Shown: positions 1-64,000 of the stretch, one piece after another
How the letters are laid out: each line of letters starts with the position of its first letter
Position numbering within the stretch: position 1 is the stretch's first letter
NCBI GenBank assembly: GCA_964645535.1
Contig: CAZYCQ010000008.1
Span: forward strand, 3,013 to 67,012
Source of the DNA: an uncultured archaeon
GTDB lineage: Archaea; Asgardarchaeota; Heimdallarchaeia; Heimdallarchaeales; Kariarchaeaceae
Reading direction: 5' to 3'
Length of the DNA stretch: 64,000 nt
Notes under the pieces: model-generated
What the model saw: only the letters and a program-made list of their open reading frames with translations
Told to the model about the DNA's origin: nothing
Databases searched by the model: none
Translations under genes and position numbers: made by a program

Positions 1-228
1 GAAGTGAAGTTTTTGAAAAAATCGTGGTTGTATAAAATATCTGAGGGACTCACAGATGGATTGTGAGGGGGTCTCTTCCACAATATTCTATTGAAATGGA
101 CGAACTCCGACAATTCAGTACGAAAAATATCCAACTTCTGGAAAACAGATCATTGGAATTGAATGAATGAAAACAGGTTCTTTTTTTCGTAGCAAAACAC
201 CATATCTCATTTCCTCAATAGAAAAATC

Positions 229-660
229 ATGGCAATTCTTGATTTGATTGTCGGAGGATTCATCGGTACAGTCGTCATGACCATGATGATTTTGTACGGA
301 TATATGATGAGCCTAATGCCGAAGGATTGGAATATGATTATTGACGGCATGGGCAAGAAAATGAATGACATGATGGGTGTGCCAGCGTCCATGGCATGGG
401 GTGTACATTTCCTGATTGGAACCATAATACATCCATTGGTCTATGATAGCGTTTGGGTTGGTGCCTTGGGTCTGAATTTGGGACCATATATCAACGAAAT
501 CATTTACGCAATCATCTTTGCAATAATAATGATCATGATGTTGGGATTTCTTGAGGCACCCCGTGAATGGCGGGGAAAAATGGCCATCGGAATAATTATG
601 GCGCATATTGTCTATGCAATAGTACTAGCCTTATTCGCCTCTTTAGCACTTTTCAGCTGA
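229..660 (+). CDS. small integral membrane protein, function unknown
   Basis: 143-aa ORF with about 4 hydrophobic helices (LIVGGFIGTVVMTMMILYGY, VHFLIGTIIHPLVY, IIYAIIFAIIMIMMLGF, IVYAIVLALFASLALF). No catalytic motif recognised. Confidence 0.5.
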   Translation: MAILDLIVGGFIGTVVMTMMILYGYMMSLMPKDWNMIIDGMGKKMNDMMGVPASMAWGVHFLIGTIIHPLVYDSVWVGALGLNLGPYINEIIYAIIFAIIMIMMLGFLEAPREWRGKMAIGIIMAHIVYAIVLALFASLALFS

Positions 661-687
661 TCAGAATTCGATATACGGACAGACTGC

Positions 688-698
688 TTTAAATAAAA
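688..698 (+). promoter_or_regulatory. TATA-like box (TTTAAATAAAA) about 19-29 nt upstream of the GTG/ATG start of the reductase gene; no SD in between
   Basis: A/T-rich TATA-like element at the spacing expected for an archaeal promoter driving a leaderless or short-leader mRNA. The same arrangement is seen upstream of several other first genes in the window. Confidence 0.35.
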
Positions 699-716
699 AC
701 TTAATTTCTTTATTTT

Positions 717-2093
717 GTGATGGATGGCAATTTCGATTTGGAAACAGAAGTCCTTGTCTGCGGAGGGGGTCCGGGAGGAGTTGCGTGTGCGTTCACACTT
801 GGAAAGAAAGGGGTTCAGACCATTCTTGTTGACAAGAAAGCCAAAAACCGAATTGGAGATAAGGTGTGTGGAGATGCCTTGAATCCAATTTTAAGCCAGA
901 GGTTCTTTGAACTCATCGGTCTTCCGAAACCAGACCCCGACAACAAGGAATTGATGGAAAAGGCAGACATCATTGTTCTCCAAGGGCAACATCCCAAAGC
1001 GAAAATTCTTTTGGGAGATGGATCCGCGACAGTTGATCGGTTGCGGTATGGACAGCATCTGTTAAAAGAAGCCGAAGCTTTTGATACCGTGCAGGTAATA
1101 CCTGAAGCAAGGGTGAAGGACGTCATTGTTGAAGAAGGGGTTGTTACGGGAGTGACGTGCCTCACACCAGAAGGAATCATCAGAATTGGGGCAAAGGTAG
1201 TCGTAGATGCCACAGGCTCATCTGCTGTAGTACGAAGGAGACTTCCTGAAGAGATGTGCACCAAATTTCCTCGGACAATACCTAGAGAGCAGATGCTTGT
1301 TGCCTATAGAGAGATCATCCGCACAAAAGAACCACATCAATTCCAGAAAGGCCTATATCTGACCTATGAACCGGAATTGAAGGATGTCATGCCAGGATAT
1401 TATTGGTTTTTCAGCAGAGGTGAACGTGAATTGAACATAGGTTTGGGCTATCTGATGGAAGATCGAAATCGGGGGAAGAATATCAAGAAGATGAATGAAT
1501 CAGTCAGAAACCGCTATTTCCCCGATGCAGAAGTCTTGGCAAGTCAAGGAGACCAAATTCCAGCACGCCTACCCCTTCCAAGCTTGGTTCACAATGGGTT
1601 TGTTGCAGTAGGGGATGCAGGTGCATTGGCAAATCCATTAAATGGAGAAGGTCATGGTCCAGCCTTGAACAGCGGGATTCATGCAGGTCTTTTCATTGAA
1701 AAAGCTTTGAAAAACCAAGATTGCAGTGAGGAAGGATTGTGGCCTTATAATGTATGGGTATGGAACCATTATGGCGTGGAATTTGCAATGGGGATTGCTT
1801 TGATCAAATTCATGGAGAAGTACGGCTATGATTCCTTTGAATGGCTCGTTGTCGAGGGAATTATCCGAGAAGATGACATCCTTAGGCAGCTAAGAAATCC
1901 AGAGGCAAGACATCAAGGGATGTTGGCAAGAGTGTTCAAACTGCTGAAGAGACCTCGATTGCTTTTTGGGGTTCGCAAAATGCTCAATCATGCAGAAGAG
2001 ATTAAACAACACGCAAAAGCCTATCCAAAAACACCGCATAGGTTTGAAGAATGGAAAGAAAAACTGGAGAGAATTGAGCAGAAACGATTTTAG
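717..2093 (+). CDS. geranylgeranyl reductase family FAD-dependent oxidoreductase
   Basis: N-terminal Rossmann FAD motif VLVCGGGPGGVACAFTLGKKGVQTILVDKK. Later VVDATGSSAVVRR and AVGDAGALANPLNGEGHGPA, as in GGR/ChlP-type reductases. Extra C-terminal basic/helical extension. Start is GTG 717 or ATG 720. Confidence 0.85.
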   Translation: MMDGNFDLETEVLVCGGGPGGVACAFTLGKKGVQTILVDKKAKNRIGDKVCGDALNPILSQRFFELIGLPKPDPDNKELMEKADIIVLQGQHPKAKILLGDGSATVDRLRYGQHLLKEAEAFDTVQVIPEARVKDVIVEEGVVTGVTCLTPEGIIRIGAKVVVDATGSSAVVRRRLPEEMCTKFPRTIPREQMLVAYREIIRTKEPHQFQKGLYLTYEPELKDVMPGYYWFFSRGERELNIGLGYLMEDRNRGKNIKKMNESVRNRYFPDAEVLASQGDQIPARLPLPSLVHNGFVAVGDAGALANPLNGEGHGPALNSGIHAGLFIEKALKNQDCSEEGLWPYNVWVWNHYGVEFAMGIALIKFMEKYGYDSFEWLVVEGIIREDDILRQLRNPEARHQGMLARVFKLLKRPRLLFGVRKMLNHAEEIKQHAKAYPKTPHRFEEWKEKLERIEQKRF

Positions 2094-2130
2094 GTGAGGT
2101 TTTTGCAATTCGGAGTGAAATGATCAAGGA

Positions 2131-3582
2131 TTGAATAGGAAGAAATTAAATTTGACAGGTAAAACCAAATTGATGAAAAAAGCCCTAGTCATGATGCCAT
2201 ATTCGTTGCAGACTAGGGAAGACTGGATAAACCTAAAGAGTTTGATTTCTTCGCGGTGGTTCCAACAGTGTGTTAACACCATTTCAGTCATCTTTCCCTC
2301 AGATTACCTTTTCAACAAAACAATGGAACTGATCAACGAAGGGGAACCAAGCAAAAAACTCAATGAAGAACTAAGGAAGATTCTCAATGAATGGCAGGTG
2401 AAGATTCATCCTGAAAGATTTGCGACCTTGATTTCAGAACCGATCTCACAGGTTGAACATTTGATTCTTGGAAGCAGGTTATTGGCAAACTTGACAGAAA
2501 CGGTTATTTCGAAAATCAAGAAAAAGATCCAGATAATTACCGGAAACGCAATGATGATTTTGTTGGAAGAAAAATCACCAAGAAATGCAACATTTGTGGA
2601 AGTGAAAGACCTAAAGTCAGTAGTTTCCAAAAATGGAGATTGGATAGTATTGGATTTTCCCTATAATGGAAACACCATACAGACATGGAAAAAGGTTCTA
2701 TCGGATTCATCTGTAAAAGTTCCGAGGGAATGGATACTTCCAGTCTCATTGCAGGCAGAATTCCAATTTCCGAACAGCGATGGAGCTTTGCTCACCTATG
2801 AAGAAATGCTTGATTTCACACAACTTTTAGGGATAGAAGCCAATGCATTCGTACAGGCATCCAAATCAACTGGAACACCCATTTGCCTGAAAGACTCGGC
2901 AAAAAATATAGATTTTAAGGCAAACCAGTTCGGAGACCTTTCGGGAGTAAAGGCAGTGTTTAGAGCAACTGTTTTGACAGATCATCAGTTTTCCGAACAA
3001 GATGCATCTTGCAAAGGAATATTCATAGATATCGCAAAATGGAATGTAAAGTTCGCATTGGATTTTGCTCCTTCATCGGTAGGCGAAGAAGTATTCATTG
3101 AAATCGGCAAACGACCAAGTGTCTGTGGATTATTGGATCTTGGAACGTTCAGATTACTAAAGGAACAACCAATATTGAGAAAAATGGAAAGAGGAAAAAA
3201 TGCAAAGCTAGATCAGCTTTTAAGGGAACAAAAAGAAGGGATACTCCATTTTTCAACAGATAAAGGCCATTATAGTCTTCGCGTCCCATTTGTCCTGTAT
3301 TATGGAAAACTGCTATTGATCCCTCCAATCATCCATTATAATATTTTCAAAAAGGTTATTGGCAAACGTGTACTGCTGACCATTTTTGATGAGAATAAAC
3401 CGTCAACACTTGAAGGAGAATTGAAAGTTGTCCCCTCAAATATGGACAATGACTGGAAAGAATTACTGGAGACAGATGAGGAAGAGATTCGAACTTTTGC
3501 CGCTCAGGAAGGGTTGGAAAGTAGACTCTCGTACTACTGGAAAAGAGCTATTCTGGAAATGGTGGAGGTCAAGGTTCGATGA
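2131..3582 (+). CDS. hypothetical soluble protein (470-483 aa), translationally coupled to the downstream prenyltransferase gene
   Basis: Long uninterrupted ORF. Its stop overlaps the next start in ATGA (3579-3582). Start is ambiguous (TTG 2131 or ATG 2173, MKKALVMMPY). No motif recognised. Confidence 0.6.
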   Translation: MNRKKLNLTGKTKLMKKALVMMPYSLQTREDWINLKSLISSRWFQQCVNTISVIFPSDYLFNKTMELINEGEPSKKLNEELRKILNEWQVKIHPERFATLISEPISQVEHLILGSRLLANLTETVISKIKKKIQIITGNAMMILLEEKSPRNATFVEVKDLKSVVSKNGDWIVLDFPYNGNTIQTWKKVLSDSSVKVPREWILPVSLQAEFQFPNSDGALLTYEEMLDFTQLLGIEANAFVQASKSTGTPICLKDSAKNIDFKANQFGDLSGVKAVFRATVLTDHQFSEQDASCKGIFIDIAKWNVKFALDFAPSSVGEEVFIEIGKRPSVCGLLDLGTFRLLKEQPILRKMERGKNAKLDQLLREQKEGILHFSTDKGHYSLRVPFVLYYGKLLLIPPIIHYNIFKKVIGKRVLLTIFDENKPSTLEGELKVVPSNMDNDWKELLETDEEEIRTFAAQEGLESRLSYYWKRAILEMVEVKVR

Positions 3583-5150
3583 TCAGTTCCTATTACATCA
3601 TTGCATTTTCGAATGAGAACGAAAGTTTTCCAGTCGAAGGTGAAGTGAAAGAGGAGAAAAGCCGAATCATTTGTCTGAAGAAAGAAATCCCCCTCAAAGT
3701 GGGAACGAAAATGAAGATTCATCTTTACCGGAAAGAGACAAATTTCCTTTATGAGATTGATTTTTCTTTTTTGGGGGAATGTGATGCGCAACTGATTGCA
3801 CCACAAATGTTGGAATTGACTAGAATCCCCAATAAAGAAGAAAGGCCAATGGTGCATGTATTGGAAAATGCTGAATCAGCAAAAGAATTCATTGAACGTT
3901 TCAATACGAATATAGCAAGAGACATTATAGATGATCTAGACACCGCCCATCTGATAATCCAAGGTGGAAACGTTCCAATTCTTGAAAGCACGAAGGTACA
4001 GAAGCAAGAAAACACATTAATTCTTTCCCCTAACAATCCAAAAAGAATCACAAACCACTTGGCTTACAATAGACACATGAAAATTTTTGTCCCTGAGATG
4101 AAGGGGATCAAGAATATCGAAATCTCAGGGATTGCTAGAAAATTTGATGCGGAAAAAATACAGGTTATCCCAACCAAATTAAGTTATGGAAGTCATACGG
4201 AGATGGAAACCTTCCATTTTTCACAGAAGGTTTCACAGGTTCTCAAAGAGGAAATGAAGCAGGGATTATCATTATTCAAATTTTGGTGGAGAATAACACG
4301 AGCGCATATTGCTCTTTTTGGCATGTTCTCGGTACTATTGGCGGCTTCCTTGATGACATCCAAAGGATATTCTGTTGACTGGAAAATCGTCAGTTTTATA
4401 GCAATCATGGTGACAGCCTTCCTGATTTCCTCGAACCTGCTGAATGACTATTTCGATTCAATTGAGGACGAATACAATCCATTTGCCAGTCCACTTCATG
4501 GTGGATCAGGAGCCATCCAATACGAATTGATCAGCCGAGAGCAAACTCTTCTTTTAAGTTTCATCACAGGGATTACAGGAACTGGTTTTGCTTTTTGGAT
4601 TCTTGTGGAACGATGGAATGTCAATGTTTTCTTTTTGGGGATATTGGCAGTGGGAATTGCAATTCTTTTCAGTACACCTCCTTTCAAATTGGGTTCTAGA
4701 GGATTGGGAGAAATTCTAAGCAGTATTGAAATAGGATTGCTCCCCTTTGTGGGGACATACATGTATTTGTCAACCAAGGAATTCACGATAGAGTTTTTAC
4801 TAGTGGGAAGCTATTTGGTGGTACTGCTATTTTCCTGGTTTCTTCTGACAAATCTTTTGGACTTCATTCCGGATATCCGAGCTGAAAAACAAACACTTCC
4901 TACGTTGATTGGTCAATCCCGTGCAATAGGTCTTTTCAAGATTCTGTTCATTGGTTCATTCCTAATTTGGTCAGGCATTCTCATCATCCAACAAAACGGG
5001 ATCTATCTGATCCCCATAGGGTTAGTTTTTTTTCTCATAGGATGGAAGAAGATCTCGGTTCCTTTTCAAATAAACGATCAAGCGATCAAGCAGATTTTGA
5101 TATCCAATCTGCTACAATTAACCCTTTTGACCACTGCCTTGTTTTTCTGA
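3579..5150 (+). CDS. MenA/UbiA-family membrane prenyltransferase fused to an unknown ~235-aa N-terminal soluble domain
   Basis: The C-terminal ~290 aa has 8-9 TM helices and both Asp-rich UbiA motifs (NLLNDYFDSIEDE; NLLDFIPDIRAEKQTLPTLIG). It also has the MenA-like PFKLGSRGLGE. Residues 1-235 are hydrophilic with no recognisable motif. Confidence 0.8.
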   Translation: MISSYYIIAFSNENESFPVEGEVKEEKSRIICLKKEIPLKVGTKMKIHLYRKETNFLYEIDFSFLGECDAQLIAPQMLELTRIPNKEERPMVHVLENAESAKEFIERFNTNIARDIIDDLDTAHLIIQGGNVPILESTKVQKQENTLILSPNNPKRITNHLAYNRHMKIFVPEMKGIKNIEISGIARKFDAEKIQVIPTKLSYGSHTEMETFHFSQKVSQVLKEEMKQGLSLFKFWWRITRAHIALFGMFSVLLAASLMTSKGYSVDWKIVSFIAIMVTAFLISSNLLNDYFDSIEDEYNPFASPLHGGSGAIQYELISREQTLLLSFITGITGTGFAFWILVERWNVNVFFLGILAVGIAILFSTPPFKLGSRGLGEILSSIEIGLLPFVGTYMYLSTKEFTIEFLLVGSYLVVLLFSWFLLTNLLDFIPDIRAEKQTLPTLIGQSRAIGLFKILFIGSFLIWSGILIIQQNGIYLIPIGLVFFLIGWKKISVPFQINDQAIKQILISNLLQLTLLTTALFF

Positions 5151-5438
5151 ATTGCCATCAACCATGCCCATATCAGACAAAGCCGCCTCATAGGCCTGTT
5201 CATAGGTAAAACGAACAGGTTCCTTTGTTGTAACCATCGTATATCCAACCCATGCCATAATTAATGAAAAAAGCAAGGTGACAAAGAGGCTGGGGAGCAC
5301 CAAACCCCAATATTGAATATCTGAAAAACCTGTGGAATTCCCTTTGACAATAGGCACGTAAATGAGCGCAATCAGTTCAAAAACGGTAACCCCGAGACCT
5401 ATCAGCAGGAGAATGACACCCTTTAAAGTTCTCATCAA
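5118..5438 (-). CDS. small membrane protein (about 3 TM) with hydrophilic C-terminal tail
   Basis: 106-aa ORF with hydrophobic helices GVILLLIGLGVTVFELIALIYV and WGLVLPSLFVTLLFSLIMAWVGY. Its 3' end overlaps the prenyltransferase 3' end by 33 nt. Confidence 0.45.
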   Translation of the reverse strand: MMRTLKGVILLLIGLGVTVFELIALIYVPIVKGNSTGFSDIQYWGLVLPSLFVTLLFSLIMAWVGYTMVTTKEPVRFTYEQAYEAALSDMGMVDGNSEKQGSGQKG

Positions 5439-5540
5439 ATCATGTCTATAGAATCCCTATTTTAACATTCTCCCAAAAATTTCAACTTTACCCATATTGA
5501 CGAAAAGGCATCATCTTAAATGAAGCACTAAAGGACAATC

Positions 5541-6176
5541 ATGGATTTAGACCCTTTTGTATATAGAATGATAGAAACCTATCCCAAAGTCCATACAGAG
5601 ATCTATTGGAGTAATGTCGAACCATTTCTGAAAGAACTAGAGGATCCGGTTTTTCTAGAAATAGGATGTGGTCCCGGATTATTACTTAGGGATCTCTATG
5701 AAAGATACAACCCAAAAAAGCTGATTGGAATTGATCTTTCGGAAGATATGCTGACAAAAGCAAAAGAAATTCTGCACAAACCGTTTAAAGAAGGTAGGGT
5801 AGAATTGATTTTGCAACATATGCAGCAGAATCCTACCTTACCAAACAAAATCGACGCTATTTTTTCCTCAAGGGTATTACGATCGTTTGAGGATCCATAT
5901 ACCATTTTCCAATCAATCCATAAGTCCCTCGTGAAAGGAGGATATCTCATAGTTCTCGATTGGGACAGACAATCGATCTGGAATTACGCAAGTTGGATGA
6001 AAAGGCAGAAAGATTTTGGAGATCGCCATCCTCAGGAAATTATCAGATATCATAGGAATTTTTCCCGATATTCATTGGAAGATTGGTCTTACATTGTGGC
6101 AAATACGGGATTCGCCATGAGCAGGATCTTTCGGGTGAATGAGGTACATATAGGATTTATTGCCACCAAGGTCTAA
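5541..6176 (+). CDS. class I SAM-dependent methyltransferase
   Basis: Motif I VFLEIGCGPGLLLRDL, motif II LIGIDLSEDML, then IDAIFSSRVL and GGYLIVLDW. Confidence 0.8.
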   Translation: MDLDPFVYRMIETYPKVHTEIYWSNVEPFLKELEDPVFLEIGCGPGLLLRDLYERYNPKKLIGIDLSEDMLTKAKEILHKPFKEGRVELILQHMQQNPTLPNKIDAIFSSRVLRSFEDPYTIFQSIHKSLVKGGYLIVLDWDRQSIWNYASWMKRQKDFGDRHPQEIIRYHRNFSRYSLEDWSYIVANTGFAMSRIFRVNEVHIGFIATKV

Positions 6177-6814
6177 TCTTCTTTTTCGTAGATGCTGGTG
6201 ACCCAAAACATCGAACGATGTCTTTCTTTGAGGTAATATCCCTTTTTCTTGAAGATTTCGTCAATTTGTTCCTGGGAATGGACATATGGTCTGAAAGACC
6301 CTTTCTTTTCAGCAATCCACCCGATTGGTGCCAAAAGTAGTCGAAGGAATTTCCAATCACGAGGGATGGTATTTGCAACAACTTTAGGATTAAGTTCGGT
6401 GCATTTTTCTGCAATCTTGGTTGCTTCCGGATGGCAACACATAACACGATGAACAGAGACGGCATCAATTTTCTCATCGGACTGAAATTCCAAGAAATTC
6501 CCAATTCGGAACTGGAACTGCGATGGACTGAACCCTTGTTCTTTCAGCCGTTTTTCTGCATATTTGGTCATTTGAGGGGAAAGATCGATGCCCAAGACTT
6601 TTTGAACACCTGCCTTAAGCAATTCAATCGCTATTGAACCGGGTCCTGAACCAACATCAACAGCCGTTGAGGCACCTCTCTTCGAAATGGCCTTCACATG
6701 AAACCGTGCACTTGGAGGGATCCCTTTTTTTTCATGCCTTTGAGCCATGGATTGGCTCTCTCTATCAAAAAAAGAAGAGATGGCGTCCTCAGGTTTATTT
6801 CGGGTACTCATCAA
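6173..6814 (-). CDS. class I SAM-dependent methyltransferase
   Basis: Motif I AVDVGSGPGSIAIELLKAG, VLGIDLSPQM, IDAVSVHRVMCC. Convergent with the previous methyltransferase, with a 4-nt overlap. Confidence 0.8.
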   Translation of the reverse strand: MMSTRNKPEDAISSFFDRESQSMAQRHEKKGIPPSARFHVKAISKRGASTAVDVGSGPGSIAIELLKAGVQKVLGIDLSPQMTKYAEKRLKEQGFSPSQFQFRIGNFLEFQSDEKIDAVSVHRVMCCHPEATKIAEKCTELNPKVVANTIPRDWKFLRLLLAPIGWIAEKKGSFRPYVHSQEQIDEIFKKKGYYLKERHRSMFWVTSIYEKED

Positions 6815-6883
6815 ACAAAAATTGCGAAAACCTATAAAAGGGGATTGAAATGACCATAACGATGACTAAAATCCGAATTTATC

Positions 6884-8065
6884 TTATTTCAGGAATTTCA
6901 GCTCTTTTTTTTGCAAAATACAATCAGGAACCGATTTCAATCTGTTAAATCGAACATCTATAATTTTCAAGTGTTCAATTCCACAAATTGAAGAAGGAAT
7001 TTCACGGAGATAATTATAAGCCAGATAGATTTCCTCCAAGGAGGAAACGTTTGAAAGTTTTTCGGGGATTTCCTGAAGCCCACACCCATAAAGATCCAAA
7101 ATTTTCAGATGGGGGAGATTCCAAACCTCATCAGAAATCTGAATACCTTCGTTTCCTTTCAACAGCAATTTTTCTAAGTTCTTGAAATTGCCAAACTCAG
7201 CAGGAATAGCGGAAATATTGCAGTTGTTGAGATTCAGGAAACGAAGATTCTCCAACTTGAAAAATGAGCTTGGGAATGTATTGAGAGGATTATATGAGAG
7301 ATCCACCCAATAGACGTTTGAGAGTTTATCAAAGATATCAGGCAGCTCGTATAGTAAATTGTCAGAAAACTGAAGTATTTTCAAGTTTTTGAGGGTTCCG
7401 ATCTCAGGGCTCAGACGTCTCACATGATTTGCACGAATATCCAATAACTCAAGATTTTGTGACTTTGCTATATCTTTAGGAATCTCAAATATTCCCAATT
7501 TCATTATTCGAAGGGTCTTGATGGTGGGATGCGCAAAGAGTCTTCGGGGGAGATACTGTACATGTTTCAATCCATAATCAGACAATTTCCCCCCAACAAT
7601 CGAAATCTCCTCAAGTCCTTTCAGATGTTCAATACCTGAAAAAAGATCTTGAATGTCACTATAATCAGAGGGCCATGGTCTAGGAATGATGACTAGGCGT
7701 TTAAGACCATCCATTTCCTGGAAAGAATTCGGAATATTCTCCACAAGTCCCTGAACAATAAGGGTATCAAGATTTTTCAATTCAAGAAGACTCTCAGGGA
7801 GAAATTTGATTCCGCCATTGATCTTCAAAGTTGAAGAGGACAATGCTTTTTGTTCAACAATTTCGAAGAGGTCGGAAGCCTTATTTGGTCGGAAAAGCCG
7901 TATTTTTCCGCTTATCCCATCCTCCAATCGGATTTGACTCCACGCCAATTCCAATGCCTCTTTTGAATTCACGGTTCTCAATATACTAAATACCATCCCG
8001 CATATAATCCTTACGTCCTTTGAGGATGTTTTTTGACATGTGGCAACCAAAAACATACTATACAA
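6884..8065 (-). CDS. leucine-rich repeat (LRR) protein
   Basis: The C-terminal ~280 aa consists of about 12 tandem 22-24-aa LxxLxLxxNxL repeats, e.g. NLKILQFSDNLLYELPDIFDKLSNVYWVDLSYNPLNTFPSSFFKLENLRFLNLNNCNISAIP. The N-terminal ~110 aa are unassigned. Confidence 0.8.
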   Translation of the reverse strand: MYSMFLVATCQKTSSKDVRIICGMVFSILRTVNSKEALELAWSQIRLEDGISGKIRLFRPNKASDLFEIVEQKALSSSTLKINGGIKFLPESLLELKNLDTLIVQGLVENIPNSFQEMDGLKRLVIIPRPWPSDYSDIQDLFSGIEHLKGLEEISIVGGKLSDYGLKHVQYLPRRLFAHPTIKTLRIMKLGIFEIPKDIAKSQNLELLDIRANHVRRLSPEIGTLKNLKILQFSDNLLYELPDIFDKLSNVYWVDLSYNPLNTFPSSFFKLENLRFLNLNNCNISAIPAEFGNFKNLEKLLLKGNEGIQISDEVWNLPHLKILDLYGCGLQEIPEKLSNVSSLEEIYLAYNYLREIPSSICGIEHLKIIDVRFNRLKSVPDCILQKKELKFLK

Positions 8066-8202
8066 AATTCCTTATTCAAAATATAATTTTTGGACATTTG
8101 CACAATATTTTTTAAATTGGTTGTTAAATAAAGTGCTACAGGAACGCACATTTATATTCGCAGAAGACTATTATTTGTATAGGGGCAAAAGAAGCCCCGA
8201 AG

Positions 8203-8445
8203 GTGATTGACTTGGTTGAAGCAAATGAAGTGATTGATACCAGCGGACTGAATTGCCCGCTACCGGTTCTAAAAGCAAAAAAGGCCATCAAATCCATTGA
8301 CGTAGGCTCTGTTCTGAAAATTATCGCGACGGATCCAGGATCAAAGAAGGACATCCCGGCATGGGCAAGGGTAACTGGCCAAGAGCTTTTGGAAGAGACC
8401 GAAGAAGGAGGAAAATTCGTCTTCTATGTGAAGAGAACAAAATGA
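8203..8445 (+). CDS. TusA/SirA-family sulfurtransferase
   Basis: 80 aa with the TusA active-site motif GLNCPLPVLKAKKAI (CPxP). GTG start. Confidence 0.85.
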   Translation: MIDLVEANEVIDTSGLNCPLPVLKAKKAIKSIDVGSVLKIIATDPGSKKDIPAWARVTGQELLEETEEGGKFVFYVKRTK

Positions 8446-8450
8446 GGTGA
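8444..8450 (+). promoter_or_regulatory. Shine-Dalgarno GAGGTGA overlapping the upstream stop codon
   Basis: The junction reads aTGAGGTGAaaaacATG: TusA stop TGA at 8443-8445, SD at 8444-8450, ATG at 8456. Confidence 0.7.
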
Positions 8451-8455
8451 AAAAC

Positions 8456-8932
8456 ATGGAAGAAGAGAAACCCAAGAAAATGGCAATAATTGCCTCAAAA
8501 GGAACTTTGGATCAGGCATATCCCCCATTGATTCTGGCTTCCACAGCGGCTGCATTGGACATGGAAGTTGCAATCTTTTTCACCTTCTATGGACTTGACA
8601 TTATCAACAAGAAAAAGTACCATCGGTTAAAAGTTCCTCCCCTTGGCAACCCAGCCATGCCCATTCCAGTTCCCAACTTTATTGGAGGTCTTCCCGGAAT
8701 GACCGCAATGGCTACAAAGATGATGAGAAACTGGATGGGAAATGCAAACGTCCCTTCAGTCCCAGAGCTTGTTGAAATGTGTTTGGAAGCAGATGTCAGA
8801 ATGATTGCATGCCAAATGACAGTGGATGTCCTTGGATTGAATAAAGAGGACTTCATTGATGGCGTTGAATTTGGAGGTGCCGCAACATTCCTTGAGTTTG
8901 CCAAAGATGCGGACATTACATTATATGTATGA
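8456..8932 (+). CDS. DsrE/DsrF-like family sulfur-relay protein
   Basis: MAIIASKGTLDQAYPPLILASTAAALDMEVAIFFTFYGLDI, plus the C-terminal conserved Cys context RMIACQMTVDVLGLNKEDFIDGV..GGAATFLEFA typical of DsrE/DsrF/DrsH-like proteins. ATG 8456 is preferred over GTG 8447 because of SD spacing. Confidence 0.8.
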   Translation: MEEEKPKKMAIIASKGTLDQAYPPLILASTAAALDMEVAIFFTFYGLDIINKKKYHRLKVPPLGNPAMPIPVPNFIGGLPGMTAMATKMMRNWMGNANVPSVPELVEMCLEADVRMIACQMTVDVLGLNKEDFIDGVEFGGAATFLEFAKDADITLYV

Positions 8933-8937
8933 GGTGA
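8931..8937 (+). promoter_or_regulatory. Shine-Dalgarno GAGGTGA overlapping the upstream stop codon
   Basis: The junction reads aTGAGGTGAaaaaaATG: stop at 8930-8932, SD at 8931-8937, ATG at 8943. This is near-identical to the junction at 8443-8458. Confidence 0.7.
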
Positions 8938-8942
8938 AAAAA

Positions 8943-9356
8943 ATGTCAAAAATGGTAATGTTAGTTAAAAGTGGAAATTACACAGATTTCATGACGGCAA
9001 CAATGATTGCATCAGGAGCCATTGCAAATGACATGGAGGTTGAAATTTTCTTCATGAATGATGCAGTTTGGGCTCTCAAGAAGGAGAACTATATGCATAA
9101 TACGACAGTGCACAGCAATTTCCCCGAGTTCGCAAATACAATTGCGGATTCACTCAATGAGGGAAAGATCAAACCTTGGTGGGAATTGATGGCCGATTTA
9201 AAGGAATTTGGCGACATAAAGCTTACAGTCTGTGCACTTGTGGCCGAACTGGGCAATCTCCACAAGGAAGATTTCATGGATCTGATTGATGACCTTGCAG
9301 GAGTTGCCTACTTCACAGGCCAAGCAGAAGATGCCGATGTGGTATTGACAATTTAG
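8943..9356 (+). CDS. DsrE/DsrF-like family sulfur-relay protein (second paralog)
   Basis: MSKMVMLVKSGNYTDFMTATMIASGAIANDMEVEIFFMNDAVWAL and the Cys context KLTVCALVAELGNLHKEDFMDLI. The ORF-track start at 8856 lies inside the previous gene, so the SD-preceded ATG 8943 is chosen. Confidence 0.75.
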   Translation: MSKMVMLVKSGNYTDFMTATMIASGAIANDMEVEIFFMNDAVWALKKENYMHNTTVHSNFPEFANTIADSLNEGKIKPWWELMADLKEFGDIKLTVCALVAELGNLHKEDFMDLIDDLAGVAYFTGQAEDADVVLTI

Positions 9357-9361
9357 GAGGT
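9355..9361 (+). promoter_or_regulatory. Shine-Dalgarno AGGAGGT overlapping the upstream stop codon
   Basis: The junction reads atTTAGGAGGTtgataaaATG: stop TAG at 9354-9356, ATG at 9369. Confidence 0.7.
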
Positions 9362-9368
9362 TGATAAA

Positions 9369-9626
9369 ATGGAATACCAGATAGTAAAAACAGTTGATGC
9401 AAGAGGAAGTTTCTGCCCAGGTCCAATGATGGAACTGGTTAGAGCAATAAAAGCGGTTGAGGTCGGTCAGGTTGTCGATCTGATCTCATCCGACAAAGGA
9501 AGTGAACTCGAAATCCCGAAATGGTGTGAGAAAGCAGGGCATAAACTCCTTGAGATGAAGAAAGAGGGTGATGCCACCCACTATATTGTCCAGAAAGGAG
9601 AAAGAAAAAGAAGAAAGAAAAATTAG
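9369..9626 (+). CDS. TusA/SirA-family sulfurtransferase (second copy)
   Basis: Active-site motif GSFCPGPMMELVRAIK (CPxP). Lys/Arg-rich C-terminal tail KGERKRRKKN. Confidence 0.8.
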   Translation: MEYQIVKTVDARGSFCPGPMMELVRAIKAVEVGQVVDLISSDKGSELEIPKWCEKAGHKLLEMKKEGDATHYIVQKGERKRRKKN

Positions 9627-9630
9627 GAGG
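9625..9630 (+). promoter_or_regulatory. Shine-Dalgarno AGGAGG overlapping the upstream stop codon
   Basis: The junction reads aatTAGGAGGaagagaaaTTG: stop TAG at 9624-9626, TTG start at 9639. Confidence 0.65.
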
Positions 9631-9638
9631 AAGAGAAA

Positions 9639-10790
9639 TTGACGGAGCAGCCAAAGAGAGTCGTGGTGATAGGGGCAAGTACTGGAGGAACAATCGCCGC
9701 GAACAAGATCTATAAGAAAGCGAAAAAAGCAAAACTCCCCATAGAGATCACGGTCATTGATCCAACCTTTCAGCATGTGTATCAACCGGGTTTCCTTTTC
9801 ACCATGTTCAAGAAAGACAAGACAAGGAATCTCATTAAGGATTCAAGAAAGCTTCTTCCTAAAGGAACAAAGACCATCGAAGACAAGGTGGTTAAACTCG
9901 ATACCAAGGAACAGATAGTGACCACTGAAAAAGGAGCACATATACCATACGATGCCTTGGTCATTGCAACAGGAGCTGCAATCAGGACGGATGTGGTGGA
10001 TTGGTGGGATGACAGCATCCATCACTTCTATACACCACCTGCTGCAGAAAGGTTGGGAGATGAAATTGAGAAGTTTCAAGGAGGGAAAATTGTTGTTGCA
10101 ATTGCTGACATGCCCTATAAATGCCCACCTGCACCAATCGAGGCTTGTTTCCTGCTTGACGATTACTTCAAGAAAAAGAAAATGAGAGATAAGGTTGAGA
10201 TAACATATGCATCACCCTTAAACAGGGCATTCTCCATTGAAACTGCAAATGAAAAGGTGCAACCCTTATTGGAGAAGAAGGGCATTAATCTGCTGACCTA
10301 CTTCAATGTGGATGAGGTGGATACTGAGGAAAAAGTAGTATACAGTGTAGAAGGAGACGATATTGACTATGACCTATTGATTATGGTTCCACCTCACAGA
10401 GGACAGGAATTTCTTGAAGAGGCAGGTATCGCAGAAACCGGAGGTTGGGTCAAAACAGACAGATATACCCTCAAGGTGGAAGGTCATGACAATATTTTTG
10501 CATTGGGAGATGCAACAAACATCCCAACTTCAAAGGCAGGATCTACAGCCCACTATGAAGCACCAATATTGGCCGCTAATGTTGTCCATACATTGAAGAA
10601 TGACGGAAAATTGGAAAAATACGATGGACATGTACAATGTTTCTTCCTCACCTCCTTTGGAAGAAGCCTGTTCTTGGACTTCAATTATGAAAAACCACCA
10701 AAACCTGGAAATCCAAGCAAATTCTGGTGGTGGTTCAAATTAATATTCAAGCCATTCTATTTCAGATTTGTCGCAACTGGAAAGGTCTAA
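9639..10790 (+). CDS. sulfide:quinone oxidoreductase-like FAD-dependent pyridine nucleotide-disulfide oxidoreductase
   Basis: N-terminal FAD fold VVVIGASTGGTIAANKI. Conserved Cys context MPYKCPPAPIEACFLLDDYF, GD motif FALGDATNIPTSKAGSTAHYEA, and a second Cys in GHVQCFFLTSFG, as in SQR-type flavoproteins. Confidence 0.8.
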   Translation: MTEQPKRVVVIGASTGGTIAANKIYKKAKKAKLPIEITVIDPTFQHVYQPGFLFTMFKKDKTRNLIKDSRKLLPKGTKTIEDKVVKLDTKEQIVTTEKGAHIPYDALVIATGAAIRTDVVDWWDDSIHHFYTPPAAERLGDEIEKFQGGKIVVAIADMPYKCPPAPIEACFLLDDYFKKKKMRDKVEITYASPLNRAFSIETANEKVQPLLEKKGINLLTYFNVDEVDTEEKVVYSVEGDDIDYDLLIMVPPHRGQEFLEEAGIAETGGWVKTDRYTLKVEGHDNIFALGDATNIPTSKAGSTAHYEAPILAANVVHTLKNDGKLEKYDGHVQCFFLTSFGRSLFLDFNYEKPPKPGNPSKFWWWFKLIFKPFYFRFVATGKV

Positions 10791-10848
10791 CACCATCGTT
10801 CAAAACTTAATTTAAGTACATAATTTGTTATCTTCGTGTGTAATCAAT

Positions 10849-13800
10849 TCAGATTTGTTTTTTTGAGATAAACACAGCGGCAACAGTGGGACCAGAACCA
10901 GGAGTCTCTGTGACCAGGACTTGCCAATCGGAAACAGTATCGGTATCGTCATTCAATGAAATCCGGGCAATGGAACTTCCGCGAGGGGCGGCAATGTCCC
11001 AGCCAGCAACCTTACCTTCCCAAGCCACAAAATCGACCTCCTGCCCAGATGCATCCTTCAGGCTAAGAAGGTCACCGCGGTTCCCTAATTTAAGGTTCAG
11101 GTTTCCGAGATCTGGATTGAAGCCATAGAGATTGAAGAAACCGGATGTGGATCTGGCAAGAATCAGATATGCGCCAGGGGCAATAGATACCCCTGATGCA
11201 AATGTGTAGGTTCCACCATTGTCAGAGATTGTCCAACCGGAAAGATCAACTGTTGAACCAGTTGGATTGTACAACTCAATCCATTCTTCCCGTGAATCTC
11301 TTCCGGGAGTGTCATAGAATACTTCAGAAATTACGACATGATTCAATGAAGGCTGTGGAGTGGTTGCGCTTGCCATAAGAGAACGTAAACCTTCATTTCC
11401 AGAGGTATCGACAGCACTTACCTCATAGGTGTAAGTGGTTGCAGAGGAAAGCCCAACGTCTGAAAATGAATTGGTGGTGCTGGTTCCAATCAAAACGCCA
11501 TCACGGTAAATGTTGTAATGATCAAGATCCGGTTCAGTGTTGGCTGTCCAACTGAGATCGATTTGGGATTGGCTAACTGCAGTTGCAGTTAATCCAGTGA
11601 CTTGTCCGGGAGGGGTGAGGTCAGGAGTGGTAACACTTACCAAAGTTGATTTCTGCCCTTCATTGCCGGCAGTATCAACTGCGCTTACCTCATAACCATA
11701 AGTCGTCTTTGCACTCAACCCGTTATCTGAATATGATGCAGTCAGACTTGTCCCCACAAGGACACCATCACGGTAAATGTTGTAATGATCCAAGTCAGCT
11801 TCTGTGTTTGCAGTCCAGCTAAGATCAACTTGAGTTTCACCAACAGCATTCGCCACCAATCCCGTCACCTGTGCAGGAGGAGTGAGATCAGGCGTAGTGA
11901 CAACGGCTGCAGCAGATCGCAGACCTTCATTTCCAGAAGTATCGACCGCACTTACCTCATAAGAATAGGTGGTTGTTGCCACAACGCCTAGATCGGAATA
12001 GGAGGCAACCGTAGAGGTTCCAATGAGCACACCATCACGGTAAATGTTGTAATGATCCAAGTCAGCTTCTGTGTTTGCAGTCCAGCTAAGATCAACTTGA
12101 GTTTCACCAACAGCATTCGCCACCAATCCCGTCACCTGTGCAGGAGGGGTGGTGTCTGGAGATCCAGTTGTAGCACTAACCGGTGCGGATTTCAATCCCT
12201 CATTACTTGAGGTATCAACAGCACTTACCTCATAGGTGTAAGTGGTTGCAGAGGAAAGCCCAACGTCTGAAAATGAATTGGTGGTGCTGGTTCCAATCAA
12301 AACGCCATCACGGTAAATGTTGTAATGATCAAGATCCGGTTCAGTGTTGGCTGTCCAACTGAGATCGATTTGGGATTGGCTAACTGTAGTCGCAGTTAAT
12401 CCAGCGACCTGTCCAGGAGGTGTTGTATCAGGAGACCCACCAAACGGATTGACAAATACATCAACGGCATAATGATCGGATCCGGTATTTGCAGTAGGGG
12501 TATCTCCTGTTGTGGAATTTATGAGCAATCCATTGAAATGTTGATTGACGACAATAAAGTCGATTCGTGAAGTATAGGTTGGATTTTGATGACCGTAGGT
12601 ATAGCCGGGATCTGTTGGGTTTAGATCACGAAATACATCGACAAATGTATGCAAGGTGGAAGAATATTGACCATATGTTGGATCAGTAGGCCGGATAAGC
12701 ATAGTCATGGGACCCCAACCGAGATCTCCTTGAGGAGCAAGATTGGGGTCTTCAACATCAACAGGGGAGAATGAATTCAAGTCACCTGCAAAAACTATTG
12801 GGACATCCCCCAATGAGTCCATGTAGTTTATGACACCCTCCATCGCCCTTTCTCTCTTATCTTCATTGGTTGCACCCGAGCAACATTTAAGGTGAGCCGC
12901 AATGACATGAGTATCTACACCATTGATGGATACAATCACATCAAAGAAATCATGAGATACAGAATAGCTTGCACCAGAATCCAAGGTGACAGTTCCAAAT
13001 TGATTCACGCCAACAACAGGATACCTTGAGAGTATTGCTTCACCACTTGTCGAGAATGACACACCTTGTGTAACATATCCGACATAGGGGGCTTCATTGG
13101 TGAAATAGGCGTTGAACTCGTTCACATATTGCTGGAGCAGTTGGTCATTGTTGTCATCCCAAGTTCCGGTTTCAATAAATATTGCGATATCCGGATTTTC
13201 CTCCTTAACCACCTGTTTCCAATCAGGATTTATGCCAGACTGTTCAATATTATAGGACATGATCTTGAATGCACCAGAAGAAGGCGGTGGTGGAGGATTT
13301 GCATTGTTTACGGTAACGGAGATGATATCTTCACCTACATTTCCGCTGGGATCGGTTGCCCTTGCAGTAATCTGATGAGAACCATCAACTTCCAGCGAGG
13401 TATCCCAAGAATAAGAATTACTGGTTGCTACTTGCGTTCCATCAATGAGCAGGGAATAGGATGAGATACCATTTGCATCAGTTGCAGTGAAAGATATTGT
13501 AACCACTCCAGAAACGGTGGATCCTGCCGATGGAGAAGTTATGGACACGGAAGGAGGGGTTACGTCACCACCGGAACCACCATAGTTTCCGGCACCAGGG
13601 TCTCCCAAAGTTCCACTGTTTTCCCAATCAGACACAGAATCCGTATCTGTTGATGATATTCTGCGAATGGTCGTATCTTTGGCGGATACAGACCAGCCTG
13701 CCACATAATTTTCCCAAGCAACAAAGTCTACCTGATTTCCACTTCCATCCTTTAATACCAATTGGTCGCCAGAATTGGAAAGGGCGAGATTGCTTCCGGA

Positions 13801-14118
13801 AATGTCAGGAGAAAAACCATACAGTGCCTGAAATGCAGCTGCGTCGCGGGCAATCACGACAAATCCACCCGCAGCAATAGATCCGGAAAGGGAAAAGGTA
13901 CCGACATTGTCACTGAGTGTCCATCCGGATAAACTTATGGAAGATCCAGTAGGATTGAATAGTTCAACCCATTCTTCAGTCGCATCCGAATTTGGAGCAT
14001 CATAAAGAACTTCCGTAATGATAATATTTGTGCCAGATGGATTTGCATCAATTGAAAAATGTAACATACTTCCGAAGAGAAGAAGCATTGCAATAGTTAG
14101 TTTTAGAGAAAATCTCAT
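10849..14118 (-). CDS. large secreted multidomain protein: signal peptide, lamin-tail domain (LTD), Ig-like domain, endonuclease/exonuclease/phosphatase (EEP) domain, 4 fibronectin type III repeats, second LTD
   Basis: Signal peptide MRFSLKLTIAMLLLFGSMLHFS.
LTD signatures IIITEVLYDAPNSDATEEWVELFNPTGSSISLSGWTLSD and VVISEVFYDTPGRDSREEWIELYNPTGSTVDLSGWTISD.
EEP motifs IAIFIETG, FAGDLNSF, SDHYAVDV.
Four ~90-aa FN3 units (PPxQVTGL..DLSWTAN..DLDHYNIYRDG..YxYEVSAVDTSGNEG).
SD AAAGGAGAG lies upstream of ATG 14118. Confidence 0.85.
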   Translation of the reverse strand: MRFSLKLTIAMLLLFGSMLHFSIDANPSGTNIIITEVLYDAPNSDATEEWVELFNPTGSSISLSGWTLSDNVGTFSLSGSIAAGGFVVIARDAAAFQALYGFSPDISGSNLALSNSGDQLVLKDGSGNQVDFVAWENYVAGWSVSAKDTTIRRISSTDTDSVSDWENSGTLGDPGAGNYGGSGGDVTPPSVSITSPSAGSTVSGVVTISFTATDANGISSYSLLIDGTQVATSNSYSWDTSLEVDGSHQITARATDPSGNVGEDIISVTVNNANPPPPPSSGAFKIMSYNIEQSGINPDWKQVVKEENPDIAIFIETGTWDDNNDQLLQQYVNEFNAYFTNEAPYVGYVTQGVSFSTSGEAILSRYPVVGVNQFGTVTLDSGASYSVSHDFFDVIVSINGVDTHVIAAHLKCCSGATNEDKRERAMEGVINYMDSLGDVPIVFAGDLNSFSPVDVEDPNLAPQGDLGWGPMTMLIRPTDPTYGQYSSTLHTFVDVFRDLNPTDPGYTYGHQNPTYTSRIDFIVVNQHFNGLLINSTTGDTPTANTGSDHYAVDVFVNPFGGSPDTTPPGQVAGLTATTVSQSQIDLSWTANTEPDLDHYNIYRDGVLIGTSTTNSFSDVGLSSATTYTYEVSAVDTSSNEGLKSAPVSATTGSPDTTPPAQVTGLVANAVGETQVDLSWTANTEADLDHYNIYRDGVLIGTSTVASYSDLGVVATTTYSYEVSAVDTSGNEGLRSAAAVVTTPDLTPPAQVTGLVANAVGETQVDLSWTANTEADLDHYNIYRDGVLVGTSLTASYSDNGLSAKTTYGYEVSAVDTAGNEGQKSTLVSVTTPDLTPPGQVTGLTATAVSQSQIDLSWTANTEPDLDHYNIYRDGVLIGTSTTNSFSDVGLSSATTYTYEVSAVDTSGNEGLRSLMASATTPQPSLNHVVISEVFYDTPGRDSREEWIELYNPTGSTVDLSGWTISDNGGTYTFASGVSIAPGAYLILARSTSGFFNLYGFNPDLGNLNLKLGNRGDLLSLKDASGQEVDFVAWEGKVAGWDIAAPRGSSIARISLNDDTDTVSDWQVLVTETPGSGPTVAAVFISKKQI
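11359..12435 (-). repeat. intragenic tandem FN3-coding repeats with near-identical DNA copies
   Basis: 11762-11880 is identical to 12029-12147 (119 bp, offset 267 bp). About 200 bp at 11411-11612 is near-identical to 12218-12420 (offset 807 bp). At protein level unit 1 resembles unit 4 and unit 2 resembles unit 3. Confidence 0.9.
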
Positions 14119-14937
14119 GAGATGAACTCTCCTTTTGAATTAGGCAATAAACACCTTGAGTTGCCATAAAGAACACATTAAAAACATTACGCAATTTAAT
14201 TTCAAAAAAAAGTGGAATTTAGAAAAATACAGTGATTCTTCATGAAAAGTGTATTTCAAGGATTAATTAATAAGAGTTTAGGAAAGATACATGAGACAAA
14301 CGTCTGTAAGCGAATTAATTGATGAAGAAAACACAGTTCAAAGAATCGACATTTGCCTTGCTTCGTTGGTTTTTTTATGCATGGCGCTTTTATGACTTGC
14401 GGAAAATCCAACATTTTTTGATGTTCAGGTTTTGGGTTCCTGTCAAATTTTCATGTTTTTGGCATTTAGAGTCAACTACTGTATTGGCGTTTAACCCCCC
14501 ATAGAGAGAATGTTATTTTTACAGAACGACAGGAGAAACAATTTGTTGAAATTGAGTCATGCTAAGGCAAGAAATTCGCCATAGTGAGAACATCTGCACC
14601 AATAGTCCAAGTCCCCAAAACCATAGAATAACTATATTTGTTTTGCCAATTTGGACTTCACCGTATTCTGACATGTTACGTGGTGATTATTTACCGAGCA
14701 CTAATATATGAGGTTTGGTTTTGTTTGATGAAAGATAACCTCCCATTACTAAATCAATAAACAAGCCAATTCCATGTTTTTGACCTATTTGGCAAGAACA
14801 AGCATTGGTTAATCCAAACAATTCCTAGAAAGGCATTAAATGAATGGGCAGACAAGTCAGACCTTAAGATAACCACAATTGGAAAATTATCTTTCACAAA
14901 TATATACTCCTTCTTGTCGTCCAATTTCAATAAAAAG

Positions 14938-16053
14938 CTACGATAGATCTATTTCTTTTAGTTTTTTTTCTGCTTCTTCGGCTCTTTTCTCTGCATCTTG
15001 CCTTTTCTTTTCTTCCAGTTCTAATTTTCTTCGTAATTCTTCTGCTTTCCTTTGTGCCTCCTCCGCCTTCCTTTGTGCCTCCTCCGCCTTCCTTTGTGCC
15101 TCCTCCGCCTTCCTTTGTGCCTCCTCTGCCTTCCTTTGCTCCTCTCGAGCTTGCAAGGCAACCATTTCTTTCGGGGTCAGGAGTCTTTTTCCTGTTTTCC
15201 TATCAACCAATATCAAATAATAAAGGGAAAACAGTTCATTCTTTAGATATTTTTGCTTTCTTTCCATTAAGCCAAATTTGAATGGAAGCAAATCAGGTCT
15301 GACATCAAGAAGCTTACTTTGATCAACTTCTTCACCTTCTTTGCAACAAATGGCGCTGGTCTCAACAGTTCGGTATTGTTCGCCATCTTCATAGTATATT
15401 TTGAGAAATGGAGCCTTAACATAGCTCGGACTAGGCAAATGGTCGCTTAGGATGACATATATAGGGATACGCAATCGTTGACATTGTTGGAGGACAATTC
15501 CCAAGTCATTCTTGAATGTAGAAGATGAGAGGACATTGATTGCCATAGTTGGTACACGATTTCCGTATTTGCTTGCATCATAGGAGGAGATGCGGAAAGG
15601 CACATCCATGTTTCGGAAGTAGCTTATGTCAAATTGAATATCTAGCCTTTCTCCTTCAAAAAAAAAGTAGTGATGAAGATCCCAAAATGTTCTGTCATTT
15701 GGATAGTTGGAGGAAAGAACCTCATACAGGTAGTTGATTTCATCAGAGTGAGGTTCACTTTCTCGTCTGCCAAGGCGAGGGGCTGGTTTTTCATCTTCCT
15801 GATCCAGTTTGGCTAGTTCATGCCTTGTACTTCTTATTTCAATGGCATCTCCCATTAGTTCATTATCCTCTTTGGGAGCTAAAAATGTTTTGTAGTACGA
15901 ATTCGAGTAGCGTTTGCGACACATGATTGAGCCATCATTGGTTATCCGCTTATTTTCTGTTCTTCTTCTTGCATCATATCGGAATGTGAAACAGGAGTTT
16001 GGTTTACATCCCATTCTGTTGCAACGAATGAAACATACGTTATTTCTGTCCAA
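14938..16053 (-). CDS. Uma2 (DUF820)-like PD-(D/E)xK-fold protein with a C-terminal charged coiled-coil heptad-repeat tail
   Basis: Core PTMAINVLSSSTFKNDLGIVLQQCQRLRIPIYVILSD resembles the Uma2 block P.lviEVlSpST...D...K...Y...GV.EYW.vD. The C-terminus is REEQRK(AEEAQRK)x4 AEELRRKLELEEKKRQDAEKRAEEAEKKLKE. The N-terminal ~60 aa are Cys/Arg-rich and the true start is uncertain. Confidence 0.6.
   Translation of the reverse strand: MDRNNVCFIRCNRMGCKPNSCFTFRYDARRRTENKRITNDGSIMCRKRYSNSYYKTFLAPKEDNELMGDAIEIRSTRHELAKLDQEDEKPAPRLGRRESEPHSDEINYLYEVLSSNYPNDRTFWDLHHYFFFEGERLDIQFDISYFRNMDVPFRISSYDASKYGNRVPTMAINVLSSSTFKNDLGIVLQQCQRLRIPIYVILSDHLPSPSYVKAPFLKIYYEDGEQYRTVETSAICCKEGEEVDQSKLLDVRPDLLPFKFGLMERKQKYLKNELFSLYYLILVDRKTGKRLLTPKEMVALQAREEQRKAEEAQRKAEEAQRKAEEAQRKAEEAQRKAEELRRKLELEEKKRQDAEKRAEEAEKKLKEIDLS
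15049..15132 (-). repeat. 21-bp tandem repeat x4 (cctttgtgcctcctccgcctt) encoding AEEAQRK heptads
   Basis: Three perfect copies and one copy with a single mismatch at 15049-15132. Degenerate copies flank them at about 15028-15153. The repeat is in frame within the Uma2-like CDS. Confidence 0.9.
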
Positions 16054-16186
16054 ATCTAATGATTAGTTACATGCTCCTGTCACAACTAGGATCGGTTGTT
16101 CAAACGGACTATTGATCCCAATCAATTGCATCCTTAAAAAAGACTGCCTTAAGCAAATGGCATATGGACATTGTTATTGAGAAACC

Positions 16187-16196
16187 ATTAAATTAA
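16187..16196 (+). promoter_or_regulatory. TATA-like box (ATTAAATTAA) 21-30 nt upstream of ATG 16217; no SD
   Basis: Spacing is consistent with an archaeal promoter and a leaderless or short-leader transcript. Confidence 0.3.
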
Positions 16197-16216
16197 GTCC
16201 AGTTTAATTTACCTAC

Positions 16217-17407
16217 ATGATTCTTACCGCAGGGTCATTAGAAAAACTGATCAAGGAAGGAGAGGTGATCGTTGGGAAAGGAATTATGGAATTGGTGAAT
16301 TTAAAAATAGAAAAAATTGCGGGAAATGCATTCAAGAATTATGGAAACATCAGCACTTTGCGAATTAAAAGATGTGGTTTGAAAGAAATTGACCCTGTGG
16401 CTTTTCGATCACTTAAATCATTGGAAACCCTTGATCTTAGCCATAATGAGATTGAAAGGATTGAAAATGGGACATTTTTGCATTTGGAAGCCCTTGAACA
16501 ATTGGCACTTTACAATAATAAAATCGAAGACATTGAAAAGATGGCTTTTTGGGGAATGTCTACATTAAAGCAACTCTATATTGCCGGAAACAGGATTCGA
16601 ATCATCAAGGAATTGACTTTCCATGAACTTCCTGCACTTGAGGAACTTGATCTTTCGGAAAACAGGATTTCCGTAATAGAACCCAATGCCTTTTCTGAAT
16701 TGCCGTTATTGAGACGTATCAACCTATGGAACAACTCTGTGAAGGAAATCAGGGGAGATGAGTTTAGGTCATTGATTTCACTTGAAGAAATAAATTGGGG
16801 AGAAAATGCAATCAAAGAGCTTTTCCCAAATTGTTTTGAAAAACTTCCAAATCTCAAATGGATAGTCTTGTGGAGAAATAAGTTAGAGGTCGTACCAAGT
16901 GGTACATTTTTGAACCATACCAATCTCCAAGAAATATCCCTTGCAGAAAACAATATCAGGATCATTCATTCAGGAGCATTCAGCAATCTTCCAAAAATTC
17001 AGTTGATCAACCTCAGAGCAAATCCCATCAAGGTTATTGAAGCACAAGCGTTTCAGAATTTGCCAAAACTCCAGTCAATTGATTTTGCGGAAACCCAAAT
17101 AGAGCTGATAGAGGAAAATGCATTTCAGGGGTTAGATACATTGCGGGCGATTGAAATGACCTGCATTCAACTCAGCCCAAATACATTCAGGGATATGCCA
17201 CTATTGCAGACAGTCAGCCTATCAAAAACTAGAATGAACGAGGAGGATCTTGCTTTAGCTTTTGCGGCAGTGGGCTCGAAAAATGAAATCAGAGTTTATA
17301 TTTCCGGAATCAATCATGCCCTGATGAACAATCTGTGCAATCTACTGGGAGTAAATGCACGTTTTCATTCTGCAAGAGCTCGATTTTCATTATTCAGGGG
17401 AATTTGA
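16217..17407 (+). CDS. leucine-rich repeat protein of the 'typical' 24-residue class
   Basis: About 13 consecutive 24-aa repeats LxxLxLxxNxIxxIxxxAFxxLxx, e.g. LKSLETLDLSHNEIERIENGTFLHLEALEQLALYNNKIEDIEKMAFWGMSTLKQLYIAGNRIRIIKELTFHELPALEELDLSENRISVIEPNAF. Confidence 0.85.
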   Translation: MILTAGSLEKLIKEGEVIVGKGIMELVNLKIEKIAGNAFKNYGNISTLRIKRCGLKEIDPVAFRSLKSLETLDLSHNEIERIENGTFLHLEALEQLALYNNKIEDIEKMAFWGMSTLKQLYIAGNRIRIIKELTFHELPALEELDLSENRISVIEPNAFSELPLLRRINLWNNSVKEIRGDEFRSLISLEEINWGENAIKELFPNCFEKLPNLKWIVLWRNKLEVVPSGTFLNHTNLQEISLAENNIRIIHSGAFSNLPKIQLINLRANPIKVIEAQAFQNLPKLQSIDFAETQIELIEENAFQGLDTLRAIEMTCIQLSPNTFRDMPLLQTVSLSKTRMNEEDLALAFAAVGSKNEIRVYISGINHALMNNLCNLLGVNARFHSARARFSLFRGI

Positions 17408-17421
17408 AATGGGCAGATCGA

Positions 17422-17871
17422 TTAATCCCCTAAGACCGCTTGGATTTGACGAAGATGAGATTCATTATGTTCAATACATCTTTTTGCCAAATCTTCAAGA
17501 GAAACTTCACCAATTTCAGGATGGAAACCGGTTCTCTTGATTTGTTCCACGGAAAGTCCATCCAATATTAAAGCGAATTTATTACAGAGATGTTGCAAGA
17601 GAGGGATTTCAAGGGACAAGATACTCCGGTCATCTGAACTGAAAGGGTAGGAAGCAAGCATATCTTGGTCAAATGGAACAAGGGTTGGAGTTTCATTGGA
17701 AAGAACCAACAGAACCCTTGATAAATACATGACAGTCGCATCTGTGATATGATGGATCACCTGTGCAACTGTCCACCCACCTTCCTTGACATTATATCCT
17801 TCCTTTCCCTGCACAGCAAAGTCTGCCAGCCGGTCTGCAAAGCTTTTGAATCTTTGGGCGATTTCTGTCAT
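17422..17871 (-). CDS. DinB-family (four-helix bundle, metal-binding) protein
   Basis: 149 aa with WTVAQVIHHITDATVMYL and C-terminal CIEHNESHLRQIQ, matching the His-triad pattern of DinB/YfiT-like proteins. Confidence 0.7.
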   Translation of the reverse strand: MTEIAQRFKSFADRLADFAVQGKEGYNVKEGGWTVAQVIHHITDATVMYLSRVLLVLSNETPTLVPFDQDMLASYPFSSDDRSILSLEIPLLQHLCNKFALILDGLSVEQIKRTGFHPEIGEVSLEDLAKRCIEHNESHLRQIQAVLGD

Positions 17872-17982
17872 GAACTCCTGTCATCGATTGAAAATTTAAC
17901 ATTTGACCTTTCCCCATATTTGTTTTTATTTTTTAATCAACTGTTCCCAATAGGCTCAAAAACAGATGCAGCGTTGAGATAA

Positions 17983-18420
17983 TTGCACATGAATAATAGA
18001 ACATATTCAATTTGGTTTTATGCAGCAGCAATGTATAATCTGTTATGGGGGACATTAAACATTTTTTTCCCCAAGGCAATTTTTGTTTTTTTGGCGATAA
18101 AACCTCCTGAAACACCTTATTGGCAAGTTGTAGGAATGTTTGTGTTGATTTATGCCCCAGCTTACTTTTGGGCAGCACGATATCCAAATAGGCACTGTCA
18201 TTTAATTTTCATTGGTGCTTTGGGAAAGACGCTTGGTTCCATTGGCTTTCTTTGGGCCTATATTACAGGAACCTTGCCATTGGCATTTGGTATAGTCAAC
18301 ATCTTCAATGACCTTATCTGGCTTCCGATATTCTTCATTTACCTGAATGAGAAAAGCAGGAGCATTGGAATAAAACAATTTCTTTTGGGAAAAAATGAAC
18401 CTAGGGGTCAAAAACGATAA
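17983..18420 (+). CDS. small integral membrane protein (4 TM), function unknown
   Basis: 145-aa ORF with aromatic-rich hydrophobic helices (IWFYAAAMYNLLWGTLNIFF, VVGMFVLIYAPAYFWAA, LIFIGALGKTLGSIGFLWAYI, LAFGIVNIFNDLIWLPIFFIY). Confidence 0.5.
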   Translation: MHMNNRTYSIWFYAAAMYNLLWGTLNIFFPKAIFVFLAIKPPETPYWQVVGMFVLIYAPAYFWAARYPNRHCHLIFIGALGKTLGSIGFLWAYITGTLPLAFGIVNIFNDLIWLPIFFIYLNEKSRSIGIKQFLLGKNEPRGQKR

Positions 18421-18444
18421 ATCAAGTAGTCCTATTGAAGAAAC

Positions 18445-19407
18445 GTGAAACTCTTTATCGCTGGAGGAACCGGAGTAATTGGCAAGCGTCTTGTTCCTCG
18501 ACTTGTTGAAAATGGGCACCAAGTTGGTGTTCTCGCAAGATCTGAAGAAAACATAAAGATAATCAGGCAGATGGGTGCAATACCAAAGAAAGGGTCTCTT
18601 TTTGATACTGAAAGCCTGAATCAAGCCACGAAGGATGTCGATGTAGTTCTGCACCTTGCTACATCAATTCCACGAAAAAACAAGACCTCTCCAAAAGATT
18701 GGGAGATGAATTCAAGGCTACGCATTGAAGGAGCCATGAAACTGATGGATGCTGCCAGCAAAAATGAAGTGGCACATTATATCCAACAGAGTGTCACCTT
18801 TGCTTATGGTCATCGCATAGAACCAATAAATGATACAATTCAGCCAGAACTTCCGGTTCCAACCAAGGTCAAACTTCCTCGTAAATGGCAGGAAGTCATA
18901 GACAATCCAGTCCATATGGAAAATCAAATTGCAACGAAGGCAGAACAAGTCAGTCTTGACTATACCATTTTGCGATTTGGATGGTTCTATAGCCATGATT
19001 CAGCAAATATCCAAGACATTCATGCAGGAAATTTTGCACACATATGGGGAGAAAATCCCTTTTGGAGCATGATCCATGTAGATGATGCAGTTGCAGCCAT
19101 TCATGCCACAATTGAGAAAAAAGACAAAACAGTCAATCAGGCATTTAATGTGGTAGATAATCAGCCAGTTCAAAGTCGAGAATTTTTGGAATATACAAGG
19201 CAACAATTCGGAAAAAGTCCATTGAAGAAAGTCCCAGGACTTCTGGTCCGTCTACTATTTGGTCCTTATTCACTTAATTTTCTGACATCATCGCTACAAG
19301 TTTCAAATAGAAGGTTTAAGCAGGTCATGGACTGGAAACCAATGTTCCCAACATTTAAGGAGGGGGTGGAAGAAGCAGTCGATAAATTTCTGAAACTTAA
19401 TGCCTGA
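18445..19407 (+). CDS. NAD-dependent epimerase/dehydratase (extended SDR) family protein
   Basis: N-terminal Rossmann motif KLFIAGGTGVIGKRLVPRLVENGHQV. GTG start. About 320 aa, typical of extended SDRs. Confidence 0.8.
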   Translation: MKLFIAGGTGVIGKRLVPRLVENGHQVGVLARSEENIKIIRQMGAIPKKGSLFDTESLNQATKDVDVVLHLATSIPRKNKTSPKDWEMNSRLRIEGAMKLMDAASKNEVAHYIQQSVTFAYGHRIEPINDTIQPELPVPTKVKLPRKWQEVIDNPVHMENQIATKAEQVSLDYTILRFGWFYSHDSANIQDIHAGNFAHIWGENPFWSMIHVDDAVAAIHATIEKKDKTVNQAFNVVDNQPVQSREFLEYTRQQFGKSPLKKVPGLLVRLLFGPYSLNFLTSSLQVSNRRFKQVMDWKPMFPTFKEGVEEAVDKFLKLNA

Positions 19408-19971
19408 TCAGTATGCAAGTTCAGCCCAGCGAAAACAATCCATCGTATGATCATTCACCATACCAGTTGCCTGCATGAATGCATAACATATGGTAGGTCC
19501 TACAAACTTGAATCCTCGTTTTTTTAGATCTGCACTCATCTCAACAGAAATAGCGGACTGGGAGGGAAGTTCTTTTTGGTTCTTGAATTCGTTCACAATT
19601 GGTTCCCCATCTACAAATGACCAAAGATAGGTGCTAAATGAACCCATGTCTTTTTGAACTCGAAGAAAAGCCCTGGCATTTTCGATAAAAGCCTTGATTT
19701 TTAGCCTGTTGCGAATAATTCGCTCATCTTTAAGGAGCATTTCAACTTTTTTTTGATTATATCTCGCAATTTTATTTGGGTCAAAATTGTCGAATGCCTT
19801 CAAGTATCCAGTCCGCCTGTGGAGGATGGTTCGCCAAGAAAGACCGGCTTGAGCACCTTCAAGACAAAGGAATTCAAACAATTTTTGATCATCATATAGG
19901 GGAACTCCCCACTCAGTATCATGATATGCAATCATTATGTCATCAGATCCAGTCCATTGACATCGTTTCAT
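19408..19971 (-). CDS. tag: DNA-3-methyladenine glycosylase I
   Basis: MKRCQWTGSDDIMIAYHDTEWGVPLYDDQKLFEFLCLEGAQAGLSWRTILHRR plus the C-terminal FVGPTICYAFMQATGMVNDH are characteristic Tag motifs. Start set at the internal ATG (19971); the longer ORF-track version overlaps the upstream gene. Confidence 0.85.
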   Translation of the reverse strand: MKRCQWTGSDDIMIAYHDTEWGVPLYDDQKLFEFLCLEGAQAGLSWRTILHRRTGYLKAFDNFDPNKIARYNQKKVEMLLKDERIIRNRLKIKAFIENARAFLRVQKDMGSFSTYLWSFVDGEPIVNEFKNQKELPSQSAISVEMSADLKKRGFKFVGPTICYAFMQATGMVNDHTMDCFRWAELAY

Positions 19972-20011
19972 ATAATTCTGGGAGAATAGATTGTTAAAAA
20001 GGATTTTTGAG

Positions 20012-21073
20012 TTATGAGCCAATGACATTCTGAAGAACAAGAGCATCCAATCTCCCAACCACTTCAGGATCTGGAAGAGAGGGGTCATAATTTTCCTTGG
20101 TCAAAATCTCAAGTATTTGTTGGTTAAGTTTTTCGAAGAGTTGTTCTGTCTGTGCATTGACTTCATTTACAAGCATTGCAAAGAGAAAACGACCTTCCTT
20201 TCTTGACAAAAGAATTCCATTTTCAGTTTCTATTTTATCAAGGGTTCCAAGTTTGAGTTCTTCGTAAGTCATGGTATTGATGGCGGTCAGAAAACCAGTA
20301 ACCAAATCAAGAATATCTGAAGGGATATTTGGATTGAGTTTTTCAGTGAGAACAGGGAGTCCAGTTTCTTCATAGACCAAATACATTTGCATGTCTCCGT
20401 TTCCTGAAAAGATGATTTCTTGAGGAGTGATCACCACAACAACGATTGCAACTACCTCAGGGACAACAAACAATTCATTCAATGGAACCAAAAGTTCACT
20501 TGCAATATAAACAATCAACATCAAGGCCTCAAAAGGATAAAGGAGAACCTTACGTCGTAATTGGGGAGTCATGTAGGCCCATTTTGAAAGAAGTGACAAT
20601 GATTGTGAAAATAAAACACTTGCATAAATCAAAGTGGCGAGAACACCAAACGTTATGGTAAATAGAGATATGGCAAAACCATTTAAGCTGACATTCTTTG
20701 CTTTGATTGCATCAAGAAGTGAGATATCCGAGAATATGACAATCAAAATCATAGGAGCGATACTCAAAAGAGCTGCAAGCATTGATTCAAAATATTCCTT
20801 TTTGGTAACCTTTGAGACAAAGCCTGCGACCAAGAACGTCCCTGCAAGCATGAATGTCGTGACCTCAATTTTTTCAAGAACTTCATGCGCGAAACCGGTC
20901 AAGCCCAAGGCAGAGTTTAAGCCGTCTGCAAACTCATCCATCCCATGGGCAAGTGCGAAGAAGATCCATACATAGCCTTTGTCAAATTTATTGGATCTCT
21001 CCTTGAAATAGATGAGAATTCCAGCAAGCAGGTACAAAATCCCTCCCGCAATCAAAATAATCCCCATTGGCAT
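20012..21073 (-). CDS. multi-pass membrane protein (about 7 TM) with a C-terminal cytoplasmic longin/roadblock-like module
   Basis: The N-terminal ~225 aa are hydrophobic helices. The C-terminal ~125 aa (MQMYLVYEETGLPVLTEKL...DLVTGFLTAINTMTYEELKLGTLDKIETENGILLSRKEGRFLFAMLVN) share the signature helix and strand pattern seen in the proteins at 52.8-58.4 kb and 63 kb. Confidence 0.6.
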   Translation of the reverse strand: MPMGIILIAGGILYLLAGILIYFKERSNKFDKGYVWIFFALAHGMDEFADGLNSALGLTGFAHEVLEKIEVTTFMLAGTFLVAGFVSKVTKKEYFESMLAALLSIAPMILIVIFSDISLLDAIKAKNVSLNGFAISLFTITFGVLATLIYASVLFSQSLSLLSKWAYMTPQLRRKVLLYPFEALMLIVYIASELLVPLNELFVVPEVVAIVVVVITPQEIIFSGNGDMQMYLVYEETGLPVLTEKLNPNIPSDILDLVTGFLTAINTMTYEELKLGTLDKIETENGILLSRKEGRFLFAMLVNEVNAQTEQLFEKLNQQILEILTKENYDPSLPDPEVVGRLDALVLQNVIGS

Positions 21074-21179
21074 GATTCCAGATAATCATTCAATATATAT
21101 ATATCATTCCTAGTAATAGTTGCCCATTCTGTTTTAATTGAATAAATTTGCGGATAGGTCTATATTATATTAAACTCAG

Positions 21180-22352
21180 GTGAATCCAATTATGGTAGAA
21201 ATAAAGCGGATTTCAGGTGATGAATTACTCCAGAAGGAGATATTGACAAACTATGCGTTTTCAAAGTCCCCTGTGGATGTAGAGAAGAAATTCGAAGAAA
21301 CAAAGAAATACTATGGAGAAGACATTGTTCTCGCAGCCTATAAAAATGGGAAGGCTATTGCAACCGTCACAATCATTCCCATGATGCAAAATATCAGAGG
21401 AAAGATAGTGAAGATGGGGGGAGTTGCAGCTGTTGCTACAGATCCGGAATTCAGGAGACAGGGATTCGCAAAAACCTTGATGAAAAAGGCATTTATCGAG
21501 ATGAGAACAAGACAGGTTCCGATTTCAACACTTTATCCATTCAGGGAAAGCTTTTATGAAAAGCTCGGATACGCGACATTTCCCCAAGCATCACAAATAA
21601 CGTTTTCACCAAACAATGTATTTATGAAAGTGAAACCAAAAGGTAAGATCGTTCGGGAAAAAATTGGGGATTGCATAGACAGATTTATTGAATTCAATAA
21701 AAAATATGTCCAAGAGACCCATTCAGCGACCATTTTTCAAGATCTCAGAATGGGAATGCTGGTCGAAACACCGGTTTGGGTAGCATGGGCGATGGTCGAT
21801 GAAAAACCCCAAGGAGTCATGCACTATACCATTTCAGGTTTCGAAGGAACATTAGACGTAAAGAAATTCATGTATCTCAGCTCAGAGGCAAAATATACGT
21901 TATTGGAATTTTTGGGTCGCCATAGGGATCAAATATCCGAAATTAGGATGACAATCCATCATCATGAAAATCCCGAGCTCTGGCTTTCAGATCTTAAATT
22001 ATCTCGATTCAACAGAAAATGGGTGCCTTCGCCCATGGGGAGAATTATCGATCTCATGCAGCTCAACGACATTCCTGCGGGAACAGGCAGGATAGAAGTG
22101 GAAGTAATTGATGAACAGGCACCATGGAATAACGGATCATTTATTCTTGAAACGGACGGAAAATTAAGAGTGGAAAAGGGAGGCAACCCCAAGATCAAAC
22201 TTTCCATCCATGCATTGTCTGCTTTGCTTTTCGGTCAGGCAAACCCCCGTGATTTTGAACAGAAGGGATGGGGAAAGATAAATTCTGCTGTAAGCAACCA
22301 ATTGTTGAAGCTGTTTCCTTCATGTCCGGCATTTGTTGACAAATACTTCTGA
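21180..22352 (+). CDS. Eis-like GNAT acetyltransferase (GNAT domain plus C-terminal SCP2-like region)
   Basis: 390 aa. Acetyl-CoA motif GVAAVATDPEFRRQGFAKTLMKKAF. Length and layout match Eis-type enzymes. Confidence 0.7.
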   Translation: MNPIMVEIKRISGDELLQKEILTNYAFSKSPVDVEKKFEETKKYYGEDIVLAAYKNGKAIATVTIIPMMQNIRGKIVKMGGVAAVATDPEFRRQGFAKTLMKKAFIEMRTRQVPISTLYPFRESFYEKLGYATFPQASQITFSPNNVFMKVKPKGKIVREKIGDCIDRFIEFNKKYVQETHSATIFQDLRMGMLVETPVWVAWAMVDEKPQGVMHYTISGFEGTLDVKKFMYLSSEAKYTLLEFLGRHRDQISEIRMTIHHHENPELWLSDLKLSRFNRKWVPSPMGRIIDLMQLNDIPAGTGRIEVEVIDEQAPWNNGSFILETDGKLRVEKGGNPKIKLSIHALSALLFGQANPRDFEQKGWGKINSAVSNQLLKLFPSCPAFVDKYF

Positions 22353-22353
22353 A

Positions 22354-23481
22354 TCACCTCAGATTTTCAACAACATATTCTTCCAGCTTCTGCAACCCTT
22401 GAGGAAAGTCTGCCCTTCCAAAACCAATCCGAAAGTGACTGTTCCCAAAGCCATACTTAGTGCTTGGAAGAAGAAGGACACCCTTGGTCTTTAGCAGGTT
22501 CAAGCAGAACTGTTCGGCATCGTCTGTAAACAAGCATTTGACAAATCCAATATTTCCCGCCTTTGGTTCAATCCAATGAAACAGATCAGAATATTGTTTC
22601 ATGAACTTTTTTAAAAGCTTTAAATTTGATTTTGCAATTCCTAGATTCCGTTGAAGAATTTTTTCATGCGATTGAAGGGCAAGAGTGGCAAGGAATTCAG
22701 AGGGAGCACTATTGCAAATTGTGGTATAATCCTTGAACGCCTCTATTTCAGCCATAATTTCGCGGGATTGGGTGGCGATCCAACCTATTCGAAGACCAGG
22801 GAGACCTAGTGGTTTCGACATGACACCTAATGAGATGCCTTTTGGATAAAGATCCGCAACAGTAGGAAGTCGTGAATTCAAAGAATGCTCACTTAGCCGG
22901 TAAACCTCATCGGAAAATAGGAATAGATCATTGTTCCGGCAGATTTCAATTAATTTGTCCAAATCATTGCGGGTGGGCAGATATCCAGTTGGGTTGTTGG
23001 GATGGTTCACCATTATGGCCCTAGTGTTCGATTGTATCAGATCCGGTAATTTGTTGAAATCGGGACTCCATTGGTTCTCTTCTTCAAGCATCCAATAGCT
23101 TATTTCAACCCCATTGGCTTTTGCAATCTCATAAAGGGATTGATAACATGGGAACTGAACGATAAGGTGATCCCCCTGCTGAAGAAAACCGGCCATGAAT
23201 GCAAATATTCCCTCCTCAGCCCCAGAAAACACCAAAATTTGATCTTCCGTGATGCTTGAGTATAATCTGGAAATCGATTTCCTCAATTGAGGGTCTCCTT
23301 TTGATTCAGTATAGGACAACTTCAATCCAAGAAAACGCGAAAGATTGGATTCAAATTGTCCATCAAGTTCCAGCACTTCCCGGATAGTGAAACTTTCAGC
23401 ATCTGATCCAGAAAGCATGTAGGGAACTGAAAATTCAAATTCCGCAAAAAAACGCTCAATGAGGAAAGGAGATATTTCCAT
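22354..23481 (-). CDS. class I/II PLP-dependent aminotransferase
   Basis: PLP-lysine context GVMSKPLGLPGLRIGW, NPNNPTGY, and DEVY. Start set at MEISPFLIERFFAEFEF (ATG 23481), which leaves a divergent promoter region. The ORF-track start at 23673 is possible but less likely. Confidence 0.8.
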   Translation of the reverse strand: MEISPFLIERFFAEFEFSVPYMLSGSDAESFTIREVLELDGQFESNLSRFLGLKLSYTESKGDPQLRKSISRLYSSITEDQILVFSGAEEGIFAFMAGFLQQGDHLIVQFPCYQSLYEIAKANGVEISYWMLEEENQWSPDFNKLPDLIQSNTRAIMVNHPNNPTGYLPTRNDLDKLIEICRNNDLFLFSDEVYRLSEHSLNSRLPTVADLYPKGISLGVMSKPLGLPGLRIGWIATQSREIMAEIEAFKDYTTICNSAPSEFLATLALQSHEKILQRNLGIAKSNLKLLKKFMKQYSDLFHWIEPKAGNIGFVKCLFTDDAEQFCLNLLKTKGVLLLPSTKYGFGNSHFRIGFGRADFPQGLQKLEEYVVENLR

Positions 23482-23677
23482 AGAAAAGGGTAAATTTTCA
23501 GAATTTAAGACATTCGGTGTTCCAATAACAAGTTGATTTAAAGAAGCCGGTGTACTTAGACATCCCTCAGGATTGTTCAACCGGAGATCATGTAGAAAAA
23601 CATAAACACCTAAATTTTCGTGCATTATGCAGTGCGTTTCTCGATAAACAAAAATATCGGGGAAAGGAAACAATGCT

Positions 23678-24121
23678 ATGAAAACTATAGTGGATGACTT
23701 TCAGGTGCGGAAAGCAGTTCCGCAGGACATCGAGCCCATTCTCAAAATTGAGGAGGAATTGGCAGGGAGGAATCCAATGCTTGAAACGAAGATTTTGAAG
23801 ATGCTCGAGGATGATAGCTCATATTTTCTAGTGGCGACTGTCAAGGATGAAGTGATTGGATATGTAGGAGGAGTGATTAGAGACGTTGAATTCGGTGAAA
23901 AGGATCCGATAGGATATCTCACCCATGTAGGATTAAAAAAAGAATACATGAACAAAGGAATGGGAAAGATCATGGGGGATCGGCTGATCAATGCCATGCT
24001 TCCAAAATGTTCTACATTCAGGACCCTTTTGTCATTCGAGAGGAACGATCTGCAATCATTTTTCAACCATTTGGGATTCAAACGAACCGATATTCTTGTT
24101 TATGAATTGAAAGAGAACTAG
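23678..24121 (+). CDS. GNAT family N-acetyltransferase
   Basis: 147 aa with LTHVGLKKEYMNKGMGKIMGDRLINAM (GNAT motif A). Confidence 0.8.
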   Translation: MKTIVDDFQVRKAVPQDIEPILKIEEELAGRNPMLETKILKMLEDDSSYFLVATVKDEVIGYVGGVIRDVEFGEKDPIGYLTHVGLKKEYMNKGMGKIMGDRLINAMLPKCSTFRTLLSFERNDLQSFFNHLGFKRTDILVYELKEN

Positions 24122-24144
24122 GAAAATTCTGCAACGCAAAATCA

Positions 24145-24690
24145 TCAATCAATTTCAAGACCCATAAGAATTGTATCCACAAATTCGCCATCGATCATCA
24201 TATCTCGGGTAATAATTCCAACCCGTTTGAATCCCATTTTCTCATAAAGACCGATTCCAGCAGTATTGTAGGTGGTCACACGAAGGTTCATTTTTCGGAT
24301 GATCCCTGTATCTTTTGCCCAATCTATCAAGGCTTGGAGCATGGCTTGTCCAATTCCATGCCTCCAATATTTTTTCTTGACTGACATCCCCAATTCACCA
24401 GTGTGGCGGAATCTAGGACGTTGGCTACTTGCAAAATTAGCCATTGCGACCAATTCATCATCGATGAAGCCGAGGAGGAAAACCATATTGTCTGCTTGCA
24501 GATAACGGGAAACTATTTCTCGTTCTTGTTCAGGAGTTACATTGAATTCACCAGGACCAAAGCCAGTATTTTTTGATTCTCCAGAAACTATCTCAATATA
24601 TTCAATCATCTTTTCGGCGTCATCTGGGAGTGCTTCACGGATCTGGAGAGTATGGTTTTTTACAGGAACCATACGTTGGAAAACCATCAA
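24145..24690 (-). CDS. GNAT family N-acetyltransferase (RimJ/RimL-like size)
   Basis: 181 aa with LGMSVKKKYWRHGIGQAMLQALIDWAK (motif A) and RKMNLRVTTYNTAGIGLYEKMGFKRVG. Confidence 0.8.
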   Translation of the reverse strand: MMVFQRMVPVKNHTLQIREALPDDAEKMIEYIEIVSGESKNTGFGPGEFNVTPEQEREIVSRYLQADNMVFLLGFIDDELVAMANFASSQRPRFRHTGELGMSVKKKYWRHGIGQAMLQALIDWAKDTGIIRKMNLRVTTYNTAGIGLYEKMGFKRVGIITRDMMIDGEFVDTILMGLEID

Positions 24691-25077
24691 CCACTAGAAA
24701 CACCAGCCTTGATAAATCTTTTTCGTTACGGCCTGCCAAGATTTTGTTTCTCAGGAGTCTGACTACCAGGCAGGACATGAAGAAGATTAATATTCTTATT
24801 GAAAAGATGACAACGCAAAAAGAAAGAGAGCAGCTGAGTTTTGAAACCTGAAAAATAACCCATGATTTCGATCAGAGAGTTTACGTTTAGGGATAATTAT
24901 ATGCAAAACAATTGTTACATTTGTAGACTGCAAAAGTGACAGAAGGTATTCCAACATTAAATGTTTCCACCTATAATAATAGAAAAAATCAATGATCAAA
25001 AGATTAAAAGAGAGCACCATGTCAGAATAAACGCCATATCCAAAAGTTTATGAAGTTATGGAAAAATAGAAATTTTT

Positions 25078-25086
25078 TTTTTATAA
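25078..25086 (+). promoter_or_regulatory. TATA-like box (TTTTTATAA) 20-28 nt upstream of ATG 25106
   Basis: A poly-T run followed by TATAA, at the spacing of an archaeal-type promoter. Confidence 0.3.
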
Positions 25087-25105
25087 CCCATTTTTAGGTC
25101 GACCC

Positions 25106-26203
25106 ATGCCAACACATAACCTGTATCCAAAATTCTTCCTAATTTTTTTGCTAATTATCGCATTTATTTGTTTACCGTTTTTTATTTTTCCAAATTTTGA
25201 ACCACTGGGGATAAAAATTGGTGGATCAGAAGAGGTTAATATAGCGGTTCAAACATTAAAAGAATCTTATGAAGATATTCAGATAATTGATTTTGACATG
25301 TTAAATACAATCCGTGTGGCACTGCAATTAACAAGGCAGGTGGGAGAGATCATTGTTGTTGGGCATGGAACCAATGAGGGAATAATTATGGATGATGGTT
25401 CTATAATTTCTTGGAATAAAATTGCAAAAAGGATAAGGGAAAGTCCAAGCAACGAATTAATCTTTCTTTCATGCAATTCAAAAAATATAGACCAATATTT
25501 ACAGAATAGGAATGTTTTGTCTTTTGAGGGAAATATTGATGTTTTTATCTTAGGTTACTCTGTGAGTGCAAAGTTAAATTATAATAGGGGGTTGATAAAT
25601 GAAGCAAGTAACCTTTTTGCAAAATCTATTCAACGAGGCCTAGATCTCTATAGTGGAAAATCTGAACCAAAACTTCTAGGAGGGTGTTGGTATAATCCTT
25701 GGATGACTTATGAATATGGGAGATCTGGGAGGTTATGTAACACCGAAAAAATGTGGGATTTTGGGAATTTAGTAATGCTAATTTTAGGTTTATTTTTTAC
25801 AGCATCACTTCCTATACTCGTGCCATATATTGGTGGAACAATATACCTCGCTAAGGTAGACCTTTTTACAACAGGTGCAAATTTAATCGGAATGCTAAAT
25901 GGTGATATTAGCCAAGTTGCTGCAATCGGAGGTGCGCTTGTTGCATTCATTCCGCCTTTAGTAAATTATGTTATAGGCTACTTAATTCCTCGCCTTCCAT
26001 GGTACAAGCAAGCAGGAGTTTTAATTGATGTTTCAGCGCAGGGGGTGGCAATCACAGGCTCTGGAGGAGCGGTTATTGCACTAAAGGCAGCCTTGTTAAT
26101 CAGCCAAATTCTTCCATGGCTCTGGTGGATTGCAGGAACTTGGAGTGATATTACAGATTGGGATGATATTGCAAATATGCCAGCATTTATCTTTGGTGGA
26201 TGA
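25106..26203 (+). CDS. membrane protein with an extracytoplasmic domain carrying a clan-CD (caspase/gingipain-like) His-Gly ... Cys signature
   Basis: N-terminal TM FFLIFLLIIAFICLPFFIF. Then EIIVVGHGTNEG (His87, codon 25364-25366) and ELIFLSCNS (Cys123, codon 25472-25474), each preceded by a hydrophobic strand and 36 residues apart. The C-terminal ~170 aa are Gly-rich TM helices. Confidence 0.5.
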   Translation: MPTHNLYPKFFLIFLLIIAFICLPFFIFPNFEPLGIKIGGSEEVNIAVQTLKESYEDIQIIDFDMLNTIRVALQLTRQVGEIIVVGHGTNEGIIMDDGSIISWNKIAKRIRESPSNELIFLSCNSKNIDQYLQNRNVLSFEGNIDVFILGYSVSAKLNYNRGLINEASNLFAKSIQRGLDLYSGKSEPKLLGGCWYNPWMTYEYGRSGRLCNTEKMWDFGNLVMLILGLFFTASLPILVPYIGGTIYLAKVDLFTTGANLIGMLNGDISQVAAIGGALVAFIPPLVNYVIGYLIPRLPWYKQAGVLIDVSAQGVAITGSGGAVIALKAALLISQILPWLWWIAGTWSDITDWDDIANMPAFIFGG

Positions 26204-26632
26204 TAGCGGTTTTTAATGATATTTTTTTACAGGATGGTTGTTTCTTAGTTTCCATCTGCTGTTTCAATTTCCTCTGATGTCTTTGATTTTATGGATGGAT
26301 GTTTTCATAATGAGTATGGAATATGGGAGGTTGTGAGGAGTTTCTTCTTTGACTTAAGGTAAGGAATTGTATAAACAATACTAATGGGGATTGTTACCAT
26401 TTGAATCGGATCGTATAATTGGATGTTTTTTAAAATTGTCCGATTTTTAATCCTTCATAGGTAATCTAAATTATTTGGGAGGAGATCAGCATTTGTGTAG
26501 ATTAACCTTCTCCAAAGAAATATTAATTGCACTTTTTCTCGATAACTCGTAAGCCTTACCTTTAAAAAATATGGGATTCGATTGATGATATAGTAAAGAT
26601 AGAGAGTTTGTTGGTTATAAAAAAGATGTAAA

Positions 26633-27505
26633 TCACCTTTGTTTCCCAAAAGAATAATAATAAAAGACAGTTCCTGTTTTTTTTTCTCCTCGGAGAGTTG
26701 TCAATTTGACCATTTCTTCAAACATCTTCTCAGCGGTAGAAACTTTTTCGAAATGGATTAGCCTTCTGCTGTCACCACAGTCAAGAAATATTCCTCCTTC
26801 ACCGGTTTCATTCAAGGTTGGAACTTCTTTCAAATGAGAGGAAAGGTCGGAAGTAAGCTTTAATTTTTGAAAAATTAGTTGACACATATCAGAAAATTCC
26901 AAACTTACTTCTTGCGTATTTTTTTCTGCATCTACAATCCTAATTGAAATTGTTTTTTCGGAAAGGTCAATAATAATTGATTTCTCTATCCTCATACTTC
27001 CTAAGCCAAATGAAAAGATAACATTAATGATACTGGTAACCGCAAATAAATATATTGGGACACCAATTACAGTAAGAAAATTTTCTTTGCCCAGATCACG
27101 TAAGACATTTTTCCAAACTACAGACACATAGAGCCAATAAGTTGCAATAAGGACAATAAAAATCAAAAAATTCACCTTTTGATCGGAAAAAACTGGACAA
27201 AATAAATCATATCCTTTTTTATGAGGATTTTTATGAAGAATCGCCATTCCTACACCAAAATTAAAGATTAATAGGGCAAGAAAGACAAGTATAATCCCTT
27301 GGACAGTGATTGGCTTTATGATGAAATTTCCGGATTGGGAGGTAAGTGAAAAAGCCCAATAAAAAAAGGGAATGCAAAATATCCAAACGGTAACCGCTTT
27401 AGAAAGTTTTTCAGAAAGTTTAGAATTGAATTCAAAAATATATCTTCTTGCCCCCTTAGATTCCAATTTAAAGTGGTTTTCTGACTTGGTCACTTCAAAT
27501 ATCAA
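26633..27505 (-). CDS. membrane protein (about 4 TM) with a C-terminal soluble beta-rich domain, function unknown
   Basis: 290-aa ORF with a central hydrophobic region. The C-terminal ~110 aa (IIIDLSEKTISIRIVDAEKNTQEVSLEFSD...GGIFLDCGDSRRLIHFEKVSTAEKMFEEMVKL) are weakly reminiscent of bacterial PH-like domains. Confidence 0.45.
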   Translation of the reverse strand: MIFEVTKSENHFKLESKGARRYIFEFNSKLSEKLSKAVTVWIFCIPFFYWAFSLTSQSGNFIIKPITVQGIILVFLALLIFNFGVGMAILHKNPHKKGYDLFCPVFSDQKVNFLIFIVLIATYWLYVSVVWKNVLRDLGKENFLTVIGVPIYLFAVTSIINVIFSFGLGSMRIEKSIIIDLSEKTISIRIVDAEKNTQEVSLEFSDMCQLIFQKLKLTSDLSSHLKEVPTLNETGEGGIFLDCGDSRRLIHFEKVSTAEKMFEEMVKLTTLRGEKKTGTVFYYYSFGKQR

Positions 27506-28186
27506 AATCAGCCGATATTGATAAATTCATTGATAACACTAAGCAAGATGTTTTACAAATTGCATAATTCAAATTGGATGTAAAATTGGAATGCTTCATT
27601 TATCTCAGATTTAAATCCAAACATGCATTTAATAAGTAATAACAAAAAAAGAAAAATCGAATACCGAAAAATTTCAGACGGTTATATAGAATATAGTTTG
27701 AATGAAAATAGAAAAAAAGTTGCGATACTTCTGCCACAATGTACAAGATTGAGAAGAATCAGTTCTTACGATACCTCCCCTTGCACAAAAGACTTTTCAG
27801 CCCTCAATTTCTTAATTACTTGGTTCAATTTTGATTTAAATGAATAAACCAAAATTACATTCTCTTTCGTATTTTCAAATTAAGCTACTTGATTGCACGT
27901 TCTTGAAATTATTAAAAATAACACCTATTGTTTCCTTTAAACAGGATGAATCTATTTAATCAAATCAATTTTTTCTGGGTCACCTTGTATTAAAGTGTCA
28001 AAAGGATTCTGAATTCAATTTAATTACGATCATTCAAAAAACTTCGAAACAGTTGTACCTAGTTTTGTTCTCATTTGAAAGGGAAGCACCAAGGCATATT
28101 CACAAGGAGACGAATTACTGTAATTAATGAATGTCAATAAAATTCAATATTTTGATTGCTTTGAACTATAATAAACTAACGCAAAA

Positions 28187-28942
28187 TTATGCAGGAGGTG
28201 GATATCGTAGGCCCAATCCAATCTCTATGGCACTGACAATGAACCATACAATAAGAGGCATCAAGACTAAGACAATATAGGAAACCATGAAACTCTTGCC
28301 GGAGACGGGATCTGCACCAGAGTAAACATCTTGAAACAGAAGAAAGGGGAGCAGCGTATAGAAAGAATACGTGAGGAAAATAAAAGGAGCAACAAAAATG
28401 ATACCAATTAAATTGAGGGTAAGCAACATCAAGGGTACCAAAAAATTCTGTTCAATTAAAACGCCCCACAAACCTCCCAAAATGAAAACCTGCCTTGGAA
28501 GCCATTTCCATTTCATGAATATGATCTCAATGGAAATGACAAGACCAAGGTAAAATCCTATGAAAAACAGATAATGTGATGGTTCAATCCGCCCATACTC
28601 ATCAATCGATACAAAGGTCTCCATAAATATCAATAAAACAAAATTAACCATCATGCGAATGAAAACAGAGTTTGCCTTTGTTCCCAACAGTTTTCGGATA
28701 GGATGTTTTAGAAATGCAAGAACCATTATGGGATAGACTATGAAAAGCATTGATAAAGCAGTTTTTTCGAAAGTGAGGGAAAAGAGAGCAGCCATTCCAT
28801 AAACAAGGGAAATTGCAAAAGAAACAGGGTTCTTGATGTCAAACTCCGGAGATTGCTTTTGGATGTTTCTGAAAAATAAGAAAAGAAAGAGGGGAGCAAA
28901 TAAATAGACAAATGACAAATCAGGGTCAGTCATGGAATACAA
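28187..28942 (-). CDS. polytopic integral membrane protein (7-8 TM), function unknown
   Basis: 251-aa ORF that is almost entirely hydrophobic helices. No motif recognised. Confidence 0.5.
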   Translation of the reverse strand: MYSMTDPDLSFVYLFAPLFLFLFFRNIQKQSPEFDIKNPVSFAISLVYGMAALFSLTFEKTALSMLFIVYPIMVLAFLKHPIRKLLGTKANSVFIRMMVNFVLLIFMETFVSIDEYGRIEPSHYLFFIGFYLGLVISIEIIFMKWKWLPRQVFILGGLWGVLIEQNFLVPLMLLTLNLIGIIFVAPFIFLTYSFYTLLPFLLFQDVYSGADPVSGKSFMVSYIVLVLMPLIVWFIVSAIEIGLGLRYPPPA

Positions 28943-29148
28943 GAAAAAATTCTATCTATAAAAATAATTGGAGTTCAAGAGACATTTATGTTTGAATTCA
29001 CACAGATGCTACAGTTTTATCTGCTGAATGGATCCTAACCCCCCGTTTTAGTGCCATTCAACGAGACATCTTAATATTTCCCTGCACATATAAAATAAGA
29101 AAACAAAAGTCTATTGAACTTTACGACATATATTCTTTTAAAGAAGGA

Positions 29149-29858
29149 ATGAGAAGAACAAAGGGGGAACTGATCTGAGAATTTATGTTGTTGACCTTGA
29201 AACCACTGGGCTAGGAGGATACAAAAACGGAGATCTAGTATTGGAGATTGGGATTGCAGTTCTTGAAACCATTACTGGAAAAGTAAAGGTTGTTTATGAT
29301 CAAGTGCTTTCCCATCCTCCTGAAAAAATTGAGCCACACCGAAATGCATGGATTTTCAAGAATTCTTCGCTTAGCTATGAAGAGGTTGTCAATGGAAAGC
29401 CGGTTACAGAGGCAGCAAATGAGATTCGTACAATACTGCAAGGAAGGAAAATGGCAATATACAATGTTGCGTTTGATTTTGAAAGGTTCTTGAAATGGCC
29501 ACCCTACAATTTGGGCGAGGTAATTGCAGGAATACTACCTTGCATTATGGTCACAGCAACCAATGTATGTAAGATTCGTTCCCGATTTTATGGATATAAA
29601 TGGCCTACATTGGAAGAGGCCAGAAGGAAACTATTGCCGGACATTCAACTTCCGAAAAATTTCAACCCCCATAGGGCGGCTTCAGATGCGTATCTCTCAG
29701 CTTTGGTTTTGCACCAATTGATTCAATTGGGACAATATAACATCAATGACAGATATCTACTTCAACAGCCAGAAAGAATTGAAAGAAATTCTTCGCCCTA
29801 CCAAAATACTGCAAAGGTCAGCTTTGATGACTTTTTGAAGGGAAAACGAATTGATTGA
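29149..29858 (+). CDS. DEDDh 3'-5' exonuclease (DnaQ-like), 5' end interrupted by an apparent -1 frameshift in a G5 run
   Basis: Exo I VVDLETTGL is encoded at 29187-29213, upstream of the ORF-track TTG start (29241). Exo II is MAIYNVAFDFERFL and Exo III is HRAASDAYLSALVLHQL. The only ATG (29149) is in the +1 register and terminates at 29176-29178. One extra G in GGGGG (29163-29167) would give MRRTKGGTDLRIYVVDLETTG. Confidence 0.75.
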
Positions 29859-29860
29859 AT

Positions 29861-30220
29861 TCAGCAATCTGTGAAGGCGAATTCTTCCAAATGGTTCGGT
29901 TTGAAGGCTTCTTTGGAAGCAGAGGCGTTTCGTTTGTTCTCCAATTGCGTTAATACATAAGAAATTGCCATGTCTGTTTGTTCAGGGGACAATCTAAGAT
30001 CCAAAATGTAGTTATGAATTTCGTTGACCAAGTAATCAAGGTTGATAGTCAAGTTTTTTGCTTGTGCCATATAATCTAAAAAGAACTTACAAGAATTAAA
30101 ACCATAAGAGACTGCATTGAAACTGAAAATATTGAGGTTAAGAAAAGGGAGTTCAGGGATTATAATCGTGAAGAATAGTATGATGAATGTCTGAAAGGAT
30201 TTCAAGAAATGTATCCTCAT
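29861..30220 (-). CDS. small hypothetical protein (70-119 aa), last gene of the EndoV-like operon
   Basis: The ORF overlaps the upstream gene by 68 nt if full length. The internal ATG 30070 (MAQAKNLTINLDYLVNEIHNYILDLRLSPEQTD...) gives a 69-aa helical protein. No motif recognised. Confidence 0.35.
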   Translation of the reverse strand: MRIHFLKSFQTFIILFFTIIIPELPFLNLNIFSFNAVSYGFNSCKFFLDYMAQAKNLTINLDYLVNEIHNYILDLRLSPEQTDMAISYVLTQLENKRNASASKEAFKPNHLEEFAFTDC

Positions 30221-30671
30221 CCATCTTCTGGAGTAGTTGGAAAGAAAATGAATTTAAGGTTGGATCTGGCTTGTCAAGAGAATAGCAGAATATTTTCGGA
30301 AAACCATAGATAGAGTCCCCATATTCTTTTGTGAAGTTCTCCTTTAGCTGTACCAAACCATCTGAAATCTCAGGAGTCTCTGTAGAAAAGATCAAAAAGA
30401 CAGGCAGTGATACTGCATCCATATCCAGATCAATTGAGGAGACCCTATCGAAGAAACGAACGAGGTACATGACCTCCCGATTTAGGGACGGCTTCATAGT
30501 AGAATCTATTGGCAATGAATAGGTAAATTTGAACTGACTTGATCCGGGATTTCGGATTGAACCCTTCAAACGATATCCGATGGTTTTTGATGCCAATTCA
30601 AGGAGCTTTGCCTGAATGTCCTGTGAAGCAAGAACCAACAAATGAACCATAGGTGGAATGACATTGGTCAT
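30153..30671 (-). CDS. hypothetical 172-aa protein abutting the upstream EndoV-like gene
   Basis: Its ATG (30671-30669) follows directly after the stop (30674-30672) of the upstream gene. Alternating strand/helix pattern. No nucleotide-binding motif. Confidence 0.5.
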   Translation of the reverse strand: MTNVIPPMVHLLVLASQDIQAKLLELASKTIGYRLKGSIRNPGSSQFKFTYSLPIDSTMKPSLNREVMYLVRFFDRVSSIDLDMDAVSLPVFLIFSTETPEISDGLVQLKENFTKEYGDSIYGFPKIFCYSLDKPDPTLNSFSFQLLQKMDEDTFLEILSDIHHTILHDYNP

Positions 30672-31259
30672 TTAAGAAACCTCCAGAGAAAGATCTGCCA
30701 ACAGATCTTCTTCATAAATGGCTTTGCCTATCATGTGGGCAAGACGTAGCGGTTCAGGGACATGACCGACAACAGTTGAATGAAGCACCCACTCCCTAGC
30801 CATGTCAGAATCACATCCACTTACCTGAATCCAGAGTCCGTCCTTGATTTTCATGGGGTTTCCATGCTTGGTGATGGTCTTCCACCTATCGTCACCATCA
30901 TCCAAATTTGCCAGAGCGTTTCGGATTGCATTGAAATCGGGTTCACGAGTAAGTATCGCAACAAAAGGAAGGTGCAATTCGTCAACAATACGAGTTGGAT
31001 CAATTACCCCGAACCCTCCGATGGTTATTCCCTTATGGAGAATTGCCTTGAGATTTTGCAGATGACCGCTTCGGCGGATCATGGCAATTATTTTGGAGGT
31101 GGGATCAGGGTCATCCTTAAGAATCGTGGTTTTGACGATTTTCTCAGTATAATGATGACCGCGCATAATTACCCCAAAAACATGGACGGATCGCCATTGC
31201 GGATTGAACAATTGAAAACCTCCGTCATCAATCCCAATGAGAGGGATTTTTTTAACCAT
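30672..31259 (-). CDS. DUF99 / UPF0215 family endonuclease V-like protein
   Basis: MVKKIPLIGIDDGGF...VFGVIMRG...GITIGGFGVIDPTRIVDELHLPFVAILTREPDFNAIRNALANL matches the archaeal DUF99 pattern (GiDDg.F ... GFNv.D ... PvI.v.r..P....i..AL). Start set at ATG 31259. Confidence 0.75.
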   Translation of the reverse strand: MVKKIPLIGIDDGGFQLFNPQWRSVHVFGVIMRGHHYTEKIVKTTILKDDPDPTSKIIAMIRRSGHLQNLKAILHKGITIGGFGVIDPTRIVDELHLPFVAILTREPDFNAIRNALANLDDGDDRWKTITKHGNPMKIKDGLWIQVSGCDSDMAREWVLHSTVVGHVPEPLRLAHMIGKAIYEEDLLADLSLEVS

Positions 31260-31280
31260 ATTCAATGCACATCCTTTCAT

Positions 31281-31290
31281 TATAATAATA
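31281..31290 (-). promoter_or_regulatory. TATA-like box (TATTATTATA on the minus strand) 22-31 nt upstream of ATG 31259
   Basis: Spacing is consistent with an archaeal promoter for the DUF99 operon. Confidence 0.35.
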
Positions 31291-31364
31291 CACATTTGCC
31301 TACAAAAGGAAATTCTTTGCTGTAAATTTCCCTAAGTAAAGGATAACTTTATTTTTTACGCTAT

Positions 31365-32051
31365 ATGAGAAAAGTTAGAGAAGACATGGTCAATCGGGGA
31401 AAATTTTTTCCAATGGCTGAGAAGAAGCTTGAGAACTTCAAATGGAACAATCCACAATTTACGGAGATAATCAGGATAACACCGGAATACTACTCCAAAA
31501 CCAGAATACCATTCGTATTGCGAGTTTTCTTGGCGACCATACTTATTGGAGTGGCGGGAATTCTTGCATGGATAATCTATTTTCTTTTGTCTGATCCGAT
31601 AGCACGATTCTTTGAAAAATTCATCGGTACAGGCTTTTTGTCTTTTGCAATTCTCTTTTTTGGGTTAATTTCATTGTTTATTTTTTCGGACAGTGTTCTT
31701 GTACCCAATATGCTTCAGGCCCTTTTATTTGACAAGAATCGTCTGATCAAATGGAATTGTATATTTGGTGTTTCTTGGGTTAAGTCGTTTGATCTCACAA
31801 ACCTAGATTATTTTGTCAAGAAGGTACTTATCGATGTTGATGAAGATGGTGTGGACGGAAGTTTTGTTATTGAGTTGCATTATGAAAAGGATGAATATGG
31901 AAGAGAAAAGGTCAAAAGGTTGTGGTTAGAAAAACCACGCAATAAGAATGTCATTGAAGAGATTGCCAAATCCCTGAAGGAGGTTGGATTTGAAGTCAAA
32001 GAGCCTTTGGCCTCAAAATTCCTGGATTCCCTAACATCTTTCTCTAGTTGA
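31365..32051 (+). CDS. membrane protein (2-3 TM) with a C-terminal soluble domain, function unknown
   Basis: 228-aa ORF with TMs FVLRVFLATILIGVAGILAWIIYFLL and FLSFAILFFGLISLFIF. The C-terminal domain (LFDKNRLIKWNCIFGVSWVKSFDLTNLDYF...FVIELHYEK...VKRLWLEKPRNKNVIEEIAKSL) is weakly PH-like. Confidence 0.45.
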   Translation: MRKVREDMVNRGKFFPMAEKKLENFKWNNPQFTEIIRITPEYYSKTRIPFVLRVFLATILIGVAGILAWIIYFLLSDPIARFFEKFIGTGFLSFAILFFGLISLFIFSDSVLVPNMLQALLFDKNRLIKWNCIFGVSWVKSFDLTNLDYFVKKVLIDVDEDGVDGSFVIELHYEKDEYGREKVKRLWLEKPRNKNVIEEIAKSLKEVGFEVKEPLASKFLDSLTSFSS

Positions 32052-32089
32052 GGAAATATTGGGAATACCTGCACAGGATACTCGACATT

Positions 32090-32100
32090 GATATAAATGG
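32090..32100 (+). promoter_or_regulatory. TATA-like box (GATATAAATGG) 19-29 nt upstream of ATG 32119; no SD
   Basis: Same spacing as the other candidate promoters in this window. Confidence 0.3.
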
Positions 32101-32118
32101 TAATGAAAGAAAAAATCA

Positions 32119-32892
32119 ATGGATCAATCGGAAAGGAAAATCCTGATGCAAATTGTCATATTGGTTGGAGGCTCTCTCCTTATAGGAATTTTGCTTTTCT
32201 ATAGGTTCCATTTTGTTTTGGACAACCTGTTGGAAATACGAGATTCAGATGTGGTCGGGGCAATTGGAACCATTTATGCACTAATTTCTGCATTTATCCT
32301 AAGCAATGTCTGGTCTAATTTTAAAGAGGCGGAGCAGGCAGTAAGTCAAGAAAATGAGGCGATCATCTCGCTTTGGAATTCTGCGGATTACTTCAATAGT
32401 CTGAAGGAATCAAACAGGATGCGAGCCGTTTTAGTTTCTTATATTGATTCAGTGTTGCGTAATGAATTTCATCATGCACGGAGATTTGAATCGACACTTC
32501 CAGGCAAGGAATTTTTGGGAATACAAAGATTGATCGATTCAATCGAGCTGGATTCGCATAGGGATGAAATTGTGTTTTCCTCCATCATTTCCACCTATGA
32601 AAATCTATCCATTGCAAGAAACAAAAGAATCAACCGAATGGTGGACAGCATGCCCCGGATGCTCAAGATGTTCTATATCATTGCTTCAATCATCCTTTGG
32701 GGTGGGTTTGCCTTTGAAGGGTTCAAAAATCCAATTCTTTACCTTGCCGTCAATTTTGGCATTACTACGATCATTGTTCTCAATTACATGATTATCATTG
32801 ATTTTGACAATCCCCTAGATGGTTTTATCAGAATTAGTTTTGATAGATATATTGCAAGTAGGGATTATATTATCCATGCAATTCATCGATAG
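32119..32892 (+). CDS. DUF4239-like (bestrophin-like) membrane protein
   Basis: 257 aa with an N-terminal TM, then VVGAIGTIYALISAFILSNVWSNFKEAEQAVSQENEAIISLWN and two C-terminal TMs. The layout and motif resemble DUF4239 as I remember it. Confidence 0.45.
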   Translation: MDQSERKILMQIVILVGGSLLIGILLFYRFHFVLDNLLEIRDSDVVGAIGTIYALISAFILSNVWSNFKEAEQAVSQENEAIISLWNSADYFNSLKESNRMRAVLVSYIDSVLRNEFHHARRFESTLPGKEFLGIQRLIDSIELDSHRDEIVFSSIISTYENLSIARNKRINRMVDSMPRMLKMFYIIASIILWGGFAFEGFKNPILYLAVNFGITTIIVLNYMIIIDFDNPLDGFIRISFDRYIASRDYIIHAIHR

Positions 32893-32922
32893 GAGGAGAA
32901 TTGGCAGCAATTCTAGCGTTTA

Positions 32923-34263
32923 TTATTCGGTTTCCGCATGGTTGATAGATCTGACAAAATCATGGAATTTCATGAGTATTTGAACCCCTTGTTCAGAAGA
33001 TTCAATCAAAACTGAATTCATTTTGAAAATGTTTGGCTTCCGTATAATGTATCCATTTTTTGTAAGTGTTTGAATTGTACTTCTGAATTGACCATACCCA
33101 TTTGGGTAGACCCGTTTCAGTTCACTCATTTCAACGGAACCATGGGCATGGATATAGTCCAAAAGAAAAATTTGAGACATTTTCAGGTTCAGTATTTTTT
33201 TCAATTCTTCATTTGTAAGAATGGATGGAACTACCTTTGAATCAGAAACCAATTCAAGGGTTTCTCCCAAAGGATTTTCCAATGCTATAAAATCATTGGC
33301 AAGAATGGCAAAAAGGATGAGAAAGCCGCTGAATAATAGTATTGAATTATTAAGAAAATGATTTGTGGTCTTCAAATATCTATCGATGAGTAATACCAAG
33401 GTCAAGGATGAAAATAGCATCACTATGTCTCTGAAAATCCTATTCTTTCTAATTACCGATAAGGGTTGAGAGATAGACCTGTGCATCTCTTCAATTGATT
33501 TTATTTCTTGGTAGTTCTTCCTGAATTTACCGATGATGAATGAACCGATTATATAGGCAATTACAGGTGAAAAAAGAACAAGTCCGTAAAAAATCATCAT
33601 TTCAATTCCATTGGATTGGGAATATGGTAGGGTGAAAATTATTGTCCAAATCAGAAAGACAAGGTAGAGATTCATCCAAGAACGCCATTCTTCCTCAGTC
33701 GCCAGGGATGAGGCATTCCCTTTGAGAACGGAATAGCAGACAATCAAGATGCAAATAACGGAGTTTATGAGGATTTCAGCCGTAACAAAGAATAGAAGGA
33801 ACATAGTCCATCCCCATGGTCCAAAGGAAAAAAGTGAACCATATTGTGGATCATCAGTCGGAGTAGTTTCATGAAGAATTGGGGCAGAAAGATATCTTTT
33901 CCAATCATGATATGCGACTTTACCGAACCCAAACAGGAAGATGAATGTTGAAATGATAAAAAGAAACAGCCAATATTTCTTTAACACGGCCAATTCGTCA
34001 CTTGGAAGGATTGACAGGTAGTTTCTGTGAGTGAATGAGATCAATTCAAAGGTGAATAAAGTCGCGAAAAAGAAAAAGCAAGAATGGAGGACTAGAAACA
34101 GATAATCAAACAAATGGAAATGATATGTCGGACGAATGATGGAAAGCAATGGAATCCCAAAAACAGTTACAATGAAGTTGAATAAAGCATATCCAATCAA
34201 AGCAGGTCTTTTTGTATTGGTAATTAAGGCAAAATCCATTGTTCCAAGATAAGAAAAACACAA
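32923..34263 (-). CDS. polytopic membrane protein with a C-terminal winged-helix (MarR-like) DNA-binding domain
   Basis: About 330 aa of TM helices, followed by QIFLLDYIHAHGSVEMSELKRVYPNGYGQFRSTIQTLTKNGYIIRKPNIFKMNSVLIESSEQGVQIL (wHTH pattern). Confidence 0.55.
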   Translation of the reverse strand: MCFSYLGTMDFALITNTKRPALIGYALFNFIVTVFGIPLLSIIRPTYHFHLFDYLFLVLHSCFFFFATLFTFELISFTHRNYLSILPSDELAVLKKYWLFLFIISTFIFLFGFGKVAYHDWKRYLSAPILHETTPTDDPQYGSLFSFGPWGWTMFLLFFVTAEILINSVICILIVCYSVLKGNASSLATEEEWRSWMNLYLVFLIWTIIFTLPYSQSNGIEMMIFYGLVLFSPVIAYIIGSFIIGKFRKNYQEIKSIEEMHRSISQPLSVIRKNRIFRDIVMLFSSLTLVLLIDRYLKTTNHFLNNSILLFSGFLILFAILANDFIALENPLGETLELVSDSKVVPSILTNEELKKILNLKMSQIFLLDYIHAHGSVEMSELKRVYPNGYGQFRSTIQTLTKNGYIIRKPNIFKMNSVLIESSEQGVQILMKFHDFVRSINHAETE

Positions 34264-34368
34264 CAGGGTTTTTGGATGTTTTCAACCACTTTTAACCAAT
34301 TGGACAATAATTACAAAACGATAGTGCAACAGCAAATTTTTTGATTACAGATCACAAGAACAACGAAA

Positions 34369-36279
34369 TTATTGCTTCCTTTTATTTCGGATTAGGTTCG
34401 ATATGAAAAGCCCAATCTTTACGCCTATCAATAAGATCGGCACACCAAAAAGGTTGATCAGCCAGAATTGTATCCTTTTTTCATTTTGTAGAGGGTTCAA
34501 CCCCAATTTTGGTTCTAAGGAGTCCTGAATCCCATCTCCATCCGTATCCGCCTTCAAAGGCGAAGTTTTAGACGTTAAAAGTTCATACCCATCAGACCAC
34601 CCATCCCCATCTGTATCATTTATCAAGGGATTTGTAAAGTAAAGCAGAACTTCATCCTTATCCGAAATCCCATCATGATCTGTATCAGGATTTAAAGGAT
34701 CGATACCACGGGAATGTTCGAAGAAATCATCAAGACCATCTTGGTCAGTGTCTGAAGAGTTAAGAAGCAGACCGAGATTAAATTCATCATAATCAGACAA
34801 TCCATCTTGATCGGAATCACTAATGAATGGATTGCTGAATAGCCGATATTCTTTTTGATTGGACAACCCATCACCATCTTCATCTCCTATAGGATTATAG
34901 AGTCTCATGACAAAGGAAATGGGAGTTTCCAGCAAAGAACCATCGCCATTCGGGAAATTGGCTCCAGTTGTCAGTCCAGTTATAAAAACATCATTTTGAT
35001 AGATTTCAAGATTGAATGGTAGATCCACCCCATTTGACCAGAGAAGATTATTGGAGACAGATATTCCAGAAGAGTTCAAGATTAGTAGATAAATGGATGA
35101 AGCATCGTTCGTTTCAAAGCCATAGCCATCATCGGAATTAAATCGAATGTTATTGCTCGAATGACCTAAGATGTAAATTTGATCATTCAAGAAGACGGCA
35201 TCAGAGATGTACTCATCACCAATTGACCCGTATTGGTTGTAATCGATGATATCAAGGGATTTGTTTATTGTGAGCAGATGGATATCAGAATTGGAAGTTG
35301 TTTGTCCATTAGATGGGTTTCTGTTGGAATAAGACAGTAGAATGAGGTTGTCATCGATTTCATCCATCCACATAGGACTGTCCAAGAGAGGAAGGACAGA
35401 TGCATTCTCAAGTGAAACTGAGTTTATGGAAGGGTTATATTCGAAAATGAAATTCTTCAGATCTGTTTGGGAGATGACTGTTGAGTTGGAAAGACCCGTT
35501 AGAATTACTGATTGATTGAAGATAGCGACTTGTTCTATAGAATCGAAACCATCACCCCCTATGAAAGTACTGGTTTTTACATTTCCATCAACGGAAATTG
35601 TTAAAATAAATCCATCCGCACTTCCATTCAGAAAAGTGTCTGTAGGATTTACAAGAGGAAAGTCATCTGAATTGGTGCTGCCAACTATGTGAATTTCTTG
35701 CTTTGTTTCATCAAAAAAGACATCATGAATACTTTCATTCCCGGAACCACCCCAATATGAGCTTTGTGTGATGTTCCCCTCAGAAGATATCTTCGCAAAG
35801 AAAAGATCTGTTCCACCAGAATATGATGAAGAGTTCACAGGAAGGTCAGGCGAGTCTGTGAGTCCGGTAATTAATATAGAGGAATCTGGCAAACCCACTA
35901 CATCAAACAATGTTTCATTCCCGGATCCTCCAAAATACCTGAACCAAGTGAATCTCGTTTTATCGAATTGAGAAATCAGGATATCGAGCCCTCCAGCGAG
36001 AGGTGAAAGAGGAGAAGACCGGATAAAGGAGCCAAAATCCATATGTGTTTCAGGATTATATGTGCCAACGAAAAATTGTGTATCAGGAGAAACATGGTGG
36101 ATGAATGGGATAAAGGGATCGTTCAAAGAATTTGCAAATTCTAGTTTTGAATGGATCGGGAAAAAATCATTTTGAAAAGAGAAAAACGCTTCGTTTCCTC
36201 CATTTTGCCCTTGAACACCAATAGGGAGGAATTGGGAAAAGAAAAGCATCAGAACAAGAACAACAACATACGCTTTCAT
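34369..36279 (-). CDS. anchored surface protein: signal peptide, SBBP-type beta-propeller repeats, thrombospondin type-3-like Ca-binding repeats, C-terminal TM plus basic tail
   Basis: Signal MKAYVVVLVLMLFFSQFLPIGVQG. Repeated GGSGNE..D...D.....I.GST.S.DFPL blocks (SBBP-like). Seven DxDxDGxxDxxE repeats at residues 466-598. C-terminal FWLINLFGVPILLIGVKIGLFISNLIRNKRKQ. Confidence 0.7.
   Translation of the reverse strand: MKAYVVVLVLMLFFSQFLPIGVQGQNGGNEAFFSFQNDFFPIHSKLEFANSLNDPFIPFIHHVSPDTQFFVGTYNPETHMDFGSFIRSSPLSPLAGGLDILISQFDKTRFTWFRYFGGSGNETLFDVVGLPDSSILITGLTDSPDLPVNSSSYSGGTDLFFAKISSEGNITQSSYWGGSGNESIHDVFFDETKQEIHIVGSTNSDDFPLVNPTDTFLNGSADGFILTISVDGNVKTSTFIGGDGFDSIEQVAIFNQSVILTGLSNSTVISQTDLKNFIFEYNPSINSVSLENASVLPLLDSPMWMDEIDDNLILLSYSNRNPSNGQTTSNSDIHLLTINKSLDIIDYNQYGSIGDEYISDAVFLNDQIYILGHSSNNIRFNSDDGYGFETNDASSIYLLILNSSGISVSNNLLWSNGVDLPFNLEIYQNDVFITGLTTGANFPNGDGSLLETPISFVMRLYNPIGDEDGDGLSNQKEYRLFSNPFISDSDQDGLSDYDEFNLGLLLNSSDTDQDGLDDFFEHSRGIDPLNPDTDHDGISDKDEVLLYFTNPLINDTDGDGWSDGYELLTSKTSPLKADTDGDGIQDSLEPKLGLNPLQNEKRIQFWLINLFGVPILLIGVKIGLFISNLIRNKRKQ
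34486..34884 (-). repeat. array of about 7 thrombospondin type-3-like acidic repeats (DxDxDGxxDxxE)
   Basis: DEDGDGLSNQKE, DSDQDGLSDYDE, DTDQDGLDDFFE, DTDHDGISDKDE, DTDGDGWSDGYE, DTDGDGIQDSLE, read directly from the translation. Confidence 0.8.
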
Positions 36280-38067
36280 TCATTGCTCACCTCCCAAAAG
36301 TTTATACTCATCCCAATTTGTACTTACTTTCAATTGACTGTGGAATGGCAGATTGGAACTGAAGAAAAAGAAGCCTTTTGGTGCCTTGATCACATTGAAT
36401 GTTAAAATGAGAAGATGAAGGACGGCAAACACGAAAAAGGAGACCTGCCCAATAAATATCCATAATTGACTACTGCTCATGCTGTTCACCATATTCCAAT
36501 CAGTGCGAATTGCAAAGAATTCAAGAATTGACAACATGACCAAAAATGCATTGGATGCAACCAATACCAACACCTCTAAAAAAAGAACAGAGAGGAAAGT
36601 CATTCGGATGAATCTTAACAAACTTTCTTTGAGATCCAAGAATCCCCTTTCCCGGAACATTTTAAATTCATTTTTCATTCGTTCTTCATCAAACATTGTG
36701 AACAAGGTTCCTTCTTTGAAAACCGTAATAACCCAATTTTTCGTTATTTTTCGAATATGAGAACCCATTAACTTGATGTCTTGAATCATTAGATCATCTT
36801 GGATATAGGTAACATCACGGAAAAAGTATAATAAAATAAAATGAACAACAAATGGAACAAAGGAAAGAAGAAGAGGATAAAGATAGAAATTGGAGAGAAT
36901 CTCCTGTAGGTATAAAAGACCTAAAATCCAAACCCCAGTCAGTAATTGGGTGATGAGAAGAGTACCATACTCTGAAAAATATGTAAGATCAATGATATTC
37001 TCCTTGGGAACATCAGGGGCGGTAATGGTGAATTGAATTTCTTCAGAAGAGAAGTTGAGGTTCCTAAGAAGATCATTCAGGAAATTGGCAAGATTCTTTA
37101 TCATTAAAGGAGGAGTTTGGAAGATAATCGAAGAAGCATCAAAAAAACCGATCCTGATCGTTTCGATGGAATTTTCATATATGGAAAAGGAATTGAGAAT
37201 CACTAAGGTTCCTATTGCTAGAACAACAGACCTAAATGTCAGGTAACTGAGATCGGTAAGATAAAGATAATGTTCATAATGAAAGATCAAAACGAAGAAG
37301 ATAAACAAGAAGAAAGCCCCGAATAAGGCAAAAAGAAAAATAATGGGAGCTAGGATGAATTTAGTCAGAGTGCTGATTCCGTTGAGTATAAGTTCAGAAG
37401 ATTTATTTTTTGAGATTTGGATACCCTGTACACCTTCCTCCAATCGGAGGGAAAATACAGCGGGGTTCTGGCGAATGGAAGGAATTAGGGAAAAAAGCAC
37501 AAGAAGAAGTGAAAGGAAGATAATTGGGTCTTTTAGAACATTCATCGAGAAAGCAATAACATATAGAAAAATTAATCGAAGTATTTTGGAAATTAGTTGA
37601 ATGGTTTCCAATTGGAATTGATCTTCCAATTTTGGATCACGGTATCCATAAAGCATATTTCCCTCAATTATTAGACACATTATCGGTTTCGGCTCAAAAC
37701 TTTGGATTACAATTGTTCCGATTTTTTTATAGAGATAAAAATAAACCACTGAGGAAAGGAGGAATTGAAACAATATAAAATTGGGAAAAACAGGATTGTC
37801 AGTTCCATAAAGAAATGCCATCAATGAATAAAACAATGGTCCGGAAAGATCTGGAGTAATAGTACCGATGATTGAGGCATATGCACTTGATGAATTCAGA
37901 TAGGTTATGAAGATGAGGAATTGTGAGAAAAAAGGCAACATAAGTGCAACAGAACCCAAAATTTTGTTCGAGGCAATGGGTTTGCTATGGTGGTAAATTC
38001 TCCCATCACCTTTAAGGGACAAAGAGATAATGGAGTTTAAAGTCTCAGCAGGGTTCATTTTTGTCAC
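36280..38067 (-). CDS. large polytopic membrane protein (595 aa, at least 12 TM), function unknown
   Basis: The ORF abuts the downstream gene (its stop codon at 36280-36282 directly adjoins ATG 36279) and overlaps the upstream gene by 4 nt. Hydrophobic throughout. No transporter signature recognised. Confidence 0.6.
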   Translation of the reverse strand: MTKMNPAETLNSIISLSLKGDGRIYHHSKPIASNKILGSVALMLPFFSQFLIFITYLNSSSAYASIIGTITPDLSGPLFYSLMAFLYGTDNPVFPNFILFQFLLSSVVYFYLYKKIGTIVIQSFEPKPIMCLIIEGNMLYGYRDPKLEDQFQLETIQLISKILRLIFLYVIAFSMNVLKDPIIFLSLLLVLFSLIPSIRQNPAVFSLRLEEGVQGIQISKNKSSELILNGISTLTKFILAPIIFLFALFGAFFLFIFFVLIFHYEHYLYLTDLSYLTFRSVVLAIGTLVILNSFSIYENSIETIRIGFFDASSIIFQTPPLMIKNLANFLNDLLRNLNFSSEEIQFTITAPDVPKENIIDLTYFSEYGTLLITQLLTGVWILGLLYLQEILSNFYLYPLLLSFVPFVVHFILLYFFRDVTYIQDDLMIQDIKLMGSHIRKITKNWVITVFKEGTLFTMFDEERMKNEFKMFRERGFLDLKESLLRFIRMTFLSVLFLEVLVLVASNAFLVMLSILEFFAIRTDWNMVNSMSSSQLWIFIGQVSFFVFAVLHLLILTFNVIKAPKGFFFFSSNLPFHSQLKVSTNWDEYKLLGGEQ

Positions 38068-38672
38068 TCACCAAGCTTTTCTAACAGAAAACGGACGAGA
38101 TTTTCATCGGGATTGACAATCTTGAATCGAATATTGGAATTGAAGGTCTCGACCTCAATGGTTTTTGCAAATGGATCCAAGAACTTGACAATGGAAACAA
38201 GGAAATTGACAACAGAAATTATTAATTGGCTATCCCCAACCAAAGAGGTGTATGATGTAGGTGTCAAACCAGTCAATAAGAAAATCACTGCGGCAACGAG
38301 CCAAACGATCCTTTTATGACCGCCTCGATACCGAAGACTCATCAGACCTTCGACATTGATTTTCGTGAATCCCTTCACTTGAGAAACGAATTCTTCAAGT
38401 AACGTTCTTGGCATGAAATCCCGAAAAACGACAGAGTTGTCGTCTGCGTAAACCAATTGCTTCCGAAAAGAGTGTAAAGCAAAACCGATCAGAAACGGAA
38501 GCAATACTAGAGCGCTTAAAAAGTCCCTATTGATCAAAAAATAAATAGACGTGACAAGATAGGAGAAGACACTCCCCAAATTGACTTTTTCAGGATTCCA
38601 TTCAAATTCCTCAGCAAGTGGTTCAAGGTGACCTGCCAACAGTTTGGTTTCGTAGTACGTTTCAAAGTTCAT
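38064..38672 (-). CDS. membrane protein (202 aa, about 4 TM), function unknown
   Basis: 4-nt overlaps at both ends (38669-38672 and 38064-38067) indicate translational coupling within the four-gene operon. Confidence 0.55.
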   Translation of the reverse strand: MNFETYYETKLLAGHLEPLAEEFEWNPEKVNLGSVFSYLVTSIYFLINRDFLSALVLLPFLIGFALHSFRKQLVYADDNSVVFRDFMPRTLLEEFVSQVKGFTKINVEGLMSLRYRGGHKRIVWLVAAVIFLLTGLTPTSYTSLVGDSQLIISVVNFLVSIVKFLDPFAKTIEVETFNSNIRFKIVNPDENLVRFLLEKLGE

Positions 38673-41056
38673 TTTAATGGTTTCACCTCCATTTGTTCTA
38701 ATTTCCCAGCCAATTGGTCAAGAAGTCTCTTAAGTAGTTCAATGTTAGAGTTATTTTTATATATTGGATGGGAGGAAATGGTTTCAATGATGCCATACAA
38801 GTTCTTGCATCTTGTGTTCAGGTATTCAGCAGTTGAAATGGAAGCCAACACTTTCAATTGAATGAAATTTTGTTGTATTGGATCATCCATTGGATCGGTC
38901 TGCGTGATTGTTGACATGATGGCAAATGCTGGAAGAAGAGGGAGAAGGATAAGCCAGTGAGGACGGCGATCTTTTATTGAAACAAGTTCAACAATGATTG
39001 ACCGCAATATCCGAATAACCATCTCAGGAGAAAGGGTTTCTGATGCCAAAGCAGACCTCAAAAGAGAAATGGATCGAATTTTGACCGATCGTTTTGTTTT
39101 GATGTGAGGTAGATAGAGATAGTAGTAGAAAATAAACGAGATCAAGATATAACCAATAAATATTAACAGAGGAAAGAATTGCAAATAAATGGAAGTATGA
39201 GGATCCAAAAAGAGGTTCATTTCAAGTCCATCATTGATTGAATCACCATCAGTATCAGGATCCAGAGGATCCAGACCTAAAATGATTTCTTCATTTGAAT
39301 TTAAACCATCATTGTCTGGATCTAAATTACTTGACTTGGGAAATAGATGGAAATTGTTTTCTTCGTTGTCAGGAATGAAATTGATGTTGCAGTCCCTGTT
39401 TAAGTCATTCATTCCCAAATTCAGTTCTTCTTCGAAGGTATATCCATCCTGATCTTTATCAACACCGACATCTGAATAATTGGAAACTCCTCCGAATTGA
39501 AATTCTTGAAGATCCGTAAAGGTATCATTATCGCTATCCAAAAGAGTATCATCACTTTTGAAATAGTTTTCCTGGATTGCCAACAGACCATCCCTGTCTT
39601 GGTCAATAAGAAGCGTATCCGGAATTTGAAATCCCAACAATAAATTTGGAGTAAATTCATAGGGGCGTTCTGTTTTCAGGTCAACAGTAATAGACATGAA
39701 ACCGACAAATTTCAGAGGATTCTCATTCTCAATCGAACGACCAGGAACTTCATTCAGGAATTGAATGAATGAATCATTTGACCAATAGTTAATCACGATT
39801 CCTTCATGATGTGGAATCTCGAATGCATAAGTAACTAAATTACGTGTGAGAACGGTAACTAAAGCAGAATCTGCAATGACTAACTCATTGAAACCATCAT
39901 CATTAATATCAGTTAGAATTAGAGGGGGGGAGGAAATAACAAAATTATTCAGCAATGGAATAGAAAGAAATGTGTGATTGGAAACCAAAAATATTTCATT
40001 TTTTGCAATTACCAAAGTTTCAAGTTCACCACTTCCAGTGAAATAAACATCAGGAATTAATCGATAATTTACCTTCGTTTGAAAAAGAGATCTAATGATT
40101 TGCTCTAACTGAATATTCCGGAAATATGGAATAATTGTTCCATTTGGGAAAAGCATTCCCAATTCAAGCCGTTTATTATTGTCCCTACGAATCAACTGAA
40201 CCAGACGATAATATGAATTCCGATAAAAAAGAGGATCAGACAATATTGTTAGATCCACATATTGATCATAGGTCAAACAGTTCCCTAGTGCAAATTCATT
40301 CAATTCACAGAATAAATAAGTAGGCGGGAGTAGATCCATGTCATTATTAGTGGATGTGTTAAAATAAGCAAATTGCACCAAAAATTTCGGGGTAATGCCA
40401 GGGAAGCCGACTATATTTGTGATATTCGTGGTTAAACCGCCAGTCATTATTGGAGAACTATTCAACAAATTAAGATCATAATCGAAAATCCTAAGAGAAG
40501 AATTTATGTTGACGACGAATTCGGTTGATCCATCGTGATTCAGGTCATTAACCCAAATTTTGTCTGGTGAATTGAAAGATTGTCGGTCTTTTAGAAGAGT
40601 GAAACTGACATTATTTAATTCTGCATCCAATCGTTCATAAACATCAATACCATTGAGGGTGTAGAAAATCCCCAATTGAGATTGACCATTTACAGATATT
40701 GTAAAGAGTTTGTTCTTATCTAGATGAACCTCTGTTGAATTTCTAAGAAATCGCAATTGATAATATCTTGTTTGGAAATATGACTGAAGAATATCATTGT
40801 TTCCAAGAACAAAGATAGGATCATTTTCTGACAAAGTAAAATTGTTAATAAGGGCATTGTTCTCAGGAAATGAAAGATTGTCGGTGTCTGGAAAAAAGAG
40901 ATACTTTTGGACATGGATTTGTTTTTTCCCAAATGAATTGTAATTTTCTGGAAACTGACTTTTGGGAAGAAGAAATGAGGCGTACCCAACAAGGAGTAGG
41001 AGACCAAGGAAAATTGTGGGAAAAACATACCGATTGAGCTTGTAATGACCCATCAT
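38669..41056 (-). CDS. anchored surface protein: N-terminal signal/anchor, large beta-rich ectodomain with FG-GAP/VCBS-like motifs, thrombospondin type-3-like repeats, TM segment and ~150-aa cytoplasmic tail
   Basis: N-terminus YVFPTIFLGLLLLVGYASFLL. FG-GAP-like VNDLNHDGSTEFVVN and TDINDDGFNELVIAD. Acidic repeats DQDRDGLLAIQE, DKDQDGYTFEEE, DPDNDGLNSNEE, DPDTDGDSINDGLE at residues 485-619. TM LQFFPLLIFIGYILISFIFYYYLYL. Confidence 0.65.
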   Translation of the reverse strand: MMGHYKLNRYVFPTIFLGLLLLVGYASFLLPKSQFPENYNSFGKKQIHVQKYLFFPDTDNLSFPENNALINNFTLSENDPIFVLGNNDILQSYFQTRYYQLRFLRNSTEVHLDKNKLFTISVNGQSQLGIFYTLNGIDVYERLDAELNNVSFTLLKDRQSFNSPDKIWVNDLNHDGSTEFVVNINSSLRIFDYDLNLLNSSPIMTGGLTTNITNIVGFPGITPKFLVQFAYFNTSTNNDMDLLPPTYLFCELNEFALGNCLTYDQYVDLTILSDPLFYRNSYYRLVQLIRRDNNKRLELGMLFPNGTIIPYFRNIQLEQIIRSLFQTKVNYRLIPDVYFTGSGELETLVIAKNEIFLVSNHTFLSIPLLNNFVISSPPLILTDINDDGFNELVIADSALVTVLTRNLVTYAFEIPHHEGIVINYWSNDSFIQFLNEVPGRSIENENPLKFVGFMSITVDLKTERPYEFTPNLLLGFQIPDTLLIDQDRDGLLAIQENYFKSDDTLLDSDNDTFTDLQEFQFGGVSNYSDVGVDKDQDGYTFEEELNLGMNDLNRDCNINFIPDNEENNFHLFPKSSNLDPDNDGLNSNEEIILGLDPLDPDTDGDSINDGLEMNLFLDPHTSIYLQFFPLLIFIGYILISFIFYYYLYLPHIKTKRSVKIRSISLLRSALASETLSPEMVIRILRSIIVELVSIKDRRPHWLILLPLLPAFAIMSTITQTDPMDDPIQQNFIQLKVLASISTAEYLNTRCKNLYGIIETISSHPIYKNNSNIELLKRLLDQLAGKLEQMEVKPLK
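39200..39604 (-). repeat. array of thrombospondin type-3-like acidic repeats
   Basis: Repeated D-x-D-x-D-G-x-x-x-x-x-E units read directly from the translation of 38669..41056. Confidence 0.7.
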
Positions 41057-41264
41057 ATTGACAAGAGACAGAATATTAATAAATAAGGTTCATTTGAATT
41101 TTTATTCCTAACCGAAATTTTTTTTACCGAAGTTGAGGAGTTCATCGATCATGAACCATTGAAAGTGATGGAGGTAGTAGATACATAGCTTTAATCCCAT
41201 ATCAAAGTCTTCTATTCGGCGTATTAGAAACAATATTTTATAATGGAGAGGAAGAAGTGAGCTT

Positions 41265-43991
41265 GTGCTATCCAAGACCTACGTGCCTAAAGAATTTGAA
41301 AGTGATATCTACAAGTGGTGGAATGAAAACGGATATTTCAAGCCGGAAACCCTTGTAGAAAAAGGCATCATTCCGAAGGATGCCGAACCCTTCTGCATCA
41401 CCATCCCACCACCCAACGTCACAGGAGTTTTGCACCTCGGTCATGCCATGACCATTGCAATTGAGGATTTGATGATACGGTATGCAAGAATGCAGGGAAA
41501 GAAAGCACTGTTTATCCCGGGATGCGATCATGCAGGAATTGCTACGCAAAATGTGGTGGAACGAGAGCTTTTGAAAAAGGGGATCAGAAGAAAGGAACTG
41601 GGACGTGAAAAATTCTTGGAAGAGGTCTGGAAATGGAAGGAACATTCCCATCGCATTATCACAGAACAATTGATCAAGTTAGGCCTAAGTTCCGACTGGG
41701 ATCGTGAACGTTTTACCATGGATGACATGCTTTCACAGGCAGTCCGAGAGGCATTTGTTACTCTGTATGAACGGGGATTGATTTATAGGGGCAATTATCT
41801 GGTCAACTGGTGTCCGGGACGATGTGAATCTGCAATCTCCGATTTGGAAGCAGAGCCTAAGGAAATTGAAGGGAAACTGTATACAATAAGATACCCGATA
41901 AAAACAGATGAATGGAACGAGCCTAAAGGAGAATGGGGATCCGGCAAGTGGGCTGAAGGTGCAAAGGAATTCATAGAAGTGGCCACAACCAGACCTGAAA
42001 CGTTGTTGGGAGATTCTGCGGTGGCAGTTCCTCCAGGAGGTGGAAAATTTGGGAGTTTTGTTGGCAAAACCGCAATACTACCGGTCTTGGGAAGGGAAAT
42101 TCCAATTATCGAGGATCAGCATGTTGATGCGGAATTTGGAACTGGGGCTGTGAAGGTTACACCTGCACATGACTTCAATGATTATGAAATCGGAAAAAGG
42201 CACAACCTTCCGATGTATTCCATATTTGATGAAAAATCAGTTCTCCTTGAGGAATATGGAGGAAAATATGCTGGGATGGATCGCTTTGAGGCACGTAAGG
42301 CAATTGTGGAAGATCTAAAGAAGGAAGGCCTGCTTGTTAAAGTAGAAGATTATACGCATATGGTTCCCCACTGTCAGAGATGTCATACTATTGTTGAACC
42401 AAGAAATTCCCTTCAATGGTTTGTGAAGACCAAGCCTCTTGCGAAAAAGGTCATCGATCTCATTGAGACGGAAGGAATGGAATTCATTCCGCCAAAAATG
42501 AAAGACCGATTATACCAATGGATCAATCCGGAAACGATACGGGACTGGTGTATTTCCCGCCAGCTTTGGTGGGGACATAGGATACCAATTTGGTACTGCA
42601 ATGACTGTGACGGGGTGACAACAGGAAGAGAAGACCCAACAACCTGTTCCAAATGTGGCGGACCCAACATCTACCAAGAAGAGGATGTTCTTGACACATG
42701 GTTCTCATCAGGTCTTTGGCCATTTTCAACATTGGGATGGCCTCAGGAAACTGAAGATTTCAAGGAATTTTTCCCCAATGACATTAGAGAGACCGGATAT
42801 GACATCATCTTTTTCTGGATTGCAAGGGAACTCATGCTTTCGGCAGAATTGACTGGGCGGCTTCCCTATAAGGTCACCTATTATCATGGCCTCATCAGGG
42901 ATGAGCATGGGAAGAAAATCAGCAAATCCATGGAAAACATAGATGAGTATGATCCTCTCAATTTCATTGAAAAGTTCGGTGCAGACACACTGAGATACAC
43001 ATTGGTCATTTATTCAACCCCTGGTCTTGACACGAATCTTGACCCCAAAAACATTGAGGGGAGCCATAAATTTGGGAATAAGATTTGGCAGGCAGTCAGG
43101 TTCATTTTGGGAAATCTCCAAGAAGATTTCAAATATACACCACCAAAGGCATCAGACAACCTTACGACAGCTGATCGATGGATACTCTATGAAACCAACA
43201 AGATGGTGGAAAGAGTCACAGATTACATGAATGGTTACAATTACCTTGAAGCAGGACGAGAAATCCGTCGTTTCTTCTGGAATCTATTTGCAGACTGGTA
43301 CATTGAGATCAGCAAACTCAGAATCTATGAGAAAAACTACACAGAAATTGACCCAAGACATGTCCTGATCTACACGATCGACAGAATTCTGAGGGTTTTG
43401 CATCCATTCATGCCATTCATGACTGAGAAGCTCTGGCAAGCACTTCCACAAGAGGTTCACGACCAGGAAGCCTTAATGGTTGCCAGATGGCCGAAAATTG
43501 ATAAGGAATTCCTGTCTTTTGATCAAGGAGAACTTTTCGAACGTTTCATGGATACTGTGGGAATGATCAGAAGGATCAGGGGAGAATTCAACATCCCCTA
43601 CAACAAGGACATGACAGTACTGGTTTCTGCTGGCCCTTGGGAAACAGGCTTGCAATCTCTTTCGACGGAGATCAAGAGCCTTACCAAGACAAAAAGGTTA
43701 GAGATCTCAAAGACAATCAATGCACCCAAAAAATCCATTACAGCAGTTACAGGAGACATTACCGTTTACATACCTATGGAAGGACTCATAGAGATTGATG
43801 CAGAAATTGCGAGAATTGACAAAGAATTGCAGAAACTGGAAAAACAGATTGGATCAATTGAAAGGAAGCTTTCATCGGAATTTGCAAAACGAGCACCTCC
43901 TGAATTGGTTGAAAAAGAAAAGAACAAGCTGGAGGAATTGAAGGTGGCAAAATCCGAACTTCAAGGCAAACGGGCACAGCTTTCAGAGTAG
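41265..43991 (+). CDS. valS: valine--tRNA ligase
   Basis: Class I motifs PPPNVTGVLHLGHAM (HIGH) and KISKSMEN (KMSKS). Also the CP1 editing region TRPETLLGDSAVAV and the Zn-type CxxC pairs. C-terminal coiled coil IDKELQKLEKQIGSIERKLSSEFAKRAPPELVEKEKNKLEEL. GTG start. Confidence 0.95.
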   Translation: MLSKTYVPKEFESDIYKWWNENGYFKPETLVEKGIIPKDAEPFCITIPPPNVTGVLHLGHAMTIAIEDLMIRYARMQGKKALFIPGCDHAGIATQNVVERELLKKGIRRKELGREKFLEEVWKWKEHSHRIITEQLIKLGLSSDWDRERFTMDDMLSQAVREAFVTLYERGLIYRGNYLVNWCPGRCESAISDLEAEPKEIEGKLYTIRYPIKTDEWNEPKGEWGSGKWAEGAKEFIEVATTRPETLLGDSAVAVPPGGGKFGSFVGKTAILPVLGREIPIIEDQHVDAEFGTGAVKVTPAHDFNDYEIGKRHNLPMYSIFDEKSVLLEEYGGKYAGMDRFEARKAIVEDLKKEGLLVKVEDYTHMVPHCQRCHTIVEPRNSLQWFVKTKPLAKKVIDLIETEGMEFIPPKMKDRLYQWINPETIRDWCISRQLWWGHRIPIWYCNDCDGVTTGREDPTTCSKCGGPNIYQEEDVLDTWFSSGLWPFSTLGWPQETEDFKEFFPNDIRETGYDIIFFWIARELMLSAELTGRLPYKVTYYHGLIRDEHGKKISKSMENIDEYDPLNFIEKFGADTLRYTLVIYSTPGLDTNLDPKNIEGSHKFGNKIWQAVRFILGNLQEDFKYTPPKASDNLTTADRWILYETNKMVERVTDYMNGYNYLEAGREIRRFFWNLFADWYIEISKLRIYEKNYTEIDPRHVLIYTIDRILRVLHPFMPFMTEKLWQALPQEVHDQEALMVARWPKIDKEFLSFDQGELFERFMDTVGMIRRIRGEFNIPYNKDMTVLVSAGPWETGLQSLSTEIKSLTKTKRLEISKTINAPKKSITAVTGDITVYIPMEGLIEIDAEIARIDKELQKLEKQIGSIERKLSSEFAKRAPPELVEKEKNKLEELKVAKSELQGKRAQLSE

Positions 43992-44021
43992 CCTAATATA
44001 GATCAAGAATAATGGGAAGAC

Positions 44022-44942
44022 ATGGATAGGGCAATTGCTCAAGCACCTGCAACAATTGCAAATGTCTGTGTTGGTTTCGACATTCTTGGCTTTGCAGTCC
44101 CTATTCTGAAGGACACAGTCATTGTTTCGAAAGCAAGTGAAGGGGTAGTTATCAAGAAAGTTGTTGGAATGAATCTGCCCACAGAAGCTAGGGAAAATAC
44201 CGCGGGTCGTGGTCTCCAAAAAATGATTGAAGTGCTTGATCTCCCATTTGGGTTCGAGGTTGAAGTCAAAAAAGGAATACCTTTGGGTTCAGGTCTCGGC
44301 GGATCGGCAGCTTCGGCAGTAGCTTCCGTGGTAGCTGCAAATGCACTTCTGGATCGCCCTCTGCCAAAGGATGAGTTATTTCAATTTGCATTGGTTGGAG
44401 AGAGTGCAGCTACAGGTGGAGTTGTGCATGGAGATAATGTTGCAGCAGCCTTGTTGGGAGGATTGACCATGTGCCTCCGTCCAAAAAGCGAAGATAAAGA
44501 CTTAACTGCTTTCTCTCTTCCAATACCAGATATCCATTGTGTCATAGTTCATCCGGATCAAGTAATAGAAACAAAAGAAGCACGGAAAATACTTGCAGAG
44601 CAGATTCCCCTCAAAGATCACGTCAATCAATCCATGAGATTGGCCGCATTCATGATGGCGATTTTTACAGAAGACCTTACCCTTCTGGGCAATTTTTTTG
44701 AGGACATCGTGATCGAGCCGCAAAGGGCATCACTGATTCCTTCCTTTTACAAATTAAAGGAAGTAGCAGTACGAAATGGGGCACTTGGATTTTCAATTGC
44801 AGGAGCAGGTCCTACAATGTTTGGATGGTATCGAACCTCAGAACAGGCACAAAAAACTCGACAATTGTTTGAAAATATGGGGTTTCAATCATGGACTTGC
44901 CAAATCGACAGGCAGGGAGCAACAGTCATTCATTCAGAATAG
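44022..44942 (+). CDS. thrB: homoserine kinase
   Basis: GHMP kinase motif KKGIPLGSGLGGSAASAVASVVAAN. N-terminus APATIANVCVGFDILGFAV. About 306 aa. Confidence 0.9.
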   Translation: MDRAIAQAPATIANVCVGFDILGFAVPILKDTVIVSKASEGVVIKKVVGMNLPTEARENTAGRGLQKMIEVLDLPFGFEVEVKKGIPLGSGLGGSAASAVASVVAANALLDRPLPKDELFQFALVGESAATGGVVHGDNVAAALLGGLTMCLRPKSEDKDLTAFSLPIPDIHCVIVHPDQVIETKEARKILAEQIPLKDHVNQSMRLAAFMMAIFTEDLTLLGNFFEDIVIEPQRASLIPSFYKLKEVAVRNGALGFSIAGAGPTMFGWYRTSEQAQKTRQLFENMGFQSWTCQIDRQGATVIHSE

Positions 44943-46027
44943 TTGGTTATCACCAAATGTGTAGCCCCCCGGTCATTACGACCCCTGACATTGTAAGCGT
45001 ATTTTTTGGGATATTTACGGATAGATATGTTGGGATTGATCTGCTTGGCACGTTCATAGACTTTGGTGATGAATTGGCTGTTTCCAATCACCATCATTGC
45101 CTTTGACTCCAACTTGGCAAAGGCATGGACAAGATCCAGATGGTTGCTTTTTCCAAATGGAGTCTGTCCATACTCTGTGAAATCAGAATCATAAGGGGGA
45201 TCAAAAAACACAAAATCCTCGGAAGTTGGTTTTACCTTTTCAATGAATTTGAGATAATCGGAATTGTGGATTGTGGTCTGAGAAAGAAGTTTCACTGTCT
45301 TTGGGGATTGGAGAAGTTCTACTTTGGTACGGAAGGATTTGCGGTTGTAGGCGATACCGCCATAGGGAATATTAAATTTCCCTCGAGAATTGTATCGAAA
45401 CATCGAACCAAACGCAAATTCCCGAATAAAGAAGAAAACCGCAATTGGGTGGAGATTTTGAGGGGGCGCATCTCGAAGCATTGTGTAGTAGGCGGCACGA
45501 ATAGCCGTTTCAACATGATCCCGATAGGTCCAGCGGTCGGTCATTGGCCGTCCATGTTTGCTTTCCAACTGCGAAATGCGAATTATTTTGGAACGAAATG
45601 AGTTGATAAGGAAAGGTGACAATGAAGATGGGAGATCTAAAGATTGGACTTCCAAGATACCCTCTCTTAGATGAACCTTTTCTAGGTCACCCAATGTAGG
45701 GGGTACACCTGTTTCCAAGTTTCGTTTTTTTAATTCAAGAAATGGATCCAAAAAAGGGGTGATCAGATCTTTCAGAAGTTCCCAGTCTTCAGCAATCTGA
45801 TTAAGACTGTCAAGGAAGGCCTCATCTTGTTTTTGAACAAGCAGATAGAATTGCATCAAATCTTGATTGATGTCATTGATTGCATTGTTACGATGCTCAA
45901 GATGGAAAAAAAGGGCACCACCCCCTACAAATGGCTCAATGTACCTGTCAAAATCCTGTGGAATTAAGCCATCAATATTTTTGATTTCACGGCTTTTGCC
46001 ACCAGGCCATTTGATCAGGGGTTTCAC
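44930..46027 (-). CDS. D12-class N6-adenine DNA methyltransferase (Dam-like)
   Basis: N-terminal KWPGGKSREI, SAM motif YIEPFVGGGALFFHL and catalytic motif IV VFFDPPY. At 365 aa it is longer than the classic Dam size as I recall it. No adjacent restriction endonuclease gene. Confidence 0.85.
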   Translation of the reverse strand: MKPLIKWPGGKSREIKNIDGLIPQDFDRYIEPFVGGGALFFHLEHRNNAINDINQDLMQFYLLVQKQDEAFLDSLNQIAEDWELLKDLITPFLDPFLELKKRNLETGVPPTLGDLEKVHLREGILEVQSLDLPSSLSPFLINSFRSKIIRISQLESKHGRPMTDRWTYRDHVETAIRAAYYTMLRDAPPQNLHPIAVFFFIREFAFGSMFRYNSRGKFNIPYGGIAYNRKSFRTKVELLQSPKTVKLLSQTTIHNSDYLKFIEKVKPTSEDFVFFDPPYDSDFTEYGQTPFGKSNHLDLVHAFAKLESKAMMVIGNSQFITKVYERAKQINPNISIRKYPKKYAYNVRGRNDRGATHLVITNYSE

Positions 46028-46064
46028 ATATCTGGATTTTCTGAGCCGTTAAAAAAATTCATCA

Positions 46065-47360
46065 ATGTATCAGGGGAAAGGTAAAAAATGGAATGCCCAA
46101 CATGACAATGTGAAGTACATCTCCACAAGGTCTTCAGAGATACAGACCACGTTATCTGAGGCCGTATTGCAAGGATTAGCTGCCGATGGGGGGTTGTTTG
46201 TTCCCGAAATGCTTCCCGTTTTTTCCATGGATGACTTTGATGACCTTCATTCTTGGAAAGACATAGCTGTGAGGATGCTAACACCATTTTTTGAAGGAGA
46301 TAGATTGATCGGCAAGTTACAAAATATTGTTGAAACTGCATTTTCCTTCCCATTACCGCTCACCCCATTTCGTGAAAATATTGAGATGCTTGAATTGTTT
46401 CATGGACCAACGGGTGCATTCAAGGATGTCGGAGCAAGGTTTCTTGCACGATGCTTTGAGGCATTGGGAACTGAACGAATGGTATTGGTAGCCACATCAG
46501 GAGATACGGGTAGTGCAGTGGCATCTGCATTTTATGGACTTCAGTACACAAAAGTATCTGTCTTCTTTCCAAAAGGAAAGATTTCCCCATTCCAAGAGCA
46601 CCAATTAACATGTTGGGATGACAATATCTATTCTTTCAGGGTTAGAGCAGATTTTGACTCCTGCCAGAAGTTGGTCAAAGACCTTTTTGCAGATCACGAA
46701 TTGAATGAACGATTTTCTTTCAGTTCTGCAAATTCCATCAATATTGGAAGGTTGTTACCCCAATGTACATATTATGCCTTTGCAAGTTTGGATTTTTTCA
46801 GAAGAAAGAGGATTAAGCCCACCATTGTTGTTCCAACAGGAAATATGGGGAATGCATTGGCCTGCATTTGGGCACGGGAAATGGGCTTTCCTATTTCAAA
46901 AATTGTTCTCGCGACCAATGCAAACGATCCCATTCCAATATTCTTCCAAACAGGGAAGTTTACACCCAAACCTTCAATTCAGACATTGGCCAATGCCATG
47001 GATGTCGGCAATCCAAGCAATATGGAAAGATTTCTTCATTTAGGAAACTCACAGAGGATTGTAGCCAAATCAGTCAGTAATGAAAAAATCACTGAAACAA
47101 TAAGAATGGTCTGGAAAAAGATGGGAATCGTTATTGATCCACATACTGCAACAGCAGTCCATTGTGTACCGGAAGAACCTGCAATCATCGTTTCAACAGC
47201 ACATCCTGCAAAATTCAAAGAAATAGTGGAACCAATAATTGAAAGGAAGGTGGAGATTCCTGTACAGCTCCGAGCAATGCTTGAAAGATCAGTCTACTAT
47301 AAAGAAATTGAACCAACGAAAGAAGATTTTCTTGAAAAATTATTGAATTATCGAGATTGA
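46065..47360 (+). CDS. thrC: threonine synthase
   Basis: KYISTRS N-terminus, PLP-lysine context HGPTGAFKDVGARF, and VATSGDTGSAVASAF. The start could be ATG 46065 or GTG 46110. Confidence 0.9.
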   Translation: MYQGKGKKWNAQHDNVKYISTRSSEIQTTLSEAVLQGLAADGGLFVPEMLPVFSMDDFDDLHSWKDIAVRMLTPFFEGDRLIGKLQNIVETAFSFPLPLTPFRENIEMLELFHGPTGAFKDVGARFLARCFEALGTERMVLVATSGDTGSAVASAFYGLQYTKVSVFFPKGKISPFQEHQLTCWDDNIYSFRVRADFDSCQKLVKDLFADHELNERFSFSSANSINIGRLLPQCTYYAFASLDFFRRKRIKPTIVVPTGNMGNALACIWAREMGFPISKIVLATNANDPIPIFFQTGKFTPKPSIQTLANAMDVGNPSNMERFLHLGNSQRIVAKSVSNEKITETIRMVWKKMGIVIDPHTATAVHCVPEEPAIIVSTAHPAKFKEIVEPIIERKVEIPVQLRAMLERSVYYKEIEPTKEDFLEKLLNYRD

Positions 47361-49702
47361 TTTTGTCTCCTTCGGATCAGGAGAATCAGGGTCCCCATCA
47401 TTAGAAGAGTGGTTATTGGCAATCCAATTCCTCCAGTTTCGGTCGGAGTTGTTTCAGAAGTGATGGCATTGGATGTTCCGGAAAAGGTCGAGGATACTGA
47501 AGAAATGTCAATGTTAAACCCACTAAGCAGGATTAGCTTTGCATATCCATCCAAAGTCAGGGAGAGTTCGTTGCCATCCATAAAATAGGTCGCGTTTCCA
47601 TTCAGGACATCTACAAGAACTGCATTTTCTGGAAGATAGGAATCGTTAAGGAAAATACGTACTCTTTTGGAGTAAGGGTCACGATTGACGACGACAACCG
47701 CGTCAGGATTGTCAGCATTGGCGAGATGCCTATAAAAGGTCATGACACCATCCTGTGTATCCTCGGGAATGAGAAAATCACCTTGTCGAAGGACAGGATA
47801 GGATTTCCTGACATGGATCAGTTTTTTGTAGAAATCCAGCATGGTTGTATTCATTGCATCCCATGGAAAAGTTCCTCTTGTTCCAGGATCACCGAGACCT
47901 TCCATTCCCACTTCATCACCATACCAAATAACCGGAGTTCCGGGGAATGAGAATTGAAGAGTTGCCGCAACAAGAACCAAATCAGAATTGCCATCAAGAA
48001 CACTGCGGACCCTAGATCGATCATGATTCCCGAGGTTTACCCAAAGGGAATAGAAGGCTTCTTTGGGATAATTTTCTTGGATTGCACGCATCAACTCGGC
48101 ATATGTAGAATCCAAATAATTTCCCCGTATCCAGTCAAGAGTGTTGAATCGGAAGGGCATGTTTTGGGTACCGTCATTTTGGTCACCAGTAAGCCATTGG
48201 GTTGCCCTTTCCCAGATCTCACCAATAACAACTGCATCAGGATTGGTGGTCTTAACAGTATCACGAATGGCTCGGTTCACCAGACGACTGTTTTGCCCAT
48301 CTTGGTACATATTGTTGACATCCAACCGAAATCCATCCACACCATGACTCATCCAATAATCAAAGATATTGTTTGGACCGGTGACCAACTCCTCCAAGGC
48401 AGTTGTTCCTTCATAAATTATTGTTGGGATGTGTTTCAATCCGAACCATGCGTCATAATCTTCATTGTAATCATAAAAACGGAACCAATCATAGTATGGG
48501 GATTGAAATGGATGTTCAAATGCACCCCAGATGTCAGGATAATAATCAGGGACATTGAACCCTTGGGCACGTTCAAGATCGAAAATATTTTGGTTCTCAT
48601 ACCTTTGGAAATAAACTCCTTGTGCAGAATGATGGTTGATCACAGTGTCGTAGATGATTTTGATGCCATTCTCTTCCAAAGTCGATGAGAAATTATCAAA
48701 GAACTCCATGCTCAGAGTGTAGTTGTTTAATGGTCTTCCTCCATCCCTTCCTGCTAAAACACCATAATAGCTGTCCAATACGCGATAATCATCTACGGAA
48801 TAGCCATGATTATCTGGAGCCTCTGTAAAGGGATTAAACCAGATGAAATCAACTCCAAGTTCCTTGAGATAATCAAGTTTTTCCATTACCCCCTGAAGAT
48901 CACCCCCGAAATAGTCATACCCACCTTGAGGCTCTTCATCCCAAGACTGATGTTTTGTTACATAAACTCGCGGTTCATCATCATTGTCCATTATACCATT
49001 TCCGTTTGAATCCCATTCATACCAAACCACATCCCCGCTTGAACCATCACCGACAGGATCATTGGACAAATCTCCATTATAGAATCGATCTATGAAGATT
49101 TGGTACCCCACTGCATTTTTGTGCCATTCAGGGGTTGTGAAACTCGGATCATAGAAAACAATGGCATAATCTCCTTCAGAATCATGGGTATCGGTAACTC
49201 TTCCAACCCCTCCAGTCTGATAGCCTCTGTTATCCTCAAATTGAGATCGAACTACGTCATCATTATAGTAGTCGGTATCTGTTCCATCAGTAAGCAAGAA
49301 AGCATAATAGATGTCTGTTGGTTCGTCAGGACTGGGAAGTGTTATTTCCCAATAATCATATGTAGAATCTGAAGAAGTTATGGACATCGGGACATAATTA
49401 TCTGTTCGTTTTACATTGTCCCAATATTTCAATTGGACGCCTGTCAGATCATTTCGATAGGACCGAATCCTGAGGGTCACATCAGTCCCCACAGGCACTG
49501 CACCAGTAAGCTGTGTTCCCCAACCAGGATTTCTGTAGAATGGGTCTCGAGAATCGTGCAGGATACCATCCCATTCAACATTGTTGTCGTTTGATGCAAT
49601 ATGGCTTTTAACAATTGCCAGTTTATTGGTGGCAAAACCACTAGGGAGAGAGGCAAGCAAGCCTATCAACAAGAGAATTGCAAAAGATTTTTGATTCTTC
49701 AT
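47348..49702 (-). CDS. secreted, C-terminally anchored GH13 alpha-amylase family enzyme (neopullulanase/cyclomaltodextrinase-like)
   Basis: Signal peptide MKNQKSFAILLLIGLLASLPSGFA. GH13 regions I-IV: DTVINHHS, GVDGFRLDVNN, VVIGEIWE, LGNHDRSR. C-terminal S/T-rich linker, then TM LPITTLLMMGTLILLI, then RRRQNQSR. Confidence 0.9.
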   Translation of the reverse strand: MKNQKSFAILLLIGLLASLPSGFATNKLAIVKSHIASNDNNVEWDGILHDSRDPFYRNPGWGTQLTGAVPVGTDVTLRIRSYRNDLTGVQLKYWDNVKRTDNYVPMSITSSDSTYDYWEITLPSPDEPTDIYYAFLLTDGTDTDYYNDDVVRSQFEDNRGYQTGGVGRVTDTHDSEGDYAIVFYDPSFTTPEWHKNAVGYQIFIDRFYNGDLSNDPVGDGSSGDVVWYEWDSNGNGIMDNDDEPRVYVTKHQSWDEEPQGGYDYFGGDLQGVMEKLDYLKELGVDFIWFNPFTEAPDNHGYSVDDYRVLDSYYGVLAGRDGGRPLNNYTLSMEFFDNFSSTLEENGIKIIYDTVINHHSAQGVYFQRYENQNIFDLERAQGFNVPDYYPDIWGAFEHPFQSPYYDWFRFYDYNEDYDAWFGLKHIPTIIYEGTTALEELVTGPNNIFDYWMSHGVDGFRLDVNNMYQDGQNSRLVNRAIRDTVKTTNPDAVVIGEIWERATQWLTGDQNDGTQNMPFRFNTLDWIRGNYLDSTYAELMRAIQENYPKEAFYSLWVNLGNHDRSRVRSVLDGNSDLVLVAATLQFSFPGTPVIWYGDEVGMEGLGDPGTRGTFPWDAMNTTMLDFYKKLIHVRKSYPVLRQGDFLIPEDTQDGVMTFYRHLANADNPDAVVVVNRDPYSKRVRIFLNDSYLPENAVLVDVLNGNATYFMDGNELSLTLDGYAKLILLSGFNIDISSVSSTFSGTSNAITSETTPTETGGIGLPITTLLMMGTLILLIRRRQNQSR

Positions 49703-49778
49703 TGATCAAAAGGAAGTAAAATCCAATATGATTAAAGCTCTTTTCTGATTCAAAGGAAAAATGTTTGTTTTGCCTCTA

Positions 49779-50696
49779 TCAAAGTTTTTTCTTTTTATTC
49801 AGAGCCATTGCAATAAAAGTGGGAATTACCAGTGCAGGGTAAAAACTCGCATCTGCTTCCAATGCGGAGGATGAGGTCTTTGTTACTTTTGGAGTGGTGA
49901 TGATCATCTGTGTAAGATCTTTATTGAGGGAATTTGCATCCGTAATTGCGGAAAACCAAGCGTCCATTGTCAATTGAATGGCTAATTCAAGCCTCTCCAC
50001 AAGAATTTCTGATGTTTCATTGTAGAAAGTCCCCCAATAGTCACCACTTTCTTTTGCTTTGTCATCTGCCTCCAATAGAAGGGGAACAACAGCCAATCCG
50101 CTTGCAATTGCAGCTTTGGTAGCATTATAGATATCTGAGACATACTTGGGTTCCCCTATTTCTACCTGTTGCCAGATGGCTTCCCAATATTTGTCAGGAA
50201 GAATGGTTTCAAACCGGGAGTGGATACCATCATTCCCAGTCAATTGTCCATCAAAGTTAGAAGTGGCATGGAATGGCTGTGATGCATCCGACAGGTAATG
50301 GGACAGTGATCCCATTAGAAGAAGGACTTCATTTCCCTGGTTCTGTTTGATGGCCTCAACTAATTTCAAGGAAGTGTTCATTGCTGCCCATGAAACAACA
50401 CCTAACGAGTAGTTTTCAGAGGTTGAGGAAACATTGATGTCTGTATGGGGAATATCTGAATCATCATAATGTCGCGGTCTTTCATTCGGATCCTTATCCT
50501 TGTTTTCGTCCGGGAAGATAGAGCCCTCACGTAACTCTTGGACATGAGCTTGTAGCCAAGTTTTCCAATTTTCTGGCAATTTTTCAATGGCTCTTTCTGC
50601 AACTTCCTTATGAACGGAATACCCCCAAGCATTTGCCGGCATTAACATACCCTGAAGCAAGAAAAGGAGATAAAAGGCAATAAGATATTTTTTCAT
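49779..50696 (-). CDS. secreted S1/P1 nuclease / zinc phospholipase C superfamily protein, C-terminally anchored
   Basis: Signal MKKYLIAFYLLFLLQGMLMPANA is followed by WGYSVHKEVA (mature N-terminal Trp and His, as in P1 nuclease/PLC zinc sites). HYLSDASQPFHAT. C-terminal TM YPALVIPTFIAMAL then NKKKKL. Start set at ATG 50696. Confidence 0.7.
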   Translation of the reverse strand: MKKYLIAFYLLFLLQGMLMPANAWGYSVHKEVAERAIEKLPENWKTWLQAHVQELREGSIFPDENKDKDPNERPRHYDDSDIPHTDINVSSTSENYSLGVVSWAAMNTSLKLVEAIKQNQGNEVLLLMGSLSHYLSDASQPFHATSNFDGQLTGNDGIHSRFETILPDKYWEAIWQQVEIGEPKYVSDIYNATKAAIASGLAVVPLLLEADDKAKESGDYWGTFYNETSEILVERLELAIQLTMDAWFSAITDANSLNKDLTQMIITTPKVTKTSSSALEADASFYPALVIPTFIAMALNKKKKL

Positions 50697-50786
50697 CGAC
50701 GGAGGCAGGAAACACTTCAACTTAAAGATCATGTCAGCGGCCATACCAGATTACAAAATTCAATACAATTCGAATATCTTTAAATT

Positions 50787-52808
50787 ATGCAGAATTTTCA
50801 CTACATCATGAACTTTCGAATTTTGGTTTGGTTAATTGCCATTTTGTTGATTGGAACAACAGGCAATACCTTAGGAAATAACCACGTCATGTCAATCACT
50901 TATAAAAGTACGGGAATTTCTGACATGAGTGCGCAGTTCCTGAATTCATCTGCAATCCCCTTGTCTCCCCTTGCAGATGTAGATCGAGCGGATTTGGCCA
51001 ATTATACGGCAACCATAAATTTCGATCCCCAAACATCCAACTATACCGTTCAAATGACCATCAGCTTCAGAAACCCGGTAAATGAGCTACACACCATCCC
51101 ACTCAACCATTGGCTACTTTCATTCACCGATGAATTCCTGTCCAGCGCACAGAAAAACGATCGAGGGATTTACCCCAATGGCTTTGATGACATTTTTCTT
51201 CAATATGGAAACATTTCGGTCAATGGGAGCCCAGTCAATTATTCAATTGTTTTGACACATCTTGAACTCTTCCTTAATTCCACGAACTTTGATCCCATTC
51301 CTCAAGGGGAGATTGTCACAATTTCTATGGAATTTAATGCAGATGTTCCAAATTCTGCGAGAAGATATGCTAAGCTCATCGGACAGGATGGAAGCGTGGT
51401 CTATGCCATGCCCCACATCCTTCCCTTGCTCCCAGTATATGAGGAAGGGCTGTGGAGAGCAGATCCTTTTGATTTTCGGGGAGAACCATTCTATTCTGAA
51501 GCATCGTTCTTCAGAGTTGAAGTCATAACCCCAATTGATTTTGTTTATGGGGCTACAGGCCATATCGTTTCCGAACAAACAGACAATGGGACAAAAACAA
51601 GAATTTATGAGGCGTATCCAGTCCGGGATTGGGCAATGGTCGGATCTCTGAATTACGAAATGAGTGAGGGAATCGTTGCCCTACCTAGTGGAAGGGAGGT
51701 CTCCATCAAGTCGTTCTATCTAAGTGGAGACAGTGCATTTGGAATTGAACAGAAAAGATATGGAGTTGAGGCAATAGCCTTTTTTTCAAGAGAGACAGGT
51801 GTTGAATATCCCTATGATGATTACGTCCTTGCCCAAGTTGTAAGTGTGTTCTATGGGGGAATGGAATATCCCCAACTGGTTTTGAATGCAGCAAGTTCAA
51901 GTGGCGTGGTTGTTCATGAAACAGGCCATCAATGGAACTGGGGAATCATCGGGATGGATCAGCCCCACGAAACATGGCTTGATGAAGGGCTGACCTCGTT
52001 TTGGACAGATGAATTCCATGTTTTTGATGGAACTGAGACACGCCAAAGTCTTGGCAACAGATACAATAAGGCATACATCAAAGACTTCAAACAGTCGCCA
52101 GACATCATCAACCATACCATCTATAATTCCACAGACTATGTTCTGATGAGCTATTACAAGATGCCTGCGGTTCTCCATGATCTGCAACATTTGATCGGGG
52201 ATGACCTCTTTAAGTTGATTCTCAAGAACTTCTATAGGGAAAATAGATTTGGAATTGGAAAATCCACGGAAATGATTGACGAATTCGCCCAATCCCTGAA
52301 TGGCGATTGGATCTATGATTATTTTGATGCCTTTTTGAATACTCATTTTATCCCCCACTACAAAACAAAAATTTCCGTGTTGAAATCCAATGCCACCTTT
52401 ACCACAGTACAAGTCAACTTCACTGATTTTTGGCCAGGAGTCCCGCAACGAATTGAACTGGATACGTCCGCATTTCCTGCACCTTTTGAAAAAAGCATTC
52501 TTGTGGATGGGAATATCAGTGGAGTGTGGGAAGTTGAATCTCCCTATTTTGAGGATTTCTATTTTGATCCACTAAGACAGAATCTTGCAACCTACAATCA
52601 AAGATATTATTATGTTCCTCCACTTTACCCATCAGAACCTTCAACGAGGATAACCACAACCAGTGAAACCGAAAACTTTACATCAAACGATGTTTCGTCG
52701 ACTATTCCTTCAGAATCCCGATTGGCAATTTCTTTTTCCATGGTGATGGGTTCAACCATTATGGCGATAATTGCAAGACGAAAAAAGGCTATTTTTTCCG
52801 CGCATTGA
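50787..52808 (+). CDS. M1-family zinc metallopeptidase, secreted and C-terminally anchored
   Basis: GGMEYPQL (GxMEN-like) followed by VVVHETGHQWNWG...WLDEGLTSF (HExxH-18-E). N-terminal signal/anchor ILVWLIAILLIG. C-terminal S/T-rich linker, then LAISFSMVMGSTIMAIIA, then RRKK. Confidence 0.85.
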   Translation: MQNFHYIMNFRILVWLIAILLIGTTGNTLGNNHVMSITYKSTGISDMSAQFLNSSAIPLSPLADVDRADLANYTATINFDPQTSNYTVQMTISFRNPVNELHTIPLNHWLLSFTDEFLSSAQKNDRGIYPNGFDDIFLQYGNISVNGSPVNYSIVLTHLELFLNSTNFDPIPQGEIVTISMEFNADVPNSARRYAKLIGQDGSVVYAMPHILPLLPVYEEGLWRADPFDFRGEPFYSEASFFRVEVITPIDFVYGATGHIVSEQTDNGTKTRIYEAYPVRDWAMVGSLNYEMSEGIVALPSGREVSIKSFYLSGDSAFGIEQKRYGVEAIAFFSRETGVEYPYDDYVLAQVVSVFYGGMEYPQLVLNAASSSGVVVHETGHQWNWGIIGMDQPHETWLDEGLTSFWTDEFHVFDGTETRQSLGNRYNKAYIKDFKQSPDIINHTIYNSTDYVLMSYYKMPAVLHDLQHLIGDDLFKLILKNFYRENRFGIGKSTEMIDEFAQSLNGDWIYDYFDAFLNTHFIPHYKTKISVLKSNATFTTVQVNFTDFWPGVPQRIELDTSAFPAPFEKSILVDGNISGVWEVESPYFEDFYFDPLRQNLATYNQRYYYVPPLYPSEPSTRITTTSETENFTSNDVSSTIPSESRLAISFSMVMGSTIMAIIARRKKAIFSAH

Positions 52809-52840
52809 CCCCATTTTTCTAAGTTAGTGATCTTTTTCAG

Positions 52841-53473
52841 ATGTTTTTTGCGTATTTTTTGCAACACATTATCATCGCAAAGCATAAAGGGAACAGAACT
52901 GTAGGACGGATGTTGACAGATCAATCGGTTTCTGATTTTTTGCGAATGGGTGATTTTATCAACCAAATTTTTGTTGTGCACAAATCTGGGATTGTCATTC
53001 TTTCTAGGATTTATCAGCAAAGTTGCATTTCCTCAGACCCTCAACTTATTGGAGGATTGCTGAGTGCAATGTTGACTCTGGTTCAACATGACACGAACGA
53101 TACACGTTATTGCAGTTGGGAAATGGATGGAAGGCACAGATTGAAAGATATCGGGATGTCCTGCTCCAGATGGTTTATCGGCACCCATGGAGACTTCACC
53201 ATTGCAACCCTAGTTCCCTATAGCTCACCCTTGATCACTTCAAACAGATATGATATCATTCAGAAAATCAATCAAGCCATAATTGCCTCTTTTTCAATCT
53301 TCATCGAATTTGGGACAGATGGAATAAACGGAAAGGTTGAAGCCATTCAGGATTACACAATCGAGTTTGGGAACACACTCGACAGTCTGATATTTGAGTC
53401 CCTGTATGACAATCTGGGTATAGAAATAGGATTTGAAAAGGGGAAGCATTATGATGTACAGAGACTAGTATAA
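52841..53473 (+). CDS. small longin/roadblock-like domain protein
   Basis: INQIFVVHKSGIVILSRIYQQSCISSDPQLIGGLLSAMLTLVQHD...LKDIGMSCSRWFIGTHGDFTIATLV has the beta-beta-alpha-beta-beta-beta pattern and signature helix shared with neighbouring proteins. The start is uncertain (52841, 52910 or 52946). Confidence 0.5.
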   Translation: MFFAYFLQHIIIAKHKGNRTVGRMLTDQSVSDFLRMGDFINQIFVVHKSGIVILSRIYQQSCISSDPQLIGGLLSAMLTLVQHDTNDTRYCSWEMDGRHRLKDIGMSCSRWFIGTHGDFTIATLVPYSSPLITSNRYDIIQKINQAIIASFSIFIEFGTDGINGKVEAIQDYTIEFGNTLDSLIFESLYDNLGIEIGFEKGKHYDVQRLV

Positions 53474-55927
53474 TGAATGAAAAAGGTTCAGAATCTCATT
53501 TTCCTTGATGAGCTTCCCATCAGCCACACCAACCTCCATAAGAGGGAGCAAGGAACTGATGAGGGTTTGGAAAGCTAATTGGTCTGTTTTTTGTCGAGGA
53601 GTTGTGAACAGAATCACATCAAAATCGCCTACTGTTTCAATGAAAATGACGGAATGCCAGAAGAAAATGGCATTTACGTTCTCCTTGGAATTACGTATTT
53701 CTTCGACAAGACCGTTGATGCTGGAGATAAAATGCTCTACAAGGATTGAAATGAGCTCTTGGTTTTTTTCTTTGATTGAAGATCGAAAAATGTATTCCCC
53801 CTTGTATTTAATGAAGAGGTCAGTACTCTTTTCATGCCCTTCTACTCCAAAAAGAGTGGGAGAAAATATCAATAGGTCTTCAGCACTCTTGCGTATTAAG
53901 GTATAAGGATCGGTAATGTTCTGAATTATCGAATAATTTGAATCTTTGAGAAAGAAATTGAGGATTTGTATGAAGTCATAATTTTTTCCGTTAAGGATAT
54001 GCCATTTGACCAAATCACGACATCCCTTGAAATTATCATCTGCACGACGTGTCTCACCAATTTTAAGATAGAAGAGTCCCTTGATGAATAGAACATAGGT
54101 ATGCAAAAGCTTCTGACCATATCTTAACGAGATGGTTTCCAAGATTTGTATTGCAGATTCAAGACGGGTACGCAGAAGAGAATATTCCCTGGTTTCTTGT
54201 TGAACTGTCCCTAGGGATTTAAACCACATACGGACAATGTTGAAATAATAGTTGATTAATGAAGGAAGTTCTCTTACGATTTTCTTTTTGAGGAGAATTG
54301 AAATATCAATATTCATTATTTCCATAAAGAATTTTTGTAGATTCTGTGTGTACTCTTGATAGTTTGTCTCAAACCACTTTCTTGAAGCCAATGCAACAGG
54401 TTGAGAACGGTCATTCACCAAAAGGGAATGGATTTTCACCCGCTTGGCCATATTTGCGTCCCAAAGTACATTGAGGATAAAGTTCAAATCAAATTTCGGA
54501 TAGTCTTGGCGGAATTCGTCAAGTGATTTGATCCTGATTGAGGGATTGAGGAACAAGATTGTTTCAATGAATTTGTCAATGTCAGGTGTTCTTTTAGAAG
54601 GTACAATGAGATTGAAGGTGAGATAGTGAAAGGGATCGATATTATCGGGGTGTTCAACAAGAAGGAAACGATTTGAAAGGTAAGGCAATTGTTGCAGACT
54701 TGCAATTCGGATCCATTCAGGAGTTCCTTTTTCAAGAATAAACACAATATCGGGAAAGGAGGGATGTTGACCCTTGGCACGAACCTTTTTCCCTGAAAGT
54801 TGACTGAATTCAGGGGAGACCGGGAGGGGATCGCCTAAACCAAAATATCGGTAAGAATAGGCCATCAGATCACGATCCAGATGTTCCTCGATTATGGAAC
54901 CTTGGTGGAATTCAAAATGTCTCAGAACATTTAGAGCAAAACAAATCAATCGTAAATCCTGTGTTTTGTTGATTTCTTTTGAAAGCAAGGTGAATGAAAA
55001 TTCGTCATGATGGAAATTAAGGATTCTTCCAGTTTCAAACCAGACATCCTCCAACCATTCGTCATCATCATAAATTTCCTTTACCAATTCTGAAAGGGCA
55101 ACCACGAATGTTCCCAACAATGTTGAAAGGTTCCGTTTTCCTCCTGCATTGAAACCAAATAATGTTAGACTTTCTTTGGAAATGGATATCGATTCATAGG
55201 GATGTTTGGGAGGGGGAATGAAATAGGGATTGGTGATGAAAAGCATCATCCAATTGAATTGAAAGAGGTTTTCAATTATGGGATCAATATCAGCCAAGCT
55301 TAATTGTTCCTGTTCAAGATAAGATAACCCTATTTGAAATTCCTTCGTGAAGCCCTGTGTAAGTTTGCTTTGATCAAACAGAAGAAGCCAGTCCAAAAGT
55401 TCTCCTGCTTTTATTTTCAATTGGGAGGTCAGCTCTTTTCTCCCAAAACAGTGATTGACCAATCCTTGAATGATGAGGAGGTATGCACAAAGAAGAAACT
55501 GAGAATGCGTTTCCAATTGATCGTGTAATTCTCCGATAGCAACATTCAATAGATCGACATAAACGATGTCATTTTGTTCCTTAAGGAGTTGATAGAGTAT
55601 TCTGCCCAAGGCAATTCGCCCCTCAATCAACCAATAGGTCTCTTCATTTCGAAAACTTCCCAAATCCATAATCGAAAATGCATGTAAGGATTCTGTCGAA
55701 GATATTTTGTACCCAAAGATTTTCTGGAAGTCAATTGAACAGGAGTCAATCAATTGCTCTAGATCTGCAAAAGAATAGTCGGATGTAGAGGATTTTTTTG
55801 AGGAACTAGACGAGTTGGGATAAGCTGAGGCAATCTGATTATTGAAGCACTTTTCATTAAAAAGTTGAAAATATTTATTGTCTTGTATCAATCCCACCAC
55901 ATAGGAAAGATTATCACAACCTATCAT
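53465..55927 (-). CDS. 820-aa protein: two tandem units of helical-repeat region plus longin/roadblock-like module (paralog of 56977..58431)
   Basis: Modules are centred on TLLGTFVVALSELVKEI...VWFETGRILNFHHDEFSFTLLS and on ILVEHFISSINGLVEEI...AIFFWHSVIFIETVGDFDVILFT. The helical regions resemble the 484-aa protein (RRADDNFKGCRDLVKWH vs ENAEGTFLAADQMKQWF). Confidence 0.6.
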   Translation of the reverse strand: MIGCDNLSYVVGLIQDNKYFQLFNEKCFNNQIASAYPNSSSSSKKSSTSDYSFADLEQLIDSCSIDFQKIFGYKISSTESLHAFSIMDLGSFRNEETYWLIEGRIALGRILYQLLKEQNDIVYVDLLNVAIGELHDQLETHSQFLLCAYLLIIQGLVNHCFGRKELTSQLKIKAGELLDWLLLFDQSKLTQGFTKEFQIGLSYLEQEQLSLADIDPIIENLFQFNWMMLFITNPYFIPPPKHPYESISISKESLTLFGFNAGGKRNLSTLLGTFVVALSELVKEIYDDDEWLEDVWFETGRILNFHHDEFSFTLLSKEINKTQDLRLICFALNVLRHFEFHQGSIIEEHLDRDLMAYSYRYFGLGDPLPVSPEFSQLSGKKVRAKGQHPSFPDIVFILEKGTPEWIRIASLQQLPYLSNRFLLVEHPDNIDPFHYLTFNLIVPSKRTPDIDKFIETILFLNPSIRIKSLDEFRQDYPKFDLNFILNVLWDANMAKRVKIHSLLVNDRSQPVALASRKWFETNYQEYTQNLQKFFMEIMNIDISILLKKKIVRELPSLINYYFNIVRMWFKSLGTVQQETREYSLLRTRLESAIQILETISLRYGQKLLHTYVLFIKGLFYLKIGETRRADDNFKGCRDLVKWHILNGKNYDFIQILNFFLKDSNYSIIQNITDPYTLIRKSAEDLLIFSPTLFGVEGHEKSTDLFIKYKGEYIFRSSIKEKNQELISILVEHFISSINGLVEEIRNSKENVNAIFFWHSVIFIETVGDFDVILFTTPRQKTDQLAFQTLISSLLPLMEVGVADGKLIKENEILNLFHSLY

Positions 55928-56163
55928 GATTTCTGATTAAATAAATTTATTCTACAACCGTATGGGGAATTTTTGATTTCCGATGCGTCCGATGGAACTT
56001 TTAGAAAACTGTTAAACGCAAATATAACCATCATTTCCGATGGAAATGTGGCAATGCAAATGACTTGAGAATTTGAGGGTAGAAATAGTATCTTTGCGCA
56101 ATTTGAACCCCCTTTCCGTTCAATATTTACTTGTTTCCTAAACTTATGAGTGAAATCATTCAT
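55924..56163 (-). CDS. possible small ORF (79 aa) bridging the lipase and the 820-aa gene
   Basis: It overlaps the lipase stop by 8 nt and the 820-aa start by 4 nt (ATGA). The composition is unremarkable, so this could instead be an intergenic or promoter region (AATAAATTTATTTAAT lies 9-24 nt upstream of ATG 55927). Confidence 0.25.
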   Translation of the reverse strand: MNDFTHKFRKQVNIERKGGSNCAKILFLPSNSQVICIATFPSEMMVIFAFNSFLKVPSDASEIKNSPYGCRINLFNQKS

Positions 56164-56941
56164 TCCTCATAATGTGATCAATGACTGAAATGTAGGTTTC
56201 AATCATATGCTCTTCAAAAGAAAGGGTGCTCAGAAACTTGATGGCAGATTCCAATGTTGATTCCAGTTTATCAAACCATTTAGGGTTTATAATGATCCTT
56301 TGATTGTTATCAAGCAAAACTTGTGTTAGGAGATGACGATAGCCAAACCCTTTGGGGGGGACTTGACCGATAATATCTTTGTCATTCAAGATGATGAAAC
56401 TTTCATCGATCTCTTTGGAGAATTTCCTTTTGAACCATCGGTTCCCAGTCCTAGGCATGCCAAAGGACCAGAATTTAATCGGCAACTGAAATCTTTGTTT
56501 AAGAGACATTGCCGCGATTGAGCCAATGCCACCTCCCATGGAATAGCCAATTACCTCAATTTCTGCAAGAGAAGGCCGTAATGCCTTCAGCTCCTCTATT
56601 TTTTGATAGATTTCAGCTTCAACAGATCGGAAGGCTTGAAAAAAACCGGCATGAACCTTTGGTCGAAAGAAAGGACATCGTTGATGTGGATAGGGAGTCA
56701 GAAGGATATTGATATTGGTGAGAAAATCCTGGGGAGAATCTGTTCCCCTGAAAACAACTAGGATGGATTTGGATCCTTCAGCGATATACCCTTGGATGTC
56801 GCTCTTTTTATTATCAAACACATGAAACAGCTCATATCCCAATGGTCGAATTCCTTCTTCAATCTGTTGTGGAGATGTTTTGAAAGCCAAAAGGCACAAC
56901 GATGCAAATTTTTTGGCAGAGGCTAAATCAAAGGAGTTCAT
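56156..56941 (-). CDS. class 3 (triacylglycerol-type) lipase family alpha/beta hydrolase
   Basis: ILVVFRGTDSPQDFLTNI, nucleophile elbow EVIGYSMGGGIGSIAA (GxSxG), and ILNDKDIIGQVPP (Asp region), as in Lipase_3 proteins. No signal peptide. Confidence 0.8.
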   Translation of the reverse strand: MNSFDLASAKKFASLCLLAFKTSPQQIEEGIRPLGYELFHVFDNKKSDIQGYIAEGSKSILVVFRGTDSPQDFLTNINILLTPYPHQRCPFFRPKVHAGFFQAFRSVEAEIYQKIEELKALRPSLAEIEVIGYSMGGGIGSIAAMSLKQRFQLPIKFWSFGMPRTGNRWFKRKFSKEIDESFIILNDKDIIGQVPPKGFGYRHLLTQVLLDNNQRIIINPKWFDKLESTLESAIKFLSTLSFEEHMIETYISVIDHIMRNE

Positions 56942-56976
56942 TGATTGAAAATATGCTTCCCTAAATATGAAGGTTT

Positions 56977-58431
56977 TCAGATACCAAAGTATGACTTTGC
57001 CAAGTCATTCAGTTCGTCAATCACTTCATTGGGGATATAATTATATGAGGTCACATCATATTTCTTGAAAACATCTACAGCCTTTGTGGAAAATTCCTTA
57101 AGGGCGACCTTATCCCGTATTTCCTTGTTCATTGTGAAAAGAATGAAGTTCAACTTTCTGACAGGGTAAACATAAATTGCACCTTTTTTGAAGTAGATTC
57201 GTTCTAAGCTCTCACTGTCACCAAATTCATTGACCAATGTCATCAGTGCATTGACGAAGTTCCCCAACAGTATTGGGAAATCCTGATTGGCAGATGAGAT
57301 ATTAGAACGGTAGTACAATGTCATCATGTTAGTTGTTATGATAATGGAATGTTGTAACCCTTCGGGGATAAGTTCATCAAGCCCAAAAAATGGTTCTTTT
57401 AACCAAACAAGTTCTTCAACGGGAATAGAAAGAAGTGCATCGAGTGCATAAAGAAAATCCTTTTCGGCCTCATCCATGTCAAGAATCTCATTTTCCAGCA
57501 AAGAAAGATAGAAGAAGCCGATGGTATCAAAAATATTCACGACGTCTATTTCTGAATCATTGTGCTGAAACCATTGTTTCATTTGATCTGCGGCAAGAAA
57601 TGTACCCTCTGCATTCTCACGGTCATGGATTGAATGGTAGATCAATGACCTGACATAAAGGGAAAACATCATGAGAATTTTTTGGTTGAAATACGTCCCA
57701 ATTATTTCAATCTGGTTCAGAGCATTGAAGATTGTGCTCAAGTAACGGGTTTCCTTATTAGGTTGGTATACACCATTTTGGTAAAGCACTTTTGCTGCAA
57801 GACCTATCATTGCCTTCAATCCATTGACATAATCAATCAAGAGGTTGGCCAATTTCCTTTTTTCCTTGACCTCATTGAGTCCAAGGGCAAGTTCAAGGAA
57901 ATTTGCATCAATTACCGTTTCAAGATATTCCTCCATTAATTGTTGATCCAAGGCATCTCTAACTCTTTGAACCTTGACACGTTGAGCCAAAAAATTCTCT
58001 ATCATTGTGGATCTGGAATATCGAAGGAGGTATTCATCATGCAATGATAAAAGATAGTTGCCAATTTGGGTGTCGGTATTATCAATCTCGAAGAAACCAT
58101 GAATTAGTTCATCTTCTTCCATATTCAGAATTGTGGGTTTGATGCCTTCGTCGACATTGATGAAATATCGATATCGATCAGGATATCGGGACTTGAGATG
58201 GGATAGAAAGACCATGGAATTTGCAATGAATTCATCCTCCCAATCTTTCAGATCAATCAAGACACAAAAGGAAGGGGTTTTGCCGACCAAAAAGGCTGCC
58301 TCATATCCAGAGGTGGTCGAATAAATCGGGAATTCATCAATTTTTGGAGCTTTTACAAGATCATGTACTTTCAAATGGATAATTGACAATCTTTCGATGA
58401 AGACACACCTTCCTTGAACCAATAAACACAT
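56977..58431 (-). CDS. 484-aa protein: N-terminal alpha/beta region, helical-repeat middle, C-terminal longin/roadblock-like module
   Basis: C-terminal module FPILLGNFVNALMTLVNEFGDSESLERIYFKKGAIYVYPVRKLNFILFTMNKE. The middle ~250 aa are predicted helical (TPR-like spacing). The start is uncertain (ATG 58431 or a downstream TTG). Confidence 0.6.
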   Translation of the reverse strand: MCLLVQGRCVFIERLSIIHLKVHDLVKAPKIDEFPIYSTTSGYEAAFLVGKTPSFCVLIDLKDWEDEFIANSMVFLSHLKSRYPDRYRYFINVDEGIKPTILNMEEDELIHGFFEIDNTDTQIGNYLLSLHDEYLLRYSRSTMIENFLAQRVKVQRVRDALDQQLMEEYLETVIDANFLELALGLNEVKEKRKLANLLIDYVNGLKAMIGLAAKVLYQNGVYQPNKETRYLSTIFNALNQIEIIGTYFNQKILMMFSLYVRSLIYHSIHDRENAEGTFLAADQMKQWFQHNDSEIDVVNIFDTIGFFYLSLLENEILDMDEAEKDFLYALDALLSIPVEELVWLKEPFFGLDELIPEGLQHSIIITTNMMTLYYRSNISSANQDFPILLGNFVNALMTLVNEFGDSESLERIYFKKGAIYVYPVRKLNFILFTMNKEIRDKVALKEFSTKAVDVFKKYDVTSYNYIPNEVIDELNDLAKSYFGI

Positions 58432-58463
58432 AGGTTTTATAATAAAAAACCTTTGTGGAAGCT

Positions 58464-59420
58464 TTATTTCAGATTGGCATCATTTCTTAAACCATCCATT
58501 AAGTTTCTGATATCTACATTACCACCGCTAAGTATCAAGCCGATACGGAGATTTGAATCAGCCTCAAGTTTATGGAGAGCTGCAAGAGAAACAGCACCGG
58601 ATGGTTCCACGACGAGTTTCATGCGTTCCCAAAGAAATTGCATCGCATCAATGATTTCTTTTTCCGAAACGGTGATGATGTCATCAACATATTTAGTTAT
58701 CAAGTCAAAGGTTAATGGAGAAAGACTTGTTCTCAACCCATCGGCGATTGTCTGTGGATTGGTTTGGGGGAGGAGTGTTCCTGATCGGAAAGAACGGTAG
58801 GCATCATCGGCCATCTTCGGCTCAGCACCAAATACTTGGGAAATAGTTCCAGAAAGTTTTGAATAGGCAGATGTACCACTTAAAAGACCCCCACCACCAA
58901 CAGGAGCGATAATTGCATCCAAATTTCCGACTTGTGAGACAAGTTCCATTGCAACAGTTCCTGCGCCCTGAATGACTTTGACATTGTCATATGGATGGAT
59001 AAACACATATCCGTGCTTATCGATTAACTGCTGACAGGTTTGTTCCCTTGCCTCCTGTGTAGGTTCACATTCGATGATGGTTCCACCGTATCCCCTAGTA
59101 GCATCTTTTTTTACTTGAGGGGCGTTGTTTGGCATGACAATTGTTGCTTTTATATTCAAAAGCTTACAAGCGAGGGCAACGGCTTGGGCATGGTTGCCGC
59201 TGGAATGGGTGATGACGCCCCTTTCCCGTTCTTCCTCAGTCAATTGAGAAATGGCATTGTATGCACCTCTGAACTTGAATGCACCCATACGCTGGAAATT
59301 CTCTGCCTTGACAAATACATTGTGTCCAGTTAATTGGTTTAGGGTTCGAGAGGTCATAACAGGAGTCTTATTTGCGATTCCCTCCAATCGTTGCATGGCC
59401 TTCGCAATCTCTTCTAGCAC
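58464..59420 (-). CDS. fold-type II PLP enzyme, threonine ammonia-lyase / serine racemase-like
   Basis: PLP-lysine context KAENFQRMGAFKFRGAYNA, SSGNHAQAVALA, and GGGGLLSG (phosphate loop). At 318 aa it has no regulatory ACT domain. Confidence 0.85.
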   Translation of the reverse strand: MLEEIAKAMQRLEGIANKTPVMTSRTLNQLTGHNVFVKAENFQRMGAFKFRGAYNAISQLTEEERERGVITHSSGNHAQAVALACKLLNIKATIVMPNNAPQVKKDATRGYGGTIIECEPTQEAREQTCQQLIDKHGYVFIHPYDNVKVIQGAGTVAMELVSQVGNLDAIIAPVGGGGLLSGTSAYSKLSGTISQVFGAEPKMADDAYRSFRSGTLLPQTNPQTIADGLRTSLSPLTFDLITKYVDDIITVSEKEIIDAMQFLWERMKLVVEPSGAVSLAALHKLEADSNLRIGLILSGGNVDIRNLMDGLRNDANLK

Positions 59421-59453
59421 AAAGGCATTCTCCCCAATGGATATTTATTCCTT

Positions 59454-60080
59454 TCATTTGCAGGTAGTCAGGAAAAGAGATTTTGGGAGGTAATAATTTG
59501 CCCATCCATGAGAGAGTGTCAGGGAAATTGGATCCAAAATTCCATTGGAACAGGTCTTGTATGAATAGGTAAAGAGAAGTGAAAGGTTAGCATCAACATC
59601 CGCAATGGTCGAATTGAAAAAAAGTGGAACAAGGTAATGGGTTTGATTGTATGATTCTTGCAGACTAAAATCATGGGTTTTCATCAATGCGGTATAGTTT
59701 TGAGTGGACAATGGCGATGATGAAAACTGTGAAGTCAGATTCAGTTTCTGGCCAAATCCAAGAAACTTTAAGAAGAAGGAGTCATTGATTTTCTCTGCAT
59801 CAAGAATAAAATCCTCATTCCCAGAGAATTTGTCATCATCTTCAAGATCTAATTGTACAAAAGAGGGGGTGACTTTTTCATTCATCAGGATAAATGGCAT
59901 TTTGAATACAAATGATGCGGGCGTACTCAATTCAATTCTGATGGCAACCTGTTCATGGTATTGCGGTCTGAAATTCAATAAAATCGAGGGAAGCGAAAGC
60001 ATGGCGACCAACAGAATGACGAAAAGTATTAACACGAGATACGGGCTTTTCAGTTTTTTCAGGGACATCCAACCAATCAA
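59454..60080 (-). CDS. N-terminally anchored hypothetical protein (208 aa)
   Basis: N-terminal TM YLVLILFVILLVAMLSLPSILL followed by a beta-rich hydrophilic domain. No motif recognised. Confidence 0.45.
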   Translation of the reverse strand: MIGWMSLKKLKSPYLVLILFVILLVAMLSLPSILLNFRPQYHEQVAIRIELSTPASFVFKMPFILMNEKVTPSFVQLDLEDDDKFSGNEDFILDAEKINDSFFLKFLGFGQKLNLTSQFSSSPLSTQNYTALMKTHDFSLQESYNQTHYLVPLFFNSTIADVDANLSLLFTYSYKTCSNGILDPISLTLSHGWANYYLPKSLFLTTCK

Positions 60081-60137
60081 CAGGTGTCAGCATTTGAATG
60101 CAGTGTTAGGGATTATGCGAGAGTTTACATAATTTGA

Positions 60138-60818
60138 ATGAAGAATCGGTATGTGTCACTTTCAGGTCTGGCAGATTTTTTTGGAATTCGGGACACAAGA
60201 TACGTGGAATTAGGAATCAAACCCAAATCATGTGGAGGGGGCGAAGAATTCAAATATTTTGCATTAATAGGTGATAAATTCCTTGACTTGGTTCTAATTG
60301 AAAAATTCGGGGAAAAAGGGATCCTGAATACTGGAAGAATTACGAAAAAAATAGCAACCATGGTAAATGCAAGCACATTGGGAAGGGTTGCAAGGAATTT
60401 AGGATTGCACGAATTAATGAAACCCCTTTCACCAAAACATAAGATACATAACAATGAACTAAAGGAAAGTGTTGAAGCCTTATTGGGGATCTGTTATTTG
60501 ATTAACGGGTACGCAAAAGGCTACACCATAGCACAAAAATTGATCGGTCTTCTTGAAAGAAATGCAGTGGAAAGCAATTTTAAGGGTAAAGCCAATGAAA
60601 TTCTACAAAAAAAAGGGAGTGCGCCTGCCAAATATGAAACCATTAGAATTGGAGGAAAGGATCATGAACCAATCTTCCGTTCAACAGCAATTGCCCGACT
60701 TGCGGAAGAGGATATCCGAATAGAAGGAGAACCGATGAAATCAAAGAAAGAAGCGGAACGGGATGCCGCAAAGAAGCTGTTTCATTCCTTAAGAGCCTTG
60801 TTCAGAAATGAGCCCTAG
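60138..60818 (+). CDS. RNase III-like protein with C-terminal double-stranded RNA-binding domain
   Basis: RNase III signature region EEFKYFALIGDKFLDLVL (cf. ERLEFLGDAVL) and ELKESVEALLGICYL (cf. aDtfEAliGAiyl). The C-terminal dsRBD is ANEILQKKGSAPAKYETIRIGGKDHEPIFRSTAI...GEPMKSKKEAERDAAKKLFHSL. Confidence 0.7.
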   Translation: MKNRYVSLSGLADFFGIRDTRYVELGIKPKSCGGGEEFKYFALIGDKFLDLVLIEKFGEKGILNTGRITKKIATMVNASTLGRVARNLGLHELMKPLSPKHKIHNNELKESVEALLGICYLINGYAKGYTIAQKLIGLLERNAVESNFKGKANEILQKKGSAPAKYETIRIGGKDHEPIFRSTAIARLAEEDIRIEGEPMKSKKEAERDAAKKLFHSLRALFRNEP

Positions 60819-62891
60819 CATCTTGAAAATGAAGGTGTAGACAAATGCGAGTTCCTTGAGATAGTCATATCTTCCAGAAGCACCGGCATGACCTGCACCC
60901 ATATTTGTCTTAAGTAACAGGGGATTGCTGTCAGTCTTTGTTGCTCTCAATTTTGCAGTCCATTTGGCAGGTTCCCAATAGTGAACTCTTGGATCATTCA
61001 ATCCGGCAGTGATAAGCATTGCAGGATATTCTTTCGGTTCGACATTATCATACGGAGAATAAGAGAGGATATATTCAAAGTATTCAGGATCATTGGGATT
61101 CCCCCATTCCTTGTATTCAAATGTTGTCAGGGGAATGGTCTCATCCAGCATGGTATTGACCACATCAACAAAAGGAACCCTTGCCACCACTACCTTGAAC
61201 AGATCAGGTCTCATGTTGACCACAGCCCCCATCAACAACCCTCCCGCACTACCACCCATGATGGCCAGCCGATCAGGGGATGTATACTTTTTCTTAATGA
61301 GATGTTCTGCAACTGCAATGAAGTCGGTAAAGGTATTTTTCTTTTTCTTGAGCTTGCCTTCAAGGTACCAAGGCTTGCCCATCTCGCCACCTCCACGGAT
61401 ATGGGCAATCGCGTAAACCATCCCCCGTTCAAGAAAACTGAGAATGGGAGAATTAAATCCAGGATCGATACTGTAACCGTATGAACCGTAGCCATAAAGT
61501 AAGGCGGGAGCGGATCCGTCAAGAGGGACATCCTTACGGTAAGCTATTGAGATAGGGATCTGAGTTCCATCTTCAGCAGTAGCGTAATCCCTTTTTGTCA
61601 CAAATTTGCTTGGGTCAAAACCCTTCACCTCCTCTTGCTTCCGGACAATTAGCTTCTGTTCAGAAACATCATAGTCGTAGGTTATTGGAGGAGTAATGGG
61701 TGAGGAAAAACGGAACCTGTAGTATTTGGTTTCGTAATTTGGATTGCTCCCGGATCCAAGGGCATAAATCTGTTCAGGAAGTTCAATATCATGAAATTCA
61801 CCCTTTCCAACATCAAAGATCGAGATTGCCATAAATCCCCCTTCTCTTTTGAATATTGCCAAGAAATCCTTGAATGCATCAATGCCCACAATTCGGACTG
61901 CGGGATCATGAGGAATAAACTCAGTCCAATTTGATCGATCAATGTTGTTGATGGGACATTTCATGATTTTGAAATTGATGGCATCCTCATTCGTCACAAT
62001 ATAGAAATTGTCTTCATGGTGGGTGATTGAATATTCCACACCCTCTGTCCTCGGAGCAAAAACAGTAAGGGCAGATTGTAAACCAAATCCGGCATCACCT
62101 TTGGGAACCAAGGGGGCAAACCAAGTCTCAGTGGTGTCAGATGAGATGCTTGAAACCATCAGATAACCCTTGCTTCTTGATTTGCCGAAAACAACGAAAT
62201 ATTCCTTGTCCGCCTCCTCATAGATCAATTGATCTTCTTCAACAGCCTTTCCCAATTCATGAAACTTGAGTGCGTAGGATCGATGGATATCATCCAATAT
62301 CGTGTAGAAGATGGCTTTGCCGTTGTTGTCCCATTCAATGGCTCCAGCAACTTCATTGATTTCAGTCAAAATTTTTCCCGTTTCAATATCCTTGATGAAA
62401 AGATCATAGGTTTCATATCCATTCGTGTCAATTGAATATGCCATCAGTTTATGGTCAGGGCTTATTTTCAGTGCCCCCAATCGAAAGTATTCATGACCTT
62501 CAGCATACTCGTTCTCATCAAAAATCACCTCTTCCGGAGATTCCATGGATCCCTTCCTTCTACAATGGATTGCATAGTTCAATCCCTCAACAGTTCGCAC
62601 ATAGTAGAAATAATCATCAATTTGAACGGGAACACTCATATCGGTTTCCTTGATTCGACCTTTCAGCTCCAAGTAGAGTTGCTCCTGAAAAGCTTCGGTG
62701 TCTTTCATGAATGCCTCGGTATATTCATTTTCAGCCTTGAGGTAGTTGATGACCTCTTCATTGTCTTTATCCCTTAACCAGAAATAGGGGTCCTCCAGTT
62801 TTCGCCCGTGAATCTCTATGACCTTAGGTTTTTTCGGGGCTATCGGAGGGGAGAGTTTTTTCCGTAACATAAGACGAGATCGACCATCCAT
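60789..62891 (-). CDS. S9A prolyl oligopeptidase family serine peptidase (oligopeptidase B-like)
   Basis: N-terminal beta-propeller region (DPYFWLRD). Catalytic Ser in LAIMGGSAGGLLMGAV, Asp in GLNDPRV, His in GAGHAGASGR. The start is ATG 62891 or ATG 62870. Confidence 0.9.
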   Translation of the reverse strand: MDGRSRLMLRKKLSPPIAPKKPKVIEIHGRKLEDPYFWLRDKDNEEVINYLKAENEYTEAFMKDTEAFQEQLYLELKGRIKETDMSVPVQIDDYFYYVRTVEGLNYAIHCRRKGSMESPEEVIFDENEYAEGHEYFRLGALKISPDHKLMAYSIDTNGYETYDLFIKDIETGKILTEINEVAGAIEWDNNGKAIFYTILDDIHRSYALKFHELGKAVEEDQLIYEEADKEYFVVFGKSRSKGYLMVSSISSDTTETWFAPLVPKGDAGFGLQSALTVFAPRTEGVEYSITHHEDNFYIVTNEDAINFKIMKCPINNIDRSNWTEFIPHDPAVRIVGIDAFKDFLAIFKREGGFMAISIFDVGKGEFHDIELPEQIYALGSGSNPNYETKYYRFRFSSPITPPITYDYDVSEQKLIVRKQEEVKGFDPSKFVTKRDYATAEDGTQIPISIAYRKDVPLDGSAPALLYGYGSYGYSIDPGFNSPILSFLERGMVYAIAHIRGGGEMGKPWYLEGKLKKKKNTFTDFIAVAEHLIKKKYTSPDRLAIMGGSAGGLLMGAVVNMRPDLFKVVVARVPFVDVVNTMLDETIPLTTFEYKEWGNPNDPEYFEYILSYSPYDNVEPKEYPAMLITAGLNDPRVHYWEPAKWTAKLRATKTDSNPLLLKTNMGAGHAGASGRYDYLKELAFVYTFIFKMLGLISEQGS

Positions 62892-62987
62892 TTTTCATTG
62901 TTTTGGAAACAGACTTTTTGAAAAGTCCATTTATGATCCTTTTCTGTTTAGCAGAAATTTAATAATGAGTGAGTTGAAGGAAATAAC

Positions 62988-64000
62988 ATGGCGGAACCCA
63001 CGGATGTAAGCCTATACATCCGAAGACTGCAAGTAATTTCTCAGGACGGATTGACAATCTATCACTATCCAGATACCTTCAAGAAAAATCCACAATTGAT
63101 TTCAGGGATGCTCTCCGCCGTCTTCCTATTTATCAAGGAAGAATATGGGGGAAATGTCAAATCCATCATGCTTTCAGATCGGAAGATCAATTTCATAAGA
63201 TATGGGAATTATCTCATAATCCTAGAACTAGAAACATTTGTTGATGAGGGATGCACACAGATTTTCTTTGATTACCTTTTGGATCTCATGAAACCGGTTT
63301 TTGATAAGGCAAAGTCGGACTACAATCTTGCCATTACCCTTTTGGAAAGTATTGACCTAGGGCAGATATTCAGCTATGAACGGCAACTAGAGATTCTTAT
63401 GAGACATGAAGTGCCAAGAGCATTGCAGGATGCATTTATCTTGATGCGAAGAAACAAGATAGAGATAAAACACACAGGAAACTGGTCTGCAAAGGCCATA
63501 GCTCGCTTCAAGGAACTGTTCGACAATAGGGATCAATTTGAAGCAATGAACATTGGAAAGGCGGAAGATGGAAGTTTTCAGACATTGATAAGTGATTCCA
63601 CCACCAAAGCGGGGGTACTTTTCTTGTACCTACCCACTTATTCTTTTCAACTTTTAATCGCATTGCCTGAAAAGAGGGATAGCCTGTTGCTAAATATAGA
63701 GACTGGATTGAAAAATCTGTTTAGCTATCTTTTTGAGATGTATCCTCAAATCGATCTGGAAAAGATCAAGGAATATTTGCTTTCATTACGATTTCCCATA
63801 GAGATTAAGCATGACCATGAGTCTCAGGAAAATACGTTCAAAGAACAGATTCCAGACATGAACCCCATTAAGTTCGGAGTTCTAGCATTTGAGTTGCTTG
63901 GCAGTGACCTAGCAGTGGCAGTTGAGAGAGTTTTTACAGGAGAAAAGGTCGCAATTGTATGTGGAGAAATCGCTGCGTTTGCCATTAAGACATTGTTTCA
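62988..64000 (+). CDS. partial CDS (runs off the window): protein with at least two tandem longin/roadblock-like modules
   Basis: ATG 62988, open to position 64000 by my own translation; it is absent from the ORF track because it has no stop. Module 1 is LYIRRLQVISQDGLTIYHYPDTFKKNPQLISGMLSAVFLFIKEEYGGNVKSIMLSDRKINFIRYGNYLIILE. A second similar unit lies around AGVLFLYLPTYSFQLLIALPEKRDSLLLNIETGLKNLFSYLFE. Confidence 0.55.
   Translation, partial: MAEPTDVSLYIRRLQVISQDGLTIYHYPDTFKKNPQLISGMLSAVFLFIKEEYGGNVKSIMLSDRKINFIRYGNYLIILELETFVDEGCTQIFFDYLLDLMKPVFDKAKSDYNLAITLLESIDLGQIFSYERQLEILMRHEVPRALQDAFILMRRNKIEIKHTGNWSAKAIARFKELFDNRDQFEAMNIGKAEDGSFQTLISDSTTKAGVLFLYLPTYSFQLLIALPEKRDSLLLNIETGLKNLFSYLFEMYPQIDLEKIKEYLLSLRFPIEIKHDHESQENTFKEQIPDMNPIKFGVLAFELLGSDLAVAVERVFTGEKVAIVCGEIAAFAIKTLF

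Follow-up and report, generated by a model that had tools for sequence, protein, structure and literature searches.

A set of tightly packed minus-strand genes (A–D) in the 64-kb window, that is the whole stretch of DNA analysed, probably encodes a binding module for the cell surface, specific to one species of Heimdall-type Asgard archaeon and carried in the flexible genome; the probability of this reading is put at roughly 0.55. The operon would then equip the surface of a single species and would not be a new machine shared between lineages, and the block, together with an adjacent gene for a membrane-tethered MarR-like protein (E), would belong to the variable genome, of which cell-surface gene islands often form part. 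The features concerned are the following.

41057..41264, no strand: intergenic region from which the 795-aa gene and ValRS diverge (sequence read)
38669..41056, minus strand: gene A, 795 aa, predicted type-I anchored surface protein (ORF, hydropathy, repeat and profile searches)
38064..38672, minus strand: gene B, 202 aa, predicted 4-TM protein, N-in/C-in (ORF, hydropathy and positive-inside rule)
36280..38067, minus strand: gene C, 595 aa, predicted 10-TM protein, N-in/C-in (ORF, hydropathy and positive-inside rule)
34369..36279, minus strand: gene D, 636 aa, SBBP head, TSP3_bac stalk and TM helix (ORF, profile and repeat searches)
32923..34263, minus strand: gene E, 446 aa, predicted 8 TM helices and C-terminal cytoplasmic MarR-like winged helix (NCBIfam, hydropathy)

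The ORF list of the window contains four closely spaced minus-strand ORFs of 795, 202, 595 and 636 aa, and their coordinates and junctions bear out the layout of overlapping and abutting genes described in the first-pass annotation. Gene A runs into gene B through an ATGA overlap and gene B into gene C through a GTGA overlap, and genes C and D abut as TGAATG. Gene C starts with GTG or, alternatively, with an ATG 9 nt downstream (at 38058, giving 592 aa). Every internal start has a Shine-Dalgarno-like element, GGAGGTGA ahead of the A/B and C/D junctions and GGTGA ahead of the alternative gene C start. Genes A–D are translationally coupled and, on their spacing only, are predicted to be co-transcribed. 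An A/T-rich TATA-like element (TTATTTATTAATATT) lies ~19-33 nt upstream of the gene A ATG, and the TATA element of ValRS lies at ~41222-41245, where TTAGAAAyAATATTTTATAATG is kept in two close relatives (L002 and L025). Both elements probably act as promoters. Transcription would start at the box just upstream of gene A, and the genes downstream of it would be translated from their Shine-Dalgarno sites.

The gene D protein consists of a signal peptide (aa 1-24), an SBBP β-propeller head (aa 25-465; 34885-36207), a stalk of six strict DxDxDGxxDxxE repeats with a period of 22-23 aa (aa 466-589; 34513-34884) and a TM helix (aa 606-628; 34396-34464) followed by the short basic tail RNKRKQ. Both the propeller blades and the repeats just before the TM helix had been proposed at first reading and are well founded. 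The repeats are canonical TSP3_bac copies, six stretches being matched by the Pfam model (E=1.1e-18). The Pfam SBBP model passes its cut-off of 20.5 bits with a score of 22.4, most of 29 homologues of the head have a precomputed PF06739 (SBBP) assignment (best E=1.5e-34), and the 60-aa blade period is seen in the DNA as repeat D2. The CylK chain in the PDB (7fh7), matched by the gene D family profile at E=1e-47, is a solved relative of the propeller; this likeness is one of profile and is no sign of CylK-like enzymatic activity. The same head-plus-stalk architecture is found in prokaryotic surface proteins that combine SBBP with TSP3_bac (PF06739 and PF18884; e.g. P0008 on L032), from which gene D differs by its C-terminal TM type-I anchor and its place in an operon with three orphans. 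Even its most similar homologue shares no more than 33% identity, over ~39% of the head, and the neighbours of the closest SBBP homologues include no relatives of the other operon genes.

In the gene A protein a hydrophobic leader or anchor (aa 11-30) is followed by a β-rich, acidic and sequon-rich head (aa 31-484), ~5 degenerate TSP3 repeats (aa 485-612; 39221-39604), a TM helix directly after the array (aa 625-645; 39122-39184) and a basic tail (38672-39121) that is predicted, as before, to be cytoplasmic, with a length of 150 aa. The acidic repeats originally reported are present before the TM helix but are degenerate, reaching only E=0.074 with Pfam TSP3_bac; they are supported by the match to NCBIfam MtsD (E=2.2e-7) and by the 35% identity of stalk and TM helix to those of gene D (E=2e-12). 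Judged by sequence, the stalk-plus-TM modules of genes A and D are paralogous. The FG-GAP/VCBS-like motifs described for the head exist as two DxNxDG loops (40505-40558 and 39869-39922) between hydrophobic strands, but the Pfam models FG-GAP_3 and FG-GAP score 16.3 bits against a threshold of 26.9 and 14.2 against 22.1, respectively. Such loops, a β-rich ectodomain, a type-I anchor and a cytoplasmic tail are shared with integrin alpha/FG-GAP proteins (PF01839, PF13517); gene A, however, has only 2 motifs in ~450 aa compared with their seven-blade repeat pattern, and the label ‘integrin-alpha-like’, which had these two sub-threshold motifs as its sole basis, is not retained. A word-indexed search of 5.8 billion proteins, a method that could miss very distant relatives, returned no homologue of gene A other than itself, and the head is to all appearance an orphan. 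A single-sequence AF2 model was unusable (pLDDT 33).

Both outer proteins are predicted to be type-I anchored, acidic and extracytoplasmic, with Ca-binding stalk repeats. A hydrophobic leader at the N-terminus and a TM helix after the repeats are found in each, in agreement with their earlier description as secreted or anchored, and the stalk would keep the head at a distance from the membrane; the pI is 4.6 for gene A and 4.1 for gene D, and N-glycosylation sequons number 1.76 and 1.89 per 100 aa, respectively, compared with ~0.3 in typical genes of the window. These stalked proteins would be Ca-stabilized binding or adhesion proteins at the cell surface. The eukaryotic TSP_3 model (PF02412) matches neither of them (whole proteins at E<=1, repeat arrays at E<=10), and this identity was rejected, the repeats being of the prokaryotic TSP3_bac type. 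Similar DxDxDGxxDxxE arrays occur in three Myxococcus surface proteins represented by the NCBIfam models NF047638, NF047639 and NF033765: MtsC and MtsD, implicated in cell–cell cohesion (for MtsC, PMC11980579), and CglD, implicated in gliding adhesion. The operon proteins differ from these in their heads and in having no MYXO-CTERM, and membership of the three families was rejected because the matches cover the repeats only and score 19-45 bits, whereas the equivalog cut-offs lie at 350-800 bits.

The products of genes B and C are polytopic membrane proteins, with their hydrophilic mass predicted to lie toward the cytoplasm. The 4-TM topology first given for gene B is again predicted, with both termini inside, TM2 and TM3 joined by a basic cytoplasmic loop of 53 aa, and 17 K/R inside against 1 outside. 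For gene C, hydropathy and the positive-inside rule give 10 TM helices in place of the at least 12 counted previously; its inside loops hold 36 K/R compared with 2 outside, the large loops are all cytoplasmic, and the predicted external loops measure 4, 12, 4 and 16 aa, with one uncharged loop of 35 aa. Its C-terminal 4-TM module (36283-36975) contains the conserved loop motif FxxFDEERMKNEFKMFRERG (36640-36708), and its sole relative among 1.84 billion representatives is P0003 (230 aa; E=3.1e-12, aa 370-580). No PDB or family match was found for gene C, and its single-sequence AF2 model was unusable (pLDDT 39). Gene B has no match in Pfam, NCBIfam, PHROG or PADLOC; a pattern scan of metagenomes, which could miss very distant relatives, found no relative, and gene B appears to be an orphan.

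The initial impression that the two middle proteins contain no transporter motif holds, as neither matches a transporter or glycosyltransferase family in Pfam, NCBIfam or PDB sequences at E up to 10. Polytopic membrane proteins placed between two sequon-rich secreted proteins could still represent a divergent transporter, flippase or glycan-processing enzyme in a conventional cluster for surface-glycoprotein maturation, and Wzy-like or GT-C-like enzymes often escape profile searches through divergence. Such a role is unlikely: besides the lack of matches, no nucleotide-binding partner is encoded nearby, and the tiny predicted external loops do not suit GT-C, OST or Wzy enzymes, since these act on the outer face. 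For a surface binding module, B and C would instead form a membrane-embedded partner of the stalked proteins that falls outside all known transporter and glycosyltransferase families and may touch their TM helices and the 150-aa tail of the gene A protein.

Gene E lies 105-129 nt downstream of gene D on the same strand and has no Shine-Dalgarno element, so it may be transcribed separately. Its product (438 aa if started from the ATG at 34239) has 28 K/R inside and 5 outside, and its putative MarR-like winged helix (32926-33285) matches NCBIfam MarR PRK11512 at E=2.8e-5 and is sub-threshold in Pfam. The presence of this gene in the same indel block and the cytoplasmic loops of B and C would fit outside-in sensing, in which the stalked proteins would sense a ligand or contact and act through B/C and the 150-aa tail on the gene E protein to change transcription; on L032, too, the SBBP and TSP3 protein has a PadR gene and genes for polytopic membrane proteins beside it. 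The L032 arrangement is, however, an analogue and not a homologue, its proteins having no detectable similarity to B, C or E. With no recognizable signalling domain found in any of the proteins by Pfam and NCBIfam profiles, a weak winged-helix assignment and the gap ahead of gene E, sensing is rather improbable.

The host is a Heimdallarchaeota-like Asgard archaeon, in line with the Asgard-type host that the first-pass annotation had considered: ValRS is 83% and 79% identical to that of Heimdallarchaeota MAGs, with which synteny and the archaeal TATA element are common. The syntenic locus of L002 (EndoDU, bestrophin, a 228-aa-like gene, ValRS, HSK) is without block A–E, and in L025 the block is likewise missing upstream of ValRS; these are the two close relatives examined, and because their contigs are short (7.4 and 10.5 kb) the block might sit elsewhere in both, unrecognizable. 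The conserved synteny on which the first-pass hypothesis depended is not seen at the nearest relative's locus, and the A and C proteins are essentially orphans. Found in no other known genome, the operon looks species-specific and not like a conserved new machine; given this lack of comparative support, the ‘dedicated envelope complex’ originally suggested is possible for one organism only.

Presence or absence at a conserved locus, orphan sequences and predicted surface exposure would also be expected of a polymorphic, hypervariable surface locus for self/non-self or virus interaction under diversifying selection, by analogy with TraA/TraB and phage-receptor islands. TraB has TSP3-type repeats. 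This analogy is likewise improbable, as no allelic variants were found and there is no similarity beyond repeat type to TraA/TraB, a kin-recognition system of Myxococcus (PMC12045341, PMC6372800). Least probable is a conserved Asgard envelope machine, in which an integrin-alpha-like receptor, a thrombospondin-like protein and a membrane complex would serve Ca-dependent adhesion or cell–cell contact: the operon coupling, putative Ca-binding repeats, DxNxDG loops weakly matched by two FG-GAP models, long gene A tail and Asgard host would agree with it, but the lack of conservation (A and C without homologues in other genomes save the partial P0003, block missing in L002 and L025) has already weakened it, and the sub-threshold FG-GAP scores and the TSP3_bac type of the repeats speak against it.

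No tRNA, flanking repeat or Rfam element marks the block as mobile, and it has no phage, plasmid, PHROG or PADLOC match. Its GC3 of 0.32-0.44 is inside the range of the window. In this native composition, in its surface glycoproteins and orphans, and in its presence or absence at a conserved locus when set against the two relatives examined, the block resembles prokaryotic flexible-genome surface islands.

On the best-supported reading, genes A to D form a species-specific operon that encodes two stalked surface glycoproteins, Ca-stabilised and type-I anchored. The four genes and the downstream gene E lie on one strand and make up a single block (32923-41056):

38669-41056, minus strand: gene A, 795 aa (ORF call)
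38064-38672, minus strand: gene B, 202 aa (ORF call)
36280-38067, minus strand: gene C, 595 aa (ORF call)
34369-36279, minus strand: gene D, 636 aa (ORF call)
32923-34263, minus strand: gene E, 446 aa, 105-129 nt downstream of gene D

The feature itself is real. The ORFs of A to D lie exactly where the first-pass annotation had placed them, and the tight coupling claimed there is borne out by the junction sequences. Genes A and B overlap by ATGA, and GGAGGTGA lies 10 nt ahead of this; B and C overlap by GTGA, and C and D abut as TGAATG, again with GGAGGTGA upstream. Gene C could also start 9 nt further on, at an ATG behind a GGTGA, for a 592-aa product; P0001, one gene call for protein C, uses this start. 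Gene A is without an SD motif. Some 19-33 nt ahead of its ATG lies an A/T-rich, TATA-like element, TTATTTATTAATATT, similar to the conserved one in front of ValRS, the divergent neighbour gene. Archaeal operons commonly have a leaderless first gene and SD-led genes after it. We infer that the TATA-like element is the promoter upstream of gene A and that A to D are co-transcribed. Gene E is also without an SD motif and may have its own promoter. The element ahead of ValRS, TTAGAAAyAATATTTTATAATG, is found in all three Heimdall-type genomes compared (41222-41245 here, ~1795-1820 on L002, the contig of the closest relative, and ~905-930 on L025, that of a second Heimdall relative). It sits 20-43 nt ahead of the GTG with which ValRS starts and is likely the BRE/TATA promoter of that gene.

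Protein D consists of a head, a stalk and a membrane anchor, and begins with a typical signal peptide. The head (~440 aa) is an SBBP β-propeller, as had been proposed from the sequence; membership was taken as a PF06739 match above 20.5 bits together with repeated ~60-aa blades and homology to known SBBP proteins. The Pfam score is 22.4 bits, the 60-aa blade period is detectable even in the DNA (repeat D2), and most of the 29 homologues (best E=1.5e-34) carry a precomputed PF06739 assignment. Against the PDB the head matches designer six-blade propellers (E=8.8e-7), and a profile built from its SBBP family matches the CylK chain (E=1e-47). The stalk contains six strict DxDxDGxxDxxE repeats (aa 466-589, period 22-23 aa) that match TSP3_bac (PF18884) in 6 stretches with 67.1 bits (E=1.1e-18). 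This is above the Pfam gathering cut-off of 25 bits that, with repeated ~22-aa units of this pattern, defines membership. The protein ends in a plain TM helix (aa 606-628) and the tail RNKRKQ, and no archaeosortase or PGF-CTERM-type sorting signal is found among its NCBIfam matches. Protein D thus joins the known class of SBBP + TSP3_bac surface proteins as a new member. On L025 a 1671-aa protein encoded near ValRS (4781-9796, minus strand), with subtilase-like active-site motifs seen by eye, ends in a TM helix followed by KLKKQKI, the same anchor style of TM helix plus short basic tail.

Protein A has a similar arrangement. Behind an N-terminal leader comes a 454-aa head that no known family matches significantly. 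The repeats after it (aa 485-612) are degenerate, about five in number, and lead into a TM helix (aa 625-645); the remaining 150 aa form a basic tail. On the repeats TSP3_bac reaches just 13.4 bits in Pfam (E=0.074), and the NCBIfam MtsD model picks them up with E=2.2e-7. The repeat array and TM helix align over 151 aa with those of protein D (35% identity; BLASTP, E=2e-12), and the two proteins therefore have a paralogous stalk-and-anchor module in common. The FG-GAP-like strings reported for the head do exist (40505-40558 and 39869-39922), but they score below the Pfam cut-offs (FG-GAP_3 16.3 bits vs 26.9; FG-GAP 14.2 bits vs 22.1, with E=0.51 on the whole protein). Membership of the FG-GAP/integrin-alpha propellers (PF01839, PF13517) was taken as a match above the gathering cut-off, with seven FG-GAP blades, and no such profile scores above its cut-off on protein A. 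The description 'integrin-alpha-like' would be a lead rather than a result. A divergent SBBP propeller was considered for the head and rejected (hhalign E=0.62). The AF2 single-sequence model of the head and ectodomain is mostly β, with a pLDDT of 33, and is unusable.

The ectodomains of A and D are acidic (pI 4.6 and 4.1, respectively) and rich in N-x-S/T sequons (1.76 and 1.89 per 100 aa, vs ~0.3 for most genes of the window), both of which fit exposed archaeal glycoproteins. The repeats had been compared with the eukaryotic thrombospondin type-3 repeat TSP_3 (PF02412), which is absent from whole A and D at E<=1 and from the repeat arrays alone at E<=10; the profile search for TSP3-type repeats returned TSP3_bac alone. 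Similarity to the Myxococcus proteins MtsC, MtsD and CglD is confined to the repeat regions, with 19-45 bits vs equivalog cut-offs of 350-800 bits, and no full-length match of A or D rises above the NCBIfam cut-off. The case cautions against giving DxDxDG repeats a eukaryote-like meaning. A likely role for A and D would be binding or adhesion.

The two middle proteins are predicted to lie almost entirely within and beneath the membrane. Hydropathy gives four TM helices in B and ten in C, where at least 12 had been counted before. By the positive-inside rule the K/R residues are strongly one-sided (36 in the N-terminal-side loops of C and 2 on the other side; 17 and 1 in B). Both proteins are predicted to be N-in and C-in, with nearly all of the hydrophilic mass cytoplasmic (loops of 43, 37, 73 and 73 aa in C, 53 aa in B) and tiny external loops. 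Such a topology would suit partners within the membrane or in the cytoplasm. The lack of a recognisable transporter motif in B and C holds up, with no significant match in Pfam, NCBIfam, PHROG, PADLOC or PDB sequences. Known transporter, flippase and glycosyltransferase families gave no Pfam match to either protein, and C has no NCBIfam match at E<=1. Protein B has two chance-level NCBIfam matches (E ~0.1), one of them to the ABC efflux subunit Tet(46) A (E=0.12; 10.9 bits vs a 1250-bit cut-off). Searches with the halves of C gave no match at E<=10 save one noise match, and PDB sequences gave none for B or C at E<=10. An AF2 single-sequence model of C (pLDDT 39) is unusable.

Encoded between two glycoproteins, B and C could have a divergent role in glycoprotein maturation or in transport. 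This is unlikely. GT-C, OST and Wzy-type enzymes act on the outer face, and the tiny external loops of B and C argue against enzymes of this kind. In the surface-glycoprotein operon B and C would instead be made together with A and D, and are probably their integral, cytoplasm-facing membrane partners. The analysis shows surface location, the Ca-binding type of the repeats, the propeller, topology and the absence of conservation; we infer both the binding function and the formation of a complex.

Within the C-terminal 4-TM module of C a charged cytoplasmic loop motif, FxxFDEER[MF]KxEFK[MI]FRERG (36640-36708, minus strand), is strongly conserved in the stand-alone 230-aa protein P0003 from a hydrothermal metagenome (L030, 210-902). 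P0003 is the one partial relative of C found by exhaustive HMMER search of 1.84 billion representatives (E=3.1e-12). It matches only this module, and its 1.2-kb contig gives no gene context. Judged by sequence, the module and P0003 are a tiny uncharacterised membrane-protein family. Protein B is unsupported as a paralogue of the module or of P0003 (BLASTP E=1.2 and 0.32; hhalign E=0.083), as is an internal duplication within C (E=0.2).

Eight TM helices are predicted for protein E, and its C-terminus would form a MarR-like winged helix in the cytoplasm; its K/R residues number 28 inside and 5 outside. The NCBIfam MarR model PRK11512 matches it with E=2.8e-5, yet with 24 bits vs a cut-off of 240; Pfam MarR gives 14.2 bits vs 24.6, and several winged-helix families fall at E=0.004-0.07. 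Protein E is a putative membrane-tethered transcription factor. Its position beside A to D and the cytoplasmic loops of B and C could be read as a sensing module feeding gene E; with the spacer behind gene D and the sub-threshold winged-helix scores, this is quite unlikely.

The suspected Asgard host is confirmed by ValRS, which is 83% and 79% identical to those of two Candidatus Heimdallarchaeota MAGs and 63% to that of a Kariarchaeota MAG. In a pattern-based search with biased sampling, ValRS (41265-43991, plus strand) matched Heimdall/Kari MAGs at 60-83% and, as next-best genomes, Chloroflexota/Anaerolineae at 51-58%, which suggests that the ValRS of this Asgard lineage is bacterial-type. 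The genes correspond to RMG37319-RMG37321 and the adjacent D6732_07075, all 'hypothetical', in GCA_003696825.1, an assembly labelled Euryarchaeota/Methanobacteriota archaeon, and are also carried on an 82.7-kb contig of a second assembly.

Relatives of A to C are nearly absent from the databases. Neither A nor C has a relative among 5.8 billion proteins (word-indexed search for A). For B, relatives were sought by pattern scan and exact lookup, and metagenome pattern scans gave no match, whether run with B or with the alignment of the C module. Synteny, on which the first-pass annotation had made its proposal depend, was compared in two relatives, both on short contigs, and is not conserved. 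The L002 locus is syntenic (EndoDU, a bestrophin-like protein at 73% identity, a 228-aa-like protein at 36%, ValRS at 83% and homoserine kinase at 57%), and the whole 8.1-kb block, gene E included, is missing from it. On L025 the region upstream of ValRS likewise shows nothing of gene A. When the DNA ahead of ValRS is compared among the three genomes, similarity stops ~45 nt short of the start codon. Beside the indel, the genes for the 228-aa membrane protein and the bestrophin-like protein (31365-32892) are in swapped order relative to L002 (338-1786); with the 228-aa protein at 36% and its neighbours at 73-83%, this suggests local rearrangement or paralogue replacement.

The GC and GC3 of the block are native. 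No tRNA, flanking repeats or Rfam elements accompany it, comparison with phage, plasmid and PHROGs collections gave no match, nor did a viral scan with protein A, and PADLOC gave one non-significant match (E=0.021). On these searches the block is not a recognisable mobile element, and is best read as part of the flexible genome. Its presence in one genome and not in the nearest could also mark a polymorphic recognition or virus-interaction locus, which is distinctly improbable. None of the genes next to the nearest SBBP homologues of D (on L031 and L032) is related to A, B, C or E. On L032, a contig of another MAG (4323-9847), a PadR regulator and 638-aa polytopic and 207-aa membrane proteins are encoded directly upstream of a 768-aa SBBP + TSP3 protein, an analogous neighbourhood with no sequence similarity to that of the window. 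The surface-glycoprotein operon as a whole appears to have no described equivalent, and comparison with other genomes lends it no support as a system either.

Models of eukaryote origin involve contact with partner organisms, hence the interest in Asgard cell surfaces, where a conserved machine for adhesion, integrin-like or thrombospondin-like, would be notable if true. The machine envisaged at first does not stand, given the absence of synteny, the sub-threshold FG-GAP scores and the prokaryotic type of the TSP3 repeats. Literature searches for TSP3 or FG-GAP in Asgard archaea gave no relevant paper. An integrin-like outside-in unit of the Asgard lineage, in which a propeller receptor A (Ca-stalk, long cytoplasmic tail) and a propeller co-receptor D would act via two cytoplasm-facing membrane partners to control the winged-helix regulator E and so convey surface contact to transcription, is very improbable. 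The evidence is more ordinary: one recognisable prokaryotic SBBP + TSP3_bac surface protein, a degenerate stalk paralogue and orphan membrane proteins, all confined to a single lineage and missing in its nearest relative. The surface-glycoprotein operon matters chiefly because it illustrates what surface genes the flexible genome of a Heimdall-type archaeon can hold.

Elsewhere in the window, 10849-14118 (minus strand) encodes a 1089-aa acidic protein (pI 4.1) with two Lamin Tail Domains, fn3, Big_7 and an Exo_endo_phos nuclease/phosphatase domain. Leucine-rich-repeat proteins are encoded at 6884-8065 (minus strand; LRR_8 E=8.6e-21) and 16217-17407 (plus strand; E=7.2e-84), the latter also matching the BspA-type LRR_5. 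Finally, a Dam-like D12-class N6-adenine methyltransferase gene (44930-46027, minus strand) is convergent with the homoserine kinase gene, with which it has a 13-nt end overlap.

Follow-up and report, generated by a model that had tools for sequence, protein, structure and literature searches.

The locus analysed here, from an uncultured Kariarchaeaceae archaeon, raises the question of whether a cluster of longin/roadblock-like proteins with an embedded class-3 lipase represents an undescribed, eukaryote-like regulatory system, as a sequence-only reading of the DNA had proposed. The window, i.e. the whole stretch of 64,000 nucleotides analysed, contains the following features in the region concerned:

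56977..58431, minus strand: p484 gene (open reading frame, ORF)
56156..56941, minus strand: class-3 lipase gene (ORF)
55928..56155, minus strand: non-coding lipase-p820 spacer, with invariant islands GGGG..TTGC, TT.CA...GAAA and TTGCGTTTAAC
55924..56163, minus strand: p79 ORF, spurious
53465..55927, minus strand: p820 gene (ORF)
52841..53473, plus strand: p210 gene (ORF)

The ORF check located the ORFs, overlaps and motifs claimed for the unit, including overlaps of 8 nt (lipase/p79), 4 nt (p79/p820) and 9 nt (p820/p210); the gap between p484 and the lipase gene is short, as claimed, but measured 35 nt instead of 36 nt. The true start of p484 is uncertain by about 10 codons. The 79-aa ORF was rejected as a gene because it is not conserved: in two relatives (L001 and L004) every one of the three frames is interrupted by stops at this place, and L018 has no gene call. 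The evidence on a single operon differs along the unit. The p484 and lipase genes are co-directional and separated by 35–48 nt in the window, L001, L004 and L018, and the lipase is probably co-transcribed with p484; continuity from the lipase to p820, by contrast, is doubtful because a spacer of 228–265 nt (window and relatives) with conserved DNA islands parts the two genes. These non-coding islands occur together with AT-rich, TATA-like stretches, TTGCGTTTAAC is invariant at 11/11 positions of the four-genome DNA alignment, and p820 probably has its own promoter in this conserved spacer. Neither an Rfam family nor a tRNA was found in the spacer or anywhere else in the window, and when the spacer was tested as a structured RNA its consensus fold was weak (−7.3 kcal/mol). 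No transmembrane segment was detected in the four cluster proteins. An anti-phage defence system with a lipase effector was rejected, since none of the five proteins matched a known defence-system model of PADLOC (E up to 0.1).

Analysis of the proteins revealed that p484 consists of a degenerate receiver, a helical region and a C-terminal longin-like module, and that p820 consists of two tandem helical plus longin-like units without a receiver. These domains, and the further copies of the module in the window, are located as follows:

58027..58395, minus strand: p484 pseudo-receiver, aa 13–135, CheY-like fold with degenerate phospho-site
57409..57864, minus strand: p484 all-helical region, aa 190–341 (AlphaFold helices H190–334; alignments A4 and A6)
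56980..57357, minus strand: p484 longin-like module, aa 359–484, helix ILLGNFVNALMTLVNEF (hhalign with A7, 99.7%)
54827..55201, minus strand: p820 module 1, aa 243–367, helix TLLGTFVVALSELVKEI (hhalign with A7, 99.2%, E 7e-20)
53471..53836, minus strand: p820 module 2, aa 698–819, helix ILVEHFISSINGLVEEI (hhalign with A7, 99.0%, E 7e-18)
63033..63317, plus strand: longin-like N-terminal module of a partial ORF (start 62988), not part of the main cluster
20039..20308, minus strand: longin-like tail, aa 256–345, of the membrane protein 20012..21073, likewise not part of the main cluster (hhalign with A7, 82–90%)

All six signature helices quoted in the sequence-only reading are present, and the module that it assigned to five named proteins was recovered by a scan in which a 22-sequence profile was compared by hhalign with every window ORF of 100 aa or more (82 in total); the sharing is above chance. 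The profile selected exactly these five, with scores of 99.7% for p484, 99.2% for p820, 81.5% for the tail of the seven-transmembrane (7TM) protein, 70.8% for the partial ORF at 62988 and 21.4% for p210, the best other ORF reaching 1.1%. The score of p210 rose to 81.6% probability once its family profile was used; comparison of the shallow p484 family with the p210 family gave only 4% at first, and the link reached 82% after the module profile had been widened with distant relatives. In the partial ORF, A7 gave 83% for the N-terminal fragment and 71% for the whole ORF, and A2 gave 79%; in the membrane protein, six or seven hydrophobic segments precede the longin-like tail. The internal tandem duplication of the helical-plus-module unit of p484 claimed for p820 is borne out by BLASTP, which aligned p484 191–445 with p820 547–787 (E 1e-11) and p484 249–484 with p820 142–364 (E 1e-6), and by the two modules found with hhalign, which are spaced by a helical region of ~330 aa. 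A remnant of a receiver (REC) domain was looked for in p820 and none was detected. Orthologues of p820 comprise P0018, P0019 and an 831-aa protein of L004; p484 has five, at 52–100% identity.

The longin assignment rests most directly on p210, a single longin-fold domain with two C-terminal helices. This protein probably starts at M39 (window position 52955), as in most of its homologues (n = 11), among which C62, C91, H99 and C108 are invariant. Its AlphaFold model has the order beta-beta-alpha-beta-beta-alpha-alpha with a core pLDDT of 80–90 (E42–47, E52–57, H67–83, E109–116, E119–126, H137–158 and H173–192; residues 85–105 are of low confidence), which agrees with the longin topology (beta1-beta2-alpha1-beta3-beta4-beta5-alpha2-alpha3, without an N-terminal helix). 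No confident roadblock-type N-terminal helix was found in the model, H20–26 having pLDDT <50 and lying upstream of the probable start. The best 50 Foldseek matches in the PDB were all longin or roadblock structures, namely AP2 mu/sigma, COPI, TRAPP Bet5/Trs23, SRX, LAMTOR, MglB and Asgard roadblocks, with a best E of 6e-4 and TM (target) up to 0.59; the roadblock structures among them are fold relatives only. As a stable member of the unit, p210 had to be given up: its homologues are unlinked in other Heimdall MAGs (L007–L009), where they adjoin che operons in two cases, and p210 counts as a single-longin gene in its own right, whose adjacency to the cluster is local only.

For the p484/p820 module, the longin/roadblock reading was partly supported. 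It is favoured by the fold of p210 and the profile link between the module and p210, whereas no curated profile scored above threshold; the module would be longin/roadblock-like on the strength of its homology to p210 and a weak AlphaFold model. That model of the p484 module has the order alpha-beta-beta-beta-alpha-alpha (H385–403, three strands, H441–457 and H468–482) with pLDDT <50, and its Foldseek search returned a single TRAPPC match (7b6d_E, E 0.13). Among curated profiles, none of Pfam Longin, Sybindin, Clat_adaptor_s or Fuz/Intu_longin passed, and these gave nothing with p210, p484 and p820 themselves. The sole recurrent Pfam matches of the module were Fuz and Intu longin_1 (Mon1/Ccz1-type longin), all sub-threshold: the best Fuz_longin_1 match, from family members, had E 0.0025 and 18.4 bits against a cut-off of 26.1, and 3/22 modules each matched Fuz_longin_1 and Intu_longin_1, at E 0.037 or worse. 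Robl_LC7 (PF03259) gave no match at E up to 10, and Pfam, NCBIfam and PADLOC gave nothing significant for p484, p820, p210 and p79. PDB sequences were searched with HMMER profiles of the module and of the p484 and p210 families, and neither a longin nor a roadblock chain was retrieved. The sole PDB match below E 0.01, a 95-residue stretch of Exportin-4 (E 0.006), was set aside as unrelated. Comparison of the module and p210 profiles by hhalign with AP2S1, TRAPPC1, SEC22B and LAMTOR2 gave no signal, which counts as a lead only.

The N-terminal ~135 aa of p484 are a separate alpha/beta domain, which was absent from the sequence-only reading. Residues 13–135 fit a (beta-alpha)5 CheY-like fold (AlphaFold, pLDDT 70–83), and Foldseek matched them to REC domains with TM (target) 0.60–0.69 and rmsd 3–4.5 Å, at weak E values of 0.005–0.2. 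The domain can be aligned with the REC of family members; at the phospho-site positions it carries E13, R14, D63, which is kept, N92 in place of T/S and an Ile in place of Lys. Since the phospho-site residues are degenerate (R14, N92 and Ile for Lys), we regard it as a pseudo-receiver. Pfam Response_reg (PF00072) did not match p484, and a REC HMM built from relatives matched the orthologue P0005 alone, weakly.

A HMMER profile search of 1.84 billion representatives retrieved 21 proteins and placed p484 and p820, as divergent members, in a Heimdallarchaeota family (the relatives are named as Candidatus Heimdallarchaeota or Kariarchaeaceae), whose typical member is a response regulator composed of REC, a helical region and a C-terminal longin-like domain. 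Ten relatives (P0023–P0027, P0029, P0031 and P0033–P0035) match Pfam Response_reg, nine of them above the gathering score (E 3e-10 to 4e-19). The helical and module regions of the relatives align over their full length with p484/p820, and the helical region of p484, with a conserved NQ..QKIL motif, is common to p820 and the response-regulator relatives. p484 is homologous to genuine response regulators (P0023–P0034), and the ancestry of the p484/p820 family is a response regulator.

The same relatives bear on the question of a GTPase partner. As the sequence-only reading had observed, the unit encodes no GTPase, and tblastn with seven Asgard small GTPases found none in the entire 64 kb; since the window has genes for neither a GTPase nor a kinase nor a genuine receiver, a GTPase partner for p484/p820 is hypothetical. 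Elsewhere, Arf/Ras/Rag-type genes adjoin the REC-longin relatives in 4/4 loci examined: L013, L014, L015 (Heimdall LC_2) and L016 carry one to five Arf/Ras/Gtr1_RagA genes directly beside the REC-longin gene. Histidine kinases lie near that gene in three of these four loci; a lipase neighbour is absent from all of them.

The class-3 assignment of the lipase holds. The 261-aa protein carries the motifs FRGT, GYSMGG and DKDIIGQVPP and matches Pfam Lipase_3 (PF01764) with 88.2 bits against a cut-off of 22 (E 6e-25); Ser134 (GYSMG), Asp187/189 and His203 do not vary among four orthologues. Fungal lipases in the PDB match it by phmmer (E 6e-17 to 1e-13). The archaeal enzyme shares Lipase_3, GxSxG, Asp and His with the class-3 lipases of Rhizomucor miehei and Thermomyces lanuginosus and with feruloyl esterase A, and differs from the fungal lipases in having no signal peptide and in being predicted cytoplasmic. 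A search of the lipase for a signal peptide, a TM segment or a hydrophobic 19-mer found none; a secreted lipase was thereby rejected, and the protein is predicted to be an intact, cytoplasmic class-3 enzyme. Its gene order is conserved in three close relatives (L001, L004 and L018), but this conservation is confined to a narrow and broadly syntenic clade, the syntenic flank comprising genes for an acetyltransferase, peptidase S9, RNase III, PALP, a Zn-dependent PLC/nuclease-like protein and M1 peptidase. Because PALP, peptidase S9, RNase III and acetyltransferase are also syntenic, the adjacency of the lipase may be passive synteny. In the more distant L012, the lipase (42% identity) and p484-like (22–31%) genes are still adjacent, but divergent. 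Lipase searches gave matches in two Heimdall MAGs only among genome contigs and one match among metagenome contigs (L017, 30% identical, without a p484-like neighbour). A lipase neighbour of longin proteins is not mentioned in Liu et al. (10.1101/2020.10.19.343400) or in the other papers found.

Eukaryotic and bacterial longin/roadblock proteins pair into dimeric platforms. The reading we prefer, which in our judgement could go either way, is that of a lineage-specific longin signalling cluster: a dimeric platform for a GTPase encoded elsewhere, with the lipase tied to the platform. By analogy, the modules would pair, either p484 with p820 or module 1 with module 2 of p820, and the platforms would bind a small GTPase from elsewhere in the genome as an exchange factor or GTPase activator. 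Phosphorylation control would have been lost in the p484/p820 sub-branch, and the lipase would serve the longin platform as an effector or client, its activity or its recruitment to the membrane being linked to that platform. The coupling of lipase and longin proteins, though plausible, is the weakest step of this explanation.

It is at this step that the most serious competitor departs: it is quite possible that p484 and p820 are longin signalling proteins while the lipase, a housekeeping esterase with no relation to them, lies beside them through residual synteny in a narrow clade and outside any functional system. The entire neighbourhood is conserved along with the lipase, the genes of the family adjoin GTPases and not a lipase outside the clade, and the distant lipase in L017 stands alone, all as this account would have it; against it stand the gap of just 35–48 nt between co-directional p484 and lipase genes in four genomes and, in L012, an adjacency that outlasts a local inversion at 42% lipase identity. 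An improbable alternative keeps the lipase and drops the GTPase, the modules not acting on GTPases and p484/p820 binding directly to the lipase as regulatory or scaffold subunits without catalytic activity; they may, for example, gate the lipase lid or tether the enzyme to the 7TM-longin protein 20012..21073. Such direct binding agrees with a sub-branch that lost its GTPase neighbourhood and receiver phospho-site and gained a lipase neighbour, and with the several longin-module paralogues in the window, one of them membrane-anchored, but the literature on Asgard lipases and longins gave no precedent for a longin-lipase complex.

Very improbable, in our view, is a proto-coat or adaptor-like assembly that remodels membranes directly, the helical region being an alpha-solenoid and the longin domain fused to it being of the AP sigma/mu type. 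The top Foldseek matches of p210 are the AP2 mu/sigma and COPI zeta/delta longin domains, and helical repeats lie ahead of each module; however, TRAPP, SRX, LAMTOR and MglB matched equally well, the helical region spans only ~150 aa and showed no detectable adaptin similarity, and the ancestry of the family is a response regulator. A more far-reaching extension, which we consider rather unlikely, is that in Heimdallarchaeia a phosphorelay of prokaryotic type feeds into a GTPase switch of eukaryotic type, with p484/p820-lipase as a derived branch in which a constitutive, pseudo-receiver longin platform recruits or activates the cytoplasmic lipase at the membrane. The receiver-longin regulators would then serve the adjoining Rab/Arf-like GTPases as exchange factors or GTPase activators under the control of phosphorylation.

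Comparison with known systems locates the cluster further. In the tri-longin Rab exchange factors (Mon1-Ccz1, Fuzzy-Inturned and HPS1-HPS4; PF19036/PF19031), the heterodimer of first longin domains (LD1) is the Rab-binding catalytic platform. This first longin domain corresponds to the module's only recurrent, sub-threshold Pfam match, and the relatives here adjoin Rab/Arf-like GTPases. The exchange factors have three longin domains in tandem, in contrast to one module in p484 and two helical-spaced ones in p820, and the p484/p820 locus differs from them in having no GTPase. The longins of the TRAPP core (Bet5/Trs23, TRAPPC1/C4) and the AP/COPI sigma, mu and zeta subunits are the best structural matches of p210 (TM (target) 0.45–0.59) and have the strand-strand-helix signature of the quoted helices, but sequence similarity to them was not detectable, and the nearby genes include no TRAPPC3/Bet3-type or adaptin partner. 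In the MglA/MglB/RomR circuit of Myxococcus xanthus, a dimeric roadblock-fold protein regulates a small GTPase and a receiver-domain protein takes part (PMC13408092). MglB is of the roadblock type, with a helix at its N-terminus and no receiver fusion, whereas the topology here is longin-like and a receiver is fused in the relatives and degenerate in p484.

The closest likeness is to the Asgard longin fusions to two-component domains, termed 'NPRL2-like longin', of Liu et al. 2020/2021 (10.1101/2020.10.19.343400). They share the Asgard lineage, a longin-type domain with a receiver and lineage-specific, patchy paralogue families, and P0023–P0035 have exactly that receiver and longin make-up. 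In contrast to those fusions, a helical region lies here between the receiver and the longin domain, the receiver of p484 is degenerate, and p820 has no receiver and is tandemly duplicated; specific NPRL2 similarity was not found, the sub-threshold Pfam matches being to Fuz/Intu longin_1. Because Asgard genomes are known to hold ~130 Roadblock/longin families, and two-component fusions have already been reported, the description of the system as undescribed was too strong: the cluster does not amount to a new kind of system, but is a local and unusual variant within a class of proteins that was known from Asgard archaea before.

Asgard archaea have many small GTPases and many longin/roadblock proteins, and which regulator acts on which GTPase is the problem that these findings address. 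Regulator-GTPase pairs are hard to predict because in MK-D1 the small GTPase and longin/roadblock genes generally lie outside operons (Tran et al. 2024, PMC10933270). The REC-longin relatives supply concrete triplets of regulator, GTPase and kinase that can be tested, and do so in the archaeal lineage nearest to eukaryotes, and the p484/p820 locus shows a regulator losing its phospho-switch, duplicating in tandem and becoming associated with a lipid hydrolase. If the lipase association is not functional, the locus adds to the lineage-specific expansions of a known class of Asgard proteins; if it is, it would be an early link of longin platforms to membrane lipid chemistry, and on the phosphorelay reading, if true, the locus would be a primitive module for GTPase-linked lipid remodelling in those archaea that are most closely related to eukaryotes.

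The ORF map of the cluster agreed with the coordinates given in the sequence-only reading, as did its overlaps of 8, 4 and 9 nt; the gap between the first gene and the lipase gene was short, as described, but measured 35 nt rather than 36 nt.

Features of the cluster (window positions; from the ORF map unless noted)
56977..58431 (-), p484, the 484-aa protein
56156..56941 (-), class-3 lipase, 261 aa
55928..56155 (-), non-coding spacer from lipase to p820 (four-genome alignment)
55924..56163 (-), 79-aa ORF, not a gene
53465..55927 (-), p820, the 820-aa protein
52841..53473 (+), p210, the 210-aa protein, convergent to the other four ORFs

None of p484, the lipase, p820 and p210, all four of which were scanned, contained a transmembrane-type hydrophobic segment. 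p210 most likely begins at M39 (window 52955), like most of its homologues, and the start of p484 is uncertain (window 58395..58463 (-); 9830-9870 in the close syntenic relative L004). The 32-nt gap between the PALP gene and p484 contained an AT-rich TATA-like stretch, TTTTTTATTATAAAA; the p484 start regions of the window and L004 shared a Shine-Dalgarno-like GGAAGGTG followed by AT(A/C) GAA AGR, and the homologous N-terminus in L004 lacked a canonical start codon. The window (1..64000) contained zero tRNA genes and zero Rfam families at gathering score.

Searches for relatives revealed that the p484/p820 family is of response-regulator ancestry. A word-indexed search of 5.8 billion proteins returned just 5 relatives of p484, 2 of p820 and 11 of p210, and HMMER, run with a profile built from p484 and p820 against 1.84 billion representatives, recovered 21 proteins. 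NCBI lists a protein identical to p210, annotated as hypothetical, from a MAG that bears the label 'Methanobacteriota archaeon'; those syntenic relatives and family members that have names all belong to Candidatus Heimdallarchaeota or Kariarchaeaceae, and Heimdall LC_2 is among them. The relatives P0023-P0034 (430-480 aa) aligned with p484 end to end, and most of them carried a genuine receiver (Pfam Response_reg, E 3e-10 to 4e-19); one family member was named 'response regulator [Candidatus Heimdallarchaeota archaeon]' by NCBI, and in P0035 a receiver was joined directly to the C-terminal module. Independently, residues 13-135 of p484 (pLDDT 70-83) matched CheY-like receivers in Foldseek (TM (target) 0.60-0.69). 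The five phospho-site positions of p484 read E13, R14, D63, N92 and Ile, so that the Asp position is kept and the second acidic residue, Thr/Ser and Lys are gone. This N-terminal domain was conserved throughout the p484 clade, even where the called ORF starts later; no receiver remnant was detectable in p820.

The proposal that p820 is an internal duplication of the p484 unit was borne out by two BLASTP matches (p484 191-445 to p820 547-787, E 1e-11; p484 249-484 to p820 142-364, E 1e-6) and by MAFFT alignment of both p820 halves with the p484 family across the helical region and the module; p820 has two modules, at residues 243-367 and 698-819. A module profile (A7, 22 sequences) was compared by hhalign with each of the 82 ORFs in the window that are 100 aa or longer.

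hhalign probability against A7
p484, 99.7%
p820, 99.2%
multi-pass membrane protein 20012..21073 (its tail), 81.5%
partial ORF at 62988, 70.8%
p210, 21.4%
next best ORF among the 82, 1.1%

Since the profile recovered exactly the five proteins that had been named as sharing the module and ranked them far above the next ORF, that set is confirmed, well above background. The 11-member p210 family profile matched the module profile at 81.6% (E 1e-5). The 20012..21073 (-) product has six or seven predicted transmembrane segments before its longin-like module (hhalign 82-90%), and this membrane-anchored paralogue could tether soluble partners.

The assignment of the modules as longin/roadblock-like stood for p210 by structure prediction and is probable for p484 and p820 by homology, with no curated profile above threshold. 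The p210 AlphaFold core (pLDDT 80-90) ran beta-beta-alpha, low-confidence loop, beta-beta, alpha-alpha, and its top 50 Foldseek matches in PDB were all longin or roadblock proteins (best E 6e-4, TM (target) up to 0.59), including AP2 mu/sigma, COPI, TRAPP Bet5/Trs23, SRX, VAMP7 longin, LAMTOR, MglB and MK-D1 roadblocks. Because p210 has no N-terminal helix and two C-terminal helices, its predicted topology fits longin rather than roadblock by the criterion of Tran et al. 2024 (PMC10933270), and a longin-type fold is supported. The p484 module was poorly modeled (pLDDT <50; helix, three strands, two helices), with a single TRAPPC match in Foldseek (E 0.13). Curated profiles gave sub-threshold matches only, which were recurrent and specific (Fuz_longin_1, E 0.0025 in P0027; Intu_longin_1); a profile search of PDB sequences found nothing for the module, nor did a comparison with approximate eukaryotic longin/roadblock sequences. 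The p210 family has an invariant C62, C91, H99 and C108, with the motif DIGMSCSRWFI; these residues surround an insertion, modeled with low confidence, that separates the longin helix from the following strand, and they could form a metal site or redox switch.

The class-3 lipase assignment held: the 261-aa protein matched Pfam Lipase_3 (E 6e-25, 88 bits versus a cut-off of 22) and fungal lipases in PDB (E 6e-17), and the predicted catalytic residues (Ser134 of GYSMG, Asp187/189, His203) were invariant in four orthologues. Its adjacency to p484 might reflect synteny without functional coupling, as acetyltransferase, peptidase S9, RNase III and PALP genes are also syntenic in all these genomes, receiver-longin relatives have no lipase neighbor, and a 30%-identical lipase on a metagenome contig has no p484-like neighbor. 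However, the order PALP, p484, lipase, spacer, p820 and convergent p210 recurred in the close relatives L001, L004 and L018, with p484 orthologues 52-75% identical and p484-lipase gaps of 36-48 nt, and in L012, a more distant Heimdall MAG, a 42%-identical lipase still neighbors the p484-like P0022 (22-31% identical). The L012 pair is divergent, with no adjacent p820. From these gene neighborhoods, functional coupling of the lipase to p484/p820 is plausible, if somewhat short of probable.

Membership of p210 in a conserved unit did not hold, as homologues of 42-47% identity were unlinked to the locus, two of them directly after che operons. These two (45-47% identity; L007 8563-10519 and L009 8563-10559, in two other Heimdall MAGs) immediately follow a complete che operon (CheW, CheA, CheY, CheC, CheD) and are divergent from cheB. 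The sole metagenome contig with the distant lipase homologue (L017 1946-4358) also contained TnpB-like ORFs and a repeat run translating repeatedly as FNPLTRFTAFAT, which resembles a CRISPR-type array. A gene 2-3 kb from the cluster (49779..50744 (-)), syntenic in L004 and L018, has a product with matches to Zn-dependent phospholipase C and S1/P1 nuclease. The protein carries a signal-like segment at its N-terminus and a hydrophobic tail at its C-terminus, and may add a second hydrolase, of lipids or nucleic acids, to the neighborhood.

The 79-aa ORF, previously counted in the unit, was rejected as a gene: in L001 and L004 stop codons interrupt every one of the three frames of the corresponding spacer, and no gene was called there in L001, L004 or L018. 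Alignment of the spacer across four genomes (window, L001 8474-8738, L004 12101-12333, L018 7755-8000) revealed invariant islands (GGGG..TTGC, TT.CA...GAAA..GGT and the 11/11 identical TTGCGTTTAAC), with the flanking proteins merely 50-55% identical. The spacer matched no Rfam family or tRNA and its consensus fold was weak. It is a putative regulatory or promoter region for p820, and may act as promoter, operator or small RNA.

No GTPase is encoded in the unit, as had been stated; tblastn with seven GTPases of the relatives' type and a kinase found nothing in the window. Small GTPase genes, whose co-occurrence elsewhere had been raised, directly adjoined the receiver-longin gene in all four loci read (Arf/Ras/Gtr1_RagA type).

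Receiver-helical-longin genes beside GTPase gene(s)
L013, 5779-9305
L014, 2906-9344
L015 (Heimdall LC_2), 6001-9329
L016, 4974-7407

Each locus had one to five GTPase genes, arranged variably (same-strand upstream, downstream or divergent), and PAS/GAF histidine kinases were nearby in three of the four; these loci are candidate matched kinase-regulator-GTPase sets. This adjacency is notable because in the Asgard archaeon MK-D1, GTPase genes as a rule do not share operons with longin or roadblock genes (Tran et al., PMC10933270). Of the evidence that the family regulates GTPases it is the strongest, although indirect.

Beyond the domain architecture, duplication, family ancestry and relatives' context, which the data show, knowledge of longin/roadblock platforms such as MglB, TRAPP, Mon1-Ccz1 and Ragulator (summarized in PMC10933270 and PMC13408092) suggests that the modules would dimerize into a small-GTPase platform. 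Receiver phosphorylation would control it in typical family members, a control presumably lost in p484/p820, and, more speculatively, the platform may position or regulate the lipase. The system had been put forward as a candidate undescribed one; no paper was found on Asgard, lipase and longin together, but Liu et al. (10.1101/2020.10.19.343400) described some 130 families of the Roadblock/longin superfamily from Asgard genomes, with lineage-specific domain shuffling and with longin domains fused to two-component ones, and the protein class is therefore already known. What looks new is the pseudo-receiver, tandem-duplicated p484/p820 sub-branch, its lipase neighbor, and the way GTPase genes consistently adjoin those of the parent receiver-longin family.
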